Part shown: piece by piece, positions 1 through 64,000 of the stretch
How the letters are laid out: each line of letters begins with the position of its first letter
How positions within the stretch are numbered: position 1 is the stretch's first letter
Assembly (NCBI GenBank): GCA_030650415.1
Contig: JAUSEG010000011.1
Location: 1,687 to 65,686 of the forward strand
Length of the DNA stretch: 64,000 nt
Reading direction: 5' to 3'
Source of the DNA: a bacterium
GTDB taxonomy: Bacteria; Patescibacteriota; Patescibacteriia; Patescibacteriales; GWC2-42-12
Translations under genes and position numbers: made by a program
Notes under the pieces: generated by a model
Database searches by the model: none
What the model saw: the letters and a program-made list of their open reading frames with translations, nothing else
What the model was told of the DNA's origin: nothing

Positions 1-420
1 ATTAAATTTTAAAAATTCGTCTTTATCGATTAATTTTATCCAGCCAAACCGCCTAATATCGTTAAAAAAAAGCCTACTGCCATCATTAAATTTAAAAATA
101 ACCCGGCTGAATTTATTGGGTAATCCCCCGCTTTTATTTAAAATCGGGTGGCCGCCGGCCAGCCAGCCGGTTTTTGTTTTAAGAACCAGCTGACCGGTCA
201 TTTTTAAATGAATTATCAAATAATAACCGCCAAAATCAAAAACAATCATTTTCGCCCGGCGCCGAACGGCAATTACTTTTTTTCCCAGGAGATTTTTGAG
301 CTCTTTCCGAGATAGCTGAAAAACTTTTTTGTCCCTGGAATCAATGGCGACAAGTTTTTTATTTTTTAGTTTCTTGTCCAAATCGCGAACGATAGTTTCC
401 ACTTCCGGAAGTTCTGGCAT
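1..420 (-). CDS. mutM: Formamidopyrimidine-DNA glycosylase (Fpg/MutM), N-terminal 140 aa. The ORF runs off the window edge.
   Basis: Manual translation of the minus strand from the ATG at 420 gives MPELPEVETIVRDL...HLKMTGQL, the canonical Fpg N-terminus with catalytic Pro2/Glu3. There is no stop codon before position 1. Confidence 0.75.
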   Translation of the reverse strand, partial: MPELPEVETIVRDLDKKLKNKKLVAIDSRDKKVFQLSRKELKNLLGKKVIAVRRRAKMIVFDFGGYYLIIHLKMTGQLVLKTKTGWLAGGHPILNKSGGLPNKFSRVIFKFNDGSRLFFNDIRRFGWIKLIDKDEFLKFN

Positions 421-424
421 ACAC

Positions 425-580
425 TTAAAAAATTTCTAATTTCTAATTTTCAATTTTTAAACAATGACTAAATGTCTTAATTTTCAATTATTTCTTAAAA
501 AATTCAACTTAATTGAAAATTAATTCATTAAAAATTGTTTGAAAATTGGTAATTGAAAATTGAAAATTGTTACATAACTA
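425..580. repeat. AT-rich MITE-like element of the 'aattgaaaatt / attcattaaaaattgtttgaaaattg' family, copy 1.
   Basis: Near-identical blocks (ctaattttcaattt(t/c)taaacaatg..., aattaattcattaaaaattgtttgaaaattg) recur at 29880-30056 and 43975-44093. The arms are inverted. Confidence 0.7.
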
Positions 581-1142
581 TTATCTCCCCCACGTTATTG
601 CCTTTATCTATACCCGCGGCATTAGCTTCATCAGTGTCGATATGCATAGCCAACTTGAAAGTTGAGTCTACTCTAACCAGAACATTCTCGAACAATAAAT
701 CACGCGGTCCGCCGACATCAACCTTAACCCGATCGCCGTTTTCTACTCCCAGAGCATCGGCCGTTTCAGGATCAACATGAATATGCCTTAAAGCCAAAAT
801 CACGCCTCGTTTTAAAACTACCTCGCCGACCGGGCCAGAAACAATTATGCCCGGCGTTAAGTCCAAGTTTCCCGAATCTCTAACCGGCGGCTCTAAGCCA
901 AGCCTTTTAGCGTCGGTTTCCGAAACTTCCACCTGCGTTTCTTTGCGATATGGGCCGAGAATCCTAACCTTATCTATTTCGCCCGATGGACCGACCAATT
1001 TAACCTTTTCCTTGGCCGCAAATTGTCCGGTCTGGGATAAATCTTTAAATTTAGATAAAATAAAACCGGCGCCGAATAATTTTTCCGCGTCCGGTTTAGA
1101 TAAATGAATATGTCTGCCTGAGACTTCGATTTTTACTTGCAT
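570..1142 (-). CDS. PduL/EutD-like phosphotransacylase (phosphate propanoyl/acetyltransferase family).
   Basis: The 190 aa protein has two internal repeats, each with the metal-binding motif (VSGRHIHLS and ALRHIHVDP), as is typical of PduL. Confidence 0.55.
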   Translation of the reverse strand: MQVKIEVSGRHIHLSKPDAEKLFGAGFILSKFKDLSQTGQFAAKEKVKLVGPSGEIDKVRILGPYRKETQVEVSETDAKRLGLEPPVRDSGNLDLTPGIIVSGPVGEVVLKRGVILALRHIHVDPETADALGVENGDRVKVDVGGPRDLLFENVLVRVDSTFKLAMHIDTDEANAAGIDKGNNVGEIIVM

Positions 1143-1154
1143 AATAAAAATTAA

Positions 1155-2135
1155 TTATATATCCTTTTTTCTCAACAAGCCGTTTTGCGCGCCCTGTTGG
1201 CTGATTTCCGCGGCTGAATTTCTGGCCGCGAGATTAAGCGAGAGTTTTATATCTTTATTATAAAGCTCCCAGCCGGCGATAAAGGACGAACCGAAGGCGT
1301 CGCCTACTCCGGTTGTGTCAACGCGCTGGCGCTCTTTTATTATCGGCTGATGATAAGTTTTACCGGCGACCATGGCGTCGGCGCCGTGGCGGCCGTTGGT
1401 GACTACGACAATTTCCGGTCCATATGAGGTCAGAGCGGATAATAAATTTTTTTCGTTATTTAAAAAGGCCGCGCCCTGATTTTCATATTTTTTATCCGAC
1501 ATAATAAGCTCAATGGCTTCGTCCTTATTAACAATCAAACAGTTCGTACGCTTAAAATATTTTCCCAAAACTTTCACTCCGGCTAAAACCTGCCTATGGC
1601 CGGGGTTCCAGGCGATTTTCACGCCTTTAACCGAAAATATCTTTCCTAAATTTCCCAGCCAAACTCCGGATAATGAAGTTAAATACAGCCATTTTGCTTC
1701 TTCCATTATTCTTAATTCATGATTCATAATTCTTAATTCATTGTTGGCCGCCCGGTTAGAAAAGCAGATATGCTCATTCCCCGACCCGACCAAGAGGAAG
1801 GAAAAACCGGTCTCGGCTTTTTTGGTCTTTTGGATTAGAGACACGTCCACGCCTTGATTTTTAAAATTGTTTAAAATTATCCGACCGCGCTCATCGTCGC
1901 CGATGGAAGCCAGGCAAGCCGCTTTAAAACCGAGGCGGGAAAAACAAACCGCGGCGTTAGCCGCGCCGCCGCCAAAGCCGGAAAAAGACTTATCAACCTT
2001 TATTTTCGCGCCAAACTCAAAAGCCAGTAGCTTCTGCTTGGTTAAATTCTTTTTATTATTAATTAAAACTCCCTCCTTAGTATGAAAAGTAATATCTTCG
2101 GTCGCGCCGCCAATGGTAATCATGTCGTATTTCAT
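1155..2135 (-). CDS. PfkB-family carbohydrate kinase (ribokinase-like). It carries an in-frame repeat-derived insertion (see findings).
   Basis: The C-terminal motif DTTGVGDAFGSSFIAG is the PfkB signature 2, and Gly-rich anion-hole motifs are present near the N-terminus. Confidence 0.8.
   Translation of the reverse strand: MKYDMITIGGATEDITFHTKEGVLINNKKNLTKQKLLAFEFGAKIKVDKSFSGFGGGAANAAVCFSRLGFKAACLASIGDDERGRIILNNFKNQGVDVSLIQKTKKAETGFSFLLVGSGNEHICFSNRAANNELRIMNHELRIMEEAKWLYLTSLSGVWLGNLGKIFSVKGVKIAWNPGHRQVLAGVKVLGKYFKRTNCLIVNKDEAIELIMSDKKYENQGAAFLNNEKNLLSALTSYGPEIVVVTNGRHGADAMVAGKTYHQPIIKERQRVDTTGVGDAFGSSFIAGWELYNKDIKLSLNLAARNSAAEISQQGAQNGLLRKKDI
1700..1745. repeat. Tandem 'gaattaagaattatgaatcatgaatta' repeat module inside the PfkB kinase CDS. 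It encodes NELRIMNHELRIM.
   Basis: The same 'gaattatgaat(c/a)atg' motif forms the arms of the intergenic elements at 18540-18632 and 22795-22897. Confidence 0.6.
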
Positions 2136-2143
2136 ATTAACAT

Positions 2144-2230
2144 TGTCATGCTGGAGGGAACATCAGCGACCGATAGCATCTCAAGATTCTATCGCTCCTC
2201 CGCCAGCTGGCGGATCCGCTCCAGAATGAC
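2144..2230. repeat. Nested-palindrome repeat, family A (gtcatNctggaggga...cgaccgatagNatctca...ctccagNatgac).
   Basis: Read directly: tgtcatgctggagggaacatcagcgaccgatagcatctcaagattctatcgctcc...gctccagaatgac. Copies are at 17977, 27723, 31113, 36994 and 39030. Confidence 0.8.
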
Positions 2231-2247
2231 TATAATTATTGATTATC

Positions 2248-3117
2248 TTACTTTTTTAATAACTCTTTAATAAATCGTTTCATTTCCGGTCCGATGTCTT
2301 TACGGTCAAAAGCGTATTTAAGCATGGTCTTCATGTAATTTAACGGATCGCCGGTCGTTAACCATTCGCCGTCCTGCACTTCTTTGGCATAGAATTTTCC
2401 GCCGTTTCTAACATAAGTTTTTAACGCATCCACTAAATAAAGCTCATTATCCTTGCCTAGGGCGGTCTGCTTTAAAATATCGATAATCTCCTGATCTAAA
2501 ATCATCCGGCCGAAATCCGCTAATCTCGACGGCGCTTCTTCGGCGCTGGGCTTTTCAATGATATCTTCAATTTGCATGGTGCCTTTTTTAACTTTAACGA
2601 TGCCATAGCGATGAACCTGATCTAGCGGCACTTCTTGCACCCCGATCATTAAATGGCCGGTTTTATTATAATCATCCACCATTTGTTTCGCGAAAGGAAT
2701 TTTTGATTTAACCAAGTCGTCGCCCCAAACAAACATAAACGGCTCGTCTCTGACGATGCTGGAAGCCGACAAAACGGGCGTGCCGTTGCCATACGGCCCT
2801 TTTTGCCTGACATAAATAAAATTTGCCAGATTGGATATGCCTTTAATTTCTTCCAATAATTCTTCTTTGCCAGCTTTTTTTAGTTCATTAACTAAAGCCC
2901 AATTCTGATCAAAATGATCCTCCAGTGGCTTTTTATCCCACTTAGTCACTAAAATTATATCTTCTATGCCGGCCGCCACCAATTCCTCAACCACCAGTTG
3001 AATAATCGGTTTATCAACGATCGGCAACATCTCTTTAGGCATTGCCTTGGTAGCGGGTAATAAACGCGTGCCCGATCCGGCTACGGCCACTACCGCTTTT
3101 CTTATTTTTTTTATCAT
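2248..3117 (-). CDS. galU: UTP-glucose-1-phosphate uridylyltransferase.
   Basis: N-terminus KAVVAVAGSGTRLLPATKAMPKEMLPIVDKPIIQ and a length of ~289 aa are typical of GalU. Confidence 0.85.
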   Translation of the reverse strand: MIKKIRKAVVAVAGSGTRLLPATKAMPKEMLPIVDKPIIQLVVEELVAAGIEDIILVTKWDKKPLEDHFDQNWALVNELKKAGKEELLEEIKGISNLANFIYVRQKGPYGNGTPVLSASSIVRDEPFMFVWGDDLVKSKIPFAKQMVDDYNKTGHLMIGVQEVPLDQVHRYGIVKVKKGTMQIEDIIEKPSAEEAPSRLADFGRMILDQEIIDILKQTALGKDNELYLVDALKTYVRNGGKFYAKEVQDGEWLTTGDPLNYMKTMLKYAFDRKDIGPEMKRFIKELLKK

Positions 3118-3442
3118 AGGTTTCTAAAAATTGTTATTTTATATATATTATCGCCTAACGGTCTCGACTACTCTTATTATAATCCTTGTTTAAAAATCTG
3201 TCTAAATATTTTGGCTAGGCCAATTTTCCTAAAAAAGTCAAATTTCTATTTTTAGATAACATTTTTAACAAGAACTCTTTTAATAACCTGGGTTTTGGAC
3301 TATAATTAGATTAGTGAAATTATCTAATAAAAATATTATCATAATTTCGCATAACAAACAAATAAAGACTGATTCTACACGATTAGGTCGAAATTTTAAA
3401 AAACAAACTTTTTCATTTTTAATTGAGTCCTTTTAGAATTAA

Positions 3443-3480
3443 TAAAAAAGCCGCCTCAGCTTTTAGAGCGTTGGCGGCGA
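3443..3480 (-). terminator. Rho-independent terminator for the 3499..3981 gene.
   Basis: On the minus strand, a GCCGCC...GGCGGC stem (6 bp, 17-nt loop) is followed by TTTTTTATT. Confidence 0.5.
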
Positions 3481-3498
3481 TGGGTGTCAGATTGCTAT

Positions 3499-3981
3499 CT
3501 AAACACCGATTATTTTGACCTTGGGACATTCTTGAAAAACGGCTTTCTTTTTTTCGATTCGCGCCTTCATTGTGAAGACGTATATCTCATCAAACCCAAG
3601 GTCGTAGGCCTTGACGAGATCGTCGCCGTTGATCGGACACAAAGCTGAGCCGGCGTAGAGAATTGGCGGAACAACGGTTACGCCCTTACCAACGAACTTG
3701 TCTTGGAGTCTTCTTTCTTCATGCTCCAGAACGTCGCACATAATTATCCGTTCTTCCCATGTCTTTGTCACCCTGCGACCGAGTTCGTCGTATTCTACGG
3801 CATACCCAGCTTTTTCCAACGCGGCGCTAATTTTTGTTCCGCCTCCGCAGATGACTACGACGTAATTGCTTTGCGCTTTTTCAACAACGAAATCAAAGAA
3901 CTGCTGGCTGTCGGTGATATCACCTGAGCCTTTAACTAGAATGTTTTTCATTTTACACCCTCCACTTTTTGGATTTGCCAA
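3499..3981 (-). CDS. Short (160 aa) protein with an amino-acid-kinase-like (carbamate kinase fold) N-terminus. Function unknown.
   Basis: NILVKGSGDI...VVVICGGGT resembles the N-terminal ATP-binding Gly motifs of aspartokinase/UMP kinase family proteins, but the protein is far too short to be a canonical member. Confidence 0.3.
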   Translation of the reverse strand: MANPKSGGCKMKNILVKGSGDITDSQQFFDFVVEKAQSNYVVVICGGGTKISAALEKAGYAVEYDELGRRVTKTWEERIIMCDVLEHEERRLQDKFVGKGVTVVPPILYAGSALCPINGDDLVKAYDLGFDEIYVFTMKARIEKKKAVFQECPKVKIIGV

Positions 3982-4269
3982 CCGTTATTAGCTGGACATA
4001 TTATTAAAGCATATCTTGCTGATTTTGTCCATAGTAATACAAAAAATTCTAAAAGGACTCAAATAATAAGGTAAGTTTGTTTTTTAAAACTCAGGGGGTC
4101 GCTGCGCTTTCTTTTGCCCCCTTATCTGATATAATTACATTAAGGAAGGTCAAAAGAACCCTCGCCTAACACCGAATAAACGGAAAAGTCCTCAGCTCAG
4201 ACTTTTCGCAAATTTGACTTATTTTTTATTAATATGTTATCATAAAAACATACGAAATAAGTAAAAAAT

Positions 4270-4488
4270 ATGCGCAAAATAGACCTAAAATCAGTTGTTT
4301 GGAAAGAGGGAAAATATTATGTTTCTCAATGTTTAGAAGTTGAAGTCTCAAGTTTTGGTAAAACCAAAAAAGAAGCCTTGGCTATGTTGCAGGAAGCATT
4401 AGAATTATATTTTGAAGATATTCCGTTACCGAAAAAAGCTGAAGTAAAAAATCCGATTATTGCTTCGGTAAAGCTTCAATATGCCTAA
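4270..4488 (+). CDS. hicB: HicB-like antitoxin (short, RNase-H-like fold only).
   Basis: This 72 aa UPF0150-type sequence (YYVSQCLEVEVSSFGKTKKEALAMLQEALELYFE) overlaps the downstream hicA by 8 nt. Confidence 0.6.
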   Translation: MRKIDLKSVVWKEGKYYVSQCLEVEVSSFGKTKKEALAMLQEALELYFEDIPLPKKAEVKNPIIASVKLQYA

Positions 4489-4729
4489 ACCCTACCCACT
4501 GCGCATCGTCCTAAAAGTCCTTCTTAATAAGGGCTTCTTTTTTGTTTCGCAAAACGGCTCGCACGCCAAGTACCGTTGCCACCACGATCAAGAATTAACT
4601 GTAATCGTTCCGCTGCATGGCAAAGAGATTCGTTATGGCACTTTCAGGTCTATCTTACGCCAAGCTAAACTAACTGAAGAAAATTTTAAAAATAAAATAA
4701 GTCAAACTTCCAATATTCGGATACGTTAA
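4481..4729 (+). CDS. hicA: HicA mRNA-interferase toxin (YcfA family).
   Basis: This 82 aa protein contains GSHAKY...PLHGKEIRYGTFRSILRQAKL, the HicA dsRBD-like motif with the catalytic His. Confidence 0.65.
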   Translation: MPKPYPLRIVLKVLLNKGFFFVSQNGSHAKYRCHHDQELTVIVPLHGKEIRYGTFRSILRQAKLTEENFKNKISQTSNIRIR

Positions 4730-4738
4730 ACATAAATT

Positions 4739-5353
4739 ATGACTGGTAATAACACCTGGACGGCAAAACTTAAGAGAACGTTAACTTCAGTTTTGCCAAT
4801 CGCAAAAAATCGGACCGGCCAATGCCTTAATTGCGGCGCCTGCTGCAGACTGCCCAATGTCTGTTATTTCCTAAAATATAAATCCGACGGCAGTTCTTAT
4901 TGCTCAATCCATTCGCTTAGGCCGCTGAATTGCAGAAAATACCCCCGAACCGAAGCTGAACATATTACTAAAGAGACTTGCGGATTTAAATTTAAATATA
5001 ATAAAATATTAAAAAATAATTTTAATAACATGATAACTTACGAAGACTTCAAAAAACTGGAAATCAAAATCGGTAAAATAAAATCCGCGGCCAAAGCCGA
5101 AGGCGCGGATAAACTTTTAAAACTAATTTTTGATATCGGTGGCGAAGAACGGCAAATTATGTCCGCAATTGCCGAATACTATCCTGACCCGAGCGTCTTA
5201 GTCGGAAAAATGATACCGATCTTAACTAACCTTGAGCCCCGCACATTTAGAGGGCACCTTAGCCAGGGCATGATTATTGCCGCCGACCTCGACGGTTATC
5301 CGATACTCTTGCATCCGGAAAAAGAAATACCGGCCGGAAGCATGATTATATAA
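4739..5353 (+). CDS. Fusion protein: an N-terminal YkgJ-type CxxCxxCC zinc/iron-chelating domain plus a C-terminal CsaA/EMAP-like tRNA-binding domain.
   Basis: CLNCGACCRLP...CSIH...LNCRKYP forms the N-terminal domain. The C-terminal IKIGKIKSAAKAEGADKLLKLIFDIGGEERQIMSAIAEYY...GMIIAADLDGYPILLHPEKEIPAGSMI matches the tRNA_bind (Myf) domain consensus. Confidence 0.6.
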   Translation: MTGNNTWTAKLKRTLTSVLPIAKNRTGQCLNCGACCRLPNVCYFLKYKSDGSSYCSIHSLRPLNCRKYPRTEAEHITKETCGFKFKYNKILKNNFNNMITYEDFKKLEIKIGKIKSAAKAEGADKLLKLIFDIGGEERQIMSAIAEYYPDPSVLVGKMIPILTNLEPRTFRGHLSQGMIIAADLDGYPILLHPEKEIPAGSMII

Positions 5354-5399
5354 AATTTATTTAATAAAATACAAAAAATCTTGTTTTTTATAAACTGTT

Positions 5400-5915
5400 T
5401 TACTTTATGCACTTCAATTCAAAATAAATTTCGTCGTAAATATTAAATAGAAAAAAATTAAAAAATTTTTTAAACGGCAGCAAATTTCTTAATTTATGCC
5501 GTCGGTCGCCAAAATCTTTCGCCAACAATTTAACTTTTAAAACTTTAAACTTAGCTTTAGTATAAAAATGATATTCATGATCAGGACTAAAATACTGAAA
5601 ACTGTTTTCCGTAAAAAAATGCTTATGCGTCGGGTCGGAAAAAGCGCCGCTTGATTTGTAATATGGCAGGCTAATTTTAATAATCGCGCCATTTTTACAA
5701 ATACGACGAAGCTCTTCCATCACCGCGATTACATCGGTCAAGTGCTCCAATATATTATCGGCAATAACTTCGTCAACACTGTTATCGTCGAACGGGTAAG
5801 GCATTATATCTAAATCATGGACAATGTCGGCCGCTGCGGTTTTTATGCGGTCCACTCCGATAAAACCGGGATTTTTTTTATCGCCGCATCCTAAATTTAT
5901 TTTTTTTATTAGCAT
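5400..5915 (-). CDS. Class I SAM-dependent methyltransferase.
   Basis: Motif I INLGCGDKKNPGFIGVD and motif II DEVIADNILEHL are present. Confidence 0.7.
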   Translation of the reverse strand: MLIKKINLGCGDKKNPGFIGVDRIKTAAADIVHDLDIMPYPFDDNSVDEVIADNILEHLTDVIAVMEELRRICKNGAIIKISLPYYKSSGAFSDPTHKHFFTENSFQYFSPDHEYHFYTKAKFKVLKVKLLAKDFGDRRHKLRNLLPFKKFFNFFLFNIYDEIYFELKCIK

Positions 5916-5930
5916 AATTTATAAAATTAT

Positions 5931-6761
5931 TTAAATACCGAATTTATCATTTTTAATCCCCCACTTTAAAAAATACTTAAACCAGCTTTTAAGATGAACG
6001 CGCGCCACCCGGCTTTTTAAAATGGCTAATATCGGAGACTGCTCGCTTGATTCGCGGCGATGCTTATGCTTAACAACTATGTTATGGATATAATAGACTT
6101 GCCAGCCCGACCGCCAGGCGCGCCGACACCAATCACAATCTTCAAAATACATAAAATAACGATCATCGAAAAAGCCGATTTTATCGGTCAATTCTTTTCT
6201 AACGAGCATAAACGAACCCATCAGCCAATCTACCGGAACGGTTCTGTCATGTCCGAAATCGCGCATTAAATATCTGCCAACCTTGTTTTTAAAAAATTTA
6301 AATTTTACTTCAAACCCCAAGCGTCTGGCAAATTGATCTAGGAAGCGCGGATAGCGATAGCAGGATTCCTGAATCGTGCCGTCTAAGTTTAAAAGCTTGG
6401 GCGCGGCTATGCCGACCGCAGGATGGCTGGCCATAAATTCCAGCAACTTTTTAATGGCGCGGCCGCCGGCTAAAAATTCTATGTCCGGATTAAGAGGTAA
6501 ATAAAATTTCGCCGCGGCCCTCTTAAAACCAAGATTTAGGGCTTTGCCAAAACCAAGATTACCGCCCGGATTTATATAAACGACTTGCGGATAATTATTT
6601 TCCAACGCTTCTTTAATGCCGTCGGCGTTACCGGAGTTATCAACCACCTGGACAATAACCTTAATATTCTCATCGGCAATATCGGCAAAAAGCGACGCTA
6701 AACAGCGCAGTATGTCTTCTTTCATTTTCCAATTTACAATCACTATGTTTATATCAGGCAT
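5931..6761 (-). CDS. Family 2 glycosyltransferase.
   Basis: The N-terminus IVIVNWKMKEDILRCLASL and DxD-type motifs indicate a GT-A fold. Confidence 0.8.
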   Translation of the reverse strand: MPDINIVIVNWKMKEDILRCLASLFADIADENIKVIVQVVDNSGNADGIKEALENNYPQVVYINPGGNLGFGKALNLGFKRAAAKFYLPLNPDIEFLAGGRAIKKLLEFMASHPAVGIAAPKLLNLDGTIQESCYRYPRFLDQFARRLGFEVKFKFFKNKVGRYLMRDFGHDRTVPVDWLMGSFMLVRKELTDKIGFFDDRYFMYFEDCDWCRRAWRSGWQVYYIHNIVVKHKHRRESSEQSPILAILKSRVARVHLKSWFKYFLKWGIKNDKFGI

Positions 6762-6844
6762 ATTTTTACCCCGCTAGAAAAATTTTTTAGCGACGTTCGA
6801 GATTTACAAATTTATGCCCGTTTAGAAATTTTTTCTAACGGGGT

Positions 6845-7918
6845 TTACCAAAAAATTATTTTCTTTATAATTGCCCAGTAAGCGCTAAAAAGCGGATTAG
6901 CAATATACTGTAACGGCGGATTATTGATTTCCTGAAATAAAATTTTGCCGGTGAAAGGTTTAACGATTTCGCGATCCGAGAGTCTCCTTATGGAATTCAA
7001 TTCCTGCCTGAACTTTATGATTTTTTTCCAACTTTCCGCTTTTAAGAAATATCCATAGACTTTCAGCTTAACTTTAAACCAACCGCCGGCCAGCGAATAC
7101 ATCAATACACCTAAATCCATAAGGATCATGGCCGGCAGAATTAAAAGCAAGGTCAGAGGCTTATAGAAAGCTAAAACGGTGATATAGCGATTTCTTTCCA
7201 TGTAAAAAACCATCGTCATACTGCGGCTAAACTCGTATTTATGATAAACGATTGACTTGGGCGCTAAAACAATCTTATAGCCGGCTAATTTAACTTTCCA
7301 ACTCACCTCAATATCATCATGATACATATAGTACTCTTCATTATAGCCACCAATTTTATCCAAGACTTCTTTTTTAATTGCCAGAGAACAGCCGCTGGCA
7401 TAACCGTTAATCTCCGGCCAACCCGCAATCTCTCTGTCCGGCTCATTATAAAAACTAGTCATGCCAAAACCTAAAAAATGTATAATATTGCCTAAGCTAT
7501 TTATTCTGAGTTTCCCCCACTCCGCCTGATTTTTCGGATAGAGCAATATTTTTGACTGAACCAAGCCGACATCGCTTCCGCTCTCTAAGGCTCTAATAAG
7601 TTCCGCGAGCCAGTTGGCGTCGAACCTAGTGTCCATATTAGCGATCACAAAATATTCGCAGCCGTCCTCGGCGCCTTTTTTTATTCCCGCGTTATTGGCG
7701 GCCGAATAATTTCCGTCCGACCGAGGAACAATCACGGCTTCGGGATAGGTTTCACCAATATACTTTCTGGACTCGGGGCTCGAAGCATTATCAACAATAT
7801 AAACGGCGAATAAATCCTTAGGATAATTTTGCGATCTTAAGCTATCCCGGCATTCGACCAAGAATCTATTAACGTAATCTTTATAATTTACTAAGACAAT
7901 GGCGGTTTTTTTACTCAT
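6845..7918 (-). CDS. Family 2 glycosyltransferase with C-terminal membrane segments.
   Basis: AIVLVNYKDYVNRFLVECRDSL...YIVDNASS is a GT2 N-terminus. Hydrophobic C-terminal helices are present. Confidence 0.75.
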   Translation of the reverse strand: MSKKTAIVLVNYKDYVNRFLVECRDSLRSQNYPKDLFAVYIVDNASSPESRKYIGETYPEAVIVPRSDGNYSAANNAGIKKGAEDGCEYFVIANMDTRFDANWLAELIRALESGSDVGLVQSKILLYPKNQAEWGKLRINSLGNIIHFLGFGMTSFYNEPDREIAGWPEINGYASGCSLAIKKEVLDKIGGYNEEYYMYHDDIEVSWKVKLAGYKIVLAPKSIVYHKYEFSRSMTMVFYMERNRYITVLAFYKPLTLLLILPAMILMDLGVLMYSLAGGWFKVKLKVYGYFLKAESWKKIIKFRQELNSIRRLSDREIVKPFTGKILFQEINNPPLQYIANPLFSAYWAIIKKIIFW

Positions 7919-7949
7919 AAAATATTTTAAGCTTACCGCTATCCAAGCG

Positions 7950-8819
7950 TTAAGTTTTCCTCCGGCTTTTTAAATTTGCAATCTCGCTTAAGCGAGCGAT
8001 AAATATGCCAACCGGCCAAAAAATTTTTAAAATATAGTATTGCCAAATCGGCTGCCATTTTTTAAAATATTTAAGCATGGAGTCGCGAAAATATTCCTGG
8101 GTCTTGTCTCTCTTTACCTGTGAAAAACTTCTACCCACATAATCAACGCATTTTATATCCGCCGCGTACATAATTTCCCAGCCGGCAACCCTTACCCGAC
8201 GGCAGTAATCGACTTCCTCAAACCAAATAAAATATCTTTCATCCAACCAGCCGACTTTTTCCAGAACCTCTCGGCGAATCATAAAAAATGACCCCCTGAT
8301 AGACTCAACCGCTGAATCTTTTTCGTAATCAAAGTCCTTTTGCAAATAACCGTCCAAAACCGAAGGAAAAAGATGCGGCAATTTTAAAACTATGGCCAGC
8401 TGGTTAAGAGCTCCGGGAAAATGCCTGATTTGAGGAACCGTTTCTCCGCTCTCTTTAATTAAATGGCAGCCGCCCACGCCCGCCTGCTTATGCTCGTCCA
8501 GCCATTTAATCATTTTTTCTAAAGTCCCGGGCATGACCCGCATATCCGGATTTAACAGCAAAACATACCTGCCTCGGGACAATTTAATTGCCTGATTGTT
8601 GGCCTTAGAAAAACCGGCGTTATAATTATTGGCGATTAATTTAATCTCATTCCGGGAAGCGAATTCCGTCTTAATCATCTGGGCCGTATCGTCTTTTGAA
8701 TCATTGTCAACCACGAATATTTCGTATTCAATTCCTCGGCTATTGGCGATTATGGCATTTAAATTTTCTCTAACCAAATTTTTGACGTTCCAGGAGACGA
8801 TGACGATGGATAAATCCAT
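7950..8819 (-). CDS. Family 2 glycosyltransferase.
   Basis: LSIVIVSWNVKNLVRENLNAI...VVDNDSKDDT is a GT2 signature. Confidence 0.8.
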   Translation of the reverse strand: MDLSIVIVSWNVKNLVRENLNAIIANSRGIEYEIFVVDNDSKDDTAQMIKTEFASRNEIKLIANNYNAGFSKANNQAIKLSRGRYVLLLNPDMRVMPGTLEKMIKWLDEHKQAGVGGCHLIKESGETVPQIRHFPGALNQLAIVLKLPHLFPSVLDGYLQKDFDYEKDSAVESIRGSFFMIRREVLEKVGWLDERYFIWFEEVDYCRRVRVAGWEIMYAADIKCVDYVGRSFSQVKRDKTQEYFRDSMLKYFKKWQPIWQYYILKIFWPVGIFIARLSEIANLKSRRKT

Positions 8820-8842
8820 AAAATAAAAAATTATAAAACGGC

Positions 8843-10651
8843 TTATTCGCTCATTAGCTTCTCCAGATGATTCTTGGCCTTAATCCTTCTCTTAATCTGA
8901 CCGCGGCGGGACTTTATTTGCTTTCTCAACTTAAATAATTGCCAAACCTGCTTTAAAATATGGCGCTCAAACACCAAGACGAATAAATTACTCTTTATTT
9001 CATACCAGATGGTTTTTAATATCACCGGCTTGGAATAGCTTGAATCAAGCATTTTTTGCAAAATGATATGATGATTCAGCCATGACCATTCTTTATATTT
9101 TTCCTTCTTGCCCAGACGGCCCTTGATAATGCCAATTATACCCCGGCCTCGCGAGCTTATCGCTCGATCATGATAAATTACGGCGTTCGGATTATAAAGG
9201 CACTTATAGCCGGCCCATTCAAGGCGGTAGGCCAAGTCCACATCTTCTTTATACATAAACATCAGTTCGTCAAAATATTCTTTTCTGCCATCTTCGTTTA
9301 TAAAAGCCACGTCGTCTAAGGCCGACAGCCGGTAGATAGCGGCCGCGCCCGAGGCGCCAAAGATTTCTTCTTCCCGATCAAATTGTCCATGATCGATATC
9401 GCCCTGTCCGCGATCCATAAAACGATGCTCCTTCGTAATATTTATGCCGACCGTATCTATAAAATTAGTTTTACCCTTGCCCTCGGAGTCGCGCTCGGAA
9501 AAATCCCAACGCTTGATTTTACAAGTCGCCGAAGCGATCTGGGGCGTTTTCATCACCGAATTAACCAACTCTGAAACTACGTTGGGTTCATAAATCATGT
9601 CAATATTGCTGGCCAAAAAATAGCTGGCGGCATTTTTTCTGGCTTGGGTAATAAGCAGATTAAAAGCGCGGGCAAAACCCAAATTCTCCCCGCTTCTTAA
9701 AATTTTCGCCTCCGGATAATTAGCTTTAATAAATTTAACATTGTCATTGTCTGCCAGCTCGCTATTATCCATGAAAATCAATTCAATATTGCCGTAATCC
9801 TGTTTTTTTATGGAATCAATAAAATACGGCAAGTATTTCGAAGTGCGGTAAGAACCGTCCCTGCTGTCATATAAAATTCCGCCGATCACCACCTTAGGCG
9901 CGATTTTATTTTCCAGTTTTAACGGCTCAAGAGGCTTATTAAAATTTTTAATGGCAAAAGCCGCGTCAACCAAGCTCTCGTGCGTTCCGGCATCAAACCA
10001 AAAACCCTTAACGAAGCCGGCCTGCATTTTTTTATCCCTGATATACAGGTTATTCAAATCGGTAATTTCCAATTCGCCGCGCGCCGACGGCTTCATGGTT
10101 TTAATATAGCTGAAAACCTTGCTGTCATAAATATAAACGCCGATCGAAGCCCAGTTGGATTTCGGCTTCTCCGGCTTTTCTTCAATGCCTAAAACTTTAT
10201 CACCGTCCAATTCGGCTACGCCGAATCTTTGCGGATCACCGACCTGTTTTAAAAATATTTTCGCTCCGGATTCAAACTCCTGAATGTCTTTTATAAGATT
10301 ATCTTCTAAAAGATTGTCGCCGAAAATCACCACGAAATTATCGTCAGCGACAAATTCTTCGGCCAAACCGACGGCGTAAGCCAGCCCGCCCGCGTGATCC
10401 TGAATTTTAAAAGTAAAATTGGCATTAAAATCCCGGCCCGAGCCTAAGAGCTTGGCGAAATCGCCGGCATGATCCTTACCCGGTAAAATTAAAATGTCTT
10501 TTATGCCGGCTTTTAAAAGAGTTTGAATTGGATAATAAATCATCGGCTGATTATAAACCGGCAATAAATGCTTGTTGGTAACTTTAGTATTGGGATAAAG
10601 GCGCGTTCCGCTGCCTCCGGCTAAAATAACACCCTTCATTTTTTTTGGCAT
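8843..10651 (-). CDS. Bifunctional protein: a glucose-1-phosphate thymidylyltransferase (RmlA-like) N-domain fused to a GT2 glycosyltransferase C-domain.
   Basis: The N-terminus MKGVILAGGSGTRLYPNTKVTNKHLLPVYNQPMIYYPI is the RmlA signature. Residues ~260-600 carry GT2 features (ELIFMDNSELADN, DxD, downstream acceptor-site region). Confidence 0.75.
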   Translation of the reverse strand: MPKKMKGVILAGGSGTRLYPNTKVTNKHLLPVYNQPMIYYPIQTLLKAGIKDILILPGKDHAGDFAKLLGSGRDFNANFTFKIQDHAGGLAYAVGLAEEFVADDNFVVIFGDNLLEDNLIKDIQEFESGAKIFLKQVGDPQRFGVAELDGDKVLGIEEKPEKPKSNWASIGVYIYDSKVFSYIKTMKPSARGELEITDLNNLYIRDKKMQAGFVKGFWFDAGTHESLVDAAFAIKNFNKPLEPLKLENKIAPKVVIGGILYDSRDGSYRTSKYLPYFIDSIKKQDYGNIELIFMDNSELADNDNVKFIKANYPEAKILRSGENLGFARAFNLLITQARKNAASYFLASNIDMIYEPNVVSELVNSVMKTPQIASATCKIKRWDFSERDSEGKGKTNFIDTVGINITKEHRFMDRGQGDIDHGQFDREEEIFGASGAAAIYRLSALDDVAFINEDGRKEYFDELMFMYKEDVDLAYRLEWAGYKCLYNPNAVIYHDRAISSRGRGIIGIIKGRLGKKEKYKEWSWLNHHIILQKMLDSSYSKPVILKTIWYEIKSNLFVLVFERHILKQVWQLFKLRKQIKSRRGQIKRRIKAKNHLEKLMSE

Positions 10652-10680
10652 AAGTATATATCAAATAAATAATTATAAAA

Positions 10681-11550
10681 TTACTTTGGCTCTTTACTAT
10701 ATAAATATTCTTTTAAGGCTTCCTGATAATTCCTTAACGGCGGCAGCTTGGTATTAAGCAGCACCGCGTACTTCGGCCTCTTGGCCGGGCGAACCAGCTT
10801 ATCGCCGGCTATTGGCTTGACTTCGGTTTCAATTTTAGCCAGTTTAAATAATTCCACCGCGGCTTCATACCAGGTGCAAGCTCCGCTATTGGTTAGATGA
10901 TAGATGCCATAACCATAACCGCCGTCTACTAATTCGCGCGTAGCTTTAGCCAAGTCCGGCGTATAAGTAAAACAGCTGGCTTCATCATCAACTACTTCCA
11001 CGCTGGCTTTATTCTTGCCCTGCTCAAGCATAATGTCAAAAAAATTTGCTTTAGCCATTTCGCTCTGTCCTCGAGGACCGAATAATTTTGAAGTTCTGAC
11101 TAAATACCATTTTAAACCCTGGCCGCTTAATTCTAAAATCCTTTTTTCGCCGTGAAACTTTGACTTGCCATAGCGATTGATCGGCTTGGGCTCATCGGTT
11201 TCAACGTAGCCGCTGTCTTTTTCACCGTTAAAAACGTAGTTGGTGGAATAATGAATTAAAGTAGCGCCGATTTTTAAACAGATTTCGGCTAAAAATTTCG
11301 GCCCGTCAATATTTAACTTTTTCGCCAATTCATATTCCTCGTCGTTATCCTCACATTTGTCCACGGCGTTATAGGCCGCGGCGTTAATCACCAGTTCGGG
11401 TTTTACTTCTTCGACTTTTCTTAAAATTAACTCTCGGTCGGTTATATCAATTTCTCCCCTGTCCCAGCCTAAAACTTCGTTTCCTTCGGCGAAAACTTTC
11501 ATTAATTGCCTGCCCAGACTGCCCTTAGCGCCTAAAATTAAAATTTTCAT
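10681..11550 (-). CDS. rfbD: dTDP-4-dehydrorhamnose reductase (RmlD). The start was moved to MKILILG, because the longer ORF start lies inside a repeat.
   Basis: MKILILGAKGSLGRQL Rossmann motif; length ~290 aa. The upstream 24 codons (MEMDSRLRGND...) are encoded by the palindromic repeat. Confidence 0.8.
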   Translation of the reverse strand: MKILILGAKGSLGRQLMKVFAEGNEVLGWDRGEIDITDRELILRKVEEVKPELVINAAAYNAVDKCEDNDEEYELAKKLNIDGPKFLAEICLKIGATLIHYSTNYVFNGEKDSGYVETDEPKPINRYGKSKFHGEKRILELSGQGLKWYLVRTSKLFGPRGQSEMAKANFFDIMLEQGKNKASVEVVDDEASCFTYTPDLAKATRELVDGGYGYGIYHLTNSGACTWYEAAVELFKLAKIETEVKPIAGDKLVRPAKRPKYAVLLNTKLPPLRNYQEALKEYLYSKEPK

Positions 11551-11559
11551 ATTACCATG

Positions 11560-11686
11560 ATTGTCATTGCGAACAACTACCACTCCACTGTCATTCCCGC
11601 GCAGGCGGGAATCCATTTCCACTAAAATTTCTGGATTCCCGCCTGCGCGGGAATGACAAACAAAATTATGCTCCTCGCAATGACAT
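11560..11686. repeat. Compound nested-palindrome repeat, family B (tgtcattcccgcgcaggcgggaatcc ... ggattcccgcctgcgcgggaatgaca), flanked by tgtcattgcga/ctcgcaatgaca.
   Basis: Perfect inverted arms are read directly. The same module is at 32281, 36195, 39297 and 42093. Confidence 0.85.
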
Positions 11687-12417
11687 TAATAAATAATTTT
11701 CTCTAAATAGTTTTTTACTTCCAGCTGGCGTTTTAAAGGATTTTCCAATTCAATACTGATTATCTCAGCCAGATAATCTTTATATTTTTTTACATAATCC
11801 ACTTCGCTTAAATCGTCGAGCCAATGAGTGCTATAATCAGTATAGCTCTTATTTAAAAAACGATCTTGATAAGTAACCGGCTTTAATTTTACTGCGGAAA
11901 TATGATTAACGCCGATCTTATATTTTTTCGCCAAATCTTTAATTGTTATGAATTCTTCCGACTGCTCGCTTTTTGAAAGGGCGGCAGCTTGCCAATGGCT
12001 TAAATCTATACAGAGTCCGCCATATTTTTTTAAATCATTCTTTGTGGGTGAGCCTTCACTATTATTTTCAATATAAATATTTCTATTGTATTTTCCATAA
12101 TCAATTAAGAAGGGATACGGGGTATTTTCCGGATGAATATTAAAAACTTCGGTCTTAAAACGGCTAGCTAGATAATCCAACTCGGGAATCTCCATATCAT
12201 TTCTTAGATGCACGTGCGGAACGTTTTTCAAGCCGGTATTTTCCAAAAGCTTATATAATTCTTGTCTTTCCTCAAAATTCAAGCAAGTTAAAAATAAGGC
12301 AATTTCTTTTATGCCTAATTTATCAATCTCTTTAACTTTATTCCGCCATTCGCCTTTAGCAATAGTAGTTAAACCAAGCAAAATCTTTTTTACCCCGTTA
12401 GATGCTTTGTTATACAT
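11686..12417 (-). CDS. Putative sugar isomerase/epimerase (xylose-isomerase-like TIM barrel). Uncertain.
   Basis: GLCIDLSHW resembles the (L/V)ClDtgH motif of AP-endonuclease-2/xylose-isomerase-like TIM barrels. It sits between rmlD and rmlB. Confidence 0.35.
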   Translation of the reverse strand: MYNKASNGVKKILLGLTTIAKGEWRNKVKEIDKLGIKEIALFLTCLNFEERQELYKLLENTGLKNVPHVHLRNDMEIPELDYLASRFKTEVFNIHPENTPYPFLIDYGKYNRNIYIENNSEGSPTKNDLKKYGGLCIDLSHWQAAALSKSEQSEEFITIKDLAKKYKIGVNHISAVKLKPVTYQDRFLNKSYTDYSTHWLDDLSEVDYVKKYKDYLAEIISIELENPLKRQLEVKNYLEKIIY

Positions 12418-12536
12418 ATTTTATAGCCCCGATAAATTAAGGAATCTAACGGGGTGAATAATTTTACCTCTTAAACTACCTTAAATCTACCTAAAAATCA
12501 GCGTTTTGTCAAAGGTAAAAATCTTTTATAAAATAA

Positions 12537-12572
12537 AATACTCCCCTATTTAGGAGAGTATCTTATGAAAAA
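12537..12572 (-). terminator. Hairpin plus U-tract downstream of rmlB.
   Basis: On the minus strand, atactctcc-taaa-taggggagtat is followed by tttattttat. Confidence 0.4.
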
Positions 12573-12576
12573 AATT

Positions 12577-13608
12577 TTATTTTTTATATTGTCCGGAGTA
12601 GTAGCTGCTATAAATATCGCCTTCTTTAATCTTTCTCCACCACAGTTCATTATTCTTATACCACTCAATGGTTTTTAATAAACCCTCTTTTAAACTATAC
12701 TTATGGTTCCAGCCCAATTCATTCCTTAATTTTGAACTGTCTACGCCATAGCGGAAATCATGCCCGGGGCGGTCGGTGACGAATTCAATTAAGCTCGGCG
12801 GCTGATTAAGCAGGCGCGCCAATCGGCTGGACATTTCAATATTGCTAATTTCGTTGCTACTCGTGCTTATATTATAGACTTCGCCGATTCTGCCTTCATG
12901 AAAAATCAAATCCAAAGCTTCGCAGTTATCTAAAACATAAATCCAGTCGCGGCGGTTTAACCCGTAGCCGTAGAGCGGCGCCTTCTTGCCTTCCATTAAA
13001 TTAGTTATAAATAAAGGAATAAACTTTTCCGGATGCTGATAGGGACCGAAATTATTGGTCGTTCTGGTTATAATAACCGGTAATTTATAGGTTTCATAAT
13101 ATGATCTGACTAATAAATCGGCGCTGGCTTTTGAGGCCGCGTACGGACTGGCTGGCGTAAGCGGAGCCGTTTCCGAATAGTAACCGGTTTCAATACTGCC
13201 GTAGACTTCGTCCGTGCTGATATGCAAAAATTTCTTAATTTTAAATTTTCTGGCCGCCTCGAGAAGAGTCTGCGTGCCGAGAATGTTGGTAGATAAAAAT
13301 TCCTGCGGGTTGGTAATCGATCGGTCAACATGCGATTCGGCGGCGAAATGCACAACTCCGTCAACCTTGGAAATTAAACTTTCCACTATCAGGGTATTGC
13401 GAATATCGCCATTTACAAACCAATATCTTCTCTGCTCGGGCAAAGCGCCATCCCCGTAATTTTTCTCAACTTCAGTTAAATTATCTAAATTGCCGGCATA
13501 GGTTAAACTATCCAGATTGATGATAACATCGCCAGGATATTTATTTAACCAATAGCTTATAAAATTTGACCCAATGAAACCGGCCCCGCCGGTAACTAAT
13601 ATTTTCAT
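12577..13608 (-). CDS. rfbB: dTDP-glucose 4,6-dehydratase (RmlB).
   Basis: MKILVTGGAGFIGSNF, YxxxK and the ~340 aa length are typical of RmlB. Confidence 0.9.
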   Translation of the reverse strand: MKILVTGGAGFIGSNFISYWLNKYPGDVIINLDSLTYAGNLDNLTEVEKNYGDGALPEQRRYWFVNGDIRNTLIVESLISKVDGVVHFAAESHVDRSITNPQEFLSTNILGTQTLLEAARKFKIKKFLHISTDEVYGSIETGYYSETAPLTPASPYAASKASADLLVRSYYETYKLPVIITRTTNNFGPYQHPEKFIPLFITNLMEGKKAPLYGYGLNRRDWIYVLDNCEALDLIFHEGRIGEVYNISTSSNEISNIEMSSRLARLLNQPPSLIEFVTDRPGHDFRYGVDSSKLRNELGWNHKYSLKEGLLKTIEWYKNNELWWRKIKEGDIYSSYYSGQYKK

Positions 13609-13620
13609 AAACCACTAAGA

Positions 13621-13665
13621 TAACTGAATAATATTTATTCAGTTATCTTAGTCTTTTTTTAGGTT
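13621..13665 (+). terminator. Perfect 13-bp-stem hairpin (aagataactgaat/attcagttatctt) followed by a T-run. It is terminator-like in plus-strand orientation, although there is no plus-strand gene upstream.
   Basis: Read directly: aagataactgaataatatttattcagttatcttagtcttttttt. Confidence 0.35.
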
Positions 13666-13713
13666 TTGTCAAGTTCGGGAGCAGTCGGCTGGAATAATAT
13701 TATTGTCACAATC

Positions 13714-14484
13714 TTAGTCTTTTATTTTCGCCATGGTTTCTTGATATTTATGGCGAAAATCCTTTCTTACGCCGTTATAAGATTTTTTAAACAACGACAC
13801 GGAAATATGGTTTATCACATAACGAAAGCCAGCGCTTATTATGCCTTCCTTTTTCAGCCTCCGCCCCGAGGACTGGACTAAAAATTTGTAATTAAACTTT
13901 ACTATTCCAACCTTGCTTAAGCGCATCGCCGTATCCGTGTCATCACCGTAGAAGGTCAAGGCAACATTATAACCGCCAATTTCTTCCAGAGCTGATTTTT
14001 TTATTACCACATTCCCGCCCATAATCGCTCCGCCCTTTTTAAAAAACCTGTTATTGATGACATAAACCGGATACGCCAGATAATAATACAGCTTGGCCAT
14101 TAGGGATTGTATCGAAGATATGTCGTAAAATATATACGGTCCGCTTAAGGCAACAAGCTTCGGATTATCCTTAAATTCTTTAAATACCATATTTATCCAA
14201 TCTTTAGTAATCCTATTATCAGCGTCAATGTTGGCTATTAAATCCCCGGTGGCCTTGGTTAAACCTAACTGGCGGGAACGGTTAGTGCCTTTTTTCGGTT
14301 CATCAAAAACTTTTACTTGACTATAGCTTAAAGCCACTTCCCGCGTTCTATCGGCGCTGGCATTATTGATCACAATAACTTCAACTTCATGACCGCTGTT
14401 TTTCGCGGCACGAGAAATTGATTCCAAACACTTACCTATGTATTTCTCTTCGTTGTAGGCCGGTATGATGATGCTCAATTTCAT
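13714..14484 (-). CDS. Family 2 glycosyltransferase.
   Basis: LSIIIPAYNEEKYIGKCLESI is a classic GT2 start. Confidence 0.8.
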   Translation of the reverse strand: MKLSIIIPAYNEEKYIGKCLESISRAAKNSGHEVEVIVINNASADRTREVALSYSQVKVFDEPKKGTNRSRQLGLTKATGDLIANIDADNRITKDWINMVFKEFKDNPKLVALSGPYIFYDISSIQSLMAKLYYYLAYPVYVINNRFFKKGGAIMGGNVVIKKSALEEIGGYNVALTFYGDDTDTAMRLSKVGIVKFNYKFLVQSSGRRLKKEGIISAGFRYVINHISVSLFKKSYNGVRKDFRHKYQETMAKIKD

Positions 14485-14503
14485 AAGATTATTCGATAAA
14501 AAA

Positions 14504-15781
14504 TTATTTTTTAATATCTTTAACTTTAGAATTTTTCATCGGCGCTCGGAGATAATCTATATTGGCCTTGAACTGGGAGCGTTCCGGCTTCTTTTCCCCG
14601 TCTATAAATGAACGCGTAACCCCCTGCGATTGCAAGACTACTTTTCTTCGACCATCGGCTTTACGCATGCCAAACCTGTTTTCAGGGAACGGCGTGAATT
14701 TATCTAAAATTCTTCCCTTTAAATCCTTAGGCGGTTCATCAATGGCTTCATACAAGCCCAGCGCCGAAGGTAATTTTATGCCACGTTGCCTAAAATCAAC
14801 CAACAAGTGCTTAAAAGCTCTAAAAAATGCGTCATAAAAATAACGCTGGCTCTTTTCTCCGCCCCAGGGAAATTTAGACGGCATGCCAACCTCGCCAACC
14901 TCATAATCAACCCCCCAATCAGCCACTTCCTCCAGCATCTCACGCAAATAATCCACGTCTTTAACTAATTGCTTAAAAACACCTCTGGTCGGAGGCCATT
15001 TGAGAAACCTGGCATCATTTTCAGGATGGTCTACAGTTTCTTTTATCTCTGCCGCGATCGTTTCTAAAGGATAATGCCAAGTCCCGGGATAATAATCAAT
15101 GGCGATCCTATCAAAACTATCTTTAATTTTTTTCAACTCGGGTAAAAAATCTTTGGCGTCAGCGCCGGCAAACTTGGCCAGACTATTGGCATTAACCGTG
15201 GCCATTAATTTTAAATCAGGATTGTATTCTTTAAAAACCTCTCTAGTAATCCGACAAAGTTCCGGGATATCTTCTACGGCAACCGGTGTATATATTTTGT
15301 TGTTCAACTCATTTAAAATTTGCACGGTGGTTATCGGCTGGCCACCGGCTTGTTCTAAGCCATGCTTTATTTCTTCGGCATATTTCCTAAATTCCACAAA
15401 AAATTCTTCCTTCTTCCCCCCTTTATAAAGTTTTATCGCCCACTCGGGCGGATTGGATAAAATAATAATCGGCGGTTTTAAACCGGCTTCTGCTTGAGCG
15501 CGTTTAGCATCCTTATATCTATCCATCAGTTTAGAGTCAAATTCACCGGGTTTATTTTCCAGCTTGCCCCAATGAAAATCATAACGCACTCTAGCCACGC
15601 CGTCTTTAGCTACATCCTGATAAAACTCTCTCAAACTTTCCGGATCACCCGTATCGAGATTATCCGGACTATGATCAGTAACATAAACTTCCAAAGCGAA
15701 TTCTGGCTCTTTCTCTGGTTGAGTTTCGCTCTGTTCTCTTTCTGCCGGTATCAGCGGCATGCTTGGCATCGTTTCCTTCAT
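14504..15781 (-). CDS. Putative clan GH-A-like glycoside hydrolase (TIM barrel).
   Basis: VQILNELN resembles the NEP acid/base motif of GH-A (GH5-like) enzymes, and a later GEVG could supply the nucleophile Glu. No signal peptide is obvious. Confidence 0.4.
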   Translation of the reverse strand: MKETMPSMPLIPAEREQSETQPEKEPEFALEVYVTDHSPDNLDTGDPESLREFYQDVAKDGVARVRYDFHWGKLENKPGEFDSKLMDRYKDAKRAQAEAGLKPPIIILSNPPEWAIKLYKGGKKEEFFVEFRKYAEEIKHGLEQAGGQPITTVQILNELNNKIYTPVAVEDIPELCRITREVFKEYNPDLKLMATVNANSLAKFAGADAKDFLPELKKIKDSFDRIAIDYYPGTWHYPLETIAAEIKETVDHPENDARFLKWPPTRGVFKQLVKDVDYLREMLEEVADWGVDYEVGEVGMPSKFPWGGEKSQRYFYDAFFRAFKHLLVDFRQRGIKLPSALGLYEAIDEPPKDLKGRILDKFTPFPENRFGMRKADGRRKVVLQSQGVTRSFIDGEKKPERSQFKANIDYLRAPMKNSKVKDIKK

Positions 15782-16953
15782 ATTTTTTTATAATCTTTTA
15801 TTACTCCTTTATACAACTTTTCCCATTCTTTGGCAATATTGGGAGCGGAAAATTGCTGGACAAAATTATGAGCGCCTTGGCTTAATTTTTGGCGCAGTTC
15901 TTGATTTTCTAAAAGCAAAATAAATTTCTCGGCCATGGCCTCATAATCGCCAACTTTCACCACATAGCCATTATGTTCATTAACATATTCCGGCAAGGCC
16001 CTGGCGTCAACCACCACCGCTGGTAAGCCGCAAGCCATAGCCTGCATTAAAGTTAAACTTTGAGTATCAGAAGTTGAAGCGATAGAAAAAACTTCCGCGG
16101 CTTGATATAATCTAGCTAAGTCCGGCTGGCTTAAGGTACCGAGAAACTTCACTGCTCTGTCTAAATTTAATTCTTTAACCAATCGTCTAAGCTCGGGCTC
16201 AAACTTACCCGTACCGGCAATAGCCAAATTAATGTCTTTAACTTTCTTCTTAGCCAGAGCCACCGCCCGAATAACCACTTCAATATTCTTCTCTGATGCC
16301 AGCCGGCCGGCATAAACAATGGTATTACTTGATAAACCGAATTTTTCTTTAACCGCTAACCCGTCTGCGGACGGACAAAAAATATTAGTATCGACTGGAT
16401 TGGAAATCACTTTATAAGGTCGATTAAAACCAAACTCTTTCATCTCCTTAAATACCGATTGCGACGGCGCGGTCGTGAAAGCACATTGATTATAATACCA
16501 GGTGGCGTAATTCACGCTAATTTTTTTTAAATATTTAGATTTAATTTTAATAAATTCGGAAATCGCGGTATGGTTAGTGCCTAGGAGAGGTATTTTTTTT
16601 GATCCGGCTTTTATCATAGCTTCGAGACCAGCGCCAAAGAAAAGTTGTGAATGAATAATATCCGGTTTAAATCCTTTAAAAAGACTCGGAGAAAAGAGCG
16701 GCAAAACCAGTCTGGCCTGCAGGCCGGCAAACGGCGCGGCCAGAGAGAACAGACGGTTAATATTAATTCTACTGTCTAACGCCAGCTCTTTAACCGGCAA
16801 ATTTATCGCCCGATAATTCTTAGCGCTATATTTAGGCACATAAAAATTTATTTCATGACCCAGCTTTGCCAATTCGTCGGCTAACAACCTGACGGAGTCG
16901 GATATGCCGCTTAACTCCGGGTAAAAATTATCGCTAAAAATAGCTATTCTCAT
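15778..16953 (-). CDS. GT4 (GT-B fold) glycosyltransferase.
   Basis: The ~390 aa protein has the C-terminal E-X7-E region and a GTGKFEPELR...LSQPDLARLY retaining GT4 pattern. Confidence 0.8.
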   Translation of the reverse strand: MRIAIFSDNFYPELSGISDSVRLLADELAKLGHEINFYVPKYSAKNYRAINLPVKELALDSRININRLFSLAAPFAGLQARLVLPLFSPSLFKGFKPDIIHSQLFFGAGLEAMIKAGSKKIPLLGTNHTAISEFIKIKSKYLKKISVNYATWYYNQCAFTTAPSQSVFKEMKEFGFNRPYKVISNPVDTNIFCPSADGLAVKEKFGLSSNTIVYAGRLASEKNIEVVIRAVALAKKKVKDINLAIAGTGKFEPELRRLVKELNLDRAVKFLGTLSQPDLARLYQAAEVFSIASTSDTQSLTLMQAMACGLPAVVVDARALPEYVNEHNGYVVKVGDYEAMAEKFILLLENQELRQKLSQGAHNFVQQFSAPNIAKEWEKLYKGVIKDYKKI

Positions 16954-16960
16954 ATTATAA

Positions 16961-17569
16961 TTAATAATCTATTTCTTCCCGCGAAATTCTTTTGGAAATC
17001 TTAACAAACGCATAGTTAATAATAGCAAATAAAATTACAACCGCGACAATCAAATACTGCCCATAATAGAAGTATTTGGCGAACGAATCGTAAGCCCGGC
17101 CGAAAAAGTAGCCTAGTAGCGTAAAAAAAATCGCCTTGGGCAGGCTCAAAGCCAGTAAAATATAAAAAAACTTTTTAAAGCGCATTTTGGCCGCGCCGGT
17201 GACAATAAATCCGAGCACGGGAATAATCGGAGAATATTTTATTATCAACAGCGCCTTCCAGCTATGCTGATGCAACATTTTCTCAAGCTTAAGTATTCTC
17301 TCTCTGGTTAAACCGAAATAATGGCCGAATCTTTCCACCACTCGATCCCGACTGATTCGGCCGATTAGATAGAGCGCCAGGTCGACAGCCATTTCTCCAA
17401 AAAAAGCCAAGCTGAAAATAATATAAATATTAAAATAGCCTAGAGCCGCGGCAAAAGCGGCCGCGGAAATAAAAACCGGGCCGCCGATAATTATAGCGAC
17501 AAAAATTAAAAAATAACCGTTAGCCAGAACCCAGGATAAAATTGTGGAAAAAGTTAATGCTGCCATCAA
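16961..17569 (-). CDS. DedA/SNARE-associated (TVP38) family membrane protein.
   Basis: Multi-pass hydrophobic protein with GYFLIFVAIIIGGPVFISAAAFAAALG and the GRISRDRVVERFG motif. Confidence 0.65.
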   Translation of the reverse strand: MMAALTFSTILSWVLANGYFLIFVAIIIGGPVFISAAAFAAALGYFNIYIIFSLAFFGEMAVDLALYLIGRISRDRVVERFGHYFGLTRERILKLEKMLHQHSWKALLIIKYSPIIPVLGFIVTGAAKMRFKKFFYILLALSLPKAIFFTLLGYFFGRAYDSFAKYFYYGQYLIVAVVILFAIINYAFVKISKRISREEIDY

Positions 17570-17967
17570 ATAATTTTAATCTTTTTTAACACTGCTTCGG
17601 CCTGACCCGCCTTATATTCTTTCTGCGGCCATAACTTTAAACTATCATTTTCCGTTCTGGGAACAACATGAAAATGCAGGTGCGGAATAATTTGCCCGGC
17701 TACGGGGTCGTTGTTCATTTGCACATTATACCCTCTAACCGACAAATTTTTCTTTAAACTCAAACCGACTTTTTTTACGATATTAATAACCCGGCACAGC
17801 GTTTCCTCGTCCGTTTCCTCAATATTGGCATAATGCTTTTTAGAAACCACTAAAGTATGGCCCGGATTTACCGGATTAATATCTAAAAATGCCAGAGTCT
17901 CCTCATCTTCATAAACTTTATAACTCGAAATTTCACCGTTAATAATTTTACAAAAAATGCAAGGCAT
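17566..17967 (-). CDS. HIT-family (histidine triad) nucleotide hydrolase. The start was moved to MPCIFCKI.
   Basis: HxHxHxx motif (HLHFHVVPR); the N-terminus MPCIFCKII is typical. The longer ORF start runs into the family A repeat. Confidence 0.8.
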   Translation of the reverse strand: MPCIFCKIINGEISSYKVYEDEETLAFLDINPVNPGHTLVVSKKHYANIEETDEETLCRVINIVKKVGLSLKKNLSVRGYNVQMNNDPVAGQIIPHLHFHVVPRTENDSLKLWPQKEYKAGQAEAVLKKIKII

Positions 17968-17976
17968 ATTGTATTC

Positions 17977-18074
17977 TGTCATGCTGGAGGGAGCGCCAGC
18001 GACCGATAGCATCTCATTTTAAAGCGCCACACCACAAGATTCTATCGCTCCGCTTCGCTACGCTCCAGAATGAC
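17977..18074. repeat. Nested-palindrome repeat, family A copy.
   Basis: tgtcatgctggagggagcgccagcgaccgatagcatctca...agattctatcgctcc...gctccagaatgaca. Confidence 0.85.
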
Positions 18075-18076
18075 AA

Positions 18077-18529
18077 TTAACCAATTTTATACGGCGACTC
18101 GGTATTGCTCTCCCACCTTACTTCGTCCACCTCGTCTTTCTTTCCCTCGCCTCTATATAATTTATCCGGCAGATTTACGCACCAGCCGTCTACCTCGCCA
18201 AGGCATTTATAAGCATGCACTACGCCGGGCGGAATAATTACCAAAAGCGGATTGTTCTCTCCGGCAGCCATTTTCATATGTTCATTTTCGGCTCCAGCCT
18301 TTCCTCGCCTATCCCAAAGATGAAGCTCAAAATTACCCGGCCCAACGAAGACGAAGCAATCGCTTTGATATTTATGCTCATGCGGACCGCGTATGACGCC
18401 CGGCTTAGTTACGCTCGTATAACCCATGGCCGGCTTAAAATTAATTTCATCGCTGCGATAAATTTCCGCCAGCCAGCCCCTGGAATCACTGTTCTTGGCT
18501 ATTTTTTTTATAATTACTCCATTAATCAT
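18077..18529 (-). CDS. RmlC-like cupin (dTDP-sugar epimerase/isomerase, WxcM/FdtA-like).
   Basis: This ~150 aa protein has a D-x-RG-W-L motif near the N-terminus and conserved His residues in a cupin barrel. It sits in the rhamnose/glycan locus. Confidence 0.5.
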   Translation of the reverse strand: MINGVIIKKIAKNSDSRGWLAEIYRSDEINFKPAMGYTSVTKPGVIRGPHEHKYQSDCFVFVGPGNFELHLWDRRGKAGAENEHMKMAAGENNPLLVIIPPGVVHAYKCLGEVDGWCVNLPDKLYRGEGKKDEVDEVRWESNTESPYKIG

Positions 18530-18539
18530 ATTTGATTAT

Positions 18540-18632
18540 ATTATAACATTTTGATAACGAATCATGAATTATGAATCATGGGGCTTGCTAATATTATTCT
18601 CTGCATTTTCCATAATTCATGATTCATTATTC
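18540..18632. repeat. MITE-like inverted repeat, family C2 (gaatcatgaattatgaatcatgg ... ccataattcatgattcattattc).
   Basis: A second copy with the same internal 'ttttccataattcat' lies at 22795-22897. The same motif is inserted in the PfkB CDS. Confidence 0.75.
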
Positions 18633-20185
18633 ATAATTCCTTTTCTGGCTTTAGGCGTTACCCAAAAACCCATATACTTTCCTAACATCATTCTGGTCTG
18701 CGCTTCCAGCCCCGGGATAGCGCCAAAAATTATAATGCTGATAGGTAAAATCAGCCATTGCAGTACCATGATAATGCTTTTTATAAAACTGTATTGGCTG
18801 GGGCGCTTAGGCAGGAGTATGGTTGAAATAATCGCTGAAAAAATCATGCCGACCATGGCGACAATCATCAAAGTCCGAGAGACCGCCGGCAAGTTGCTTG
18901 ATAAAACCGTAACATTAAAATTATTCCCGCCCAAAATCATCGGCAGCCAGCCGACGATGCCGATTATTAAAGAATTTGTCGCCCAAGAATGAAAACCGTA
19001 AAATTGAACTAAAATTTTATTTATCATCTTGCCAATCGGCAGGGTTTTTCTTTCCTTGATGGTATTAAACATTAAATACGGCAAATTTTCCACTCCCCAG
19101 CCCCAGCGTCTCTGCTGTTTGTATAGATTTTTTATGGTTTGCCAGACGGTTAAATCCATGCAAACGTCCATGGAAACCGGAAAATATAGCGGTTCAACCC
19201 GATAGTCTCCCCGATAGTAGCAATAACAATGCCAGAAAATGCGCGAATCCTCGCTCACCATATTGGTGGACCAAAAATCAATATCCAGAAGCGCCCGCCA
19301 AGTCATTGAATGCGAAGAATAGGTCGCCAACTTTTCCTGCCTGATCTGCTGCATCATCTGCCAAAAAGTATTTGAAGAAGCGGCTACTCGCGAAAAAAAC
19401 GGCGCTTGCCAAATATTATTGTGATAGATGGGAATCGGCTGATAGCTTGCCCGATAAGGATTCTTAACCGTTAAAAACTTATGAGTCAAACAGAAAAAAT
19501 ATCCGGAGATTACCACCGTATCCATGTCAAAAACGCTGATTAAAATTTTATCGTAATTATAATTAAACTTATCAATAATTTGAATTTTCACCTGCTTCGC
19601 CGCCCAAGTTTGATTTGCCCCCTTGCCTTTTAGCTCGCCGGCAAGATTATCCGGATGAACGGTAACTAAAAAATGTTTGAATTTAAAACCAAATTCCCGC
19701 TCAATCACTCTGGCTCTGGCCTTGGCTTCGGCTCCGGCCCGCTCTTCAATGGCTAAAACCACAATCATTTTATCTGCCGGATAGCCGTCCCTTATTAATC
19801 CCTCAAAACTTGGCCTGATTACTTCCAGGCTTTCATCGTAGGTTGGAAAAATAACCAGCTGAACAACTTCCGACCAATTTAAATTACTCCCAACGTTCAT
19901 CGGCAGTTTTTCGCATTTCTCGCGCCAATCAATTTTAACATTCTTCTTAATACCTATATAAGCGGCAAAAAGATGGATGCCTAAATAAATAACCAGGAGC
20001 AGCCAATAAACATCAAAACCAATAATAAAATATGCCGCCCAAACCGGCTTAAGCCAGGAAAATAAAACTAAAATAATCAGCGTAGCCCAAGAAAAACCAC
20101 CTGGTAAAATTTCCAACAAACGGTAAAGCCTTCTGTCTTTTTTTATAACCAGGTCGGAGGCTTTGCTGATTTTCAGGTAATTCAT
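18617..20185 (-). CDS. Membrane-embedded processive GT2 beta-glycosyltransferase (cellulose/chitin-synthase-like).
   Basis: QQRRWGWG (the Q(Q/R)xRW motif), D,D,D motifs, and multiple TM helices on both sides of the catalytic domain. Confidence 0.7.
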   Translation of the reverse strand: MNYLKISKASDLVIKKDRRLYRLLEILPGGFSWATLIILVLFSWLKPVWAAYFIIGFDVYWLLLVIYLGIHLFAAYIGIKKNVKIDWREKCEKLPMNVGSNLNWSEVVQLVIFPTYDESLEVIRPSFEGLIRDGYPADKMIVVLAIEERAGAEAKARARVIEREFGFKFKHFLVTVHPDNLAGELKGKGANQTWAAKQVKIQIIDKFNYNYDKILISVFDMDTVVISGYFFCLTHKFLTVKNPYRASYQPIPIYHNNIWQAPFFSRVAASSNTFWQMMQQIRQEKLATYSSHSMTWRALLDIDFWSTNMVSEDSRIFWHCYCYYRGDYRVEPLYFPVSMDVCMDLTVWQTIKNLYKQQRRWGWGVENLPYLMFNTIKERKTLPIGKMINKILVQFYGFHSWATNSLIIGIVGWLPMILGGNNFNVTVLSSNLPAVSRTLMIVAMVGMIFSAIISTILLPKRPSQYSFIKSIIMVLQWLILPISIIIFGAIPGLEAQTRMMLGKYMGFWVTPKARKGIMNNES

Positions 20186-20188
20186 AAA

Positions 20189-20947
20189 TTAACGATTTAA
20201 GCCGCCAACCAATTTTTTATTCCATCTGTGCTTAAAAACAGAATAAATATATCTCTTCATCTGGAAATTGAATAGGCACCAAAACAACTGATGAATTTTT
20301 TTAGGCCTGGTGACATTAGTAAAAGAACCGCGCTTAATCGCGGCAAAAATACTGGCCGCGTCAAAACTATCAGCCTCGATCAAAGCATAATCAGTATTAA
20401 AATATTTTAGAAAATGAGCATCCGAGGTAGCTACCAGGGGCTTATTGAATTTATCGGTAATTTTTCGAGTCTTTCTGTTGGAATTTAATAATCGCCGGGA
20501 ATAACACCAGCAGTGCTCCACGCTATCGAACAAATCTATATTTTTAACTAACTTTTTCTTGCCCATGGAGAAAAGACGAGTAGCTAGGGGGTGCGGCGCT
20601 AAAACAAAAATTTCCGGATGTTTTTCCTTGTACTCCGCTAATTTCTTAAAACTGTTTATTTTTTCAACCGCCGCGGCTTCTTGCGGATCAATGTTAAGAA
20701 TAATCAAGTCATTACGCTTAATTTTTCTCATCTGAAGTTCAACGCCCAAGAGCAAGATGATTCCCTTGCCGGCGGCATATTTAACATAATCATCTTTATA
20801 GATAACTTTTTTATGGCAAGTCAAGCCTAAAAGCTTAAAACCCAATTGCTCGGCCCAATCTATAAGCTCATAGACATTATATTTTATAAGATGCCCCTCA
20901 AGTTTATCCTCAATTGTATGAATATGCAGACTGGCTTTTACTATCAT
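20189..20947 (-). CDS. PHP-domain phosphoesterase (CpsB/YwqE-like).
   Basis: N-terminal LHIHT (HxH), APHP and C-terminal SDAH motifs. Confidence 0.5.
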   Translation of the reverse strand: MIVKASLHIHTIEDKLEGHLIKYNVYELIDWAEQLGFKLLGLTCHKKVIYKDDYVKYAAGKGIILLLGVELQMRKIKRNDLIILNIDPQEAAAVEKINSFKKLAEYKEKHPEIFVLAPHPLATRLFSMGKKKLVKNIDLFDSVEHCWCYSRRLLNSNRKTRKITDKFNKPLVATSDAHFLKYFNTDYALIEADSFDAASIFAAIKRGSFTNVTRPKKIHQLFWCLFNFQMKRYIYSVFKHRWNKKLVGGLNR

Positions 20948-21001
20948 AAATTAAACCAAAGTTAAATTTCCGGTAATTTAAAAACTCTGCTCGCCTCTTA
21001 A

Positions 21002-22792
21002 TTATGCCGCCCCGCCTGTCATGTCAGATCCCATGGCTTTATTTTGCCTGACCGAGGTTTTTTCGCTGATCCCGCGTTCTTCCGGCCTGCCTGCCCGATA
21101 GTTAGACTCTGCCTCCGAATATTTATTTTGATTTGAATAATCCGGCCTCGCTAGAGAAGCGGACTGGCCTATTTTAGACAATTCTTTTTCCTTAGCTTCC
21201 AGCCGTGATTTTACCTCTTGCTTCTTTTCGTTTTTCACGGCAATCAAACAATCCTTGCAAAAAATCGGCCTTATCCCATCCGGTATAAAGGATATTCGCG
21301 TTGTCTTAGCGCAACGGCTGCAGACGGCATCGTGCTTGCTGCTTTCCGATTGAATATCGGCTTTCGATCTGGATTTATCCAGACTTTCGTTATTTATGGC
21401 AGACGCCGGATTTCTCGGAATTTCTTTTTTTCTTTCAGCCGCCGGCCTGGCTGAAGTTTCTCTGTCCCTGGCTGGTCTTTTCTCCGACTCTCTTTCTCCG
21501 CCGTCGCTTTCGTCGTTATTCGTGTGCCAGCGGATAATTTTATCTTCAACGGACGTTCTCGGCTTAGAATATCTTTCTCGCGAAACTTTTATAACTTTTT
21601 CTTTATTGTTGGTTTTCTCCGCCTCGCTAAAAGGCGGCAAACCTCTAGCCGAAAAAGGATCGGAGGAAACTCCGTCAATCATTAATTTTATGTAAAATTC
21701 ATATTTAGTCAAATTTACTAAGTCTTCCTCTAAAAATACCGGGGTAAATTCTTTAACTAGCTCTTCGGCGTCAGTCGCGCCGACTCGAAAAACAATTAAC
21801 GTGCCGACGTTGCCGAAAACCGCCGGCTTAACGATTTCGCCGAGCTGCTCGATATATTGATGAGCCATAACTAGATTCAGCCGATATTTTCTGGCCTCGG
21901 ATAAGATATTGGCAAAACTGTCGGTCGTAAAATTTTGAAATTCATCAATATAAAGATAAAAATCTTGGCGATCTCTTTCCAATATATCAACCCGGCTCAT
22001 AACCGCCAGCTGCACCTTAGTAATCATCATGGCGCCTAAGAGCGCCGAATTATCTTCGCCGATTCTGCCCTTGCTTAAATTCATAATCAAAATTTTTCCG
22101 CTATCCATGACTTCCCTTAAATCGATGGTTGATTTAACCTGGCCGACGATATTTCTGATTAAAGAGCTTGATAAAAACTGCCCGACTTTATTTTGAATCG
22201 GCGAGACCGCTTCGGAAGCGAAATTATTGGCATAGCCGGCGAATTCGTTGACCCAAAAAGATTTAACCACCGGATCCTGAATTTTTTCAATAACTTTTTT
22301 TCTAAAATTCTTATCAGAGAGCATTCTGGTAATCGCCAGGAGCGTTGAGTCAGGATAATCCAAAATCGCCAAAATGGCATTCCTTAAAATATACTCGAGC
22401 CGAGGCCCCCAGGAATCGGCCCAGAGTTTTTTAAAAACTCCGATTAAGCCGGAAGCAACCAAGTGCCTTAAGTGCGGCTCAACCTTTTCGACCACGTTAA
22501 AGGCGATCGGGTAGTCCATATCGGCCGGATTGAAATAAATTACATCATTAACCCGGTTAGCCGGTATATAATCAATAACTTTTTCGGCTAAATCGCCATG
22601 CGGATCAACCACCATCACGCCTTTTCCAGATCTAATATCGTCAATAATCATATTTTCTAAAACCGTGGACTTACCCATGCCGGTTTTTCCAACCAAGTAC
22701 ATATGCCGGCGGCGATCGTCGATTTTAATGCCGAACTTTCTATGTTCGTTGCGGAAGTTGGTTTCGGCGAAAACTGTAATTTGATCTGACAT
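21002..22792 (-). CDS. VirD4/TraG/TrwB-like P-loop ATPase (type IV coupling-protein family) with a disordered, charged C-terminal tail and a CxxC...CxxC zinc ribbon.
   Basis: Walker A YLVGKTGMGKST; Walker B LYIDEFQNF; a TraD/TraG-like C-region AHQYIEQLGEIVKPAVFGNVGTLIVFRVGATDAEEL; a C-terminal CSRCAKTTRISFIPDGIRPIFCKDC. No TM segments in this ORF. Confidence 0.55.
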   Translation of the reverse strand: MSDQITVFAETNFRNEHRKFGIKIDDRRRHMYLVGKTGMGKSTVLENMIIDDIRSGKGVMVVDPHGDLAEKVIDYIPANRVNDVIYFNPADMDYPIAFNVVEKVEPHLRHLVASGLIGVFKKLWADSWGPRLEYILRNAILAILDYPDSTLLAITRMLSDKNFRKKVIEKIQDPVVKSFWVNEFAGYANNFASEAVSPIQNKVGQFLSSSLIRNIVGQVKSTIDLREVMDSGKILIMNLSKGRIGEDNSALLGAMMITKVQLAVMSRVDILERDRQDFYLYIDEFQNFTTDSFANILSEARKYRLNLVMAHQYIEQLGEIVKPAVFGNVGTLIVFRVGATDAEELVKEFTPVFLEEDLVNLTKYEFYIKLMIDGVSSDPFSARGLPPFSEAEKTNNKEKVIKVSRERYSKPRTSVEDKIIRWHTNNDESDGGERESEKRPARDRETSARPAAERKKEIPRNPASAINNESLDKSRSKADIQSESSKHDAVCSRCAKTTRISFIPDGIRPIFCKDCLIAVKNEKKQEVKSRLEAKEKELSKIGQSASLARPDYSNQNKYSEAESNYRAGRPEERGISEKTSVRQNKAMGSDMTGGAA

Positions 22793-22794
22793 AA

Positions 22795-22897
22795 TAAATG
22801 CAAATGAATTATGAATAATGAATTATGAATAATGGAATTTTACTGATTAATTTTTGCGTTTTCCATAATTCATAATTCATTATTCCTAATTCATCTA
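22795..22897. repeat. MITE-like inverted repeat, family C2 copy.
   Basis: gaattatgaataatgaattatgaataatgg...ttttccataattcataattcattattcctaattc. Confidence 0.75.
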
Positions 22898-24361
22898 TTA
22901 TACCACCGGTAAATTGCTTGGCGGTTCGGCTTTAATTATAATCTGGGGTTTTATGTCGCCCCCGCCGCTATCCAGATTAAATATATCCGATCCGGAACCG
23001 CCTCCGGCCAGCTCTTCAACCGCCCGATCTCTGATTACCGGCAAACTGGACGGCGGTTCGGCTTTTCTGCCCGGCGCTTTCTGAATCGAAGGCGATTTAA
23101 CCGAAGCCTCAACCGGAAAGTGCCAAATTGTGGCCAGCTCTTCGGTATTAAGTATATGCGGCATGCGCCCTCTAATATCGCTCCGATATTTATAAGCGAT
23201 CATTAATTTCATTTTCCTGGCATTAAGGCGGGATTTGCCGAAAATCATATTATACTTCAGCTTGGTTATGGTGCCGTAGTCGCCAACGTCCGGTTTATAT
23301 GAATTTAAATCATTAAAATTAAATTGCTTCATGTAGCCGGTAAAACCATAACTGACTTTATTTTTATTAATTACTTCTTTCCTGGCCACATAAGCATATC
23401 TGATTTTTACTTCAAAACCTAATTTACCGACCTTCTCCTGAATTTCCTCTATCTGCCTTTTCTGCTTTGGCTTTAAATTCATCATCTTAAATTGTTCCTC
23501 TTTTTTTTCCGGTTTTTTATCGTCTTCGATGTCTGACCAGAGAGGATAGATTATCTCACTTATAAAAGTCATCGATTTCACCAGGCTATCTGAAAGTTTA
23601 TCAACTAAATTGTTCCTGCTGGTTTTTTCGCCGATGATCCTTTTTATTTCCTCGTCGCCTTCTTCCGCCCAGTCCTGGCCGATCGGTATTACCAGTATCT
23701 GATACCATAATTGCTCGCCCTTCTTTAAACTGCCCATTAAATCCATCAGCGCGGCCATCGGATCTTTAAACTGGGTTTCCGGCTCGCCCATAGTATGTTC
23801 AAAGTGCTCATAAGTCTTAATCGGATAAACCGAATTTTCAATCAACTTAAATTCCCCGCCGAAAACATCATATTGATCATCAGGATACTTTGTCGGAAAA
23901 CCCTCGGTATAATCATTAACTTCGGTAATCTCCGCGTCAGGATATTGCGAATAAATCGCGGCGTCAACCAAATAACGGTATTTTTCCGGCGCCCAGATTA
24001 AAAATTGAATATAGCCGTCAATGCTGACGATCTCAAAGCTGAAATATAATTGCCACTCTCCCTTCCACCATTTTTCATAAAGATCCTGAGTGCTATGGGC
24101 GCCGGCCAGATAGGCAAAAATATTTTCCACGGCCCTGGGCGTTTGAGCGTTGCCTCGGGGAATATCAATCGCCAATAAAATGGTTTTTTGTTTCGCGCCA
24201 AAAGCCAGTCTTATATATCTAAGCCAGACCTGAGTGGTCCCCCAAACGAAGGCAATAGCCAGCGGAATCCAGCCTACATAGAGAAGCACATATAACAACA
24301 GCTGATCCGAGGGCAAACTTAAAAAATTTAAAATTGGCTGTAAATCTATGACTATATTCAT
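22898..24361 (-). CDS. Membrane-anchored hypothetical protein (two N-terminal TM helices and a ~430 aa soluble domain with a Lys/Glu-rich segment). Likely partner of the downstream VirD4-like ATPase.
   Basis: LLLYVLLYVGWIPLAIAFVWGTTQVWL TM region. The gene is separated from the ATPase by one repeat only, on the same strand. Confidence 0.45.
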   Translation of the reverse strand: MNIVIDLQPILNFLSLPSDQLLLYVLLYVGWIPLAIAFVWGTTQVWLRYIRLAFGAKQKTILLAIDIPRGNAQTPRAVENIFAYLAGAHSTQDLYEKWWKGEWQLYFSFEIVSIDGYIQFLIWAPEKYRYLVDAAIYSQYPDAEITEVNDYTEGFPTKYPDDQYDVFGGEFKLIENSVYPIKTYEHFEHTMGEPETQFKDPMAALMDLMGSLKKGEQLWYQILVIPIGQDWAEEGDEEIKRIIGEKTSRNNLVDKLSDSLVKSMTFISEIIYPLWSDIEDDKKPEKKEEQFKMMNLKPKQKRQIEEIQEKVGKLGFEVKIRYAYVARKEVINKNKVSYGFTGYMKQFNFNDLNSYKPDVGDYGTITKLKYNMIFGKSRLNARKMKLMIAYKYRSDIRGRMPHILNTEELATIWHFPVEASVKSPSIQKAPGRKAEPPSSLPVIRDRAVEELAGGGSGSDIFNLDSGGGDIKPQIIIKAEPPSNLPVV

Positions 24362-24409
24362 GAGGATCTATTAATCAATTAGTTACTGCTATTTTACCAT
24401 ATTTCGCCA

Positions 24410-24445
24410 AATAAAAAAACACCCCGCAAAATGCGGGGCGTATTT
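24410..24445 (-). terminator. Rho-independent terminator downstream of the sigma-like gene.
   Basis: On the minus strand, ccccgcattttgcgggg is followed by tgttttttta. Confidence 0.55.
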
Positions 24446-24482
24446 TTATGAGATATCGTCAAGTTCTTAAATTTGGCTTAAA

Positions 24483-25709
24483 TTACTTTTCGGTTAGAGC
24501 TCTATCTTTAATTGCATATTTGCCGTCTGAAGCCGGCTCAAATTTATCCCGATTCATCAAAGCCAAGTTAATCGTCGCCTTCTTAACCATTCTTTGCCCC
24601 AAAACTTTATTAATAATTTCTTCGCGGTTTAGCGGGCGATCGGCTTCTATCATGACTTTTTCAATTACTTCGGTGACCGTGCCTTTCTCATAGCCCCATT
24701 CCTTTAAGCCGTAAAGGCCGCGTCCGACTAAAATATATTTATCGTCTAAAATCAATTCATTATGAACCGTAGCCGCGTTGGCCTGCTTTTTATCAAAACC
24801 GATTTGATTGATTCTATCGGCAATCTCGGCGAAATGCATGGGCTTGCTGTTATTTTTTAGAATTAAATAAATTTTATCATTAATAGTCTTGGGCTTAATC
24901 TCGCGCGATTCATCAATGCCCCAATGGCCGAATTTATTCTGTTCAATTTTCTTAGCGGCTTGAAGAACCGAATAAAGCGCTTTGTTTTGATTAATGAAGT
25001 CGGCCGGCTCCTTGAATAAATTGCTGACTAAGACACCGGAAATATCAAGATTATTGGTTTGCTTGAATTTATCTTCGCTGGCCTTATAAGCGCTAAGCTC
25101 TTTTGATAAGTTAATCAGATCTTCGGTCATGAAGATTTTTTTAGCTTCTCTGACTTTAGCTAAAAGTTCAACAGTCAAATTTTCCAGATGCTCAAGCGAC
25201 TGATATTTCAATTTTAAAGATTCTTTAAAAACTGCCGAATCATTGATTTCCTCGAATTCACTATGCAATAACCGGGAAATTAAAAAGTCAAAATGGCGCT
25301 TATGCTTTATCTCATTTTCTTCTTTTTTGCCGGCGCCAATGGAAAAGTTAACTAAATTATTAAATAAGTATTCCTTTTCCATAAATCCGCCATGTTCTTC
25401 CAGTAAATGGATAATAACATTTTTCAAACCGGACAAATAGCTATCCAAATTTTCCAGCTGTTTCAGCCGTTTGATGCTTGAAGTTTCGATTTGCCTGATC
25501 CTTTCCCTGGTTAAACTATGGATCTTGCCGATTTCCTCCAAAGTTTCCTTATCATCGCCATGCAAGCCGAAGCGCCTGACTAAAATATCGCGCTCTCTTT
25601 CGTTGAGTTCGCTGAATAAACCATTGATAATTTCAATCGCGTCAAGCATGGCCACTTCTTCGGCTTGGTGATTATTGATTATTTGGTCTAAGATGGATTT
25701 ATTTTCCAT
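24483..25709 (-). CDS. Sigma-70 region-4 (HTH) domain protein with a C-terminal HARE-HTH domain. Putative RNAP-associated regulator.
   Basis: The N-terminus ERDILVRRFGLHGDDKETLEEIGKIHSLTRERIRQIETSSIKRL is sigma70 region 4. The C-terminus MHFAEIADRINQIGFDKKQANAATVHNELILDDKYILVGRGLYGLKEW is a HARE-HTH (RpoE-delta-like) domain. No region 2 is recognisable. Confidence 0.55.
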   Translation of the reverse strand: MENKSILDQIINNHQAEEVAMLDAIEIINGLFSELNERERDILVRRFGLHGDDKETLEEIGKIHSLTRERIRQIETSSIKRLKQLENLDSYLSGLKNVIIHLLEEHGGFMEKEYLFNNLVNFSIGAGKKEENEIKHKRHFDFLISRLLHSEFEEINDSAVFKESLKLKYQSLEHLENLTVELLAKVREAKKIFMTEDLINLSKELSAYKASEDKFKQTNNLDISGVLVSNLFKEPADFINQNKALYSVLQAAKKIEQNKFGHWGIDESREIKPKTINDKIYLILKNNSKPMHFAEIADRINQIGFDKKQANAATVHNELILDDKYILVGRGLYGLKEWGYEKGTVTEVIEKVMIEADRPLNREEIINKVLGQRMVKKATINLALMNRDKFEPASDGKYAIKDRALTEK

Positions 25710-26219
25710 AATTCGGTGAACTCATTACAAGTCTTAATATTTTATTATTCACTAAAACAAAATTTCTTTTCTACGATTCTCGCCCCGAGCTTGTCGAGGG
25801 GTAGAATTTCTATAAATTGCCGGGGGAAAATTATATTAAACAAGATAAATTAACTTCTGTCTATATTTAATTAATATTGCTTTACGCGGTCAATTTTTAC
25901 TCTGATTTATTTTATGAAAACATATTAACATATTTTTTTTTATAAGTCAAGGGGTATTATAATAATATCTATAATTAGCCATATATATTAAACAATCTTA
26001 ATTTCTAAATAAATTTGCAGCCATAAAAAATCTTAAAATAATTATCTAATATTAACACTAATTTTTATATAGGTTGACATTTATACTGACTTATGATACG
26101 GTATTTTATCGTTCATTAAAAAATTTATGTCTGTGAAACTGCCACTAGACGACTATAAGTAGCCGCCTGATTGCAGTTTCGCAGTATAAACAAACCAAAA
26201 ACAAAAAACAAGTAAAACT

Positions 26220-26426
26220 ATGAGAAAATCATTCCTTTGGCTCTTCGGCTGCATCGCTGGGCTTATCCTCGCAATCGTGCTGTCGTTCAAAGCCAGCACC
26301 ATCAAAATCGTGCCGGTGCAAATTACCAACTCGCAAACCGAGACATCGGTAACTCTGGCGCCTGTCGCGCCGGAGTCCAATCGGGTGACGGTTAACTTCA
26401 GCGGTGTCCAACCGGTCATCAAGTAA
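26220..26426 (+). CDS. Small (68 aa) signal-peptide/TM protein in the GC-rich island.
   Basis: MRKSFLWLFGCIAGLILAIVLS hydrophobic N-terminus. GC-rich codons and an A/C-rich SD-less leader. Confidence 0.4.
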   Translation: MRKSFLWLFGCIAGLILAIVLSFKASTIKIVPVQITNSQTETSVTLAPVAPESNRVTVNFSGVQPVIK

Positions 26427-26463
26427 TGTCGGTCAACAAAAACAAAAAAACAGCAGAAACAAA

Positions 26464-27636
26464 ATGAAAAAAACAATGTCGGTAATAGCACTGGCGCTTC
26501 TCGCAGCCAGTGTAATGTTCGCTCAAGACCTTCCACCCGTCTCCGGTGGCGACAATTCAGGCGGAGGCGGATCGGGCGGTGGCGGTGGAAGCTCTGTGCC
26601 GCCAACCTTCACGGGGCCTGACAAGGTGCCGTTGGCTTCGCCAAAGGTGCTACAGGCCTACGCCCTGACCCTGGTCGGAACGATAGGAGTGCAAGTGTAC
26701 GGAAATTCGGTCTCCGGCGACAGTTATCGCTGGGTGGACTACCCGTACGAGGATGCCGACCCCGATCGCATGGCCAGCATAGCCAGTTCGATCGAGCTGA
26801 AATTCAGCGCAACCACGGATGATCAACTGACTTCATGGGTGTCGTATAACAGTCGAATGTTCACCCTGACAGACCCGGATGAAAATGAAGTCACAACCGC
26901 ATTTGGCTTGTTCAACGGAGGCAAAAACTTCAAGCTTGAATACTTCAAAGATGCGTGGCGGGTGCCTACCAACGCCTACGCTGTTGAACTTGAGGTTGGC
27001 CAAGTTCCTTGGGTAGTCCCTGGGATGAGAAATGCCTACATCACGACTCGAGATGAAAAAGGCAACTACACCGGATACTACGATTTCCGGCAACAGCAGG
27101 GCGACTACTGGCTGGATCGCGGGGTTATATTCCTTACCGAGCAACTGACCTCTCGCCGCGGAGACCTAACCACGATTTTGGAAAACGGTTCCAAGGTCGT
27201 CTATGACATCACAAGCGGTTGGCGAAAATACTCGCCGACGATCAAGGGTAGCGGCTTCAAGCCGACGATCAAAGGGATTCGGACCGTGCCTGACAATACG
27301 ATTGATATTGTTTATCGGGAAACAGACGAAATCGTCAGAGTCGCCTACACTGGGGATTATCACGGCTCAAACACGTTTCAAAATGTGTTTGTGGAATTCC
27401 CTGGAGAACTGAAGCGGTATCCGGCCAAAGTTTTTGTCATCGACACGAGACTCTTGGCGTTAAACCCTGACGCCGAATGGCTGGAATTCAATCCGTATGT
27501 TGAGCCGGTATGGTTCAGGATGAAAGTCGGCCAAGCCGTGCTCATCCGCTTCGAGTACCAAATCGATCCGGAGCCGCTGGACAATGGTGGCGGCGGTAAG
27601 GGCGCCAAAGTCGCGCCAGTCAAGCTTGAGGAGTAA
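26464..27636 (+). CDS. Secreted hypothetical protein (signal peptide, Gly/Ser linker, ~330 aa domain of unknown function). The start was set at MKKTMSV.
   Basis: MKKTMSVIALALLAASVMFAQD signal peptide, a GGGGSGGGGGSS linker, GC ~55% against ~37% for the flanks, and a terminator at 27669-27706. Confidence 0.55.
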   Translation: MKKTMSVIALALLAASVMFAQDLPPVSGGDNSGGGGSGGGGGSSVPPTFTGPDKVPLASPKVLQAYALTLVGTIGVQVYGNSVSGDSYRWVDYPYEDADPDRMASIASSIELKFSATTDDQLTSWVSYNSRMFTLTDPDENEVTTAFGLFNGGKNFKLEYFKDAWRVPTNAYAVELEVGQVPWVVPGMRNAYITTRDEKGNYTGYYDFRQQQGDYWLDRGVIFLTEQLTSRRGDLTTILENGSKVVYDITSGWRKYSPTIKGSGFKPTIKGIRTVPDNTIDIVYRETDEIVRVAYTGDYHGSNTFQNVFVEFPGELKRYPAKVFVIDTRLLALNPDAEWLEFNPYVEPVWFRMKVGQAVLIRFEYQIDPEPLDNGGGGKGAKVAPVKLEE

Positions 27637-27668
27637 CCCCAAGCAAATTTTGCACCTTCAAAAACAAC

Positions 27669-27706
27669 AGCGCCAGCTTCACCTCGAAGCCGGCGCTCTT
27701 TTTTTA
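27669..27706 (+). terminator. Rho-independent terminator of the island transcript.
   Basis: agcgccagcttc-acctc-gaagccggcgct followed by ctttttttt. Confidence 0.6.
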
Positions 27707-27722
27707 CTTAAAATTTTCCTTC

Positions 27723-27861
27723 TGTCATTGCGAGAAGTAAAATTCATTCGTCATTCTGGAGGGAGCGTCAGCGACCGATAGAATCTCATAATATAACATG
27801 AGATGCTATCGCTCCACTTCGTTCCGCTCCAGCATGACAAAAAAAGTCGCTCGCAATGACA
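27723..27861. repeat. Compound nested-palindrome repeat (outer tgtcattgcgag/ctcgcaatgaca, inner family A).
   Basis: Three concentric inverted-repeat pairs are read directly. The element is nearly identical to 31113-31259. Confidence 0.85.
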
Positions 27862-27871
27862 ATCATTATAT

Positions 27872-28816
27872 TTAATCTCCAAAATACTCCACCTCTTCTT
27901 CTAAATTTATTTTGTATTTATTCTTAACTTTTTTCTTAACTAAATTTATCAAGCTTAAAACATCTCTAACGCTGGCTCGACCGGTATTAATTATAAAATT
28001 AGCATGCTGGTCGCTGATTTTTGCCTCTCCCCTAGTCCGGCCTTTAAGGCCGAGCTGATCAATTAAATAAGCCGCCCCGATTTTACCGCCCCTGAATAAG
28101 CCTTTTTTTTCTAAATCCAGAGCCAGCTCACGGTTTTCTTTCAATATTTTTTTATATTCCAAGTTTTTAAAAATACAGCCGGCGCTCGGTTCTTTAGGGT
28201 TGGTTCGCGCCCGATTGGTTATATTCACTTTGGCTAAATTCTTAATTTCTGTTGCCTCGCCCGGGGTTAATTTTAAATTAACGCTAACAATCAGCAGATT
28301 TCTATTTTCCTTAAAAATGGAATGACGATAGCTAAAACCGCAGGCCTGATTATTTAATTTCACCAGTTCACCTTTAGCTTGATCATAAGCCTCGGCTTCG
28401 GCTACCTGCCCGGAAATATCACTGCCATAAGCCCCGGCATTGCCCCTAACCGCGCCGCCCAGGCTGCCGGGTATGCCGGCCGCCCACTCCAAGCCGATTA
28501 AACCCAAGCCATAAGTAACTTCGGCAAGTTTAGCTAAACCAATGCCGGCCCAAGCCGATATAATATTTTCGTTAACAGTATAATCTTCACCGGAAATCTT
28601 TATTACCAAGCCTTTTATTTTTTTCTTAATAATTAAAACATTGCTGCCGCCGGCTAAAAATAATAACGGCAATTTTTTATTTTTTGCCCAATTTATCGCC
28701 TCGATCAGTTCTTTTCTATTTTTTACCGCCACAAAAAACTCCGCTCGACCGCCGATTTTAAAAGTCGTCAAAGACGTTAAATTGTAATTTTTTTTAATAA
28801 TTTTTTCTATGGGCAT
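27872..28816 (-). CDS. murB: UDP-N-acetylenolpyruvoylglucosamine reductase.
   Basis: FKIGGRAEFFVAVKNRKELIEAINWAKNKKLPLLFLAGGSNVLI (FAD-binding). The start was moved to MPIEK to exclude the repeat-encoded extension. Confidence 0.85.
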   Translation of the reverse strand: MPIEKIIKKNYNLTSLTTFKIGGRAEFFVAVKNRKELIEAINWAKNKKLPLLFLAGGSNVLIIKKKIKGLVIKISGEDYTVNENIISAWAGIGLAKLAEVTYGLGLIGLEWAAGIPGSLGGAVRGNAGAYGSDISGQVAEAEAYDQAKGELVKLNNQACGFSYRHSIFKENRNLLIVSVNLKLTPGEATEIKNLAKVNITNRARTNPKEPSAGCIFKNLEYKKILKENRELALDLEKKGLFRGGKIGAAYLIDQLGLKGRTRGEAKISDQHANFIINTGRASVRDVLSLINLVKKKVKNKYKINLEEEVEYFGD

Positions 28817-28825
28817 ATTAATTAA

Positions 28826-29016
28826 GCTGTCATTGCGAGCCGCCCTTGTAATCAAGGCGGCGAAAAAATTGTCATTGCGGGCTTGACCCGCAATCCAGGT
28901 TTCAATTTCACAAATGACTTATATAATTATTAACCTTATAAACAAAACTATTTAGTTTTAAATCTGGATTCCGGCCTGCCTACCGGACAGGCAGGCTCGG
29001 AGGCCGGAATGACAAT
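28826..29016. repeat. Two adjacent palindromic modules (tgtcattgcgagccgcc.../ttgtcattgcgggcttgacccgcaatcc and ggattccggcc...ggccggaatgaca).
   Basis: Read directly. They share arms with the elements at 40672-40905 and 45165-45350. Confidence 0.75.
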
Positions 29017-29043
29017 AAGATCGGTTGCCTCAATGACAAAAAA

Positions 29044-29925
29044 CTACGGCAATAAAATTGAAATAACCGATAAAGAGGCTAAATCAATCTGCGGCTCGAT
29101 CGTGGCGCTTTGCCAAACCTCATTATTTTCTTTTATAACTTTCGTCACCCGGCCGATAACTAAGCCGCGCGGTATGTTCTGCTCCAGCCCGGAAGTCGCC
29201 ACTAAGTCGCCGGCCTTAATATTTTCGGTTTGGGGTATAAATTCCATTTTAATGGTTAGCCCCAACTCGCCGGCGGCTATGCCGGAGGTTTTTTCCTCGC
29301 CTAAGATAGCGGCCGCTAATTTGCAATTTTTATTGGTTACTAAATATATTTCAGAAAGATTATCTTTAACATTAACGATTTTACCGATAATAACGCCTTG
29401 GCTCGTCTCGCCCGAGCTTACGAAGCTGACTACCGCTAGACCGGCGAACAGGCCGTCTCTTAAGCCCTTATCAATTAATACCGACCGGCTGTCTGCCGGC
29501 TCGCCTTCGAGTTCGCCTCGAGAAATTATATTAGCCATTAAGTAACGCTTGCCGCTTTTTTCCAAAAAGTTTAATTGTTTCCTTAAGGCCAAGTTTTCTT
29601 CTTTTAAAAATTTCAACTCAACATTCTCGGCCGTTAAGCGATTTATCATAACGCCCGCTTCCTTTAACTTAGCCGCTAAATCAACCTTGGCGGTTTGATC
29701 AGAATAGGTCCGATTTAAGCCCGAACTCAAAGAATAAAATATTTTAAATACGGGATTGAGTCTCTTGGCTAAAAATGATTCCACCGGATTTAACAACTTA
29801 GCATAATGCAAAACCAACAGCAGCACAAGAGCTACTACAATATATACATATTTTTTCAAATTTATTCTCAACATACTATCTAATTTAATTGCCACATACC
29901 TAATTTTCAATTTACTAATTTTCAA
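29044..29925 (-). CDS. mreC: Rod shape-determining protein MreC.
   Basis: N-terminal TM, coiled-coil and C-terminal beta domain (GDLVATSGLEQNIPRGLVIGRV). It is immediately downstream of mreB. Confidence 0.8.
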   Translation of the reverse strand: MKISKLKIRYVAIKLDSMLRINLKKYVYIVVALVLLLVLHYAKLLNPVESFLAKRLNPVFKIFYSLSSGLNRTYSDQTAKVDLAAKLKEAGVMINRLTAENVELKFLKEENLALRKQLNFLEKSGKRYLMANIISRGELEGEPADSRSVLIDKGLRDGLFAGLAVVSFVSSGETSQGVIIGKIVNVKDNLSEIYLVTNKNCKLAAAILGEEKTSGIAAGELGLTIKMEFIPQTENIKAGDLVATSGLEQNIPRGLVIGRVTKVIKENNEVWQSATIEPQIDLASLSVISILLP

Positions 29926-30056
29926 TTTTCAAACAATGCTCTAATTTTTAATGATCAATTATCTCTACTTCGCCAAGCCTACGGAGGATAAGCAATTTTA
30001 AAATTTAATCATTGAAAATTCATTGAAAATTGATAATTGAAAATTAAAAATTATTT
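29880..30056. repeat. AT-rich MITE-like element, family C copy 2.
   Basis: aattttcaatttactaattttcaattttcaaacaatg...cattgaaaattcattgaaaattgataattgaaaatt. Confidence 0.7.
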
Positions 30057-31100
30057 TTAATATTCTTCCGTCGCCGGCGATAAAACTTTGGCTAAGAGCT
30101 CCGGATCCGAGAGCAAGATACCGGTGCCTCGAACCACGCAGGTTAGAGGATCTTCGGCCACTCTGACCGGAATTTTCGTGGCTTGGGCGATTTCTTTATC
30201 CAGTCCGCGAAGCAAGGCGCCGCCGCCGGTTAAGACTATGCCGTGCTCGTAAATATCGGAAACCAATTCCGGCGGCGTGGTCTCTAAAGTTATTTTAATG
30301 TTTTCTATAATCTGACGAATAATCCTCTGCATGGCTTCCCTGACCTGACTGTCGGTAATAATCACTTCCTTAGGCAGGCCGTTAATTAAATCTCGGCCTC
30401 TTAAGGGCATTTCTATCGACTCTTTTAAGGGCGCGGCCGAACCGATTTTAATTTTAATATTTTCCGCCACCTGCTCGCCGATTAAAATATTAAATTCTTC
30501 GCGCACATACTGAATAATGTCATTATCCAGGGCGTTACCGGCCAACCGTAAAGTTTTCCAGGTAACGACTCCGCCCAAAGAAATAACTGCTATCTCGGTC
30601 GTACCGCCTCCTATATCAACTACCATAGTGGCTTGGGGTCCGACAACATCTAAACGCGTACCGATAGCCGCGGCCATGGATTGCTCAATTAAAAATACCT
30701 CGCGCGCTCCGGCTGATTTAGCCGCGTCTTCAACCGCTTTCTTTTCCACTTCGGTGATATCCAGCGGGATGCCGATAATTACCCGGGGCCTCGGCACTAA
30801 AGTAAAATATTCGCTATGCACTTTATCAATGAAATATTTAAGCATTTTTTCCGTCACTTCAAAATCGGAAATTACGCCGTCGACTAAGGGCTTAATGGCT
30901 TGAATATGAGGCGGAGTTTTCCCTAACATCTTCTTCGCTTCATGGCCCACGCATAAAATTTCATCGGTGCGCAAATTAACCGCTACCACCGATGGTTCGT
31001 TAATAACAATCCCCTTTTCCGGGGTATAAACTAGGGTATTGGTCGTTCCCAAATCTATGCCCAAGTCTTTAGAAAATCTGCCAAAAAATTTATTTAACAT
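30057..31100 (-). CDS. mreB: Rod shape-determining actin homologue MreB.
   Basis: GIDLGTTNTLVY and DIGGGTTEIAV phosphate motifs. The start was moved to MLNKFF. Confidence 0.9.
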   Translation of the reverse strand: MLNKFFGRFSKDLGIDLGTTNTLVYTPEKGIVINEPSVVAVNLRTDEILCVGHEAKKMLGKTPPHIQAIKPLVDGVISDFEVTEKMLKYFIDKVHSEYFTLVPRPRVIIGIPLDITEVEKKAVEDAAKSAGAREVFLIEQSMAAAIGTRLDVVGPQATMVVDIGGGTTEIAVISLGGVVTWKTLRLAGNALDNDIIQYVREEFNILIGEQVAENIKIKIGSAAPLKESIEMPLRGRDLINGLPKEVIITDSQVREAMQRIIRQIIENIKITLETTPPELVSDIYEHGIVLTGGGALLRGLDKEIAQATKIPVRVAEDPLTCVVRGTGILLSDPELLAKVLSPATEEY

Positions 31101-31112
31101 TATATTTATTAT

Positions 31113-31259
31113 GTCATTGCGGGCTATTATTCTTTCTGTCATTCTGGAGGGAGCGCCAGCGACCGATAGAATCTCGCTGTAAACACTCTAACCATGAGAT
31201 GCTATCGCTTCACTTCGTTTCGCTCCAGCATGACAAGAAATTAGTCGCTCGCAATGACA
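31113..31259. repeat. Compound nested-palindrome repeat (family A inside tgtcattgcggg/ctcgcaatgaca).
   Basis: Read directly. Confidence 0.85.
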
Positions 31260-31368
31260 ATAAAAGCATTCTTTATTCTTTCAGTTTACTCTAAAATCAC
31301 CCAATCTGTCAAAAAAACGGCTGCTCCTTAAAAGCAACCGTTTTTCTGATATTTAAGCAGATTTTAAA

Positions 31369-32277
31369 TTATTTTTTCCATTTCTCCCAGGTTACCAATA
31401 ACGGCGGAGCGACGAAGATCGAAGAATATGTACCGAAAAAAATACCAACCGCTAAGGCCAGGGCAAAAGTCCTGATACTTGAACCGCCGAAAATAATAAT
31501 TGAAGTTAAAACCAGAAGCGTCGTCATACTAGTATTAACCGAACGCACCAAGGTTTGATTTAAACTCATATTAACCGTGCCTTCAAAGTCCAAATCGCTC
31601 TTCGGTAAATTTTCTCGAATCCGGTCAAACACCACGATGCTATCATGAACTGAATAACCGATAACGGTTAAAACCGCGGCCACAAAAGCTATGTTTATTT
31701 CCACATCGTAAAAATGACCTAGAATGGCGAACACGCCCATAGTAATCACCGCGTCATGAAACATGGCGATAATCGCCGCTAAACCATATTTCCAGGAAGC
31801 CACCGGGCGCGAAACTTTCCTAAAGGCGTAAGTTATATAGAGAGACATGGCGATTAGCGCAAAAAATAAAGCCCAAAGCGATTTAGCTTTTAATTCGGCG
31901 CCAATAGAAGGTCCGACTGATTCAAAGCGCAACTCTTCAATTGCATTATTTTTATCTGCAATCTTCGCCGCATCGGTTAATTTAGTTAAAATCGCCTGGT
32001 GAGTTTCTTCCGCCGTTTCCTGAAATCTTAAAAGCATGTCAATCTCGCCTACCGGTTGAATAATTAAACTACCTAATTTAAGGTCGGCTAGATCGGCTTC
32101 GGTTTGACTGACGGTCGGCCTTTGGCCAGCGAATCTTACTTCCAGTAAACTGCCGCCGGTAAAGTCAATACCGTATTTAAAACCCCAGACTAAGAGCGCG
32201 GCTAAAAAAACCACGAACAAAGCGCCGGAAATCGACAGCCAAATTTTTCTTTTTTGAATTATTTTGAAGTTAGTCAT
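31369..32277 (-). CDS. secF: Protein-export membrane protein SecF.
   Basis: The ~300 aa protein has a six-TM C-terminal region and an FDVEINIAFVAAVLTVIGYSVHDSIVVFDRIRE motif. Confidence 0.85.
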   Translation of the reverse strand: MTNFKIIQKRKIWLSISGALFVVFLAALLVWGFKYGIDFTGGSLLEVRFAGQRPTVSQTEADLADLKLGSLIIQPVGEIDMLLRFQETAEETHQAILTKLTDAAKIADKNNAIEELRFESVGPSIGAELKAKSLWALFFALIAMSLYITYAFRKVSRPVASWKYGLAAIIAMFHDAVITMGVFAILGHFYDVEINIAFVAAVLTVIGYSVHDSIVVFDRIRENLPKSDLDFEGTVNMSLNQTLVRSVNTSMTTLLVLTSIIIFGGSSIRTFALALAVGIFFGTYSSIFVAPPLLVTWEKWKK

Positions 32278-32280
32278 AAT

Positions 32281-32500
32281 TTTCTCTTTGTCATTCCCGC
32301 GCAGGCGGGAATCCAGGGGTTAGCAGTAAAAATATACTGCTTTCTCTAAACCCTACACAATATAAAAATTTTAAATTAGCGCACGCTCAGTAAAAATATT
32401 CCTACTTCTCCCTCCTGGATTCCCGACAGCCTTCGGCTTCGGGAATGACAGACTAAAAAAAGACCGCTTCGCTTCATTCCTCGCAATGACAAATTATCTT
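32281..32500. repeat. Composite family B element (tgtcattcccgcgcaggcgggaatccaggggttagcagtaaaaat...ctccctcctggattcccg...gggaatgaca...ctcgcaatgaca).
   Basis: Closely related to 42093-42320. Confidence 0.8.
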
Positions 32501-32528
32501 AATTTGCAATTTATAAAACTTTAAAAAA

Positions 32529-32837
32529 TTATTCAACAGGTAACTCTTTTACATTGTGATTTGGGCAATTGAAACGGATTGTGTCAACTATCATAACCTT
32601 TCCGTCCTCAATACCACCAACATCTGGTAAGTTGCCCAACTCCTGTTCTATATCTTTTTGCGTCAAATCACCATTTTTCAATTTTTCTAAAAGTCGATTT
32701 TTCGCCTGTTCTGCCACGCTCAACATTGCTGAAAGGCTAAGTTTTAATGCCATTGGAGGGAGTTTCTCTAAGATGCTATCTATGATGGGTGTGACTGAAG
32801 CAACCTGCTCTCCTCCTTCGTGTCCCATATTTTTCAT
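32529..32837 (-). CDS. Hypothetical 102 aa protein between secD and secF.
   Basis: An ORF only; it is not YajC-like (no TM segment). Confidence 0.25.
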   Translation of the reverse strand: MKNMGHEGGEQVASVTPIIDSILEKLPPMALKLSLSAMLSVAEQAKNRLLEKLKNGDLTQKDIEQELGNLPDVGGIEDGKVMIVDTIRFNCPNHNVKELPVE

Positions 32838-32861
32838 ATGATTTTTGATTAAAATAAATTA

Positions 32862-35051
32862 TTATTTATTCTCCCTCGCCTTCACCGACGTAATTAGGCC
32901 ATGGCGTTTTTCCAACCAGGCCGGCGGAATCAGACTCAAGAAATTTCTGGTGATAAAGATCGCGGTAAACATGGAAATTATAACGCCCAAGCCTAAAGTT
33001 ACCGCGAACCCCTTAACCGCGCTGGTAGTGAACATGATTAAAATTAGACAAATTATCAGAGTATTAAAATTACTATCCCTGATCGACGGCCAGGCGCGTT
33101 TAAAGGCTTCGTTTAAGGCCACGGACAATGGCTTGCCGGCTAAAATTTCTTCTCGTAGTCTCGCAAAAATTAAAATATTAGCGTCCACAGCCATGCCGAC
33201 CGAGACGATCGCTCCGGCTAGTCCGGCCAAAGTAAGAGTTACCGGCGCCAAACCGCCGATGAAATACAAAATAATATAGCTCAAGAATGCCAATAAGATA
33301 AACCAACTATTAACCGTAATACCGATGATTAAGAAAATGCCGACTAAGACCAGCGCTGCCATGGAAAAACCGATTTTAAATAAAGTAAATACCAATAAGC
33401 TATAAACTACCAGAGCCAAAACCGCCATTAATCCCGGTAATCTATAGAAGACAATCATGAATAAAGCGATTATTACAAAAGCGATTAAACCGGCGCGCAG
33501 GCTATCATCAACAGATTTTTGCCCTAGGCTTGGGCCAACGGTTTGCTGATTAACTAAGTTAATCGGTACGGGCAAAGCGCCGGCGTTTAGCCGTTGCGCG
33601 AGAAGCTTAGCTTCGGTAATGTTAAATTTTCCGGAAATTACCGCTTTACCGCCGCTAATTTTTTCATTAACATTCGGTATGCTGATGGCGTAGCCGTCTA
33701 AATAAATCGCCACCGGTTTATTAATATTGCGAGCCGTTATGGTTTCAAAAAATTTCGCGCCTTCATCGTCAAAAGCCAGAGAGACTTCGGGGGAACCATC
33801 TTGAGGATTAAACTCCACCGATGAGGTCTTTAAATTTCGACCGGTCAATTCAGTATTCTTCCATTCGCTTTGCACGCCGATAATATCCTGCTCGATTTTA
33901 GTCTTTATGAAAATATGGCTTAAATTAAATTCTTGAATTTTTCTTTCTTCCTGTTTATAAATTAAGTGCCAGCCGAATTCGGTTTCAACCGGGCCGGAAA
34001 TCGTACCCACCGCCTGTTTAAAGACTTCGTCTTCAAACGGCTTGACCATAGCGCCCAAACTGAACCAACCCAACTCGCCGCCCGAGTCTCGCGCGCCAGG
34101 TTCGGTGGAATTCTGCTTAATTAAATCTTTAAAATTTGCCGGCGTAGCCTCTAGTTTTAATTTATTGACTTTTGCCAAAGCTTCTTCTTTAGTAAAACCG
34201 CTTTCGCAACCGGTATTATCTTTAAAACAAATCAGAAGATGCGAAGCCTTTACTTCTTTTTCCGGCTGATTATTGAAAGGATTAATTTTTTCTCTCTTGC
34301 CTTCGACTTTAATAATTTCAAAACCGCCGTTAATACGCCCTAAATCGGCGCTCGATTTTCCTACGGCAATATTTTTCGCTAAATTATATATTCCCGGGTT
34401 ATCTTTTTCCGTAATCCAACCCAGACTTCCGCCGTTAGCTTTAGTTTTTTCATCTTCGCTATAAGCCGCAGCCAGGGCCTTAAAATCTCCGCCGGATATA
34501 ACTTTGCCTAAAACCTCGGTAGCGCGCGCTTCAGCCGCCTTATTATAATCATTCAACTCTTTAGTTTCCGCGTCAGTCATTTTCCTAATTTCTTTATTTT
34601 CTTCCTTAAATTCCAAGAGCGGAGTTTCGCCGATATTTTTAATCGCCTGCTTAATATCTTTAATACCGGCCAGTTCAACGATTATCCGGTAATCGCCGCC
34701 GGAAGTTCGGTTAATTTGCACATTAGGCTCGCTGACGCCAAAAATGTTTATTCTTCTTTCAATTACATCGCGAACGCCTTCAACCGCATTACCTTTATCG
34801 GCGGTTGCGATAGCGCTAACATCAGCCTGATAAGTTAATTGCGTACCGCCCTGAAGATCAAGCCCCAACCTAAAAGGCATTTCTTTAACTTTAGGGAAAG
34901 GCGCTTTAAATTTATCGACCGCTCGATTGTAATAAGATCCGAAATCAACCAGCGACGTCGCTAAAACCAGTAAAATAATACCAACAAAGGTCCACCAAAT
35001 CTTTCCACGGCTGGTGGGTTTTAATAATTTCTGTAAAATGTTGTCAGACAT
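32862..35051 (-). CDS. secD: Protein-export membrane protein SecD with two parvulin-type PPIase domains inserted in the periplasmic head domain.
   Basis: SecD N-terminus LGLDLQGGTQLTY; a C-terminal six-TM region; internal ...ANGGSLGWI... and ASHLLI...SGGELGWFSLGAMVKPFEDEVFKQAVGTISGPVETEFGWHLIYK parvulin signatures. Confidence 0.85.
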   Translation of the reverse strand: MSDNILQKLLKPTSRGKIWWTFVGIILLVLATSLVDFGSYYNRAVDKFKAPFPKVKEMPFRLGLDLQGGTQLTYQADVSAIATADKGNAVEGVRDVIERRINIFGVSEPNVQINRTSGGDYRIIVELAGIKDIKQAIKNIGETPLLEFKEENKEIRKMTDAETKELNDYNKAAEARATEVLGKVISGGDFKALAAAYSEDEKTKANGGSLGWITEKDNPGIYNLAKNIAVGKSSADLGRINGGFEIIKVEGKREKINPFNNQPEKEVKASHLLICFKDNTGCESGFTKEEALAKVNKLKLEATPANFKDLIKQNSTEPGARDSGGELGWFSLGAMVKPFEDEVFKQAVGTISGPVETEFGWHLIYKQEERKIQEFNLSHIFIKTKIEQDIIGVQSEWKNTELTGRNLKTSSVEFNPQDGSPEVSLAFDDEGAKFFETITARNINKPVAIYLDGYAISIPNVNEKISGGKAVISGKFNITEAKLLAQRLNAGALPVPINLVNQQTVGPSLGQKSVDDSLRAGLIAFVIIALFMIVFYRLPGLMAVLALVVYSLLVFTLFKIGFSMAALVLVGIFLIIGITVNSWFILLAFLSYIILYFIGGLAPVTLTLAGLAGAIVSVGMAVDANILIFARLREEILAGKPLSVALNEAFKRAWPSIRDSNFNTLIICLILIMFTTSAVKGFAVTLGLGVIISMFTAIFITRNFLSLIPPAWLEKRHGLITSVKARENK

Positions 35052-35226
35052 AAATTAATAACACCCCATCAGGGTGTAATATTTAAATGAAGTTGTAACT
35101 CTTTCTAATATTTTAAACTACTTTTCAGATAAAATCAAGTTCACCCCGTGAAATAATTTTGCTTATGCAAAATTAGCACCAAGCGCTATTTCATGGGGTA
35201 AAAATAAATGGCTAAGATTAAAAGAA

Positions 35227-35721
35227 TTATTTACCATTTTCCAGATAAACCGCGGTGTTATTCTCTAGCGCGGCCAAGCATTGGGGCAATCTCCGTTTTA
35301 ATTTATCATTCAATAGGGGCAACGCGTCATCAATTTTAATAAATCTATATTCAACAATTTCTTGGCCGTCCACTTTTATGTTTTTCATCTCGCTAGCGCT
35401 TAATTTCCCGCCAAAAAAGACAAACTGTAAATTTTCATTTTTTTCTTCTCTGGCTGGCGCATAATCAACACCCAAAAACTTTACATCAGCCAAACTAAGG
35501 CCAGTTTCCTCTTTAACTTCTCTAAGACAGGCGATTTTCGGCGATTCGTCTTTTTCAACCACTCCGCCGGGCAATGTCCAATGATCTTTATAACTCGCTT
35601 TAACAAATAAAATCTCACCGGTGTCGTTCATAATTATCGCGCCGGCGCCCATTCTTTTCTTCGGCAGATTTTTATAATAATCATTAGCCATATAATTTTC
35701 TCTTCGTCTCAAGCCACTCAT
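35227..35721 (-). CDS. Nudix hydrolase.
   Basis: Nudix box GGVVEKDESPKIACLREVKEETGL. Confidence 0.8.
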   Translation of the reverse strand: MSGLRRRENYMANDYYKNLPKKRMGAGAIIMNDTGEILFVKASYKDHWTLPGGVVEKDESPKIACLREVKEETGLSLADVKFLGVDYAPAREEKNENLQFVFFGGKLSASEMKNIKVDGQEIVEYRFIKIDDALPLLNDKLKRRLPQCLAALENNTAVYLENGK

Positions 35722-36184
35722 TGAATGCCTTATAAAATTTTCCGTTTATTTTAAGATCGGCGATAATCGCTTGCGGTGTTGAGATATGTTTAATATAGCT
35801 TAAACTTTCTTCCGGTGATAGAAATTTTATGCATTTAACTGCTATTTCAGTATCCGACTTTCCATCCCATTTATTAATCTTAAATGTACCATCCAATTTT
35901 TTATCCCAGGTAGCGTCAACGATTTTCCATTCTCCGTCAACGTTAATTTCAATATAAGTGTGAGAGGATTCGTCATCATGCGACACGCCTTGAATTTCCT
36001 TTGGCAAATTGAGATCGCTCCATCTGAATGTGCATAAGCGATATATTACGTCATATCCTCCCCGCTTTAATATCTTAAATAACTTTTCTGCTTTTCCAGT
36101 GCAACACTCATCCGGCTCTTCTAAAGAAAGAGGGATTCTGTACGGAATATCTCTAACTTTTTCGAATTCTTTAATGATACTCAT
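35684..36184 (-). CDS. Transglutaminase-like (Cys-His-Asp) domain protein.
   Basis: Cys in CTGKAEKLFKIL, His in SHTYIEINVDGEWKIVDATWD and an Asp downstream. Confidence 0.45.
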   Translation of the reverse strand: MSIIKEFEKVRDIPYRIPLSLEEPDECCTGKAEKLFKILKRGGYDVIYRLCTFRWSDLNLPKEIQGVSHDDESSHTYIEINVDGEWKIVDATWDKKLDGTFKINKWDGKSDTEIAVKCIKFLSPEESLSYIKHISTPQAIIADLKINGKFYKAFNEWLETKRKLYG

Positions 36185-36194
36185 ATTTCTACCG

Positions 36195-36238
36195 ATCCCT
36201 CCTGGATTCCCGCCTTCGCGGGAATGACAATAAAAGTA
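36195..36238. repeat. Single family B palindromic module (ctcctggattcccgccttcgcgggaatgaca).
   Basis: Read directly. Confidence 0.7.
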
Positions 36239-36252
36239 GTTATTTTCTTACT

Positions 36253-39200
36253 TTATGCCCCATGGCACTTCTTATATTTTTTGCCAGACCCGCACGGGCA
36301 GGGATCATTCCGCCCAATTTTCTGGCCTTCGGCATCTTTGGCTTTTTCATGAACTAAATCTACCGGTTGATTTTTTTTATTTTCACTACTCTTAAAAGCG
36401 GAAAATGATTCTGTGCTCTTATCCATAGTCTTGGCCGGGGCGATGTAATTCTGCGGCCGCGTCTTCAATGTTGGCATGGCGAAATTACCGAAGTCCGCCA
36501 CTTTAAAAATGGAATAAGCCACTTGCTTTTGAATTAAATTATTTAATTCATTATATAAAATATAAGCTTCTTTTTTGTATTCTATGAGCGGATCTCTCTG
36601 GCCATAGCCGCGGAGCCCGATGCCGGCGCGCATATGATCCATGGCTTCCAAGTGCTCCATCCACAGCATGTCAAATGACCTTATAAGAACCGCTTTTTCA
36701 ACTTGGCGCCAATCGATTCCGGCCTCTCCGGCCAGTTTAATAATTTTTTCATAGTTGGTTTTTACCAAAGCCATGAGGTGGTCGCAAATTTTCGTCCTAA
36801 CTCTTACTTTTTCCAGCTTATCGCCGTCGCCGGCCAATCCCGTAAGCTCATCTTTTAATTTCGCTTCCACCGGCAAAATGGTTGACATAACCTGATAAAT
36901 TTCTTTAATATTCCAATCCGCGCTTGCATCGGCGGCCGTATGAAAAATTACCGCCTGCTCGATTTCGTTTTCAATCATTTCTAAAATTATTTCTGTCATC
37001 CTGGAGGGAGCGGAGCGACCGATAGGATCTCCCTGTTTTGCCTCTGAACTATGGGATTCTATCGCCTTCGGCTCCAGAATGACATTACCACTTTCCGCCA
37101 ACTCCAATATCTCTCGCCTCTTCCGATAGGTTGTCTCGCGATGCTTATTTATTACATCATCATATTCAACCAAGTGTTTTCTAGTATCAAAATTATTGCC
37201 TTCAACTTTTTTCTGCGCCGATTCGATGGAACGAGAAACCATGCCATTCTCTATTGGCAGGTCTTCCGGCACTCTTAAGGTGGTCATTAAGTTCTTCATC
37301 CGGTCGCCGCCAAAAATTCTCATCAAATCATCTTCCATGGAAACATAGAATTGGCTTGATCCCGGATCGCCCTGGCGGCCGGCGCGGCCTCGAAGCTGAT
37401 TATCAATGCGCCTGGCCTCGTGCCTTTCCGTGCCAATAATATGCAAACCGCCAGAGGCCAGCACTTTTTTATATTCTTCTTGCCAGATTTTATATTCCGG
37501 GTTTTCCTCTTTTCCGTCTTCCATCAATTTGCTTGGCGGTACTCCGCCGAGCATAATATCCACACCTCTTCCGGCCATATTGGTGGCGATAGTCACGGCG
37601 CCCAAACGCCCGGCCTGAGAAATAATTTTGGCTTCCTTTTCATGGTGTTTGGCATTTAAAACCTGCGGTATAATCCCTTCTCGTTCGAGCATCTCGCCCA
37701 AGACTTCATTTCTTTCAATGGAGATGGTGCCGACTAAGATCGGCTGGCCGGTAGCGTGCCGGCGCTTCACTTCTTCAATCACGGCTTTAAACTTTCCATT
37801 TTCGGTCCGATAAATTAAATCATTAAGATCTTTTCTAACCATCGTCCGATTAGTCGGTATCACCACGGTTTCCAGTTTATAAATTTTGGAAAATTCCTCG
37901 GCTTCGGTTATGGCCGTGCCGGTCATGCCCGAAAGTTTCTTATACATTCTGAAATAATTTTGAAAAGTCACGGTGGCTAAGGTCTGTGATTCGCGTTGAA
38001 CTTTAACTTTTTCCTTAGCTTCAATCGCCTGGTGCAAACCCTCGCTATAGCGCCGGCCATGCATTAAGCGGCCGGTAAATTCATCAACAATAATTACTTC
38101 GTTATCTTTCACCACGTAGTCCCGATCGCGCTTAAATAAAACTCGCGCTTTTAGAGCTTGCTCAATATGGTGCACTTCGGAAATTCCGCCCGAGGTATAA
38201 ATATTATCCACGCCCATTAATTTTTCCATTTTAGCGATACCGGCTTCGGATAAAGTGGCGGCGCGCATTTTTTCATCAACATTATAATCGCCCTGCCCTG
38301 AGTCATCCGAAGGGTCATTTTCGGTTAAACGTTCAACCAAGTCGGAAAATTTAAAATATTTATCCGTCGATTCTTCGGCTGGAGAACTGATTATAAGCGG
38401 CGTTCTGGCTTCATCAATTAAAATTGAATCGACTTCATCGACGATAGCGTAATATAAATCCCTTTGCGCCATTGAATTTAAATCCGGCACCATGTTATCC
38501 CTTAAATAATCAAAGCCGAATTCATTATTCGTGCCATAAAGAATATCGCAAGCATAGGCCTCTTTACGTGGCACTTCAACTAATTTGCCTTCGTTTTGGT
38601 CATTGAAAATTTGATCATTGGGATTTGTTTGAAAATTGTCTGGCTTCGCCAGATCTGGCGTAGCCAGAGAAATTGGAAATTGAAAATTTTTTCCCGAATT
38701 ATAAATATAGGCTTTTTCATGTGTTATACATCCCACGCTCAATCCAAGAAAACTGTAAATCTTCCCCATCCATTCGGCGTCGCGCTTGGCCAGGTAATCG
38801 TTAACCGTAATTACATGCACGCCCTTTTTAGGCAGAGCGTTTAAATAAGCGGGCAAAGTAGCCACTAAAGTTTTACCTTCGCCGGTTCTCATTTCCGAAA
38901 TTTGCCCGCGATGCAGCGCCAGGCCTCCGAGCAACTGCGCGTCATAATGCCTCTGGCCTAGGGTTCGCTTGGCCGCTTCTCTAACCACGGCGAAAGCTTC
39001 CGGCAGAATTTCTTCCAGCCTTTTTTCTATGTCATCCTGGAGCGAAGCGTCAGCGGAGCGATAGGATCTCATTTTTTCATTACCCGCGCTGAGCAAAACC
39101 GAAGCGTCAGTCTCCACCTCCAATCTTTTTCTAAACTCGGCCGTCATATTCCGCAACTCATCATCGCTCATCACTTCAAACTTTTTTTCCAAAGCATTAA

Positions 39201-39276
39201 TCTCCGCCACAATCGGCCTTAAGCCTTTTATGATCTTTTCATTCGGATCACCAAAAATTTTATCGATTAAACTCAT
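36253..39276 (-). CDS. secA: Preprotein translocase ATPase SecA (1007 aa) with three in-frame repeat-derived insertions.
   Basis: DEAD-like motor motifs, the C-terminal zinc site [14 protein letters not shown], and the N-terminus [14 protein letters not shown]. Confidence 0.9.
36994..37084. repeat. Family A palindromic element inserted in frame in secA. It encodes [31 protein letters not shown].
   Basis: tgtcatcctggagggagcggagcgaccgataggatctcc...gattctatcgcc...ctccagaatgaca; translation checked by hand. Confidence 0.85.
38601..38690. repeat. 'ttgaaaatt + ggcttcgccagatctggcgtagc' module inserted in frame in secA. It encodes [20 protein letters not shown]....
   Basis: The same 'ggcttcgccagatctcgcgtagcgatgac' module occurs at 40830, 42240 and 45250 (intergenic). 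Translation checked by hand. Confidence 0.75.
39030..39072. repeat. Half family A element inserted in frame near the secA N-terminus. It encodes [16 protein letters not shown].
   Basis: atgtcatcctggagcgaagcgtcagcggagcgataggatctcat; translation checked by hand. Confidence 0.75.
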
Positions 39277-39296
39277 AAATTATTTATTGTCATTGC

Positions 39297-39415
39297 GGGT
39301 AATTAAATAAAGCAATCTTCCCCATTCTGTCATTCCCGCGCAGGCGGGAATCTAGAAAACGTATTTATACCTCGCACCCCTAGATTCCCGCTTTCGCGGG
39401 AATGACAAAATAAAC
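39297..39415. repeat. Family B compound element upstream of secA.
   Basis: ttgtcattgcgggtaatt...tgtcattcccgcgcaggcgggaatctag...tagattcccgctttcgcgggaatgaca. Confidence 0.8.
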
Positions 39416-39523
39416 GAGGTTGTTACTACTACACTAATTACAATGACATAACAATATAATACTATAAAAACACACGCTATAGCGTGTTAAATGATTATAT
39501 AATTAATCAACCGTAAAGGCAAC

Positions 39524-39552
39524 TTGACAAAGATAATATTATATGATATAAA
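39524..39552 (+). promoter_or_regulatory. Candidate sigma70-type promoter for the small membrane protein gene.
   Basis: TTGACA (39524-39529), a 17-nt spacer and TATAAA (39547-39552), about 55 nt upstream of the ATG at 39608. Confidence 0.3.
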
Positions 39553-39607
39553 AAATTTGCTCTAAAAATGTCCTTTTGAAACAAACAAACCTCAACAAAA
39601 ATAAAAC

Positions 39608-39790
39608 ATGAAAATTAAAACCATACTAAAAAGCCCAGTATTCACTCTATTCGCGGGTCTATTTATTCTACTCGCATGGCAAGTTTTTAGCAGCAGGTGG
39701 GAAATCATGCTAGCGGGTTCAATATTTACCGTGATTGTAATGTTTCTGTTAATAGCTTCGCTAATTAACAACGAGAGTAGCGGTAGTTAA
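39608..39790 (+). CDS. Small (60 aa) two-TM membrane protein.
   Basis: Two hydrophobic helices (VFTLFAGLFILLAW and SIFTVIVMFLLIASLI) and an upstream promoter-like sequence. Confidence 0.35.
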   Translation: MKIKTILKSPVFTLFAGLFILLAWQVFSSRWEIMLAGSIFTVIVMFLLIASLINNESSGS

Positions 39791-39926
39791 AACCGCCCCA
39801 TGCTCTCACGCCCCAATCGGAAATTTTCCGAGCGGGGCTCTTTTTTATATCATGACCCCCTGCTTTTTTAGCGCTTTAACCCAAAAAAACAACTTCATAG
39901 ATTTGAAATTATTTTTTGCGTATGAA

Positions 39927-40220
39927 TTAAACGGTTTTTTCTTTCAACCCTCGTTCAACCAACGCCCGACTGATTTCCGGCTGCGGCGGCAATTTTTCCA
40001 GTTCATTTATATGCAGATAATCGTGCCGATCCGCTCTTAATTCCAAATCCACAATCCGCCTGTCGGCCCAGCCAAACATTTCCGTCTTCGTCGGTCGTAA
40101 TTTTATTTCTCTTTCAAGATTACCTAATCTTCCTTCAACTTTATCAAATCTCCCCCCCACTTTATCAAATTCGCCCTTAATAATTCCGGCTAATTCATCA
40201 ATTGTTATATTGTCTGCCAT
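39927..40220 (-). CDS. Hypothetical protein with short internal repeats (FDKVGGRFDKVEGRLGNLE).
   Basis: An ORF only. The start was set at MADNITIDE. Confidence 0.3.
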   Translation of the reverse strand: MADNITIDELAGIIKGEFDKVGGRFDKVEGRLGNLEREIKLRPTKTEMFGWADRRIVDLELRADRHDYLHINELEKLPPQPEISRALVERGLKEKTV

Positions 40221-40317
40221 ATTTTTTAAATTATTTTTATGCTTTATGTCTCTATTATACTTCACTAAATAAAATTTGGTCAAGCAAATATGTGGCTTAA
40301 AAAAATTCTGTCTTATT

Positions 40318-40662
40318 TTATACCATCGCTCCCAATTTTTCCTTCTTTTTCTTCCGGCCGATTTTCTTGTCCTTATATTTTTTTATAACCAATTCCAAAT
40401 GATCCTTAACTTTATCAATCGCTTTAAATAAATCTTTTTCGGTTTTCTCCACTCGGAGTAAATCTCCGGCCACGGTTAAATTCACTTCAGCGCGGTAAAT
40501 TTCTCCCTTTAGATGATGGTTGGTGGTTTTTTCAAGTTCCACTCGCGCGCTAATAACTTTCAGCTTGCCAAAATACTTTTCCAGCATGTCCATTTTTTCC
40601 TGCGCGTAGTCTTTTATTTTAGGCGTTAACTCCAAGTTAGTTGCTTTGATGTTTAAATTCAT
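40318..40662 (-). CDS. hpf: Ribosome hibernation promoting factor / ribosome-associated inhibitor (S30EA family).
   Basis: MNLNIKATNLELTPKIKDYAQEKMDMLEKYF is the family N-terminus. The protein is ~114 aa. Confidence 0.8.
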   Translation of the reverse strand: MNLNIKATNLELTPKIKDYAQEKMDMLEKYFGKLKVISARVELEKTTNHHLKGEIYRAEVNLTVAGDLLRVEKTEKDLFKAIDKVKDHLELVIKKYKDKKIGRKKKKEKLGAMV

Positions 40663-40671
40663 ATTATTTTA

Positions 40672-40905
40672 TGTCATTGCGAGCCGCCCTCTTTTTTGTC
40701 ATTCCGGCCTTTAAGCCGAAGGCTCGCCCCGTTAAATCCCTACGGGACGCAAAGCGTATTTAACGGGGCGAGCCGGAATCCAGGTTTTGGCGCTAAGAAC
40801 AAATTTCTGGATTGTCGTGGCTTCGCCAGATCTCGCGTAGCGATGACGAGGTCAAGCCCGCAATGACAAACAAAAATTAAACTCCTCGCAATGACGTTAG
40901 GTTAT
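40672..40905. repeat. Composite palindromic repeat region (tgtcattgcgagccgcc, tgtcattccggcc...ggccggaatcc, ggcttcgccagatctcgcgtagcgatgac, cgcaatgaca x2).
   Basis: Read directly. The modules are shared with 28826-29016, 42230-42320 and 45165-45350. Confidence 0.8.
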
Positions 40906-42083
40906 TAAAATATCTTATTCCAAATATTGCTAAAAAATCCGCCAAATTTTGACACATCCCTAAGCGTCACCACTAAAACCAAAATCATAAGCAATATAAA
41001 ACCGATATTATGTATGGCATTTTCCACTTCTCTCTTAACCGGCCCTCGCTTAATTTTTTCAATAATCAAGAATAAAAATCTTCCTCCGTCCAAGGCGGGA
41101 AAAGGAAAAAAATTAATCACGGCCAGATTGATGGATAAAAGCGCCGTGAATTGCATGAGATAAACGAAGCCCATCCGCGCTACCTGCCCGGTGATAGTGG
41201 CAATACCAACTGGGCCGGCCAAATCAGCGGTCACGCCCTGGCCGAAAATCAAGCCCTTGATTAATTCATAAAATGCTACAATAATCGCCCAAATTAATAT
41301 AAAGGTGGTTTTAAAACCTTCCCAAATCGCTAAGTACCAAGGATAGCGGACGATACCGGTTTCGCTGATGGCCACGCCGACTCCGCCCTTGCCGATTTCC
41401 GGCATTAAAACGGGCGTGATGGTTTTATCAATCAGCTCTTGCCCGCGCTTGATTTTATAAACCAAGCCTTGCCCGGTCTTAGAATCCACATAATTTTGTA
41501 ATTCCGCGAAACTTGAAAATTTATTATTATCAATGCTAAAAATCGTATCCCCAATTTTTAAATCGGCCTTTTCCGCCGGCGAGCTCTTTATAACCTGAAC
41601 GATTTGAATTTTCCGATCGCTGACTAAAGCGCGGGCGTCTAAACCGTTATCCAGGCTCTGCGGCAAGCCGACCATGAAACCAGCGATTATTAAAATCATG
41701 GCCAAAACAATATTCATAATTACGCCAGCGGAGAGCATCACGCCTCTTTGCCAAACCGGACGCGAAGCAAAACTATCCTTTTCCTCGACCAGCCCTGAGC
41801 TTGCCGAAGGGCCGTTCTCGCCCTTAATTTTAACGAAACCGCCTAAAGGCAGCCAATTTAGAGAATAAACCGTGCCCGGGCAATCGGTTACTTCCTTGCC
41901 GCCAAAAATCTTCTTCCATTGGCCCTGGTCATTTTTATAAAAACCGAAAGCCCGAGGCGGAAAGCCCAGTCCAAACTCTTCGGCCTTAACGCCGAATTTC
42001 CTGGCCGTCATAAAATGCCCCCACTCATGCGCGAGCACTAAAACCGACAGAACCGCGAGAAAAATAATTATAGTTAAAAGCAT
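40905..42083 (-). CDS. rseP: RseP/site-2 zinc metalloprotease with a PDZ domain.
   Basis: HEWGHFMTARKFGV (HExxH), a PDZ region and a C-terminal LDGG motif. The start was moved to MLLTIIIF (the longer ORF start is repeat-encoded: ...DSRLRGND...). Confidence 0.8.
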   Translation of the reverse strand: MLLTIIIFLAVLSVLVLAHEWGHFMTARKFGVKAEEFGLGFPPRAFGFYKNDQGQWKKIFGGKEVTDCPGTVYSLNWLPLGGFVKIKGENGPSASSGLVEEKDSFASRPVWQRGVMLSAGVIMNIVLAMILIIAGFMVGLPQSLDNGLDARALVSDRKIQIVQVIKSSPAEKADLKIGDTIFSIDNNKFSSFAELQNYVDSKTGQGLVYKIKRGQELIDKTITPVLMPEIGKGGVGVAISETGIVRYPWYLAIWEGFKTTFILIWAIIVAFYELIKGLIFGQGVTADLAGPVGIATITGQVARMGFVYLMQFTALLSINLAVINFFPFPALDGGRFLFLIIEKIKRGPVKREVENAIHNIGFILLMILVLVVTLRDVSKFGGFFSNIWNKIF

Positions 42084-42092
42084 AAATTTTTG

Positions 42093-42320
42093 TTTGTCAT
42101 TCCCGCGCAGGCGGGAATCCAGGGGTGAGCAGTAAAAATGCATTCCACCACCCTAAACTCTATATGATATTAATATTTTATAAAAGCGTGCGAACATTAA
42201 TAATGGTCCTGCTACTCCCTCCTGGATTCTCATGGCTTCGCCAGATCTCGCGTAGCGATGACCGATAGCCTTCGGCTTCGGGAATGACAAGAAGAATTAG
42301 GGGTTCTCGCAATGACAGTT
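42093..42320. repeat. Composite family B element, near-duplicate of 32281-32500.
   Basis: tgtcattcccgcgcaggcgggaatccaggggtgagcagtaaaaatgc...ctccctcctggattc...ggcttcgccagatctcgcgtagcgatgac...gggaatgaca...ctcgcaatgaca. Confidence 0.8.
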
Positions 42321-42324
42321 CGGC

Positions 42325-42879
42325 CTAAATAGTCATTATCTCTTCGCCTTTTTTATCCTTAATTTTTTTGATTTCATCGTTCCTGGACGCGATTTCTTCG
42401 TCCAGCTCTTTAAGATAGCGAAATTTATCATCTTCATTTACGGCCTTGCTCTTAAACGCCGCCTCAATCAATTCTTTAATTTCATCCCTGGTTTTTCTTA
42501 AAGAGATTCTGGCGGTTTCCATTTTTTCGTTTAATTTCTTAACCAGCTCATTGCGATTTTCTTCGGTTAACTGCGGTATCACCAGCCTGATTTTATCTCC
42601 CTCATTAACCGGATTGATGCCTAAGTCGGCGGCCACAATGGCTTTCTCGATATCTTTAGAGATACTCTTATCCCAAGGAGTTACTACTAGGCTGCGCGCT
42701 TCGGGCACGCTGATGCTCGCTAGACCGACTAAGGCGGTTTTAGCGCCATAAGCTTCTACTATAATATTATCCAAAATGGCTGGGTTGGCCCGTCCGGTTC
42801 TTAAACTGGAAATGTCTTTCTTAAAAAAATCTATTACTTTAATCAGGTCATTTCGCTTGGCTTGAATGTATTGATTCAT
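42325..42879 (-). CDS. frr: Ribosome recycling factor.
   Basis: The 184 aa protein shows the typical RRF profile (DFFKKDISSLRTGRANPAILDNI...). Confidence 0.9.
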   Translation of the reverse strand: MNQYIQAKRNDLIKVIDFFKKDISSLRTGRANPAILDNIIVEAYGAKTALVGLASISVPEARSLVVTPWDKSISKDIEKAIVAADLGINPVNEGDKIRLVIPQLTEENRNELVKKLNEKMETARISLRKTRDEIKELIEAAFKSKAVNEDDKFRYLKELDEEIASRNDEIKKIKDKKGEEIMTI

Positions 42880-42896
42880 ATTATTATATTAAATTA

Positions 42897-44000
42897 TTAT
42901 TTTTTCTTTGGTATCTGCTTGACCGCCAGATAAATGATACTCGGATTTTTCGGATCAATCAAGAGCCTAAAGCCGGTTCGGCTCGAAGGCAGCTTATTCG
43001 AACTCCAATTTTTTCCGCCGTCTAAAGAGCGATAAAAAGTTGTATCAGTTACATAATAAATTTCGTTAGTATCAAAAGGATTAATGGCAATGGCATTTAT
43101 TTTAATCCGCGCTTTCTCAATAATCAGCTCGATTTTAGACCAAGTTTCGCCGTCGTCGGCTGACTTGATAAAACCGAAATTAGTGGCTAAAAAAACGGTT
43201 GGCTTTTCCGCTTTAACCATAGCCAAATCGCGAAAAGCTCCGGTGCCATCAAGAACTTTTAGCTTATCGCTTAAGTTTACCCAGCTCGAGCCGCCGTCGG
43301 TAGTGCGAAAAATTCCTTTGGCAAAAGCGCCGACAAATATAATCTTGGCGTTAACCGGGCTAATAACAATTCTATCGACTGGACTTTCAAACCTGTTTAA
43401 AGTTTGCCAACTCGCTCCACGATCCAGACTCTTGATAATTTCGCCGCGCGAAGTGCCGATAAAAACATTATTGTTATTGTTGCTATCGATAACTAAAGCG
43501 GTGATGATTACTGCCGGATCATTATCAAAATAGGTAATAGCCCAGGCGCGGCTGCAGTCCACTGATTTATAGACCTTATTGGCCGCCGTCGCGTAAATAA
43601 CGCACTTATTAGCCGGATCAACCGCGACATTGGTTACCGTCACTTTGCCCAAACCGGTGGCTATTTGCCAGCCCTCTCCGCCGTCGTAGCTGTAAAACAA
43701 GCCGTTGCCAATGCTCCCGGCGTAAATTGCTTTGCTATCCTCCGGATCCAGAGTTGAAGAAATTATGTCAACCGTGTTAAAACTTCTTTTCGAGCCGACT
43801 GTTTGAATTAAAACTTTCTGATTCCAAAGCGTTCCTTTATTAAGGGATTTATAAATTCCGCCATCGGTTAAGCTTGCGTCAGCGCCGGAACCGGTATTGA
43901 AACCGATGGTACAACCGGATAAAAAAAGCGCCGTTAATGGCAGCAACCATACTAATTTTAAAAATTTGGTTTTGGACATAAATTTAAATTTAATTTTCAA
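42897..44000 (-). CDS. Lipoprotein with a BNR/Asp-box beta-propeller (Ycf48/sortilin-like).
   Basis: Lipobox LFLSGC, and at least five S-x-D-x-G-x-(T/S)-W repeats (SYDGGEGW, SLDRGASW, TTDGGSSW, SADDGETW, SLDGGKNW). Confidence 0.6.
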   Translation of the reverse strand: MKIKFKFMSKTKFLKLVWLLPLTALFLSGCTIGFNTGSGADASLTDGGIYKSLNKGTLWNQKVLIQTVGSKRSFNTVDIISSTLDPEDSKAIYAGSIGNGLFYSYDGGEGWQIATGLGKVTVTNVAVDPANKCVIYATAANKVYKSVDCSRAWAITYFDNDPAVIITALVIDSNNNNNVFIGTSRGEIIKSLDRGASWQTLNRFESPVDRIVISPVNAKIIFVGAFAKGIFRTTDGGSSWVNLSDKLKVLDGTGAFRDLAMVKAEKPTVFLATNFGFIKSADDGETWSKIELIIEKARIKINAIAINPFDTNEIYYVTDTTFYRSLDGGKNWSSNKLPSSRTGFRLLIDPKNPSIIYLAVKQIPKKK

Positions 44001-44093
44001 TTTCTAATTTTCAATTTCTAAACAATGTCCTAATTTTCAATTTGTTAATTAAAGAATTAATTCATTAAAAATTGTTTGAAAATTGAGAATTGC
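43975..44093. repeat. AT-rich MITE-like element, family C copy 3.
   Basis: ctaattttcaatttctaaacaatgtcctaattttcaatt...aattaattcattaaaaattgtttgaaaattgagaattg. Confidence 0.7.
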
Positions 44094-45113
44094 CTATATG
44101 CTCGCCGCCACATTTTCCAGCGTTAACTTGGGATTTACATTATTCGCCAAATATTCTTTAGCTTGCTTTAGGGCGTCAATCAAACTTAGCAAAGATTTCA
44201 TGCTCAGTTTATTTTTTACCGCTGACAATTCTTCGTTAAAAGCTTCGTGCTGAATTAAATCGGCTAAATTTAATTCCATGAGCATTAAATCTCTGATTAG
44301 GTTTTGCCAAACATCAATAATTTTTCCGACTGACTTAACCGCTTCTTGCCCGCGCGCATTTTTCCCTAAAATATTTTCAATCGCTTTAAAGCGCTCGTTA
44401 ATATCCAGGTTCAATAATCCAACAAAGCCTTGAACATTGGCTTTGTAATTTTCATAATATTCTTTCTCCTCTAAAAACTTTAAAGCTATCGCCGGCCGGC
44501 CGGCCGACAAACGGGAAAAATTTTTAGCCTGGCTCCTCTGAGCGCCATGATTTTTAATCAAATCATCATAAATCATATCGCTTTTTACCGGCTGAAATCT
44601 TAAAATTTGGCTGCGCGAAACTATGGTCTTAGGCAGGGTTTCAAAATCCGTGACAGTTAAAATTATTACTACTTTAGCTTTGGGTTCTTCTAAAGTTTTT
44701 AGAAGCGCGTTAACCGCCCCCTCGCTTAGGGCTTCCGCGCCCTCGATAATGCCGATTTTATAAGAATTTAAAAACGAACTTAACCCCAGGCTTCTGATAA
44801 AATCTCTAACCTGCTCGATAGAAATATTTTTTTTATCAGCCTCTTTTTTTATTAAATAAATATCGCCATGAATTCCCTTAAGAGCCTCTCGACAGGCCGG
44901 ACACTTGCCGCAAGGCAGAGTTAATTGATCCTTGGCTTCGCAGACCAGGCTTTGCGCAAAAAAATTAGCGGCCGTGGCCTTGCCTAAACCGGCCGGACCG
45001 GTAAATATATAACTGCCGGAAATGTTTTTATTAATTAAGCTTTTAGCTAAAAATTCAAAAATATGGCTATTGCCAATTAATGGCCAGCTTAATTTGACTT
45101 TTGTTTCTTCCAT
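44094..45113 (-). CDS. holB: DNA polymerase III delta-prime subunit (clamp-loader AAA+).
   Basis: FTGPAGLGKATAANFFAQSLVC...CGKCPACREALKG (Walker A plus Zn module). The start was moved to MEETKVKL (the upstream 54 codons are repeat-encoded). Confidence 0.7.
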   Translation of the reverse strand: MEETKVKLSWPLIGNSHIFEFLAKSLINKNISGSYIFTGPAGLGKATAANFFAQSLVCEAKDQLTLPCGKCPACREALKGIHGDIYLIKKEADKKNISIEQVRDFIRSLGLSSFLNSYKIGIIEGAEALSEGAVNALLKTLEEPKAKVVIILTVTDFETLPKTIVSRSQILRFQPVKSDMIYDDLIKNHGAQRSQAKNFSRLSAGRPAIALKFLEEKEYYENYKANVQGFVGLLNLDINERFKAIENILGKNARGQEAVKSVGKIIDVWQNLIRDLMLMELNLADLIQHEAFNEELSAVKNKLSMKSLLSLIDALKQAKEYLANNVNPKLTLENVAASI

Positions 45114-45164
45114 AAATAAATTATAGCTTTTAAAGACGAATAAGTCAAAAAAGTTCAAATCCTG

Positions 45165-45350
45165 ATTGTCATTGCGAGGAGCCCTGTAATCAGGACGACG
45201 CAACGGTCTTACTGTCCTGTCATTGCGGGCTCCGACCTCGTCATCGCTACGCGAGATCTGGCGAAGCCACGACAATCCAGAAACTTACGCTAAATATATA
45301 AATCTGGATTCCGGCTCGCCTTCGGCTTAAAGGCCGGAATGACAATACTT
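45165..45350. repeat. Composite palindromic repeat region.
   Basis: tgtcattgcgaggagccctgtaatcagg...cctgtcattgcgggctcc...catcgctacgcgagatctggcgaagcc...ggattccggc...gccggaatgaca. Confidence 0.8.
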
Positions 45351-45392
45351 TTTTTGCTTGCTTTTTTCCCTTCTTTCTGTTATATTAGCCAC

Positions 45393-46733
45393 ATGAATAA
45401 TAAACTCAAAAAATTAGTTTTATTCGGCGGAGACATAGTTCTCCTGTATTTTTCCTTATATTTAACCCTTATAATTAGATACTGGGGAAAATATACGGAT
45501 CTGACCTGGTCTAATCATTTTTGGCCATTTACTCTGATCTTTATCCTCTGGGTACTGATTTTTTACATTTCCAATCTTTACAATCTTAATCTGGCCGTAA
45601 ATAATTTTAAATTTTACCAATCAAGCGGCCGCGCCATAATAATTTCCGGGCTGGTTTCTTTGGCTTTTTTCTATTTATTACCCCAAGTCGGCATCGCGCC
45701 AAAAAGAAATCTATTCATCTACATTATAGTTTTCGCGGCTATTTTCTATCTCTGGCGCCAATTTTATAATTGGTCGTTAAAGTCATATCTGCCCAAAATA
45801 AATATCGGCATAGTCGGCTATAATAATTTAACGGCGGAAATTATAAATGAGTTTAAACAGAAGCCTCATCTCGGCTATAACTTAAGCTTTATCGTTGACG
45901 ATAAAACGCAGACCGGAACTCAGCCGATTTCCGAATTGGAAGAATTAATCGCTAATAATAAACTGGATACCATAATATTATCCAGCGACCCGCACCAGTC
46001 GGAAAGTTTAAGAACCGCTTTATTTAACAGCTTGCCTTATAAAATTAGCTATATTAGCCTGCCGAATTTTTACGAAACCATTACCGGCAAAGTTCCGCTG
46101 GATTCGGTTAATCAAATGTGGTTTCTAGAAAACTTGAATGAAAATAATAAAATTTGGTTTAACCGGCTGAAAATAATCTATGATTTTATTCTGGCCTTAA
46201 TAATTTTTATTATCACTTTGCCTTTTTGGATTATCATCGCGATAATAATAAAAATTGAAAGCCGCGGACCGATTTTTATTATTATGGAACGACTGGGAAA
46301 AAATAATAAAGTTTTTAAATTGATAAAATTCAGGACTATGCGGGAAGAAGACAATGATCGCTCGCCCACCCGGGCTAATGATCCGCGTATTACTAAATTC
46401 GGTAATATTTTAAGAAAAACCAGGCTTGACGAACTGCCACAGGTAATAAATATTTTGCGCGGTGAAATGAGCTTTGTCGGTCCGAGGCCGGAACGGCCGG
46501 AATTATCTGAAAATCTGGAAAAGCAGATCCCCTTCTATGGCCAGAGAACCTTGGTTAAACCCGGCCTAACCGGTTCCGATCAAATCTCCGGCGAATACCA
46601 TTCGCCATCGCAAGCCGACAGCTTAAAAAAATTGCAATACGATCTCTTCTATATAAAAAACCGGTCCATATTTCTGGACCTGGCTATTATTTTAAAAACT
46701 ATCGCGACGGTTTTAAGCCGAAAGGGAATGTAA
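45393..46733 (+). CDS. Polyprenyl-phosphate sugar phosphotransferase (WbaP/exopolysaccharide 'sugar transferase' family, initiating glycosyltransferase).
   Basis: N-terminal TM helices. The C-terminal catalytic domain contains RPGLTGLWQVSGR-like (KPGLTGSDQISG) and DLxYI motifs. Confidence 0.8.
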   Translation: MNNKLKKLVLFGGDIVLLYFSLYLTLIIRYWGKYTDLTWSNHFWPFTLIFILWVLIFYISNLYNLNLAVNNFKFYQSSGRAIIISGLVSLAFFYLLPQVGIAPKRNLFIYIIVFAAIFYLWRQFYNWSLKSYLPKINIGIVGYNNLTAEIINEFKQKPHLGYNLSFIVDDKTQTGTQPISELEELIANNKLDTIILSSDPHQSESLRTALFNSLPYKISYISLPNFYETITGKVPLDSVNQMWFLENLNENNKIWFNRLKIIYDFILALIIFIITLPFWIIIAIIIKIESRGPIFIIMERLGKNNKVFKLIKFRTMREEDNDRSPTRANDPRITKFGNILRKTRLDELPQVINILRGEMSFVGPRPERPELSENLEKQIPFYGQRTLVKPGLTGSDQISGEYHSPSQADSLKKLQYDLFYIKNRSIFLDLAIILKTIATVLSRKGM

Positions 46734-46758
46734 TATAAAAATTAACAAAACTATTTTT

Positions 46759-47436
46759 TTAATCCTTTAATTGCCTAACGATTTCAAACGCCTCGGCGTT
46801 TTTATAACCAACCTCTAAGCCCCGATACTGCGCCAAAATTCTTATGCCTTCTTTTGAACGAGGATGCGGATAAGCTTTCAATTCTTCTCGGTAAACTTCC
46901 ATGGCCTTCATTTTTTGATTAATAAAATTATCGATGTCATTATAATAAGTCGGGCAGAACAAACTCTTTTTCTTTTTCGCCTGCCATTCGGTTGACGACA
47001 GAACCTCAAAGGCCAAAATATTTTTAACAAAAAACTTCGGCTGCGGCCGGCAGGCGGTCATTACCGCCTGAAAAGTCAGGCGATGGTCAATATTTAAATC
47101 ATCGCCAAAATGCGTGTAGACTAAAGACGGTTTTATCGCATAAACTATTTTTTCCACCTTTTTCACGATTTCCAAAAGCGGTACGGAATCAAATTTATTA
47201 TCAGGCAAGGTCTCTAAAAAAACTTTTCCGGCTCCCAGTATTTTAGCGGCCAGCTTGGCTTGATTGGCTCTCTTTTTAATATCGGCGGCATTGGCGCCCC
47301 TGGAAGTAACACCGTCGCCTAAGAGCAAAATGCTTACTCTATCACCGGCCTTGGCGTGTTTTAAAATTGTGCCGCCGGCGCCGATGACTTCATCGTCCGG
47401 ATGAGCGGCAATCACTAAAATTTTATTTCTACTCAT
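46759..47436 (-). CDS. PIG-L/LmbE-family N-acetylsugar deacetylase.
   Basis: IAAHPDDEVIGAGGTI zinc-binding motif. Confidence 0.75.
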   Translation of the reverse strand: MSRNKILVIAAHPDDEVIGAGGTILKHAKAGDRVSILLLGDGVTSRGANAADIKKRANQAKLAAKILGAGKVFLETLPDNKFDSVPLLEIVKKVEKIVYAIKPSLVYTHFGDDLNIDHRLTFQAVMTACRPQPKFFVKNILAFEVLSSTEWQAKKKKSLFCPTYYNDIDNFINQKMKAMEVYREELKAYPHPRSKEGIRILAQYRGLEVGYKNAEAFEIVRQLKD

Positions 47437-48157
47437 ATAATTTCTGATTAGTTAATAAATCTTGTTTTGTGATATTGCCTGACATTAAAACTTCTAAACT
47501 CCTATCGCCTTCATTAAATAATAAATCAATAATGCTCATACAGGGCGAAAAACCTTTCCCTAACTGCTTATACTTCGGGTGATTGTAATCTTGAAAATAT
47601 ATTTTGACGCCGGCCGCAACGAATTTTTCCTTTTCGGCATAATCTTTGCCTAAAGCGCCAAAAATATAAATATCGGCTTTTAGCTTTTTGCACATATCTA
47701 ATACCAACTCCGATTTATAGCCTTGAAATTTTAACTCCGAGGCCTTAGAATAATCAACTTTGATCCCCAACTGCTCTAAAAACCACTTCAGCATATATTC
47801 ATTAAGCTCGGATAAAAACTGCCAATCTCTTTTGTAAGTCTGCTCTAAAAATTCCGCGTATTTATCAAAATAAGGGGCTTTTTTATAATTTAAATAAATG
47901 GATTTCCAATGTTTTTTCCGCCAGTCCAGGCCGTTATTAATTTCTATCTCCCCAATTTTTTTTTCACGATAACCGTTAGTTAAAACCGGCACGGTTAACC
48001 AAATGTCGCCGTTAGCGGTTTTTATTTTATTTCGACTATTAAAATCCTTAACTTGATATTGCACATCGTCAAAATAGCAATAAGCGTCACTGCAGGCGAT
48101 CTTATGGAAAAGGCCCAACCAAGGCAGGTAAACTGGTTGATGAGCGGTTAGAATCAT
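47429..48157 (-). CDS. WbqC-family protein (polysaccharide/O-antigen locus protein).
   Basis: LTAHQPVYLPWLGLFHKIACSDAYCYFDDVQY matches the WbqC-like family N-terminus. Confidence 0.6.
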   Translation of the reverse strand: MILTAHQPVYLPWLGLFHKIACSDAYCYFDDVQYQVKDFNSRNKIKTANGDIWLTVPVLTNGYREKKIGEIEINNGLDWRKKHWKSIYLNYKKAPYFDKYAEFLEQTYKRDWQFLSELNEYMLKWFLEQLGIKVDYSKASELKFQGYKSELVLDMCKKLKADIYIFGALGKDYAEKEKFVAAGVKIYFQDYNHPKYKQLGKGFSPCMSIIDLLFNEGDRSLEVLMSGNITKQDLLTNQKLYE

Positions 48158-48186
48158 ATAATCGGACCTAACTGGCTGAGTTAAAT

Positions 48187-49524
48187 TTAATTATTATTTT
48201 TATTTTTTTCTAATTGTTTGACAATAAGTTTTTCAACTTCTTCACTGGGAAAATCGTCAATATCGCGTTCGCGCCACTTTTTTTGCGCTAACATAATATA
48301 AGGCTCAATCAGTTGCCAATCTTCTCCGGGAAAATTTTTCCGAGAATTATCCTGACGAAAACAAAGTCCGGTTATCCAGTAAAGCGGAGAGATCATCAAT
48401 TTTAGATTACCCCAGCCTTCCATGGTTGTTGGTGGAACGAATTTTGGATAACCGTCTACTCCGTTGACTGCGTCTTGGTACATTGGCGTCCCCGGATAAG
48501 GCGCGTAATTAAAAATAGAAACCCGGGCGTTCGGATCGTTCTCTATCAACCAATCTATCATATCTAAAGTATCATTAAGTTGAGCCTTGGTTTCTCTGGG
48601 CATATGCGCCATAAAACTATACATCACCGATATCCCCGATCCTCGAAAAAGCTTAGCCGCATTTTTTATTGTCGCTACGCCTTCGCCCTTTCTGATAATA
48701 TTTCTTAGAAAAAAATCATTGCCTGACTCACAGCCGATTTCTAAAGAATAACAATTCGATTTAGCCAAAGCTTCGACCATTTCTGGGGTAATATAATTAG
48801 CGCGAATATTGCCATCCCATTTCACCTTAATATCTCTCATAATTTCCCCAATCTGGTTAATTCTCTCAACGCGATCTATTGCCACCATTTTGCCGCCGAC
48901 CCTATAAACACCGCAAGCAATATTAGGGTCAGAGAAGGACATCTCCTTAAAACCAATATCTTTATGGATAATCTTTAATTCTCGGTCTACATCATTAATA
49001 TCTTTGGGCTCCCAGGGAGAACTCAAAGTGCAAAACGAACAACCGAAAGGACAGCCGCGAGAAGTAAAATATTGCATATCGGTCCGCTGAAAATGAATTT
49101 TAGTATGCTCATTGTAGGGGAATAAGTCTTCTCCGTAAACTCTCTCGGTCCAAATTTTATCTACAAAAGGTTCGGCCAAAACTTGCTCCGGCAGAATACG
49201 GGCGTGGTGGCCGCCAAGACCGGCGGTAATGCCGGGTTTAATTTTTTTCGCCAGCTTTAAAATCCTGGCTGCGCGGCCGGTTTGATAACCAGTAAAAGCA
49301 CTGACGCCGATTTCTTTCGAACGTTTTATTAAATCCATGAGCATCTCGTCAGAATCAAACCGCTCGTCAAAATATTCAACTCTAAGCCCCTGCTTTTCAA
49401 ACATCGCTCCGGGAAATAAAATTGATAAAGGCAAATACTTAGTCGGAGAATCTTGAGTTGGCTTGGGATAAGCCAATAAAATGTCGATTAATTTCATAAT
49501 TTTATAATTAATTTTTTCTCGCAA
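48187..49524 (-). CDS. Radical SAM enzyme with a B12-binding N-terminal domain (class B).
   Basis: The radical-SAM cluster motif CPFGCSFC and an upstream Rossmann-like B12-binding region. Confidence 0.7.
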   Translation of the reverse strand: MREKINYKIMKLIDILLAYPKPTQDSPTKYLPLSILFPGAMFEKQGLRVEYFDERFDSDEMLMDLIKRSKEIGVSAFTGYQTGRAARILKLAKKIKPGITAGLGGHHARILPEQVLAEPFVDKIWTERVYGEDLFPYNEHTKIHFQRTDMQYFTSRGCPFGCSFCTLSSPWEPKDINDVDRELKIIHKDIGFKEMSFSDPNIACGVYRVGGKMVAIDRVERINQIGEIMRDIKVKWDGNIRANYITPEMVEALAKSNCYSLEIGCESGNDFFLRNIIRKGEGVATIKNAAKLFRGSGISVMYSFMAHMPRETKAQLNDTLDMIDWLIENDPNARVSIFNYAPYPGTPMYQDAVNGVDGYPKFVPPTTMEGWGNLKLMISPLYWITGLCFRQDNSRKNFPGEDWQLIEPYIMLAQKKWRERDIDDFPSEEVEKLIVKQLEKNKNNN

Positions 49525-50197
49525 TTATTATATATTCATCAAATTGCGCCGTTTTGTTCTTTTTGTCATAAACTTCATATAGTGAATGGCGCATAATATT
49601 TTCAATTTTAAATTTAAAAAATAATTTAATGATCTCTTTTTTGGTAAAAAAATGCGCTATGCCGGAATTATAAAAACTACTGCCCGGCTTAAAATCTTCA
49701 TAAGTCTCAGACCCAATTTTTTCCCCCATTTTTATATCGGGATGAAATTCATTAAATACAAAACTGACGAATAGCCCGCCGGTTTTTAATTTTTTATAAA
49801 CTTGGTTTAAGACTAGTCTTATATCCTCCGAATTATTAGCGTACAAACTCTCCCGGTCCAAGCAAGCGTCAAAATAATCATCGGGGTAAGGCAAGGCGGT
49901 AAAATCGCCTTGGCGGAAATCCGCTTTTAGCCCCAACTTTTTAAATTTTTTCCGGCAATGTTCAACCGCCGACAAAGCGCCGTCCAGGCCATAGGCGCTA
50001 AACCCTTGTTCGGCAAAAAATTTTGAGTGATTGCCCGCGCCACTGCCCAAATCCAATATTTTAATTTTTCGCCTTTTAGCTGGTTTAAAGCGATAAAAAT
50101 TCTTGGCGAAAATACTGACTACCAAATCATAAGGATATTCGTTAAGCTGCCGACGGCGACTATAAATATTTTTTTCCCATTTTTCATCAAAAGCCAT
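49508..50197 (-). CDS. Class I SAM-dependent methyltransferase.
   Basis: ILDLGSGAGNHSKFF motif I; an acidic post-II motif. Confidence 0.7.
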   Translation of the reverse strand: MAFDEKWEKNIYSRRRQLNEYPYDLVVSIFAKNFYRFKPAKRRKIKILDLGSGAGNHSKFFAEQGFSAYGLDGALSAVEHCRKKFKKLGLKADFRQGDFTALPYPDDYFDACLDRESLYANNSEDIRLVLNQVYKKLKTGGLFVSFVFNEFHPDIKMGEKIGSETYEDFKPGSSFYNSGIAHFFTKKEIIKLFFKFKIENIMRHSLYEVYDKKNKTAQFDEYIIIARKN

Positions 50198-50205
50198 ATC
50201 TATAA

Positions 50206-50637
50206 TTACTTTATATTTTTAAAATAACTATCTTTTATTACGAAGGGGTTGCCAATCACCAAGGAATATGGAGGAATCTGGCATGGTTTGGCAATAATTG
50301 TCCCGGCGGCTACCACGCTGTGATGGCCGATATGAACACCGCCGCCGATAAAAGAATGGGAACCGACGAAAACATTATTTTCTAAGGTTATATTCTGCCT
50401 TATGATCCCAGAAGCCTTCTCAATCGCTTTGTTGTGTGAATCCGCCACATTAATGCTCACAAAAGATGCAATATCACAGTTATCGCCGATTTTTAATATG
50501 GCACCTTTCGCGTTTATTTCTGAAAGCAAGCCAACATTAATATTTTTCCCGAATTCAGGCTCGCCACCCACATAAACCAAAGGGTGAAATTTATTTATCG
50601 GCATTTTAATTAGTTTGGCAATAATTTTTTTTAGCAT
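50206..50637 (-). CDS. Hexapeptide-repeat (left-handed beta-helix) acetyltransferase.
   Basis: [LIV]G-x4 hexapeptide periodicity (IGDNCDI, VGSHSFIGGGVHIGHHSVV). Confidence 0.65.
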   Translation of the reverse strand: MLKKIIAKLIKMPINKFHPLVYVGGEPEFGKNINVGLLSEINAKGAILKIGDNCDIASFVSINVADSHNKAIEKASGIIRQNITLENNVFVGSHSFIGGGVHIGHHSVVAAGTIIAKPCQIPPYSLVIGNPFVIKDSYFKNIK

Positions 50638-50641
50638 AAAA

Positions 50642-51700
50642 TTATAAATCTAATTTAGTAAAAATATAACCCTGGTTATAATTTTTTTTAGCAATTTTAC
50701 CGGCTATTCTTGGTAAATATTCCGGCGGTAAACCTGTACCCGGCCTTTTAATCTCTAAATCTTTCGCGGTTATCTTTTGGCCTTTTTTAATCGCTAGCGC
50801 CGCGATGACACTGCGCCGAGCGATATCTCTGATTTTTTTTTCTTCCTTTGATAAAACTATTTGGGAGTTGCCAAGTATTTTCTCGGCCTGGCGTACTTGA
50901 TGAACTAATACGGACAATTCTTTCGGATCAGCGGCAAACCAATGATCTGGTCCGGCAAAATTATGATTAAGAGTAAAATGTTTTTCAATTAAAACCGCGC
51001 CCATAGCCGTGGCAACGACCGCTGCACTTAGCCCTTCTGTGTGATCGGAAAAACCGACAAGACAATCGCTAAAAACTTTTTGCAGTGTCTTAATCTGGTT
51101 TAAATTCGCCTCCTGAGGCGACGTAGGATAAAGCGAAGTACATTTTAGTATAATTATTTTATTGTTTCCAGCTTTTTTTATTACCCGAACCGCGCTCCTT
51201 ACTTCGCTTAGAGACGCCATGCCGGTAGAAATTATCATTGGCTTTCGCATTTTGGCATAATATTCGAGCATCGGCAGATTGGTCAAATCATCAGAGCCGA
51301 CTTTTATAGCCGGCATATTAATCTCGCGGCTGCAAAGATAATCAACTGTTTTAAAACTGTTGTCCTGGGGGGAGGAAAAAAGTATAACATCGTTTTTCTT
51401 TGCATAATCAAAAAGTAACTTTTGCTCTTTCTGATTTAGCTCACATCGCTTAAACATTTTATATTGCACCTCGGTTTCCTTTTGACCGCGGCTTTTATAA
51501 GTATAGGTTGAAATTTTATCGCCGACAAAATCTTCGGTAATAAAAGATTGCATTTTTACCGCGTCAGCGCCAGCCCTTTTAGCCGCTAAAATCATTTTTT
51601 TAGCCAGATTGATACTGCCGTTATGATTAAGGCCAAGCTCGGCCACTATAAAAACTGGTTGGTTTTTGCCTATTATTTTATTGACAATTTTTATTTCCAT
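50642..51700 (-). CDS. Nonulosonic acid synthase (NeuB/PseI/LegI family) with a C-terminal SAF domain.
   Basis: The N-terminus FIVAELGLNHNGSINLAKKMILAAKRAGADAVKMQ is the NeuB signature. Confidence 0.8.
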   Translation of the reverse strand: MEIKIVNKIIGKNQPVFIVAELGLNHNGSINLAKKMILAAKRAGADAVKMQSFITEDFVGDKISTYTYKSRGQKETEVQYKMFKRCELNQKEQKLLFDYAKKNDVILFSSPQDNSFKTVDYLCSREINMPAIKVGSDDLTNLPMLEYYAKMRKPMIISTGMASLSEVRSAVRVIKKAGNNKIIILKCTSLYPTSPQEANLNQIKTLQKVFSDCLVGFSDHTEGLSAAVVATAMGAVLIEKHFTLNHNFAGPDHWFAADPKELSVLVHQVRQAEKILGNSQIVLSKEEKKIRDIARRSVIAALAIKKGQKITAKDLEIKRPGTGLPPEYLPRIAGKIAKKNYNQGYIFTKLDL

Positions 51701-52308
51701 ATATATTTCCCTTGCTTTATTTGCTTAACGCCAGTTTCTTCTAGTTTAATCCGCTCACTCATAGCACGACTCCAATAGGCCAGGTCAATAATTTTCTTCC
51801 ATTTTTTTTCGCCATATTTTAAGACAACCGCTTCAGCCGAGATTAATTTAATTTTCGCCACCCTTTCCAAGCTCTTAACATCTGGGGCCAGCGCCAGCAT
51901 AGCTTTAATTCTTTTAAAATGGTACCGATTCGATATAATAGCGGCCTGCCTTATTTTATTTTTCTTAATTATGCTTTTTAAGGCTTTAAGCTGCCCATAA
52001 GTATTTCCAGATTTGGTCTCTATGCTAATTCCTCGAGCCGGAACAGCTAAATTTATTAATTCGCTCTTTATTACTTTGGCCACGGCCGGTGATCCAGAAA
52101 TATTTTTTAATTGGCCACGGCCGCCCAGCACTATAAAAAACGAATTCTTATTTTCCCGATATAGATAGGCGGCGGCTATCACCCTTAATCTATCGCCGCT
52201 AACTCCAAAATTATCACCCTCATCATAATTAGTAGTCCGCCAAATACCAGCATCATTTATTAAAGCGCCTCCCAGAATAAAAATCACTTGTTTAACGACT
52301 TTTTCCAT
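51691..52308 (-). CDS. DUF218/YdcF (ElyC/SanA-like) family protein.
   Basis: The IVLGG... pattern and NTYGQL motif are characteristic of DUF218. Confidence 0.45.
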   Translation of the reverse strand: MEKVVKQVIFILGGALINDAGIWRTTNYDEGDNFGVSGDRLRVIAAAYLYRENKNSFFIVLGGRGQLKNISGSPAVAKVIKSELINLAVPARGISIETKSGNTYGQLKALKSIIKKNKIRQAAIISNRYHFKRIKAMLALAPDVKSLERVAKIKLISAEAVVLKYGEKKWKKIIDLAYWSRAMSERIKLEETGVKQIKQGKYIWK

Positions 52309-52311
52309 AAA

Positions 52312-53637
52312 TTATGTCAATCTGATAAATTTAGTATGAGCCACGGGTCCTTGCAGCAATTCCTTAACTTTATTTTTTAGAACCGCTTGTCTAATTACGG
52401 CAAAAACTTCCTGTACCGCATGTAAATATTTTTTAGCTTGCTCTTCTTTTAAGGCGTAACTTATATCTATACTACCGTTGGCTAAAAAACCGCGTTTCAA
52501 CATTTCCTGAGTAAATAAGGTCATAACCGCCTGGCTATTTGAACCGTAATCAAAGGCCAAACCAATTAATTGAGGAAAGCCGCCAATCTCCAGTTTCACG
52601 CCTAATTTTTCCGCTTGTTGCCGCAGACCGTTTTTTATAATCAGACCAATTTTTTCTAAATGGCTTGGTACTTTTTTGTCTAACATTTTCCTAATGGTCG
52701 CTAAAGCGGCGGTCGGGCCAATGCGTTCGCTCCAACTAGAGCTCGAAATAAATGAATCCTGTGCGGCTTGCATAACCTTAGCTTTACCAATAATCGCGGC
52801 CATTGGAAAACCATTGCTCATACCCTTAGCGAAAACCGCTATGTCTGGATTAACTCTGTATTTAAGATGAGCGCCGCCAACATTTAACCTCCAGCCGATG
52901 GTTACTTCATCAAAAATTAAAACCGCCCCGACGCGGTCAGCAATTTTTCTAACTTTTTCTAAAAAGCCATTTTTCGGCTCATGATCTCTCATCGGCTCCA
53001 TGGCAATAACGCCGATATCGTCATTTTCAGCCACGATTTTTTCTAGTTCCTCGATCTTATTATAATTAAACGGTATGACCGTGCCGGCTAAAGCGCGCGG
53101 CGCGCCCTTAGGCGCTAAACCGGGTAATAAATGACCGTCTAAATTTTTGTCATTGGCTAAATTAGCGGCTAAATACCAATCATGCCAGCCATGATAGCCG
53201 CAAAAAGCGATTCTGTCTTTGCCGCTGTAAGCTCGCCCAATTCTAACCGCCACGGCCATGGCTTCGCCGCCGCCCCTGGCGTATCTTACCATCTTCGCCC
53301 AAGGATGCAGGCGGCAGAGCAATTCGGCCAGTTCCACTTCTTCGGGCGGGTTCAAAGTTGAGATATTACTTTGATCAATGGCTTTTTTTACCGCTCGGTT
53401 GACGTCTTCATCCGCGTAACCTAATATGCTGGCGCCGATACTGGCGCAGGTATCAATATATCTATTGCCGTCTAGATCCCAAACCATAACGCCTTTAGCT
53501 TTTTTAAAATATGACGGCCACTGTTCGGGCAAGAAAAGTTCGGCACGCTTGGACAATAATTGCGAACCGCCCGGAATTATTTTTTTCGCCCGGCGCCAAA
53601 GCGCCTGGCCTTTTTTAAGATTTTTTAGATTTTTCAT
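52312..53637 (-). CDS. Class III PLP-dependent aminotransferase (glutamate-1-semialdehyde aminomutase-like).
   Basis: LIFDEVTIGWR and the PLP-lysine region AVFAKGMSNG. Confidence 0.75.
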   Translation of the reverse strand: MKNLKNLKKGQALWRRAKKIIPGGSQLLSKRAELFLPEQWPSYFKKAKGVMVWDLDGNRYIDTCASIGASILGYADEDVNRAVKKAIDQSNISTLNPPEEVELAELLCRLHPWAKMVRYARGGGEAMAVAVRIGRAYSGKDRIAFCGYHGWHDWYLAANLANDKNLDGHLLPGLAPKGAPRALAGTVIPFNYNKIEELEKIVAENDDIGVIAMEPMRDHEPKNGFLEKVRKIADRVGAVLIFDEVTIGWRLNVGGAHLKYRVNPDIAVFAKGMSNGFPMAAIIGKAKVMQAAQDSFISSSSWSERIGPTAALATIRKMLDKKVPSHLEKIGLIIKNGLRQQAEKLGVKLEIGGFPQLIGLAFDYGSNSQAVMTLFTQEMLKRGFLANGSIDISYALKEEQAKKYLHAVQEVFAVIRQAVLKNKVKELLQGPVAHTKFIRLT

Positions 53638-54418
53638 GTTTTCGTTTATTTTTTAAATATATTTTATCTTTTTTTAAAATCTTAAAGATACCCTGGTTTC
53701 TTTTAATTTTCATATTTTTAAGCATAGCTTCCGGATGTTTGGTTAAAAGCGAAATATAGTTTAAATAGCTATCGGTAATTTTACTGTTCTCTATGACGAA
53801 TTTTACCACCTCAAAATCTTCCGGCTCGTCCACGGTTAAACGGAAATGCGACCAGTCATAAGGAGCGGCGTAATTGCCTTTTTTATATTTTTTATAGCGA
53901 AACATGTATTCATTTACTTCTTCGCGGTCGGAAGGCAGTTCAGCTTTTTTAGCCGTCTCATGTAAAATGCGCTTTTTAAAAATTTCCGTATCCATGCCGT
54001 CGGGAAAAGTTTCGTGGCCGGGCAAAGCGTTAGAAGCGTAGTCATAATCGCTATTTTCAAAAAAAGATATTGTCTGGTCAATCACCGCCGGGTCAATCAG
54101 CGGGCAATCTGCCGTAACCCGCAAAACATTGCCATACTTAGGATGTTTAAGCGAGCATTGATAAAAACGATCCAGAACGTCATCTTCGGAGCCGCGGTAG
54201 CATTCCATGCCGATTTTTTTACATAATTTTTCTATGCCGTCATTTTCCTTATTTTTGGAGGTCGCTACCATTATTTTACCAATTTTTTTTGCCTGTTTGA
54301 CGCGCTTTATCTGGTATTCAAGCAAAGGCGTTCCGTTGACTTTCATAAGAACTTTGCCGGGCAGTCTGGTGGACCCCATACGGGCCTGGATGATGCATAA
54401 ATTTTTTATTTTTTCCAT
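53615..54418 (-). CDS. Nonulosonic acid cytidylyltransferase (CMP-NeuAc synthetase/PseF/SpsF family).
   Basis: The N-terminus CIIQARMGSTRLPGKVL. Confidence 0.75.
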   Translation of the reverse strand: MEKIKNLCIIQARMGSTRLPGKVLMKVNGTPLLEYQIKRVKQAKKIGKIMVATSKNKENDGIEKLCKKIGMECYRGSEDDVLDRFYQCSLKHPKYGNVLRVTADCPLIDPAVIDQTISFFENSDYDYASNALPGHETFPDGMDTEIFKKRILHETAKKAELPSDREEVNEYMFRYKKYKKGNYAAPYDWSHFRLTVDEPEDFEVVKFVIENSKITDSYLNYISLLTKHPEAMLKNMKIKRNQGIFKILKKDKIYLKNKRKHEKSKKS

Positions 54419-55314
54419 AGACTTGGGAATATAATATCTTTTTCAATATTAATAAATTTATTTTTTAACTCTTCGAAACATTTCTCGCCATCAATCGGGC
54501 GTTCGGCCAAATTAATAATTTCTTTGAGCTGTTCCAGGTTGTCAACGCCGAAAACCACATAATCAATATCCTTATTTTCTAGGGAAAATAATAAAGCGGT
54601 CTGAGCTCTAGTTAGACCGTAGCGACCGATAATTTCGTCTAAACTTTTAAGATACTCCTTAACTTTTTCTAAAGACGCGGGAATTTTATCTTCACTCATA
54701 AGAAATAAACCTTGCAAAAAAACGCTACGGACAAAAACGGTTTTACCCTTTTTCTTGGCTAGCTGAAAAAAACCTGATTTATCCATTCGTTGATCAAAAA
54801 TGTTATATGGAACTTGGATATAATCAACTTCTTTAAGTTTTGCGGCGTAAATCGCGTCCGCTTCTTCATAAATAGAAACACCAAGATTTTTAATTAATCC
54901 CTGTCTTTTCAGGTCGACCAAGGCACTGACAATTTTATCTTCTCTAATATATTCTGGCGTATGCAAAAGGTAGCCGTCAACGTAATCTCTCTTTAATCTA
55001 CTCAGAGATTCTTCCAAATTACCGAAAATAATATCGCTTATCTTTCCCTTTATCTCCGAAATAATATTAGATTTTAACTTCGTAATTATTTTTATCGCGC
55101 CGCCTAAACCCCGACTTTCGGAAAATTCTCCTAAAATTTCTTCCGCATCCCCATAAGCGCGCGCCGTATCAAAAACCCGAAGGTCTTTTTTGTAAGCGAA
55201 ATCAAGCATAGCCAGAGACTTTTCCCGCGACGGTTTCCCTGTCTGGTTATTAATGCCATAGGCCAGGCCGAATTGCGCCGTACCTAGCGCTAATTTATTT
55301 AATAGGTTTTTCAT
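54406..55314 (-). CDS. Aldo/keto reductase.
   Basis: FDTARAYGDAEE and the AKR barrel pattern. Confidence 0.65.
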   Translation of the reverse strand: MKNLLNKLALGTAQFGLAYGINNQTGKPSREKSLAMLDFAYKKDLRVFDTARAYGDAEEILGEFSESRGLGGAIKIITKLKSNIISEIKGKISDIIFGNLEESLSRLKRDYVDGYLLHTPEYIREDKIVSALVDLKRQGLIKNLGVSIYEEADAIYAAKLKEVDYIQVPYNIFDQRMDKSGFFQLAKKKGKTVFVRSVFLQGLFLMSEDKIPASLEKVKEYLKSLDEIIGRYGLTRAQTALLFSLENKDIDYVVFGVDNLEQLKEIINLAERPIDGEKCFEELKNKFINIEKDIIFPSLWKK

Positions 55315-56404
55315 ACTTATTTATATAATCGGCGAATTCCTTTTTTCTAATTTCATTAATTTCACGAAAATATTTTTTATCATAAAATTTCTCTAAAGTT
55401 AAAAGCGGTACAGTCTGTCCGCCGAATCCTTTCTTAAAATGCGAAATGTTAATTTCTTTGGCCGTGGGCAAATCGTATGGCAATGGGCCGGACTGCTGGA
55501 TGCCGATATCGTAAAAATTCATGCCACGACTTTTCATCCACAGCATAGCTTCCCATTCCAAGCGATGCCTAATCGGCAAATATTCAAAGTCGGGGTCATT
55601 GGCGGCCGAAAAGCCCTCGGCCTGCTTCTTGTATATGGTATAAAATTCAAAACCGATATTTTTTTGGTTTAAACTCGCTACAACTAAAAAGCCAAGTCCT
55701 CTTTTGGCTTGGTCAAACATTAACTCAAAGGTCTTATTCGGGCGAGTTTTTCTTCCTGATGCCTTATGGTGCATTTCTTTATATTCATAAAAAATTCCTT
55801 TGGTAATATTCATGTTATCATAAAATTTAATCTCAAATTTATCGCCTTTTAGAATACTTCTTCGATGATTACGACGCAATTCATCCCATAATACTTTTTC
55901 TTCTTTCCTCAAATCTATCAATTGAGTACTTAAAGAAATATCATTAAAGCCATGACTTATCAGGCGTTTATATTGGCCGCCCTCCGCAACCTTATCAAGA
56001 AAAAGCGGCCTTAATCTTAATCTTAAGCGCTTTACCTTACTCTCGGCTGCCAAACGATCTATTTCTGTAAAAATAAGTCGATAAATTAAATCTTGTTCTG
56101 CCACCGTTAAGTTATCCGACAACGCCGGAGCCGGTATGGCCCCACCGCAGCCACTAAAGGAAAACTCAAAAAAATAATTTTCGTTCAAACCAATAACTTC
56201 TAAAATTAAGGGAATGATCGCTAAAATTTTATTTTGCCGCCCGATAAAAAAACTAAAATTTTTCGTTTTTAACTCCGGCTTATAATTTAAAATATACTCT
56301 AAAGTATCCGAGGTGTGCCAAAACCAAGCGCCATCGCTTTCTAGGCAAAATTCATCCCAATCTTTATATTCATTCTCAGTCAATTTGGTAATTTTATAAT
56401 CCAT
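55295..56404 (-). CDS. Putative FemAB-family (GNAT-fold) aminoacyl/acyl transferase. Uncertain.
   Basis: The ~370 aa length and an RNHRRSILKG (K-x-R-x-x-I-(R/K)-K-like) motif. Function is inferred from context only. Confidence 0.35.
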   Translation of the reverse strand: MDYKITKLTENEYKDWDEFCLESDGAWFWHTSDTLEYILNYKPELKTKNFSFFIGRQNKILAIIPLILEVIGLNENYFFEFSFSGCGGAIPAPALSDNLTVAEQDLIYRLIFTEIDRLAAESKVKRLRLRLRPLFLDKVAEGGQYKRLISHGFNDISLSTQLIDLRKEEKVLWDELRRNHRRSILKGDKFEIKFYDNMNITKGIFYEYKEMHHKASGRKTRPNKTFELMFDQAKRGLGFLVVASLNQKNIGFEFYTIYKKQAEGFSAANDPDFEYLPIRHRLEWEAMLWMKSRGMNFYDIGIQQSGPLPYDLPTAKEINISHFKKGFGGQTVPLLTLEKFYDKKYFREINEIRKKEFADYINKYEKPIK

Positions 56405-58019
56405 AACGTGATTTGCTTATTGACATTTCTATTAATTGTTTGTTTTTATTAAACCCGCCTGTTTGAAAACCGATTTTTTTATAAATTCTGATTGCCGGTT
56501 TGTTCCCCGGATAGACGCTAAGAATAATCTTATTTATTCCTAATTTTTTAAAAACATATTCCAATGACAGCTTAGTTGTCTCAAAACCAATTCCCCTTCC
56601 CCAATAATTTCTATCGCCGATTAACATGCCAAATCTAGCCTCTTGTTTATGTCCCTCAACCGGTTCTATCTTTACCGTACCGATATGTCTATGGCTTTTT
56701 TTATCAAAAATACCCATAAAAAAGATCTGGGAATTTTTAGAGTTACGCGCCAAATAATCTCTCAAACCAACCAAGGTACAATTTTTAGTCTCGAGGTATT
56801 TATTAACTTCTTTATCATTTAGCCAGTCACAATAATTCTGAGAAGTATCATTTAGATTCAATTTTCTTAAATACACTTGTTGGCCTATTATTTTATAGCC
56901 GTTTCTTTCCGCTCCGGCTAAAAAATATTTTTTTATCAAACCGGTAATAAATTTGACTTGGGCAATTGTCAAGCCCGGATAGCACGGTAGAGTCAGGCAA
57001 GAGCTTTGATATATTTCTTCATTAATTAACTTAACGTTTTGATAACCATTATTTCGATAATACGGATGGGAATATACAGCCGGGTAATGGAAATTAACAC
57101 CTACACCTTGGCTATTCAAATAGGCTGCTAGTTTATCCCGGTCTTCCGGATCAACCGCCCTGATCACATAAATATGACAAGAGGAATAATCATTCTTTAA
57201 TTCTAAGGGCAAAATGATTTCCCTTGTTCCTGCCAGCTCCTTTCCATACCATTTAAAAACTTTATGCCTTTGCTTGATAAATTTATTAATTTTACTTAGC
57301 TGGTTTACGCCTAAGGCCGCTTGAATATCGGTTAAACGGTAATTAAAACCCATCTCAATCATGACATTTTTCCCTTTTTTATCTTTATAAATGCCGTGGC
57401 TCCGCAAAAGCTTCAATTTATCGTAATATTTTTTATTATTGGTCAAAATCGCGCCGCCCTCGCCGGTAGTGATGCTTTTTACCGGATGAAAACTAAAAAC
57501 TGACATATCGGTATTCAATGAACCAATTTTTTTATTTTTATATCTGGCTCCAAGAGCGTGACAAGCATCATCAATCACCATTAATTTATATTTTTTAGCA
57601 ACTTTAATTATTTTATCCATCTCGCATGGCTGCCCGGAAAAATGAACCGGCACAATCGCTTTGGTTTTCCTGGTTATCAATTTTTCAATTTCATCTTCAT
57701 CAATATTGTAACTATCAATTCTGATATCGCAAAACACCGGCTTAACACCTAAAATTATTAGCATGTTCGCAGTGGCCACAAAGGTGTTGGCAGTAGTTAT
57801 TACTTCGTCGCCTTTCTTTAAGCCGGCCGCAAAATATGCCAAATGCAATGAGGCCGTGCCGCTCGAAACTGCCACAGCATACTTGGCCCCACAATATTTT
57901 GCCAAAGCCTTTTCAAATTCTAAAACTTTCGGTCCCTGTGTGAGCCAATCTGATTTTAAAACCTTAGCAACTTCACTCATATCCTTTTTATCAATAAATT
58001 GGTGGCCGTAAGGTATCAT
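56394..58019 (-). CDS. Fusion protein: a DegT/DnrJ/EryC1 PLP sugar aminotransferase (PseC-like) plus a C-terminal GNAT N-acetyltransferase.
   Basis: The N-terminal IPYGHQFIDKKD...SGTASLHLAY...HPVKSITTGEGG (PLP-Lys) region is followed by a GNAT motif A (NYWGRGIGFETTKLSLEYVF). Confidence 0.75.
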   Translation of the reverse strand: MIPYGHQFIDKKDMSEVAKVLKSDWLTQGPKVLEFEKALAKYCGAKYAVAVSSGTASLHLAYFAAGLKKGDEVITTANTFVATANMLIILGVKPVFCDIRIDSYNIDEDEIEKLITRKTKAIVPVHFSGQPCEMDKIIKVAKKYKLMVIDDACHALGARYKNKKIGSLNTDMSVFSFHPVKSITTGEGGAILTNNKKYYDKLKLLRSHGIYKDKKGKNVMIEMGFNYRLTDIQAALGVNQLSKINKFIKQRHKVFKWYGKELAGTREIILPLELKNDYSSCHIYVIRAVDPEDRDKLAAYLNSQGVGVNFHYPAVYSHPYYRNNGYQNVKLINEEIYQSSCLTLPCYPGLTIAQVKFITGLIKKYFLAGAERNGYKIIGQQVYLRKLNLNDTSQNYCDWLNDKEVNKYLETKNCTLVGLRDYLARNSKNSQIFFMGIFDKKSHRHIGTVKIEPVEGHKQEARFGMLIGDRNYWGRGIGFETTKLSLEYVFKKLGINKIILSVYPGNKPAIRIYKKIGFQTGGFNKNKQLIEMSISKSRYGL

Positions 58020-58023
58020 AAAT

Positions 58024-59016
58024 TTATAAATTTTTTAAATCTTTAACAATTTTAACCAGCTGTTCGCTTAATAGCCAATTATTATTGGTGTGGCTTTCGT
58101 AACAAAAATCCGGTGATAATTTTTTACCTTGTTGATAATACTTTTTGTACACTTCTGACAAAAATTGATAGCATTCACTTAAAATAATATAATAATTCCC
58201 CACTTCCACCGTATGCCTGGCTTCTTCCTTTGATAAAAGCATCTCATGAATTTTCTCTCCCGGCAGAGCACCGATTACTTCTCTTTTTACTCCCGGCTCA
58301 AGGGCTTCGAGAAAATCTACTAACTTCATACTGGGAATCTTGGGAATAAAAATTTCCCCTTTTTCCATATTTTCTAAGGCAAACATCACCAGTTCAAAAC
58401 TTTGCTCAAGAGTAATCCAAAATCTAGTCATTCTTTCATCGGTAATGGATACCGGCTGATGGCTCAACAACTTATCCACGATACTGCCCCGGCTACCGAT
58501 AACATTGCCGTAACGCACGCAGCTAAATTTGGTTTTACCGTCAGAATAAGAATTACCGCTAATGAATAATTTTTCGGCGCAAAGCTTGGTTGAACCATAT
58601 AAACTTGTCGGCTGGGCGGCTTTATCGGTGGAAACTAAGATGGCCCTTTCCACCCCCTGGTCAATGGCGGCATCAATTACATTTTGACTGCCCAAAATAT
58701 TAGTTTCCACTGCTTCAAAGGGATTATATTCCATGGTGGTGACCTGCTTTAAGGCAGCGGCATGAATGACTATATCAACGCCGTGGAAAGCGCGCTGCAA
58801 GCGGTGCAGGCTTCTGACGTCGCCGATAAAAAATCTGATCCTTTGGTTATTTTTCAATTCTACCTGCATTCGCGATTGCTTAAGTTCGTCCCGGCTAAAA
58901 ATTATAATTTTTTTTGCTTCAGAATTATTTAAAAGATACTTAACAAAACTCTTGCCGAAAGATCCGGTTCCGCCGGTAATTAAGATAGTTTTATTTCTTA
59001 AAATTTCCATGGACAT
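58024..59016 (-). CDS. UDP-GlcNAc 4,6-dehydratase (PseB/FlaA1/CapD-like SDR).
   Basis: KTILITGGTGSFGKSF and the TDKA...YGSTK catalytic triad region. Confidence 0.8.
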   Translation of the reverse strand: MSMEILRNKTILITGGTGSFGKSFVKYLLNNSEAKKIIIFSRDELKQSRMQVELKNNQRIRFFIGDVRSLHRLQRAFHGVDIVIHAAALKQVTTMEYNPFEAVETNILGSQNVIDAAIDQGVERAILVSTDKAAQPTSLYGSTKLCAEKLFISGNSYSDGKTKFSCVRYGNVIGSRGSIVDKLLSHQPVSITDERMTRFWITLEQSFELVMFALENMEKGEIFIPKIPSMKLVDFLEALEPGVKREVIGALPGEKIHEMLLSKEEARHTVEVGNYYIILSECYQFLSEVYKKYYQQGKKLSPDFCYESHTNNNWLLSEQLVKIVKDLKNL

Positions 59017-59020
59017 ATAT

Positions 59021-60457
59021 TTATTTTAATTCATTAATTATAATTCTTAAAATATTATCAGTACAGTCTTGCTTGGTTATTTTTTTATTCCTATTAAAAT
59101 AATTTTCCACAAACCCGTGAATACTGGCTATTTCTAAGGCCTTAAAGTAATTTATAATCGACTGATTATCGGATTGATAACCACTTTCGATTTTTCTTAT
59201 CGCCGACCGGCAAGTTTCCACATTATTAACTTTAAAAACGCCCGGGCAATCACTGTACCACGCGTAACCAAAAACTAGGGCCGGCTTGCGCCGCACAGCC
59301 GCCTCCCAGCCGGCTGTGCCTGTAACTGTCGCCACTGCTTGCGATTGCTTAATTAGAAAAAAAGTGTCTGTTTTAACAGGAATCAACCTAACCTTATCTA
59401 TTTGAGAAATCTGGCGATAATATCCGGGGTAACGACTATCAGTAAAGTTCAAACCGAAACCTAGCCAAGTCGTTGGATGTTCTTTAACGTAGATTACCCA
59501 ATCTTTTGGCAATGAACTCGCTAAAATTCTAATCATTAATATTTGATTAGTGAAGACCCCGCCCATCGGACTGGTTGAACATTCAGGCTGATAATGCAAA
59601 GGCACATAAATAAATTTTTTAGTAAAATCTGGCCGAGGTTCATAAAAACGGTGATATTCTTTTTGCGGGTTATCAATCAATAATTTTTTTAAATATAATG
59701 GAACTTTTTTAAATATAGTAAAATCCCTTAAGCTTTTTAAGGTAATTCTTATTTTTAAAATAATTTTATTTTTCAAGCTGCCCTTCTTTAAAAAATCTTG
59801 AATATAGCTTGGGGTAGCATCATTGCCTTCGGTTGTATTGAATTTATAATATAGGCGCAAGTCTTCACTCAAATCTTCCAAAGAAAAATTTTTGTCCTTA
59901 TTTCTGGTTGACTCCGACAATAACTTCCTAGAACCCTCACGAATATTATCATACCAAATCATTCTACCGGCTATCCCGATATCGTGAAATATCAATACTC
60001 TTATATTTTGCTGACGCGCCATTTCATAAATTATATAGTTATAGCCAGGATGCGGAGGGGCGGATATAATCATCGCCTCTGGCTTATATTGATTAAATAC
60101 TCCATTCCAATAGCTTAACCAGCCATAGTAATAATTTTTTCGTTCATCTACGCATATTCCTTTAAAATGCTTATTCATCATGGTTAAAATTATTGATTCA
60201 GCGCTTGAAAATTTATTGATTAATTCTTCGCTGGGTGGATCAAATTTGACTTGTTTCAACTCGTTTGGCGGAACGCCTATCCAAGCATCCCAATGATCAT
60301 GTAAAATTATTCCGGAAAATTTTCCTTCTTCTTTTTTAGCTTTTACAAATTTTTTATTGGCTACCCAATAGACTAACTCGTGTCCGTTTTTCTTTAAGCT
60401 GGAAACTAAATTTAAAAATTCCGGACTATCATCTAACCAAATCAATAATATACGCAT
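59021..60457 (-). CDS. Hypothetical protein, possibly a capsule/polysaccharide glycosyl- or phospho-transferase (KpsS/CDP-glycerol transferase-like).
   Basis: The only evidence is its position in the sugar cluster. No motif was securely recognised. Confidence 0.25.
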   Translation of the reverse strand: MRILLIWLDDSPEFLNLVSSLKKNGHELVYWVANKKFVKAKKEEGKFSGIILHDHWDAWIGVPPNELKQVKFDPPSEELINKFSSAESIILTMMNKHFKGICVDERKNYYYGWLSYWNGVFNQYKPEAMIISAPPHPGYNYIIYEMARQQNIRVLIFHDIGIAGRMIWYDNIREGSRKLLSESTRNKDKNFSLEDLSEDLRLYYKFNTTEGNDATPSYIQDFLKKGSLKNKIILKIRITLKSLRDFTIFKKVPLYLKKLLIDNPQKEYHRFYEPRPDFTKKFIYVPLHYQPECSTSPMGGVFTNQILMIRILASSLPKDWVIYVKEHPTTWLGFGLNFTDSRYPGYYRQISQIDKVRLIPVKTDTFFLIKQSQAVATVTGTAGWEAAVRRKPALVFGYAWYSDCPGVFKVNNVETCRSAIRKIESGYQSDNQSIINYFKALEIASIHGFVENYFNRNKKITKQDCTDNILRIIINELK

Positions 60458-60478
60458 AAAAAATAAATAATTAAAATT

Positions 60479-61513
60479 TTAAAAGTTTTCAACCGACAAT
60501 AATATTTTTTTTATCCCCGCCACCGTCAATTTTTTAACATTTTTAGAAGAATAATCTCCTGTTTTAGCCTTTCTGGCCCCCAGATAACAGTCATTTTTTA
60601 AAAACTCATAACCAGAGCTTGGCTCCAATAAATTCGGCAAAACGATAAACATGTCATCCAATTCCAAGGCGCCAATAGATTCTTCGATGGTTAGCAGCTT
60701 TTCATGGATTCTTTCACCACCGTTTTTTCCAATAATCTTCACGGAAACTTTCTGACTAATTTTATTTTTTTCACAACAGACCTCTGTCACGGCTCGAGCT
60801 AAATCTTTTAAAGTTACGACCGGCATTTTTAGCACAAAAATTTCATTATTCTTCATTAATTCAACAGATTTAAAAACCAGTCGGACCGCTTGCGGAATTG
60901 ACATAATAAATCTTGTCATCTTCGGATCGGTAACTGTAATCGGCTGACCAGACTTGATTTGGTTAATAAATAATGGGACGACTGACCCGCGCGTGCCCAA
61001 AACATTGCCAAAGCGTACACAGCAAAATTTTGTTTTCTTCTTTCCTTTATAAAGGAAGCTGGCTAAAATCAATTTTTCCGCTAGAAGCTTGGTACAACCC
61101 ATAACATTAGTCGGGTCCGTGGCTTTATCGGTTGAAATCATGATAACTTTGTCAACTTGATTGGCGTAGGCGCAATCAATCACGTTTTGCGTCCCCTGTA
61201 CATTGGTTTTGACCGCTTCAAAAGGATTCCTCTCGCAGGCTACTACATGTTTTAAAGCGGCCGCATGAAAGACAATATCAATATTTTCCATTGCCATGTT
61301 CAATCGCTCTTTATCGCGCACATCGCCAATTAAAAAATTCACCGATGCCGGCGGGTAAATTTTGTGCATCAATTCAAACTGTTTAGTTTCATCGCGGCTA
61401 TAAACCCTAACCTGATAAGGCTGGCACTTTAATAGTTCTTTAACAATCGCCGAACCGATTGAACCGGTGCCGCCGGTCACTAGTATTCTTTTATTTTTAA
61501 ATTCATTGGCCAT
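60479..61513 (-). CDS. Second PseB/CapD-like NAD(P)-dependent sugar dehydratase/epimerase.
   Basis: KRILVTGGTGSIGSAIVKELL and STDKATDPTNVMGCTK. Confidence 0.8.
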   Translation of the reverse strand: MANEFKNKRILVTGGTGSIGSAIVKELLKCQPYQVRVYSRDETKQFELMHKIYPPASVNFLIGDVRDKERLNMAMENIDIVFHAAALKHVVACERNPFEAVKTNVQGTQNVIDCAYANQVDKVIMISTDKATDPTNVMGCTKLLAEKLILASFLYKGKKKTKFCCVRFGNVLGTRGSVVPLFINQIKSGQPITVTDPKMTRFIMSIPQAVRLVFKSVELMKNNEIFVLKMPVVTLKDLARAVTEVCCEKNKISQKVSVKIIGKNGGERIHEKLLTIEESIGALELDDMFIVLPNLLEPSSGYEFLKNDCYLGARKAKTGDYSSKNVKKLTVAGIKKILLSVENF

Positions 61514-61523
61514 AAATTTAATA

Positions 61524-62648
61524 TTAATGATTCAATCTATTTATTTCATTTAATAGTTTAGCAATTATATATTTACAGTCCTGCTCAGTTAAACCGAGAT
61601 AAATCGGTAAAGCCAAACTATATTCGCTCATTTCTTCGCTGATCGGAAAATCGCCATTTTTATAACCGAATAATTTTTTATAAAAATTAAACAAATGGAT
61701 AGAGGGTAAATATGGTTTCGTGCTGACGCCGATATTTTTTAATTTTTTTATTAGTAAATTGCGATTAATTTTTTTATTTTTTATTTTAATGACATAAACA
61801 AACCAGGTATGAGTATTTCCCGCGGCAACGCTCGGCGCCTGGATTAACTCGCTATAAGGCGCTAAAATTTTATTATACCAAGCGGCGATTTTCCTCCGCT
61901 CCCTAATCATAAAATCAAGTTTAGCGAGCTGGCTTATGCCTAAAGCGCAGCTCATTTCATCCAGCCGGTAATTATAACCCAAATATTTGTGATCCAGCCA
62001 TTGATCATTTTCCGCCCGCCCTTGATTTTTTAAACTCTGGCAGATTTCATAAATTTTTTTGTTATTGGTTACGATCATGCCGCCTTCACCAGTGGTCATC
62101 TGCTTATTTGGATAAAAAGCGAACACTCCGGCCTGGCCGAATGTGCCGGCCGGCTGGCCTTTATAAGTCGCGCAGACTGACTCGCAGGCGTCTTCAATAA
62201 TCTGTAATTTATATTTTTTAGCCAATTTCATAATCTGGTCCATCTCACAGGGTTGGCCAAAAATATGCACCACCAAGATCGCTTTAGTTTTTCTGGTAAT
62301 TTTTTCTTCAATTTTATCAAAATTTATATTATAAGTAAGCGGGTCAATATCAACGAATACCGGCTTAGCGCCGACATATAATATTGAATTGGCCGAGGCC
62401 ACGAAAGAAAAAGGCGTGGTTACCACTTCGTCCCCTGCGCCTAAGCCGCAAGCAAGCATTACCAGATGCAAGCCGGCCGTACCGCTAGAAACCGCACAGG
62501 CATATTTTACGCCTAACTTCTTGGCAAATTTTTTTTCAAATTCGCTGATTTTTGGCCCCAAGCTCAAATAATCGGAATCTAACACGGCTAAAACGCTTTT
62601 TTTATCTTTAGCCGTAATATAGGGCTTGGCGATTGGATAATATTTCAT
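61524..62648 (-). CDS. DegT/DnrJ/EryC1 PLP sugar aminotransferase (PseC/LegC-like).
   Basis: SGTAGLHLVM...NKQMTTGEGG (PLP-Lys). Confidence 0.8.
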   Translation of the reverse strand: MKYYPIAKPYITAKDKKSVLAVLDSDYLSLGPKISEFEKKFAKKLGVKYACAVSSGTAGLHLVMLACGLGAGDEVVTTPFSFVASANSILYVGAKPVFVDIDPLTYNINFDKIEEKITRKTKAILVVHIFGQPCEMDQIMKLAKKYKLQIIEDACESVCATYKGQPAGTFGQAGVFAFYPNKQMTTGEGGMIVTNNKKIYEICQSLKNQGRAENDQWLDHKYLGYNYRLDEMSCALGISQLAKLDFMIRERRKIAAWYNKILAPYSELIQAPSVAAGNTHTWFVYVIKIKNKKINRNLLIKKLKNIGVSTKPYLPSIHLFNFYKKLFGYKNGDFPISEEMSEYSLALPIYLGLTEQDCKYIIAKLLNEINRLNH

Positions 62649-63064
62649 TTTGATTTATTTGTTAGCTTTTTTATTATTTTAATCGGTACTCCGCAAGCGA
62701 TTACATTGGGCGGAATATTTTTGTTAACGAAACTAAAAGCACCTATCACGGAATTCTCTCCGATAGTAACTCCGGGCATAACCACGCTATGCGAACCAAG
62801 ACAACATTTTTTTTTCAACACGACTTTGCCAATTTTATTATCAATAGTAGATACTGAATAGATAGAACAATGCGATCCGATTTGCACCTCGGCCTCAATC
62901 GTCACGCCGTATTTAGCGTTAATATAGGTAAAAGCTCCAATATCGGTTTTATAGCCCAGCTCGAGATTATTCTTATTTTGAACCAGCCAATTATATTTTG
63001 TCAGTTTTCCTTCTTTAATTTTTGGTTTTTTCCAATTGTTAAATCTTTCACTTATAAATTTCAT
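62645..63064 (-). CDS. Hexapeptide-repeat acetyltransferase (PseH/WbbJ-like).
   Basis: LbH periodicity (IGSHCSIY, LGSHSVVMPGVTIGENSVIGA). Confidence 0.65.
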   Translation of the reverse strand: MKFISERFNNWKKPKIKEGKLTKYNWLVQNKNNLELGYKTDIGAFTYINAKYGVTIEAEVQIGSHCSIYSVSTIDNKIGKVVLKKKCCLGSHSVVMPGVTIGENSVIGAFSFVNKNIPPNVIACGVPIKIIKKLTNKSK

Positions 63065-63711
63065 ATTATTTCTCTAATAATAATAAAAGCTTCTGCCGCC
63101 AGTAAGCCAGATTCTACTCCCCTCTTCTTGGCCATGACAGTTATGCCTTCCAAGGATCTCGGATGGGGATATTTTCTTAATTCGCTTTTATAGCAAGCCA
63201 TTGCTTTTAATTTATCTTTTAAAGTTTCTGTTATATCCATATACAATGTAGGCATAAATTGTTTTACTCCCCAGGCTGCCCCCGAAGGAGTTTCATAGGC
63301 TAAAATCTTTTTTATTTTATTTCTAAACGGTCTGGCGGAAACAAGGCAGGCCTCAAAAACTAAACGATGATCTTGGTTTAAATCTCCGACATAAGGAATA
63401 TATAAAATTTCAGGATCAACTTCTTCTATAACTTCGCTAATTTTATCATTTAACTCCTTTTGCGGAATTGTATCAAGCTTGACGGTCGGCAACTCTAAAA
63501 AATACGTTTTTTTAAATCCTAAAACCGCGTTGGATTTCTTTATGTCTACCGCCTTATCTTTCAGATATTTTTCAGTCCAATCGGGCGCATAGGCCTTAGT
63601 AACAACACAAAGAAAAGCCTCGTCTCCTTCATTCACGTATCTTTTAATCATTCCCCCGCAGCCTAAAACTTCGTCGTCGGGATGAGGAGCGATAACCAAT
63701 ATTTTTTTCAT
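63061..63711 (-). CDS. PIG-L/LmbE-family deacetylase (second copy).
   Basis: VIAPHPDDEVLGCGG. Confidence 0.75.
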   Translation of the reverse strand: MKKILVIAPHPDDEVLGCGGMIKRYVNEGDEAFLCVVTKAYAPDWTEKYLKDKAVDIKKSNAVLGFKKTYFLELPTVKLDTIPQKELNDKISEVIEEVDPEILYIPYVGDLNQDHRLVFEACLVSARPFRNKIKKILAYETPSGAAWGVKQFMPTLYMDITETLKDKLKAMACYKSELRKYPHPRSLEGITVMAKKRGVESGLLAAEAFIIIREII

Positions 63712-63721
63712 AATATTAAAG

Positions 63722-63991
63722 TTATTTTCTTACGGACACAATAAAATGAGAGACTTTCCTGGCCATATTATTTATGGTTCTCTCCGTGTACTCAATTTTA
63801 ATATCACCAAATTGCCGCCACTGTGATTTTAGCTCTTTTTTATCAAAAAAATGGATAATTGTCTGCGTTTCAACAAAATTTTTTATGTAATAAGTGTCTT
63901 TTTCCATCCTCGCTCCGCCTTTATATAAAGAGTCGCGCTTGGTTTTGCATAATGAGAAAATACGGCCGCCCGGCTTTAAAATTCTCTCCAT
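63722..63991 (-). CDS. C-terminal part of a probable SAM methyltransferase. The gene may continue beyond the window.
   Basis: LKPGGRIF is typical of the post-motif-III region of class I methyltransferases. The window ends at 64000. Confidence 0.35.
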   Translation of the reverse strand: MERILKPGGRIFSLCKTKRDSLYKGGARMEKDTYYIKNFVETQTIIHFFDKKELKSQWRQFGDIKIEYTERTINNMARKVSHFIVSVRK

Positions 63992-64000
63992 CTCCGATAT

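Follow-up and report, generated by a model that had tools for sequence, protein, structure and literature searches.

Coupling proteins (T4CPs) of the VirD4/TrwB/TraD type share a nucleotide-binding domain of the FtsK/HerA superfamily that contains a helical insert, and in the usual T4CP the membrane domain consists of two helices. A related ATPase has been described from a phage 'DNA translocation operon', in which a VirD4-like C-terminal ATPase is preceded by an N-domain without TM helices and is paired with a relaxase (PMC3357382). More recently, Quinonero-Coronel et al. (2025) reported 5,713 VirD4-like homologs in 2,918 Patescibacteria genomes, suggesting exaptation, and counted 148 T4CP genes near virB4 in these organisms (PMC12102498). 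These homologs are very probably the same gene set as the one that we analyze here.

The locus lies within a 64-kb stretch of DNA, referred to in what follows as the window, where an ORF check confirms four open reading frames in the order of the original prediction, all on the minus strand, as are the features listed below. They encode a 487-aa membrane protein carrying DUF8128 (PF26449; 22898-24361), a 596-aa ATPase of the VirD4/TrwB type without a TM helix (21002-22792), a 252-aa PHP phosphoesterase with Pfam PHP and PHP_C matches (20189-20947) and a 522-aa GT2 membrane glycosyltransferase (18617-20185), the last recognized by several TM segments and a weak match to Glyco_trans_2_3 (22.4 bits, below the Pfam cut-off of 27). 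The genes are separated by 105, 54 and 3 bp, respectively. Upstream lies a gene for a protein with Pfam Sigma70_r4 and HARE-HTH domains (24483-25709), divided from the membrane-protein gene by a strong terminator-like hairpin at its end (24419-24441; a 10-bp stem, 7 of whose pairs are GC, and a run of T). These are no chance ORFs, with more than 2,100 homologs of the membrane protein and more than 8,000 of the ATPase, and a deposited protein carrying PF26449 is 100% identical to the former. The absence of a VirB4 partner and of a relaxase, which had been noted for the immediate vicinity, holds across the window: neither these nor a further T4CP-like gene was found by Pfam (40 of the 55 window ORFs of at least 150 aa) or by an HMM of the fused family (see below) run over all ORFs. 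The surroundings of the pair include genes for SecA, SecDF, MreBC and MurB, and the window is rich in genes for glycan synthesis.

As a T4CP-like protein of the VirD4/TrwB family, with the same type of nucleotide-binding domain and its helical insert, the ATPase belongs with TrwB, DotL and Cagβ. Pfam matches include TrwB_AAD_bind (1.2e-11), DUF87, T4SS-DNA_transf and TraG-D_C, TrwB is the PDB entry closest in sequence, hhalign gives 91.4% for TrwB versus 1.8% for TrwK, and the top four Foldseek matches are to TrwB, DotL and Cagβ, obtained with a poor model (pLDDT 53); NCBIfam CedD matches weakly and over the P-loop region only. By Pfam, Foldseek and hhalign it is no plain FtsK or HerA ATPase. 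Walker A (GKTGMGKS, residues 35-42; 22667-22690) is invariant in 36 homologs, as are D283 and E284 of Walker B (YLYIDE, residues 279-284; 21941-21958), and no hydrophobic 19-mer reaches 1.6 (maximum 1.39), so that the predicted motifs, TraD/TraG-type C-region and lack of TM helices all stand. So does the unusual tail, in which a charged, disordered linker (residues ∼425-484; 21341-21520; 45% D/E/K/R, pLDDT below 50) leads into a zinc ribbon (residues 487-516; 21245-21334; zf_Tbcl_2 1.3e-9, TIGR04272), although the spacing of the ribbon is CxxC-x17-CxxC and not x15. All four of its cysteines (C491xxC494-x17-C512xxC515) are invariant. In proteins of M. mazei this domain binds zinc (PMC12704099).

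The membrane protein differs more from what had been expected. Instead of two N-terminal TM helices there is a single one, residues 19-43 (24233-24307), which is the sole hydrophobic segment to reach at least 1.6; the AF2 model places helices at 18-28 and 31-57. Acidic residues (D6, D19) precede the span and basic ones (R48, R51, K57, K59) follow it, and the protein is therefore predicted to be N-out/C-in, with its large domain in the cytoplasm. This α/β domain, DUF8128, takes up residues ∼60-415 (23117-24184), with LNxEELATIWHFP at its end, and is modeled with pLDDT values mostly of 80-93. The profile of the protein matches 2,391 clusters at 50% identity. When the model was compared with the PDB using Foldseek the only significant matches were TrwK/VirB4 chains (the 12 top matches, E from 1.9e-4 to 8e-3), and among phage proteins it matches phage G gp156 (1.5e-15) and the VirB4-like gp155 (5e-6). 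The predicted fold thus resembles, by Foldseek, the VirB4 N-terminal domain, with low TM-scores (about 0.3); comparisons of sequences and profiles gave no signal to TrwK, TrsD, TrsE or Patescibacterial TraC-like and VirB4 proteins. The suggestion that this protein is the missing membrane half of the ATPase holds up, but it is more than a set of TM helices, since a single TM helix is joined to a DUF8128 domain of ∼360 aa.

Two related motifs occur in the C-terminal region of the membrane protein. The proximal one (KAEPPSSLPVI, residues 433-443; 23033-23065; P437 and L440 invariant) is present in 158 of 247 homologs, and its counterpart in fused proteins is GEPPANLP, the linker ahead of the ATPase. 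The second (KAEPPSNLPVV, residues 477-487; 22901-22933; N483 and L484 invariant) forms the very C-terminus, at the end of a disordered tail (pLDDT below 50); its PxNLP core is kept at the terminus of 216/247 homologs, and in a set of 1,405 ORFs from related loci the membrane protein is the only one to have it. The conserved EPPxNLP, now the C-terminal end of the membrane protein, probably tethers the ATPase.

The original prediction had asked for conservation of the pair in related genomes, and this is observed in both directions. Among 67 informative ATPase loci, 58 have a DUF8128 gene immediately upstream in the same orientation, and one more has it 2 kb away. Conversely, 45 of 78 informative DUF8128 loci are followed at once by the ATPase gene; 31 of the 33 others fall in clusters that hold only non-adjacent loci. 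Four lineages that were looked up, at 33-36% identity, also keep the genes adjacent, and the two genes are non-adjacent in about 40% of sampled species. The PHP and GT2 genes, which had been noted immediately downstream, accompany only 6/80 and 38/80 DUF8128 loci, GT2 being missing beside the pair in more distant lineages, while the sigma-r4/HARE-HTH gene is upstream of DUF8128 in 68/80 loci, distant lineages included. The conserved unit is therefore the two genes, accompanied by this conserved upstream neighbor, and PHP and GT2 are clade-specific neighbors outside it. The S. epibionticum counterpart of the neighbor, SEML1_0294, which has both domains, is essential.

The relation between the two genes becomes clear from their fused relatives. 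In 90 of 92 long Patescibacteria proteins DUF8128 (∼7-390) is followed by the ATPase (∼388-813), and a single polypeptide with this order is known from Berkelbacteria, Saccharibacteria, Gottesmanbacteria, a second Falkowbacteria paralog and the Bacillus phage proteins phage G gp156 and SPO1 gp27.4. Of the 824 positions of PHROG 5156, 76-289 align with the membrane protein (3.3e-18) and 408-812 with the ATPase (1.2e-68). Phage G gp156, which carries PF26449, matches both in one gene by tblastn (8e-4 for the membrane protein, 2e-41 for the ATPase), by HMM (5e-21 and 9e-53) and by hhalign (97.9%, over gp156 residues 17-322, and 99.9%). The break point coincides with the domain boundary, between the EPPxNLP linker and the first conserved ATPase stretch, ITVFAETNFR, and in a rough NJ tree, which carries no support values, split forms are nested within fused forms. 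The zinc ribbon is present in 119/120 split-type homologs versus 1/92 fused ones. Taken together, conservation of the pair, the existence of fused homologs and a break at the domain boundary support the idea of a split coupling protein, and on these sequence comparisons the two genes are likely to be the halves of one ancestral VirD4/TrwB-family coupling ATPase of a Patescibacteria type. The N-terminal module of this type is one TM helix plus DUF8128, not the usual two-helix membrane domain.

A working model for the pair can be proposed. The membrane half would sit N-out/C-in with DUF8128 on the cytoplasmic side, and its flexible tail, with EPPxNLPxx at the end, would dock the soluble motor half in trans. 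With Walker A and B intact, the latter would presumably form a ring at the membrane like TrwB and spend ATP on passing or drawing a substrate, in all likelihood DNA or nucleoprotein, into a membrane conduit made of other proteins; the zinc-ribbon tail would have been added in the split lineage. A Patescibacterial monoderm-type T4SS encoded elsewhere is one possible conduit, something else is equally possible, and ComEC is a candidate only slightly less probable than these. Fused relatives (P0466, P0496) adjoin genes for PrgI, TraC-like and VirB4 proteins, yet no T4SS gene or relaxase adjoins any of about 165 split-type loci or was found in the window. Also arguing against coupling to a T4SS is SEML1_0293, the probable Saccharibacteria ortholog, assigned by synteny only, which is non-essential where the T4SS is essential.

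The same observations bear on a more specific, tentative scheme, in which the SIG-linked, zinc-ribbon split paralog has left conjugation by exaptation and now serves DNA import with ComEC. A membrane-tethered motor, like ComFA in Firmicutes or CedB/CedD in Sulfolobales, would pull incoming single-stranded DNA into the cytoplasm, where nearby nucleases would process it. ComEC (DUF4131 + Competence) does abut the module, after the ATPase (L083), directly before DUF8128 (L095) and before SIG (L051), but these are only 3 of about 165 loci, the excess over chance was estimated from a guessed number of independent rearrangements, and the window holds no ComEC. Import would fit the lack of abutting T4SS genes, the PHP phosphoesterase or RNase_T-type exonuclease in the slot after the ATPase, the zinc ribbon acquired in the split lineage and a conserved CPR com set listed as ComEC, DprA and ComFC, without ComFA. 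It leans as well on SEML1_0293, with its orthology by synteny only, which was scored as non-essential in a screen that gave this result for comEC, comF and dprA too. We know of no experiment linking any T4CP to ComEC. In Sulfolobales, T4SS-derived ATPases with VirB4-NTD-like domains import DNA (PMC11868833).

Other explanations fare far worse. A role of the ATPase with the downstream GT2 (and PHP) in export or assembly of an envelope polymer is highly improbable: the ATPase-GT2 linkage is kept in 38/45 adjacent loci and persists in six without DUF8128 upstream, in keeping with the glycan-synthesis genes of the window, but GT2 is absent beside the pair in distant lineages and from the neighborhood of every fused form that was looked up, other loci have an exonuclease where PHP stands here, and to our knowledge no T4CP moves polysaccharide. 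Scarcely credible is an FtsK-like segregation or division translocase replacing FtsK in reduced genomes. The ATPase is of the same superfamily, chromosomal and very highly conserved (65-84% identity across genera), and has SecA, SecDF, MreBC and MurB as neighbors; however, Pfam finds no FtsK_SpoIIIE, 4TM or gamma-domain match in it, its structural neighbors are T4CPs and not FtsK, and in S. epibionticum a canonical FtsK is still present and essential (SEML1_0096), whereas the T4CP-like SEML1_0293 is dispensable. The defense role that had been entertained, here taken as that of an ATPase resembling HerA or MADS mad8 and acting with an effector, is the least probable of all, given that the PADLOC matches (mad8 2.6e-17 and HerA 3e-11 for the ATPase; MzaA for the upstream gene, through sigma region 4) are generic to ATPase and HTH folds, that none was obtained for the membrane protein, PHP or GT2, that the pair is vertically inherited in housekeeping surroundings with synteny kept across the phylum, and that there are only 3 matches in 2.9 million viral contigs.

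Considered as a split coupling ATPase, the pair differs from VirD4, TrwB and TraD in that the ATPase polypeptide has no TM domain and its anchor is a separate protein, and in being chromosomal and vertically inherited, with no relaxase or VirB4 nearby and a zinc-ribbon tail added. The coupling ATPases of Bacillus phages (0305phi8-36 orf201, SPO1 gp27.4, phage G gp156; PHROG 5156) are homologous over both halves at 21-28% identity, but are fused and without TM helix, EPPxNLP tail or zinc ribbon; the SPO1 gene adjoins a Replic_Relax nickase (gp27.3) and an actin-like protein, that of phage G a VirB4-like ATPase and an HNH nuclease. Comparison with VirB4 (TrwK) and with VirB4-NTD-like proteins that stand alone (TrsD, TraC-like) shows the same bipartite plan, a ∼350-aa α/β N-domain followed by a ∼420-aa P-loop domain, about 800 aa when fused, although by hhalign the ATPase half lies closer to TrwB than it does to TrwK. 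CedB and CedD likewise consist of a TM segment, a VirB4-NTD-like domain and an ATPase of the HerA/VirB4 superfamily (PMC11868833) and are, like the pair, T4SS-derived, relaxase-free and chromosomal; they are archaeal single polypeptides with a HerA-clade ATPase for which genetics establishes DNA import, whereas the pair is known from sequence and models. The Patescibacteria survey (PMC12102498) does not give domain architecture, so that the DUF8128 N-domain, the split form, the two paralog clades and the phage relatives are new relative to it. What emerges is probably a known coupling machine in a new, split form, in an ultra-small Patescibacteria host.

Two adjoining minus-strand genes of the window, encoding a membrane protein of 487 aa (positions 22898-24361) and an ATPase of 596 aa (21002-22792), constitute a naturally split T4CP in which a DUF8128 protein provides the N-terminal module. 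The same strand continues with genes for a PHP phosphoesterase (252 aa, 20189-20947) and a membrane glycosyltransferase of the GT2 type (522 aa, 18617-20185), so that four co-oriented ORFs are separated by 105, 54 and 3 bp. A Pfam scan of 40 of the window's 55 ORFs of at least 150 aa turned up neither VirB4, nor a relaxase, nor another T4CP-like gene, and an HMM of the fused family showed none over all window ORFs.

The motor half carries a Walker A motif, GKTGMGKS, at residues 35-42 and a Walker B motif, YLYIDE, at residues 279-284, both of them invariant, and no hydrophobic segment was found in its sequence. Pfam matches include TrwB_AAD_bind (1.2e-11, residues 22-342), DUF87 (4.9e-7), T4SS-DNA_transf, TraG-D_C and zf_Tbcl_2. 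The assignment to the T4CP type follows from three comparisons in each of which TrwB comes out best: a sequence search of the PDB (5e-5, with DotL next), hhalign (TrwB 91% vs TrwK 1.8%) and a Foldseek search in which the only four significant matches of a low-confidence model (pLDDT only 53) are to TrwB (5.9e-6), DotL (9.9e-6) and Cagβ (1.8e-4), with VirB4 absent from the matches. The model places a helical block, residues 106-231, between strands of the P-loop domain; this block is spanned by the TrwB_AAD_bind match and is modeled with a confidence of only 40-75. Toward a HerA-type ATPase only the generic DUF87 match points; HerA structures score no better than E 0.06 against the model, and neither a NurA nor a Sir2 partner is present. 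Searches of Pfam and NCBIfam returned no match to an FtsK_SpoIIIE motor, to the 4TM N-domain or to the gamma domain. The protein also has a linker in which 45% of residues are charged and a zinc motif, the latter reading C491xxC-x17-CxxC515 rather than with the x15 spacing reported initially. This ribbon marks the split lineage (119/120 and 112/123) and occurs in only 1 of 92 relatives in which both halves are fused in one polypeptide.

The membrane half contains a single hydrophobic span, residues 19-43, and not the two transmembrane helices of the original prediction. Positive charges follow the span, and the large domain should therefore be cytoplasmic, as predicted from the sequence. That domain is PF26449 (DUF8128), precomputed on P0001, a deposited protein 100% identical to the membrane half, and found on 119 of 120 homologues among the matches listed; the family comprises 2,391 clusters at 50% identity. 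The structural model is better than that of the ATPase, with a pLDDT of 73.7 overall and 80-93 in the domain, and in Foldseek TrwK/VirB4 of R388 takes all of the best 12 places among its PDB matches (E 1.9e-4 to 8e-3). Because no other P-loop ATPase appears in this list, the match most probably concerns the N-terminal domain, which is specific to VirB4, and not the C-terminal domain. Among viral models the matches are to gp156 of Bacillus phage G (1.5e-15), to other Bacillus-phage homologues and to the VirB4-like gp155 (5e-6). The likeness to the VirB4 N-terminal domain is structural only, since hhalign and HMM searches found nothing between DUF8128 and TrwK, TrsD or TrsE, hhalign gave no match to the TraC-like, VirB4 and PrgI proteins of Patescibacteria, PDB profile searches gave no link to VirB4-type proteins, and none emerged when 78 diverse family members were scanned with Pfam, even with E allowed up to 10.

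That the two proteins are halves of one is seen from genes in which they are joined. PHROG 5156, a family of unknown function with 824 positions, is matched by the membrane half at 76-289 (3.3e-18) and by the ATPase at 408-812 (1.2e-68). In Bacillus phage G one gene, gp156 (825 aa), matches both halves by tblastn, by HMMs (5e-21 and 9e-53) and by hhalign (97.9% and 99.9%), and carries PF26449 in the precomputed Pfam table; gp27.4 of phage SPO1 (906 aa) also matches both, more weakly. With gp156 as the seed, a search brought up about 90 proteins from Patescibacteria (Berkelbacteria, Saccharibacteria, Gottesmanbacteria and Falkowbacteria), 725-1142 aa long and carrying both PF26449 and PF10412. 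In 90 of the 92 fused relatives DUF8128 (∼7-390) leads directly into the ATPase (∼388-813), and the N-terminal hydrophobic segment is kept in 63 of 92. The initial proposal of a split coupling protein was right in essence.

The junction in fused proteins, which reads ...LNIEELASIFHLP...KKGEPPANLPIE...ELTVFAKTDYR...GKTGTGKS, can be set against the two ends created by the split. In the window the membrane half closes with ...LNTEELATIWHFP...KAEPPSSLPVI, about 35 disordered residues and KAEPPSNLPVV-COOH, and the ATPase starts with MSDQITVFAETNFRN; this comparison indicates that the break in the gene falls exactly at the domain boundary and that there are now two copies of the linker motif. Of 247 homologues of the membrane half, 216 have the terminal copy, and among 1,405 ORFs from related loci it is confined to this protein. 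We infer that this C-terminal peptide is a trans tether, by which the membrane half would hold the ATPase. On a rough neighbor-joining tree computed without support values the split ATPases all fall together, surrounded by fused forms (clade A), and a second fused clade (B) stands apart. No fused paralogue was found in 13.3 kb of the L003 contig. Two loci of Berkelbacteria type, L173 (2556-8784) and L177 (1407-7814), carry two tandem fused paralogues of ∼830 aa and ∼930 aa, the ∼830-aa copy of L177 falling in clade B of the tree and the ∼930-aa type in clade A. Each is preceded by an ORF of 106-178 aa with no Pfam match; a similar small ORF stands before the clade-B genes of L172 and L174. Its equivalent in Southlakia epibionticum (Saccharibacteria), SEML1_0141, is essential.

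Conservation of the pair was followed from both sides. Among 80 GTDB species loci found via the membrane half, 2 of them uninformative, the ATPase lies immediately downstream in 45 and is not within 8 kb in 33. As 31 of these 33 belong to clusters of the membrane protein composed solely of non-adjacent loci, the separation is clade-specific. Adjacency is kept in four lineages that were looked up, at only 33-36% identity of the membrane half. From the other side, 67 of 80 metagenome loci found via the ATPase had sufficient upstream sequence; same-strand DUF8128 lies directly upstream in 58 and 2 kb off in one more, and 6 of the 8 exceptions retain the ATPase-GT2 pair elsewhere. The PHP protein and the glycosyltransferase, counted as members of the operon at the outset, fall outside the conserved unit: PHP occurs in 6/80 loci and GT2 in 38/80, the latter missing from distant lineages, and neither gave a PDB sequence match. 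The slot between ATPase and GT2 is taken by PHP in the window and a few relatives, whereas loci that lack an upstream DUF8128 have an RNase_T/DEDD exonuclease of 190 aa there (L097, 8251-8823; L101, 9919-10491), two unrelated nuclease-type enzymes thereby sharing one position. In L085 (Uhrbacteria) two tandem ATPase paralogues (9587-11527 and 11764-13251) follow DUF8128; the first, which the source annotation does not call as a gene, has the zinc ribbon, and the second, of 496 aa, lacks the tail.

Upstream, a gene with Sigma70_r4 and HARE-HTH domains (24483-25709 in the window) precedes the membrane half in 68 of 80 loci and in distant lineages, often with SecDF before it; its place there is kept throughout the phylum. 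A strong terminator-like hairpin at 24419-24441 separates it from the pair. Its counterpart in S. epibionticum, SEML1_0294, has the same two domains and is essential. The idea that it is a relaxase in disguise, equivalent to gp27.3 of SPO1, was rejected because neither HMM nor hhalign showed similarity.

The window comes from a contig of a Patescibacteria MAG, and the surroundings of the pair are those of housekeeping and glycan synthesis: SecA, SecDF, MreBC, MurB, and rhamnose and nonulosonic-acid enzymes. With only 3 matches in IMG/VR and this housekeeping context, a phage or mobile origin of the window copy was rejected. Of the 55 window ORFs that reach 150 aa, 53 lie on the minus strand; the GC skew stays negative over the whole window, and neither tRNA genes nor Rfam families were detected across the 64 kb. 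The neighborhood's only plus-strand gene lies in a 2.1-kb segment (25710-27871) with a GC content of 0.47 vs about 0.41; it encodes a 410-aa protein (26404-27636, plus strand) with a signal-peptide-like N-terminus, a Gly/Ser-rich stretch, and no Pfam or PHROG match. The segment looks like a lineage-specific insertion, since murB directly adjoins the sigma-r4/HARE-HTH gene in the relative L001 (79% identical). SecD (32862-35051) has PPIC-type peptidyl-prolyl isomerase (Rotamase) domains inserted between its P1 subdomains, an arrangement that recurs in the distant Patescibacteria loci L084, L085 and L086. A nonulosonic-acid-type sugar cluster at 50642-62648 comprises NeuB, a CMP-transferase, two Polysacc_synt_2 dehydratases, two DegT aminotransferases, one of them fused to GNAT, and a Capsule_synth protein; together with rhamnose and glycosyltransferase genes at 5.9-16.9 kb, surface glycans take much of the window.

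Which conduit the motor serves can be approached through its relatives. A T4SS is a tentative candidate: the fused proteins P0466 (clade A) and P0496 (clade B) divergently adjoin PrgI, TraC-like and VirB4 genes, but none of the about 165 split-type loci has a T4SS neighbor. Moreover, SEML1_0293, a 921-aa protein with its TrwB domain at residues 402-719 that is encoded directly downstream of the sigma-r4 counterpart and is a probable orthologue by synteny, is non-essential in S. epibionticum, where the T4SS is essential; SEML1_0142, which is essential, is by synteny the counterpart of P0452, a clade-B fusion. Service to ComEC in DNA uptake, a similarly tentative candidate, is consistent with the ComEC genes that adjoin the split module in three different arrangements, with the PHP protein or RNase_T exonuclease directly after the ATPase, with com genes that are, like SEML1_0293, non-essential in S. 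epibionticum, and with the import of DNA in Sulfolobales by the T4SS-derived CedB/CedD. An FtsK-like role is unlikely given that Saccharibacteria keep an essential FtsK, and outright replacement of FtsK was rejected because S. epibionticum retains the canonical protein. A part in defense, MADS included, is unsupported, for the ATPase matches mad8 (2.6e-17, PADLOC) but no other mad genes are present and, apart from a match of the sigma-r4 gene to MzaA, the neighbors have none in PADLOC. Taken together, the evidence on T4SS, uptake, FtsK and defense leads us to regard the pair, by analogy, as presumably a T4CP motor that is tethered to the membrane, forms a ring and has DNA or nucleoprotein as its substrate.

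These Patescibacterial ATPases have a defined N-terminal module, a TM helix plus DUF8128 with a fold resembling the VirB4 N-domain, in a family that reaches the 'coupling ATPases' of Bacillus phages and has two paralogue clades. In one large lineage two genes encode the protein, and a short conserved peptide at the C-terminus of the membrane half would link their products. DUF8128, a Pfam family of unknown function, thereby gains a context, the tail of the membrane half and the ATPase become a candidate for a concrete protein-protein interface, and the 'orphan T4CPs' of Patescibacteria are linked to phage coupling ATPases. It is a long shot that DUF8128-T4CP is a third T4SS-type ATPase lineage, with a VirB4-like N-domain and a VirD4-like motor, common to Patescibacteria and large Bacillus phages, of which one paralogue in Parcubacteria-type lineages was split, acquired the zinc ribbon and a tethering peptide, and was then exapted to supply the ATP-driven motor that DNA import through ComEC is missing. 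If so, the split paralogue would correspond in function to ComFA or CedB/CedD, and this in organisms unable to make nucleotides.

A recent survey counted 5,713 VirD4-like genes in 2,918 Patescibacteria genomes, about two per genome, of which only 148 were near virB4 and nearly all far from T4SS genes; it did not describe the architecture of the proteins and in 2025 left their role open (PMC12102498). Like T4CPs, the ATPase has an FtsK/HerA-superfamily P-loop NBD in which both Walker motifs are intact; unlike them, it has no TM domain in its own polypeptide, the anchor being supplied by the neighboring gene. The DUF8128 model resembles VirB4 in the fold of what is most probably the N-terminal domain, but no homology by sequence or profile was found. 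The association of T4CPs with a relaxase or VirB4-type mating-pair genes was found neither in the window nor in the about 165 split-type loci; the fused proteins of L175 and L176 show it, and so do those of SPO1 and phage G. Phage G (L170, 3223-7867) lines up genes for gp155 (a VirB4-like ATPase), gp156 (DUF8128 fused to the T4CP) and an HNH endonuclease, and SPO1 (L171, 2774-8284) has gp27.9, a partition protein of the actin-like kind, together with the fused ATPase gp27.4 and the nickase gp27.3, which is Replic_Relax; the ATPase occurs in 35 records of Bacillus phages, two of deep-sea phages and one of a Microcystis phage. Bacillus phage 0305phi8-36 has a 'DNA translocation operon' that is dispensable and includes a relaxase, and the homologue of gp27.4 was named as its coupling ATPase (PMC3357382). 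It is to these phage coupling ATPases of PHROG 5156 that the membrane half and the ATPase correspond, matching a single profile in the same order.

Follow-up and report, generated by a model that had tools for sequence, protein, structure and literature searches.

The two plus-strand genes between murB and a sigma-like gene in this window (the whole 64,000-nucleotide stretch analysed) most plausibly form a self-contained Parcubacteria unit that was relocated or transferred to its present position, and that encodes an abundant, strongly expressed envelope protein together with a small membrane partner; we place the probability of this reading at about 0.6. The unit would consist of a promoter, a structured leader, a gene for a small membrane anchor, a second gene whose secreted product of 41 kDa is acidic and rich in beta structure, and a terminator. 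The whole of it now lies between murB and the sigma-like gene, having been either relocated there or transferred from another Parcubacterium. The high GC content of the pair is specific to these genes and is retained by the family in all the genomes examined. It has two components: synonymous codon choice is strongly biased (in the window chiefly towards NNC over NNT and away from TTA), and the amino acid composition is of extracellular type, with more T, V, G and P and less K, I, L and E. The excess would most likely arise because an abundant envelope or surface protein is expressed at a very high level.

On the left, host-native sequence appears to end at the minus-strand promoter of the sigma-like (sigma70_r4/HARE-HTH) gene (25911-25955; CCTTGACTTATAAAAAnAAATATGTTAATAT), a near-identical block of ~40 nt being present in two relatives, L017 and L018. 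A promoter scan identifies it as TTGACT-17-TAATAT with a TG (25950 to 25922, minus strand), and it is conserved in both relatives up to about position 25960, where the alignment of the intergenic regions stops. The AT-rich region that follows (25961-26073, plus strand), which includes 26-nt AT-rich direct repeats at 25985 and 26049, is not found at this site in the relatives and came with the unit. An earlier sequence-only reading had treated 25710-26150 as a single AT-rich spacer of ~450 bp; the segment has 24.9% GC, but some 250 bp of it (25710-25960) belong to the sigma-like gene as its native promoter and leader. The putative promoter of the pair (26074-26102, plus strand) is of the extended -10 type, with TTGACA, a 17-nt spacer ending in TGa, and TACGGT. 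It was missed by the consensus scan because its -10 hexamer matches at just three of six positions, and it aligns with TTGACA-N17-(TGn)TAnnnT sequences upstream of the pair in L001, L003, L004, L012 and L020.

The 5' leader (26108-26219, plus strand) is predicted to form a long hairpin (26124-26190) followed by an unstructured A/C-rich tract (26191-26219) that runs up to the start codon without a Shine-Dalgarno (SD) sequence. Its fold has an energy of -25.8 kcal/mol (z -3.9), equalled by none of 200 shuffled sequences. The consensus fold of the relatives' leaders gives support for the 5' hairpin only, and Rfam searches of the leader, the whole window and the relatives' leaders returned no family. 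The small partner gene (26220-26426, plus strand; 68 aa) is separated from the large secreted-protein gene (26464-27636, plus strand; 390 aa) by an A/C-rich intercistronic leader (26427-26463, plus strand; caacaaaaacaaaaaaacagcagaaacaaa; A+C 0.93), also without SD. The A+C fraction of the 30 nt 5' of the start codons is 0.90 for the small gene and 0.93 for the large one, versus about 0.5 elsewhere, and is unique in the window; the two leaders constitute a direct repeat (26196-26217 and 26437-26458), and A/C-rich intercistronic leaders are also present in L001, L003, L012, L013 and L020. The pair is followed by an intrinsic terminator (27669-27706) with a 13-pair hairpin (27669-27697; -19 kcal/mol, z -5.1) and U7, which from its sequence is bidirectional and now probably also serves the convergent murB. 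Between it and the murB stop codon (27872) lies a MITE-like repeat (27723-27861) with perfect 12-nt inverted termini (TGTCATTGCGAG), the terminus occurring 16 times in the window against 0.18 expected. The SD-less A/C-rich leaders, the clean terminator and the repeat element had all been picked out by the sequence-only reading and stand as described. The unit had also been called the only one on the plus strand, which holds locally; the stretches 4270-5353 and 45339-46733 are plus-strand as well.

The segment 26150-27710 has a GC content of 51.9% compared with 40.1% for the window as a whole, and is the maximum of all 1561-bp sliding windows (0.519, z = 4.3; the runner-up has 0.463). The contrast is therefore real, although smaller than the ~55% against ~37% originally proposed. 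The small and large coding sequences have GC contents of 0.531 and 0.535, and their GC3 values of 0.696 and 0.614 compare with 0.42 ± 0.049 for the 55 other open reading frames of the window (z 5.6 and 3.95 respectively), in agreement with the sharply deviating codon usage noted before; GC1 and GC2 are likewise elevated. Codon preferences in the pair differ from the background at TTC (0.82 versus 0.21), TAC (0.67 versus 0.21), ATC (0.62 versus 0.20) and TTA (0.03 versus 0.40), whereas CAA is used more, not less. Within the unit the excess is limited to the coding sequences, which have 53% GC against 18% in the promoter region (25961-26107) and 32% in the intercistronic leader. The same pattern recurs in the relatives: in each of the eight genomes measured, the GC3 of the pair lies 0.08 to 0.38 above the local value. 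Both C-ending and G-ending codons are raised in relatives, and in L020 the whole-gene GC of the pair is 0.53-0.55 compared with 0.33 in a flanking open reading frame. In three relatives the GC3 of the L33 gene is also elevated. Since the excess is present in all genomes measured, the five syntenic loci among them, and is confined to two coding sequences, it is a maintained trait of the family and not the donor-like composition of a horizontal island.

Homologues of the large protein comprise 12 close relatives and 130 clusters at E ≤ 1e-3, all of about 330-390 aa and unannotated; a profile word-index search added just three members, and scans of GTDB and JGI contigs yielded no family loci beyond these. 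The only taxon names among the homologues are '[bacterium]' and 'Candidatus Paceibacterota' (one MAG), a look-up of the clusters having supplied none. Most of the 130 clusters come without genomic context, and the nine contexts examined are all Parcubacteria-like and SD-poor, such that the family has been found so far only in Parcubacteria/Paceibacterota-type (Patescibacteria) genomes. A strong terminator, a structured leader, a TTGACA-17-TGnTAnnnT promoter and an A/C-rich landing site are present in every locus. Five loci share the order alr, small and large pair, then L33-miaA-parB-topA, one of them at only about 20% identity, and the position next to the alanine racemase gene (alr) is the common and probably ancestral site of the family. 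The window protein is sister to that of L020 in an NJ tree, nested among alr-linked members.

The host itself is Falkowbacteria/Parcubacteria-like by MreB. In L017 and L018, whose proteins are 60-95% identical to those of the window, the gene order is SecA-SecD-SecF-MreB-MreC-MurB-sigma-DUF8128-TrwB-GT2, without the pair. The gap from murB to the sigma-like gene is 191-357 bp in these relatives, and tblastn finds no trace of the pair within it, which indicates that about 1.9 kb (roughly 25961-27870) is inserted or relocated here; of the acquisition proposed from the sequence, the insertion at this site is thus upheld by comparison with L017 and L018. The terminator that follows murB in the relatives (AAGGCTAATTTTAGCC) was not found in the window. 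The unit resembles a horizontal genomic islet in its atypical composition, its orientation against its neighbours and the empty site in syntenic relatives, but differs in having no integrase, tRNA target or direct-repeat scars, and a composition that is common to all homologues and restricted to coding sequence carries no report of a donor. There is no tRNA in the window, no integrase or transposase among the neighbouring genes, and no target-site duplication at the window site, where the sole flanking repeat is an imperfect, AT-rich inverted match of 18 nt. One MITE-like element adjoins the right end of the unit; a composite transposon bounded by such elements was rejected, since the left side lacks a second copy. 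Carriage by a phage or plasmid was likewise rejected, searches of phage, plasmid and IMG/VR collections having found no contig with a copy of the pair.

The leading alternative also invokes transfer between Patescibacteria lineages, but attributes the raised GC not to expression-linked selection but to a fast-evolving surface-protein locus that is exchanged repeatedly and undergoes GC-biased gene conversion; we consider it possible, although on balance unlikely. It fits the empty site in L017 and L018, the four different contexts in which the pair occurs among nine loci, and the joint rise of C- and G-ending codons in relatives. It also draws on the nearest homologue of the window protein being only 58-64% identical in spite of many database genomes with MreB at least 94% identical to that of the host; however, ordinary window proteins are only 60-80% identical to those of L017 and L018, so that orthology within one family of organisms could still account for such a homologue. 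Similarly, the one protein common to L001 and the window, the housekeeping-type HIT, is only 32% identical compared with about 50% for the large protein, but HIT proteins can be paralogous. Weighing against frequent exchange are the lack, at the window site, of an integrase, a tRNA and a duplicated target site, the lack of any copy on phage, plasmid or viral contigs in the searches made, and the alr-L33 neighbourhood, whose retention in five loci across 20-58% protein identity implies long vertical residence with the GC excess intact.

The 68-aa product begins with a basic segment, followed by a single transmembrane helix and a linker rich in P, T and V, and carries a conserved strand motif, RVTVxFxxxxPVIK, at its C-terminus. 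In each of the eight other loci, too, a small open reading frame of this architecture lies ahead of the large gene. The large protein, 100% identical to NCBI 'hypothetical protein Q7K35_01780 [bacterium]', has a signal peptide ending in VMFA|QD, then a Gly/Ser linker and an all-beta core of ~325 aa made up of several domains; its C-terminal GKG (27595-27603) precedes a tail of 10 aa. Both open reading frames of the proposed secreted pair are therefore real, but the large product has 390 aa and not 391, and the small product looks like an uncleaved N-terminal membrane anchor and not a secreted signal-peptide protein. The mature large protein would have 369 aa, a mass of 40.9 kDa and a pI of 4.8, with no Cys and one His. 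Its AF2 model has an overall pLDDT of 80, with the core mostly above 90 and the GKG tail disordered. The Gln at position 21, following the cleavage position read from the sequence, has a conservation of at least 90% in close homologues; most of the N-termini inspected from the wider family again show 'AQ', and the C-terminal G-K-G is found family-wide. Pfam, NCBIfam and PHROGs give no match for either protein or for 48 family members, and a PDB sequence profile search returns nothing below E 0.26, consistent with the earlier remark that the ~330-aa domain of the large protein has no recognisable motif.

In the favoured reading of an envelope protein with a membrane partner, Sec would export the large protein, whose signal peptide would be cut off just ahead of the conserved Gln. 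The small membrane protein would probably hold it at the cell surface, where the conserved C-terminal strand of the small protein could dock onto the beta-sandwich of the large one, and the conserved G-K-G may be a processing or attachment site. Expression is judged here from proxies (promoter, leader, terminator and codon bias), and high expression, surface location, the pairing of the two products and a role for GKG are all features that we infer.

The same origin is compatible with another role, in which the large protein serves an episymbiont in its interaction with a host, as an adhesin or as a secreted effector directed at the partner cell, and is not a structural component of the envelope. 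Patescibacteria are generally regarded as symbionts, the protein diverges fast, and the window carries large surface-glycan gene clusters (its flanks, as far as examined, contain glycan-biosynthesis genes only). A PDB fold search moreover shows weak likeness of its secreted multidomain beta-sandwich to modules that bind carbohydrates or cells (botulinum HA70/HA3, collagen-binding and C2-like domains), as well as to T9SS C-terminal domains. Family-library searches, however, detect no toxin, enzyme or known adhesin domain, and the single-copy, syntenic, housekeeping-like neighbours (alr, L33, miaA, parB, topA) together with the expression-type signals are better suited to a core structural component; we therefore regard an interaction role as rather unlikely.

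A more specific proposal, which we put forward as speculative and improbable as a whole, is that the family represents the major S-layer-like protein of the Parcubacteria, whose GC-rich codons would single out its gene as the most highly expressed in these AT-rich, SD-less genomes, mounted on a tiny single-pass, strand-donating stalk, with pyroglutamate at the +1 Gln and with G-K-G serving for processing or covalent wall attachment. If this is correct, G-K-G would be a new kind of C-terminal anchoring signal. In the Sulfolobales, SlaA and SlaB constitute a lattice protein and its membrane stalk, and slpA-type genes of Lactobacillus have long stabilising 5' leaders. The unit is similar to these in deriving a secreted protein and a small membrane-anchored partner from two genes, in its consensus-like promoter, long structured leader, strong terminator and biased codons, and in a protein that is exported, acidic, Cys-free and rich in Thr, Val and Gly; this likeness is one of genes and predicted protein. 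It differs from them in lacking sequence or fold homology, in its mass of 41 kDa at the small end of the range, and in a partner of only 68 aa. No wall-anchoring module (SLH, CWB2) or S-layer homology was detected by Pfam, NCBIfam, PHROGs or the PDB sequence and fold searches, and no S-layer protein identified in Parcubacteria came up in a literature search. Braun lipoprotein (Lpp) is attached covalently to the wall via its C-terminal lysine, and a lysine conserved at or near the extreme C-terminus of an exported envelope protein, with the peptidoglycan genes alr and murB adjoining, suggests a parallel; the lysine nevertheless lies within G-K-G instead of being terminal, and the protein lacks a coiled coil and is no lipoprotein; we offer the comparison purely as a lead.

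The sequence-only reading had interpreted the segment as a recent acquisition from a Bacteroidetes-like donor of ~55% GC, encoding a secreted effector or adhesin that kept the translation and secretion signals of its donor, an explanation that now appears very improbable. An SD-like motif precedes only one of 57 window genes and all related loci are also SD-less; initiation without SD is thus the norm of the host and does not point to Bacteroidetes, and loss of the anti-SD has been published for a Parcubacteria subgroup (PMC9297842). The '...A-Q' end of the signal peptide does resemble the Bacteroidetes Q-rule (PMC5837995), but two other secreted proteins of the relative L013 lack a +1 Gln, such that the residue looks, in this small sample, like a feature of the family. 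SD-less starts with A-rich leaders are a further likeness to Bacteroidetes Q-rule Sec/SPI substrates and T9SS cargo. Cargo of the T9SS was considered and rejected: Pfam and NCBIfam find no C-terminal domain of the Por_Secre_tail/TIGR04183 type, the C-terminus being a short disordered G-K-G tail, and the family has been found in Patescibacteria. Bacteroidota are the stated source of none of the homologues, those with a name or a genomic context being Patescibacteria, and the non-coding parts of the unit have only 18-32% GC. With relatives carrying the same genes, and the same compositional excess in every resident genome, the cross-phylum interpretation fails by the refutation test that the sequence-only reading had itself set.

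An assembly or binning chimera, in which a GC-rich segment of another organism was joined at AT-rich or repeat sequence, is scarcely credible: the GC change is abrupt and the right junction adjoins a dispersed repeat, but a contig from a second assembler (Logan, SRR13727527; L016) is 100% identical over 22805-27779, linking DUF8128, the sigma-like gene, the spacer and the whole pair before breaking inside the repeat at 27779, that repeat is a host one with 16 termini in the window, and other Parcubacteria loci have a promoter, leader, SD-less starts and terminator of the same type.

The segment is a cautionary case, in which transfer across phyla was wrongly suggested by a GC excess of 12 points, a leader without SD and a signal peptide of Bacteroidetes appearance. 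The excess is a trait of the gene family, the translation signals belong to the host lineage, and composition alone consequently misassigns the donor. The persistent, gene-specific GC excess also provides a handle on codon selection versus biased gene conversion in SD-less, AT-rich reduced genomes. The pair belongs to an uncharacterised orphan family of 130 clusters with no Pfam, NCBIfam or PDB relative, whose members have expression-type signals, a conserved small membrane partner, and a conserved +1 Gln and C-terminal G-K-G motif, and, the envelope of the Parcubacteria being almost unknown at the protein level, the family is a concrete candidate for proteomics and cryo-EM.

The order SecA … SecD-SecF-MreB-MreC-MurB-sigma70_r4/HARE-HTH-DUF8128-TrwB-DUF1361-GT2 in the window is retained in two relatives, L017 (ENA, a 154-kb contig) and L018 (GCA_964526325.1), whose proteins are 60-95% identical to those of the window. 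In these relatives murB is separated from the sigma70_r4/HARE-HTH (sigma-like) gene by only 191 and 357 bp, with nothing like the plus-strand gene pair found between them in the window (small gene, 26220-26426, 68 aa; large gene, 26464-27636, 390 aa). The 3' end of murB aligns with the relatives, their murB terminator is absent from the window, and the promoter block of the sigma-like gene, near-identical in all three, stops at about 25960. Together with the short gaps, these alignments indicate that about 1.9 kb (roughly 25961-27870) is an insertion at the murB-sigma site, comprising an 18%-GC upstream region, promoter, leader, two genes, terminator and a MITE-like repeat. The acquisition proposed by the sequence-only reading is thus borne out as an insertion, although about 250 bp of its AT-rich spacer is native and no evidence points to Bacteroidetes or any other donor outside the group. 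As to an assembly chimera, a second-assembler contig (Logan, SRR13727527) is 100% identical across 22805-27779, reaching across the left junction and through both genes of the pair before breaking inside the right-hand repeat. The site has no integrase, tRNA or target duplication.

The MITE-like repeat (27723-27861) has perfect 12-nt inverted termini and belongs to a dispersed family with termini TGTCATTGCGAG; this terminus is found at 16 places in the window where 0.18 would be expected, and the repeat is therefore a host element. Copies (e.g. 11562-11685, 28828-28881, 31112-31259, 32480-32491, 39288-39299, 40672-40896, 42306-42317 and 45167-45229) are mostly intergenic, with some within gene ends; the syntenic locus has a single copy in L018 (21 kb) and none in L017. 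On the other side of the sigma-like gene, the DUF8128 gene (22898-24361, minus strand) adjoins that for a TrwB/TraG-like coupling ATPase with a C-terminal zinc finger (21002-22792, minus strand). Both are syntenic in L017 and L018 and form a stable chromosomal pair outside the inserted unit; the DUF8128 protein is conserved and also matches a PHROG of unknown function.

The inserted unit is strongly signalled. Window positions 26074-26102 align with a TTGACA-17-(TGn)TAnnnT promoter common to the closer relatives. Also common to these are the long leader, intercistronic leaders that are A/C-rich in most, and a strong terminator (in the window a 13-pair hairpin at 27669-27697 followed by U7; -19 kcal/mol, z -5.1). 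Ahead of the small ORF the relatives have a conserved 5' leader of about 130-150 nt (L001:9575-9690, L003:9535-9681, L004:7100-7251, L012:6150-6270, L020:~470-597). Its 5' end forms a hairpin that shows some compensatory changes, and it also contains the motif ATTTTnnTTCnTTnACAnnCACATA and a TTTCGC-loop-GCGAAA hairpin. The window's counterpart (26108-26219) is remodelled into one long hairpin, and neither form has a match in Rfam. Three AT-rich 26-nt direct repeats, spaced 63-64 nt, lie upstream: the first (25922-25947) is the native promoter of the sigma-like gene, and the others (25985-26010 and 26049-26074) are in the inserted region directly before the -35 box of the pair.

The 30 nt 5' of the two starts are 90% and 93% A+C, unmatched elsewhere in the window, and the two leaders repeat one another directly. 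They lack a Shine-Dalgarno (SD) sequence as first described, but this is not typical of Bacteroidetes alone: an SD-like motif is at the usual position in just one of 57 window ORFs, related loci have 0-2 each, and a published survey reports a Parcubacteria subgroup whose 16S rRNA is without the anti-SD motif (PMC9297842). Starting translation without an SD is therefore normal for this host. The host's MreB has as its closest named relatives MAGs of Candidatus Falkowbacteria, Parcubacteria and the 'Patescibacteria group', and the window also encodes SecA, SecD/F, MreC, MurB, an M50 protease, a TrwB-like ATPase and large glycan-synthesis clusters. One such cluster, of low GC (33-39%), spans 45000-64000 and continues into L014, a sequence reaching 10 kb past the window end; its genes for nonulosonic-acid and other surface-glycan synthesis include NeuB, CMP-sugar transferases, DegT aminotransferases, epimerases and radical SAM enzymes.

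The compositional anomaly is real, if somewhat exaggerated when first put at ~55% against ~37% GC: 26150-27710 has 51.9% GC against 40.1% window-wide, and no other 1561-bp sliding window is as high (z 4.3; the next is 46.3%). GC3 is 0.696 in the small gene and 0.614 in the large gene, against a mean of 0.42 +/- 0.049 in the 55 remaining ORFs, and GC1 and GC2 are higher too. The excess is limited to the coding sequences (53%, against 18% in the promoter region, 24% in the A/C tract and 32% in the intercistronic leader). Its amino-acid share reflects more T, V, G and P and less K, I, L and E, and its synonymous share is mostly a preference for C rather than T at two-fold sites (0.65 vs 0.30), as in TTC (0.82 vs 0.21), TAC (0.67 vs 0.21) and ATC (0.62 vs 0.20). 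TTA is shunned (0.03 vs 0.40), CAA is in fact preferred, and G gains only a little on A. In the relatives' pairs both C-ending and G-ending codons take part in the shift.

Composition fails as a mark of a donor, since the pair has a higher GC3 than its neighbours in every one of the eight genomes measured (e.g., large gene against neighbours' mean: L001, 0.58 and 0.38; L003, 0.42 and 0.32; L004, 0.63 and 0.43; L010, 0.41 and 0.33; L012, 0.54 and 0.25; L013, 0.69 and 0.32; in L020 whole-gene GC of the pair is 0.53-0.55, and of a flanking ORF 0.33). The L33 gene is also raised in three genomes; L21 in L004 is not. Synonymous sites are long since saturated where proteins are only 20-58% identical, and no donor signature could survive at a locus shared by vertical descent; the excess must therefore be maintained in a gene-specific way. 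We favour selection for high expression as its cause, judging from codon usage: the C-over-T and anti-TTA pattern would be expected from expression-linked codon selection and not from a uniformly GC-rich donor. The main alternative is GC-biased gene conversion at an often-exchanged locus. The pair's codon signature is shared by ORF 3499-3951 (minus strand; 150 aa, cytoplasmic, MKNILVKGSGD…), with C/(C+T) of 0.59 at two-fold sites (window mean 0.25), no TTA and GC3 of 0.50. This ORF is AT-rich on its flanks, carries a terminator of its own, adjoins a HicB-like/HicA toxin-antitoxin pair (4270-4729, plus strand), and its product had no match in a family search; the second assembly breaks just short of it, at 3418.

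An NCBI entry, 'hypothetical protein [bacterium]', matches the large protein exactly; of 5.8 billion proteins just 11 others are close homologues (34-58% identity), one of them from a Candidatus Paceibacterota MAG. A profile search of 1.8 billion representatives recovers 130 clusters (E<=1e-3), nearly all of 330-390 aa and with no meaningful Pfam match. Among nine genomic contexts, the window included, five (L001, L003, L004, L010 and L012) have a divergent alanine racemase gene (alr) followed by the small and large ORFs, with L33, miaA, parB and topA next in four; the L012 contig stops right past the pair. The L010 large protein shares this neighbourhood at only about 20% identity to the other alr-linked members. 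The other three loci differ, with the pair between a tRNA and gmk (L013) or after a 79-aa ORF (L020), and the window is a fourth context. In a quick neighbour-joining tree L020 (64% identity) is sister to the window protein, nested among alr-linked members; this topology suggests that the place beside alr is ancestral and that in the window derived.

All loci carry a small ORF of the same build, with a transmembrane helix and a P/T/V-rich linker, and closer relatives share its C-terminal motif RVTVxYxxxPVIK. That promoter, leader, small ORF and terminator are common to relatives indicates that the transcription unit moved as a whole. One comparison leans weakly towards arrival by transfer from another Parcubacterium over relocation within the genome: between L001 and the window, identity is 32% for HIT, the one shared protein, and about 50% for the large protein. 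A search of phage, plasmid and IMG/VR contigs found no relative. Cross-phylum transfer is dropped, as the GC excess recurs at alr-linked loci and SD-less starts are the host norm; composition, SD-less leaders and signal peptide all belong to a Parcubacteria gene family and its hosts.

The signal peptide (MKK…LLAASVMFA|Q) and Gly/Ser linker noted earlier are both present in the 390-aa product, ahead of a core of about 325 aa; the mature protein has 369 aa (40.9 kDa, pI 4.8, no Cys, one His). AlphaFold2 (12 homologues) predicts an all-beta, multidomain core (pLDDT 80 overall, most of the core >90), with the N-terminal linker and final 18 residues disordered. The Gln right after the signal peptide is conserved far past close relatives and resembles the Bacteroidetes Q-rule (PMC5837995), but is missing from the two other secreted proteins visible in a related genome. 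Also conserved that far is a C-terminal G-K-G, usually the final three residues: the chain ends in GKG in 47 of 124 full-length members and in KG in 65, and in about ten, the window protein included (27595-27603), GKG is followed by a tail of about 10-12 residues. It matches none of the NCBIfam sorting-signal models. The 68-aa protein, taken at first for a signal-peptide protein, has a basic N-terminus, a single hydrophobic helix and no obvious cleavage site, and is read as a membrane anchor, not secreted.

We suggest that the large protein would be exported by Sec, may be cyclised at its N-terminus, and would be retained at the surface by the small membrane protein, with G-K-G as the site of processing or attachment. 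This scheme and the expression-type signals would suit an abundant protein of the envelope or of a surface layer-like coat; the main functional rival is a host-interaction adhesin. The unit would then be an operon with strong signals that encodes a secreted envelope protein and its putative membrane partner, from what is probably a highly expressed surface-protein family. What stands is an orphan family whose conserved C-terminal motif is unexplained and whose GC excess is gene-specific and persistent; it merits experimental study.

Follow-up and report, generated by a model that had tools for sequence, protein, structure and literature searches.

What are the palindromic repeats that recur in the spacers of a patescibacterial genome, and how did they get there? 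The question is raised by an element at 27723..27861 of the 64-kb stretch of DNA analysed here (the window). The element lies between convergent genes, with the murB stop codon 10 nt before it, and consists of two outer arms, termed O arms (TGTCATTGCGAG and CTCGCAATGACA), around a complete element of a second family, family A (27749-27839). Its layout is TGTCATTGCGAG, 15 nt, the inner element CGTCATTCTGGAGGGAGCGTCAGCGACCGATAGAATCTCAT…ATGAGATGCTATCGCTCC…CGCTCCAGCATGAC, 11 nt and CTCGCAATGACA. The window stems from a Falkowbacteria-like patescibacterial MAG and contains housekeeping genes, of which nearly all are encoded on the minus strand; RseP and NCBI protein MDO8667819.1 share 100% identity, and the closest named relatives are from Candidatus Falkowbacteria and Parcubacteria.

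Two published descriptions of short palindromes bear on this question. CGTC-tagged REPs have a tag that is often TGTC, stems of 8-9 bp that start with AT, loops of 4-5 nt, and a CCA tail. They form head-to-head dimers, which can be nested in outer palindromes, and include some intragenic copies (PMC3733652). They were reported from five phyla, with no members of the candidate phyla radiation (CPR) and no dedicated transposase (Di Nocera 2013; PMC3733652). More recently, a 28-nt Neisseria sequence, the NTS, and the wider ‘Ssn-related motifs’ (SRM) were defined (Chenal 2025; PMC11893778). The NTS is bound by SsnA, a single-domain GIY-YIG protein of 94 aa that cuts a few bases upstream and acts on single-stranded DNA only; critical bases are the GTC before the palindrome (cleavage) and the C after it (binding). 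The arrangement NTS-ssnA-NTS was likened by its authors to an insertion sequence, and Ssn was shown to cut ssDNA, not to transpose (PMC11893778). The literature searched contained no paper linking Patescibacteria with REP- or MITE-type repeats.

Distribution and stability of the repeats

Inverted GTCAT…ATGAC pairs, with complementarity at 10 or more of 12 arm bases and a separation of 30-320 nt, occur 18 times in the window, 17 of them genuine, versus ~0.3 expected per 64 kb; block-shuffled controls of the window plus related loci (1.45 Mb) contained 3-12 pairs in total. Scans for direct and inverted repeats recovered all named families. The 13 positions listed in a preliminary description of the window (2144, 11560, 17977, 27723, 28826, 28957, 31113, 32281, 36195, 39297, 40672, 42093, and 45165) all carry the modules described there. 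Its view that the repeats are strongly structured, and share a conserved consensus instead of chance matches, is corroborated: the fold of segment 27723-27861 has a z score of -6.8 for DNA and -8.9 for RNA, none of 200 shuffles being as stable, and the family A members of the window (four intergenic copies and one in secA) can be aligned over ~90-105 nt with a mean column identity of 76%.

The coverage had been overstated. Modules are present in the larger spacers, but not in almost every one of them: on a curated gene map with corrected starts, 28 spacers measure 45 nt or more, and 12 of them contain the superfamily; for spacers of 100 nt or more, the figure is 11 of 23. Five further spacers of the 28 harbor two unrelated families of AT-rich palindromes (TTGAAAATTG type in three, ATGAATTATGAAT type in two), and the other 11 harbor none. 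Past 45.4 kb of the window, where genes are tightly packed, there are zero copies of the superfamily. Its elements occupy ~1.76 kb, a quarter of the window’s intergenic DNA. An intergenic location, as first described, applies to most copies but not to three that lie in frame within secA. Neither Rfam at gathering thresholds nor a tRNA scan gave a match in the window.

Unit design and relationship to known repeats

All modules share one basic unit, consisting of YGTC, a stem starting with AT, a loop, and a return stem ending in AT, followed by C. They start with (T/C)GTCAT and end with ATGAC(A/G); since the units are paired head-outwards as inverted dimers, TGTCAT…ATGACA ends result on every module. 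The family B unit, TGTC-ATTCCCGC-GCAG-GCGGGAAT-CCAG, has an 8-bp stem and a 4-nt loop and is mostly found as head-out inverted dimers, and in variant units the stem is swapped or of another sequence (ATTGCGGG, ATTCCGGCC, ATTCCCGA) and the loop is longer. The family A arm reads TGTC-ATNCT-[~22 nt]-AGN'AT-CTC, and the O arm, complete in relatives, TGTC-ATTGC-[18-20 nt]-GCAAT-CTC; both combine a 5-bp stem with a loop of ~20 nt (range 18-22 nt). Module C is a 32-nt minimal dimer, TCATGGCTTCGCCAGATCTCGCGTAGCGATGA, with four copies in the window. Judging by this shared design, and for family A alone also by flanking ssn genes, families A, O, and C represent the family B design in longer or shorter form.

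Family B resembles the Neisseria sequence most closely, being identical to the 28-nt NTS at 27 of 28 bases. With consensus, pattern, and tolerance (at most one mismatch) taken from PMC11893778, the NTS consensus CGTCATTCCCGCGMAVGCGGGAATCYRG has six copies in the window (11631, 32289, 36202, 39328, 39380, and 42095) and none in 100 dinucleotide shuffles. Seven family-B units match the SRM pattern, HGTCWYN(0-2)YYVSBRHN(0-5)WNVSBRGN(0-2)RNCYNB, versus a mean of 0.05 in 100 dinucleotide shuffles. The pattern does not capture families A, O, and C or the ATTGCGGG/ATTCCGGCC units; B, A, O, C, and variant units all retain the GTC head and a C directly behind the palindrome. A BLASTN search with the 11560 element against plasmid records found more than 35 places in mis-filed N. 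gonorrhoeae chromosomes, with further matches in Photobacterium, Cupriavidus, Azospirillum, Legionella, and sphingomonads. Family B also displays the hallmarks of the CGTC-1 family, i.e. the CGTC/TGTC tag, 8-bp AT stem, 4-nt loop, CCA tail, and mostly head-to-head dimers, whereas the A and O arms, with their 5-bp stems and 18-22-nt loops, depart from CGTC-1 in stem and loop and fit none of the four families of the survey (PMC3733652). With the Neisseria dRS3 repeats and NIMEs, the elements share an ATTCCC-N8-GGGAAT core and the organization as mosaics of units that fill intergenic regions; they differ in that RS units and a filamentous-phage or IS110-type integrase were not seen here, the GC content is 40%, and the phylum is another one.

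The elements therefore probably belong to the CGTC/TGTC-tagged REP superfamily, i.e. they are NTS/SRM hairpins of the kind recognised by Ssn-family single-domain GIY-YIG nucleases. This class is already described in other phyla, and the window elements extend it to Patescibacteria, a host absent from the main text of PMC11893778. Other differences from the published NTS/SRM repeats are the two-tier and nested architecture, families A, O, and C outside the published pattern, the insertion evidence obtained by comparison together with in-frame secA copies, and a 64-kb window in which tblastn detects no ssn homologue.

Inverted hairpin doublets without target duplication, intergenic and in high copy number, are also typical of classical REPs and REPINs mobilised by RAYTs, Y1 HUH transposases of the IS200/IS605 type, and a small nuclease gene flanked by its own repeats, as in locus L074, is ‘REPtron’-like. 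Nevertheless, such an origin is very unlikely here: the tag is YGTC (TGTC/CGTC), not GTAG; a Y1 transposase was found neither in the window nor between arms across ~2 Mb of related loci; the arm-enclosed gene encodes a GIY-YIG enzyme instead of HUH Y1; and RAYT genes were never found flanked by CGTC units (Di Nocera 2013; PMC3733652). The comparison set of 87 syntenic loci from relatives was likewise searched for a transposase enclosed by inverted arms, and only housekeeping genes turned up.

The conserved fold

The level at which the superfamily hairpins are conserved can be read from family A. Among 101 distinct A-type arms (window and metagenome copies), N pairs with N' by Watson-Crick pairing in 98 (T-A 45, C-G 35, G-C 18). 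The pair differs between the two arms of an element in 47 of 48 distinct complete A miniatures, so that a long arm-to-arm hairpin is mismatched exactly at the variable position. Covariation of N and N' combined with this mismatch shows the conserved fold to be a small hairpin per arm, formed on its own strand. Based on this pairing pattern, the fold of family A is best regarded as a feature of single-stranded DNA, not as a long RNA hairpin. The O arms lack a variable stem position and thus argue neither for nor against the intra-arm fold.

This observation bears on the idea that the repeats are not mobile DNA but have been selected by the host as RNA structures, be it terminators, processing sites, or stabilisers of mRNA. 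A stabilising effect of REPs on mRNA is established in E. coli, and the very stable RNA folds (z = -8.9) as well as the location of elements in leaders and between co-directional cistrons are in line with such a role. However, covariation maintains the per-arm hairpin, while the long one is mismatched in 47 of 48 elements; presence, absence, and replacement of elements differ among close relatives; copies lie in frame within secA; and Rfam contributes no match. The role in transcript termination suggested by the preliminary description found no support either: terminator-like sites, with a GC-rich hairpin ahead of a T-run on the transcribed strand, are not enriched (32 versus 24.3 ± 4.7 in shuffles), and a T-run follows one unit only (28894-28874). 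Selection as RNA structures is hence an unlikely explanation, and a secondary RNA effect of the elements is possible.

Composite elements of the window

Two family-A miniatures stand alone, both on the plus strand. The one at 2144..2230, with a left arm of the G-C and a right arm of the T-A type, ends 8 nt upstream of the start codon of a pfkB-family gene, and that at 17977..18075 is located between a dTDP-sugar isomerase-like gene and the HIT gene. A composite of O shell and family A at 31112..31259 (A at 31137-31235) resides in the 5' leader of mreB. At 11562..11685, an O shell surrounds a perfect head-out NTS-type dimer (units 11589-11615 and 11632-11658) whose arms are identical at 27 of 27 positions; this element is the source of a spurious DSRLRGND N-terminus on rmlD. 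An O-like head (39288-39299) precedes another head-out NTS-type dimer (units 39328-39355 and 39380-39407) in the element 39288..39407, situated 12 nt upstream of the secA ATG, and a lone NTS-type unit, TGTCATTCCCGCGAAGGCGGGAATCCAG, is found on the minus strand downstream of secA (36202..36229).

The remaining elements are assembled from several units. The mreC-murB composite (28828..29014) contains an O arm, a REP-like unit (28870-28899; TGTC-ATTGCGGG-CTTGA-CCCGCAAT-CCAGG), and an inverted unit with the stem ATTCCGGCCT (28968-29014). A ~200-nt composite at 32289..32491 comprises an NTS unit (32289-32316), an AT-rich spacer, an inverted variant unit (32419-32449) that is ‘empty’ for module C, and one O arm; its paralogue is the RRF-rseP composite (42095..42317), with module C (42230-42261) in the stem of the variant unit. 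Between the divergent genes for holB and a sugar transferase, the composite 45167..45344 combines one O arm with a REP-like unit that carries module C (45240-45273, reverse orientation) and with an inverted unit. The nesting to three levels noted in the preliminary description is realised in the rseP-hpf composite (40672..40896), where O arms enclose an inverted REP-like pair, one unit of which in turn contains module C (~40814-40849).

Copies inside secA

SecA has 1007 aa in the window versus 883-934 aa in the relatives L012, L013, and L003, and the alignment reveals three in-frame blocks of 84, 93, and 90 nt that are built of repeat modules and are missing in relatives. A perfect A-type arm (GAGATCCTATCG…CTCCAGGATGAC) makes up the 3' half of the first block (39031..39114, minus strand, residues 55-82), which is absent from L003, L006, L012, and L013. 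The second (38596..38688, 93 nt, residues 197-227) is an AT-rich palindrome of the TTGAAAATTG type with a module-C palindrome nested at its centre (38641-38666). The third (36994..37083, plus strand) is a complete family-A element of 90 nt, i.e. 30 codons (residues 732-761), and encodes the peptide [12 protein letters not shown]…[12 protein letters not shown]. At this last site, L001 has the A element in common with the window, L008, L005, and L012 carry an O-type element (VIARS…EIASLP.VARND), and L006 and L013 have none.

Insertion in frame, with the coding gene staying intact, is the behavior of RPEs, palindromes found in frame within coding genes of a reduced genome, and secA conforms to it. 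The ends of RPEs carry CGTC (PMC3733652). Most copies of the window are intergenic, unlike RPEs, and the likeness is one of insertion behavior. A search of the literature on repeat-derived peptides (RLRGND, AFAGMT, and others) yielded no relevant paper.

Occupied and empty sites in relatives

Comparison with relatives without the individual insertions, as the preliminary description had foreseen, shows orthologous spacers of 2-25 nt where the window contains 96-270 nt of elements. The RRF-rseP spacer measures 9-10 nt in L011, L012, and L034 versus 241 nt in the window, the rseP-hpf spacer 10-18 nt in L012, L013, L034, and L017 versus 242 nt, the mreC-murB spacer 2-4 nt in L003, L010, and L012 versus 227 nt, and the secD-secF spacer 2-13 nt in relatives versus 584 nt. 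The element in the mreB leader (31112..31259) is absent from L003, L010, L012, and L013. Upstream of mreB, a terminator and a promoter (TTGACA-18-TAAACT, 31312-31283) are kept in all relatives; the window element lies between this promoter and the ATG and is thus transcribed within the leader.

One and the same spacer can harbor different elements in different relatives: a plain O element in L008, L003, L005, L006, and L011, AT-rich palindromes in L001, L006, and L013, and other hairpins in L003 and L010. The rseP-hpf spacer holds a plain O element in both L008 and L003, which indicates inheritance, so that occupancy in relatives is inherited in some cases and not in others. Inside the window, the composites 32278-32500 and 42084-42324 are 81% identical throughout and set apart by a precise 32-nt insertion of module C; they form a paralogous empty/filled pair for this module.

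Junctions are equally precise. Ends always read T|GTCAT…ATGAC|A, and ~8-12 AT-rich bases are left ahead of the next start codon, as expected if the elements entered spacers that were already that short. Insertion into ancestral spacers of ~2-25 nt also explains why elements abut stop and start codons. The target-site duplications that the preliminary description considered are missing at all 14 junctions inspected. The elements have thus inserted, without target duplication, into spacers, into each other, and in frame into secA. Empty sites, swapped elements, the nested 32-nt insertion, and nuclease-bearing full-length relatives (see below) together bear out the mobile history that had been proposed for these REP/MITE/RPE-like palindromes.

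Mobility of this kind could in principle be due to a DDE-type insertion sequence with the repeats as its MITEs, like the Correia elements of Neisseria, and terminal inverted repeats, small size, and intergenic location agree with that. The lack of target-site duplications at the 14 junctions, the lack of a long TIR (26 bp in Correia elements, which also have a TA duplication), and the lack of a DDE transposase in any locus examined render it exceedingly improbable. Moreover, the arms are structured hairpin units, and their sequence matches dRS3/NTS, not Correia. The analogy to Correia elements drawn at the outset is accordingly replaced by one to dRS3/NTS, the Neisseria counterpart, to which family B corresponds at 27 of 28 bases.

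The differences between sites could also have arisen by deletion and recombination, if the elements were relics that were once spread by Ssn or another enzyme and are now immobile, inherited, and decaying. A window without ssn, many degenerate units or lone arms (O shells, the half-element at 39031), and the inherited rseP-hpf O element common to L008 and L003 are compatible with this scenario. It is nonetheless rather unlikely, given near-perfect copies such as the 27/27 dimer at 11589-11658 and the clean 32-nt insertion. Furthermore, at most junctions the window spacers are the largest among relatives, which suggests lineage-specific gain.

Association with ssn genes

Which enzyme could have moved such hairpins is suggested by related loci. 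A metagenome scan with a 16-base pattern of the A inner-arm motif gave at least 120 stretches, many of them likely chance matches; a full A left arm is present in 54 of the 120 matches listed, usually with the matching right arm, and these 54 were used. Several of the metagenome A copies are enclosed by the same O shell as in the window. A scan of viral contigs, in which the bubble of the A-type arm was set to exactly 15 nt, gave 0 matches, a result that carries no weight because bubble length varies.

In six loci from metagenome and Levybacteria contigs (L159, L210, and L211; L090 and L095; and L209, from a Candidatus Levybacteria genome), a gene for a GIY-YIG protein of ~95 aa resides inside the loop of an A-type element. 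Comparable genes are found inside another GTCAT-type element directly after rseP in L039 (Patescibacteria) and, in L074 (Falkowbacteria), between a pair of TGTCAC REP units in inverted orientation. In L119, the gene is bordered by an element on either side; here, as in N. gonorrhoeae, the heads of the flanking units point inwards, unlike in a head-out pair. Arms of the O or C type were not observed around any ssn gene. PF01541 is the sole match of the arm-enclosed proteins (86-120 aa), and NCBIfam and PDB sequence searches yielded no specific family or structure. They align end to end with the gonococcal SsnA orthologue (L208, 398-682; 94 aa), itself NTS-flanked, at 35-50% identity (E 1e-19 to 1e-30, 65-92 bits). 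The catalytic residues Y6, Y17, and E64 as well as R27 and H31 are invariant among them and SsnA, and these repeat-flanked, homologous single-domain genes constitute a further likeness to the NTS/SRM system. More than 6,000 homologues were retrieved at E <= 1e-10, proteins of Levybacteria, Microgenomates, and Daviesbacteria among them.

Since A-type and related arms enclose ssn elsewhere, the window copies correspond to the gene-less miniature form, and by their arms the short copies look like miniature derivatives of ssn-bearing elements. An Ssn protein encoded outside the window, or formerly present, would nick the single-stranded hairpins, and this nicking might drive or trigger the spread of the elements. 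By analogy to Neisseria, the hairpins may also restrict recombination of incoming single-stranded DNA, and wherever an element is transcribed, a very stable RNA hairpin would arise, in leaders as well as between cistrons. We tentatively propose, as a possible rather than a probable scenario, that hairpin-bounded ssn genes are autonomous ssDNA mobile elements driven by their GIY-YIG nuclease, with the A, O, B, and C modules as non-autonomous miniatures that were recently active in Patescibacteria. Spread may instead have occurred by recombination or through an enzyme other than Ssn.

Consequences for annotation and for the biology of the repeats

For annotation of MAGs, the repeats are a source of error, as they lead to wrongly extended N-termini (…DSRLRGND…, …VIARS…, …ARND…), to small ORFs that are spurious, and to inflated proteins such as SecA. 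In the window, they account for the wrong longest-ORF starts of rmlD, rseP, HIT, murB, mreB, and holB, in agreement with the preliminary description. The peptide RLRGND, which it had placed at the N-termini of rmlD, rseP, and holB, occurs as DSRLRGND in the over-long rmlD and rseP ORFs, but holB contains only ...ARND/...PRND.

Beyond annotation, how CGTC-tagged REPs spread is still a matter of hypothesis, with no enzyme known in 2013 and ssDNA cleavage by Ssn shown in 2025. In streamlined genomes with ancestral spacers of a few bases, every insertion is visible, and the window and its relatives represent a compact natural experiment, with empty and filled orthologous sites, a clean nested insertion, the same arms on miniature and ssn-bearing versions, and in-frame copies tolerated in an essential gene. 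Two-tier arms, unlike arms, the nested insertion, the secA copies, and the empty sites are the details that bear on the spread of these repeats. If the proposed ssn-driven mobility is true, the elements would represent a new transposon class, and the unlike arms (47 of 48 elements) would point to a left and a right end with distinct functions, as in IS200/IS605. In Patescibacteria, such elements would insert into spacers of 2-25 nt, 5' leaders, and permissive secA loops, as well as into each other.

Unlike arms and cargo of the A elements

The miniature (gene-less) A elements consist of two inverted A-type arms, each with one covarying base pair, and this pair differs between the two arms in 47 of the 48 distinct elements collected from the window and from the metagenome loci L088-L207. 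Almost always, one of the two arms is of the T-A type. Since the arms carry different covarying pairs, the long hairpin of these elements is always mismatched at two positions. Unlike arms could set a left end apart from a right one, or they could reflect the avoidance of perfect palindromes.

Longer elements carry a gene between such arms. In a Candidatus Levybacteria locus (L209, GCA_030650175.1; 5391-7566), an A element bearing ssn, the gene for a single-domain GIY-YIG nuclease, is flanked by two ORFs, one with only the N-terminal and the other with the C-terminal domain of a glycosyltransferase, as if the element had split a glycosyltransferase gene. Glycosyltransferases of two further loci contain an NTS unit read in-frame (SFPRRRES…; L091, about 1909-2465; L123, about 5921-6437). 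In L119 (1052-1695), the place of ssn between the A-type arms is taken by a gene for a 168-aa P-loop protein (GSINSGKTT), thus such arms can carry other small cargo.

NTS repeats in plasmid and viral collections

Two PLSDB records, NZ_CP119140.1 and NZ_CP119142.1, provided NTS repeats and ssnA; they are 2.17-Mb N. gonorrhoeae "plasmids" that are evidently chromosomes. In IMG/VR, the viral or proviral contigs with the NTS core, GTCATTCCCGCG-N3-GCGGGAATC, number more than 120 (L212-L291), and some of them hold several copies, up to 13 (L228).

Further palindrome families

A second family, unrelated to the YGTC-tagged repeats, comprises AT-rich palindromes (AATTTTCAATTTTCAAACAATT…AATTGTTTGAAAATTGAAAATT) located in window spacers (431-571, 29895-30055, and 43984-44108) and within secA (38596-38688). 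They also occupy spacers in the syntenic relatives L001, L006, L010, and L013. In the 481-nt holB-BNR spacer of L010, arms of this family surround a gene for a 23S rRNA-intervening-sequence protein of the four-helix-bundle type (PF05635, E 1e-14); full-length elements with a gene may exist in the AT-rich family as well. The palindromes of a third family are made of ATGAATTATGAATAATG repeats (18553-18645, 22804-22894, 1679-1739, and 59019-59050). As the copy at 1679-1739 lies inside a pfkB-family ORF, where it is translated as ELRIMNHELRIME…, it may represent another in-frame insertion.

Other genes and signals in the window

One of the few plus-strand genes (26404-27636) encodes a secreted-looking 410-aa protein that is rich in glycine in its N-terminal part and lacks Pfam matches; the G+C content of this region is raised (0.47 vs. 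about 0.40), and a strong terminator (hairpin and T-run) follows the gene at 27669-27697. Upstream of mreB (31283-31350), a terminator hairpin precedes a TTGACA-18-TAAACT promoter, an arrangement kept in L001, L003, L010, L012, and L013. The AT-rich spacers before start codons are devoid of a Shine-Dalgarno motif. At 21002-22792, adjoining the gene for a 487-aa protein without a Pfam match, the window encodes a zinc-finger-containing homologue of TraG/VirD4-like coupling proteins (TrwB_AAD_bind, T4SS-DNA_transf). This homologue may have a bearing on how the organism transfers or takes up DNA.
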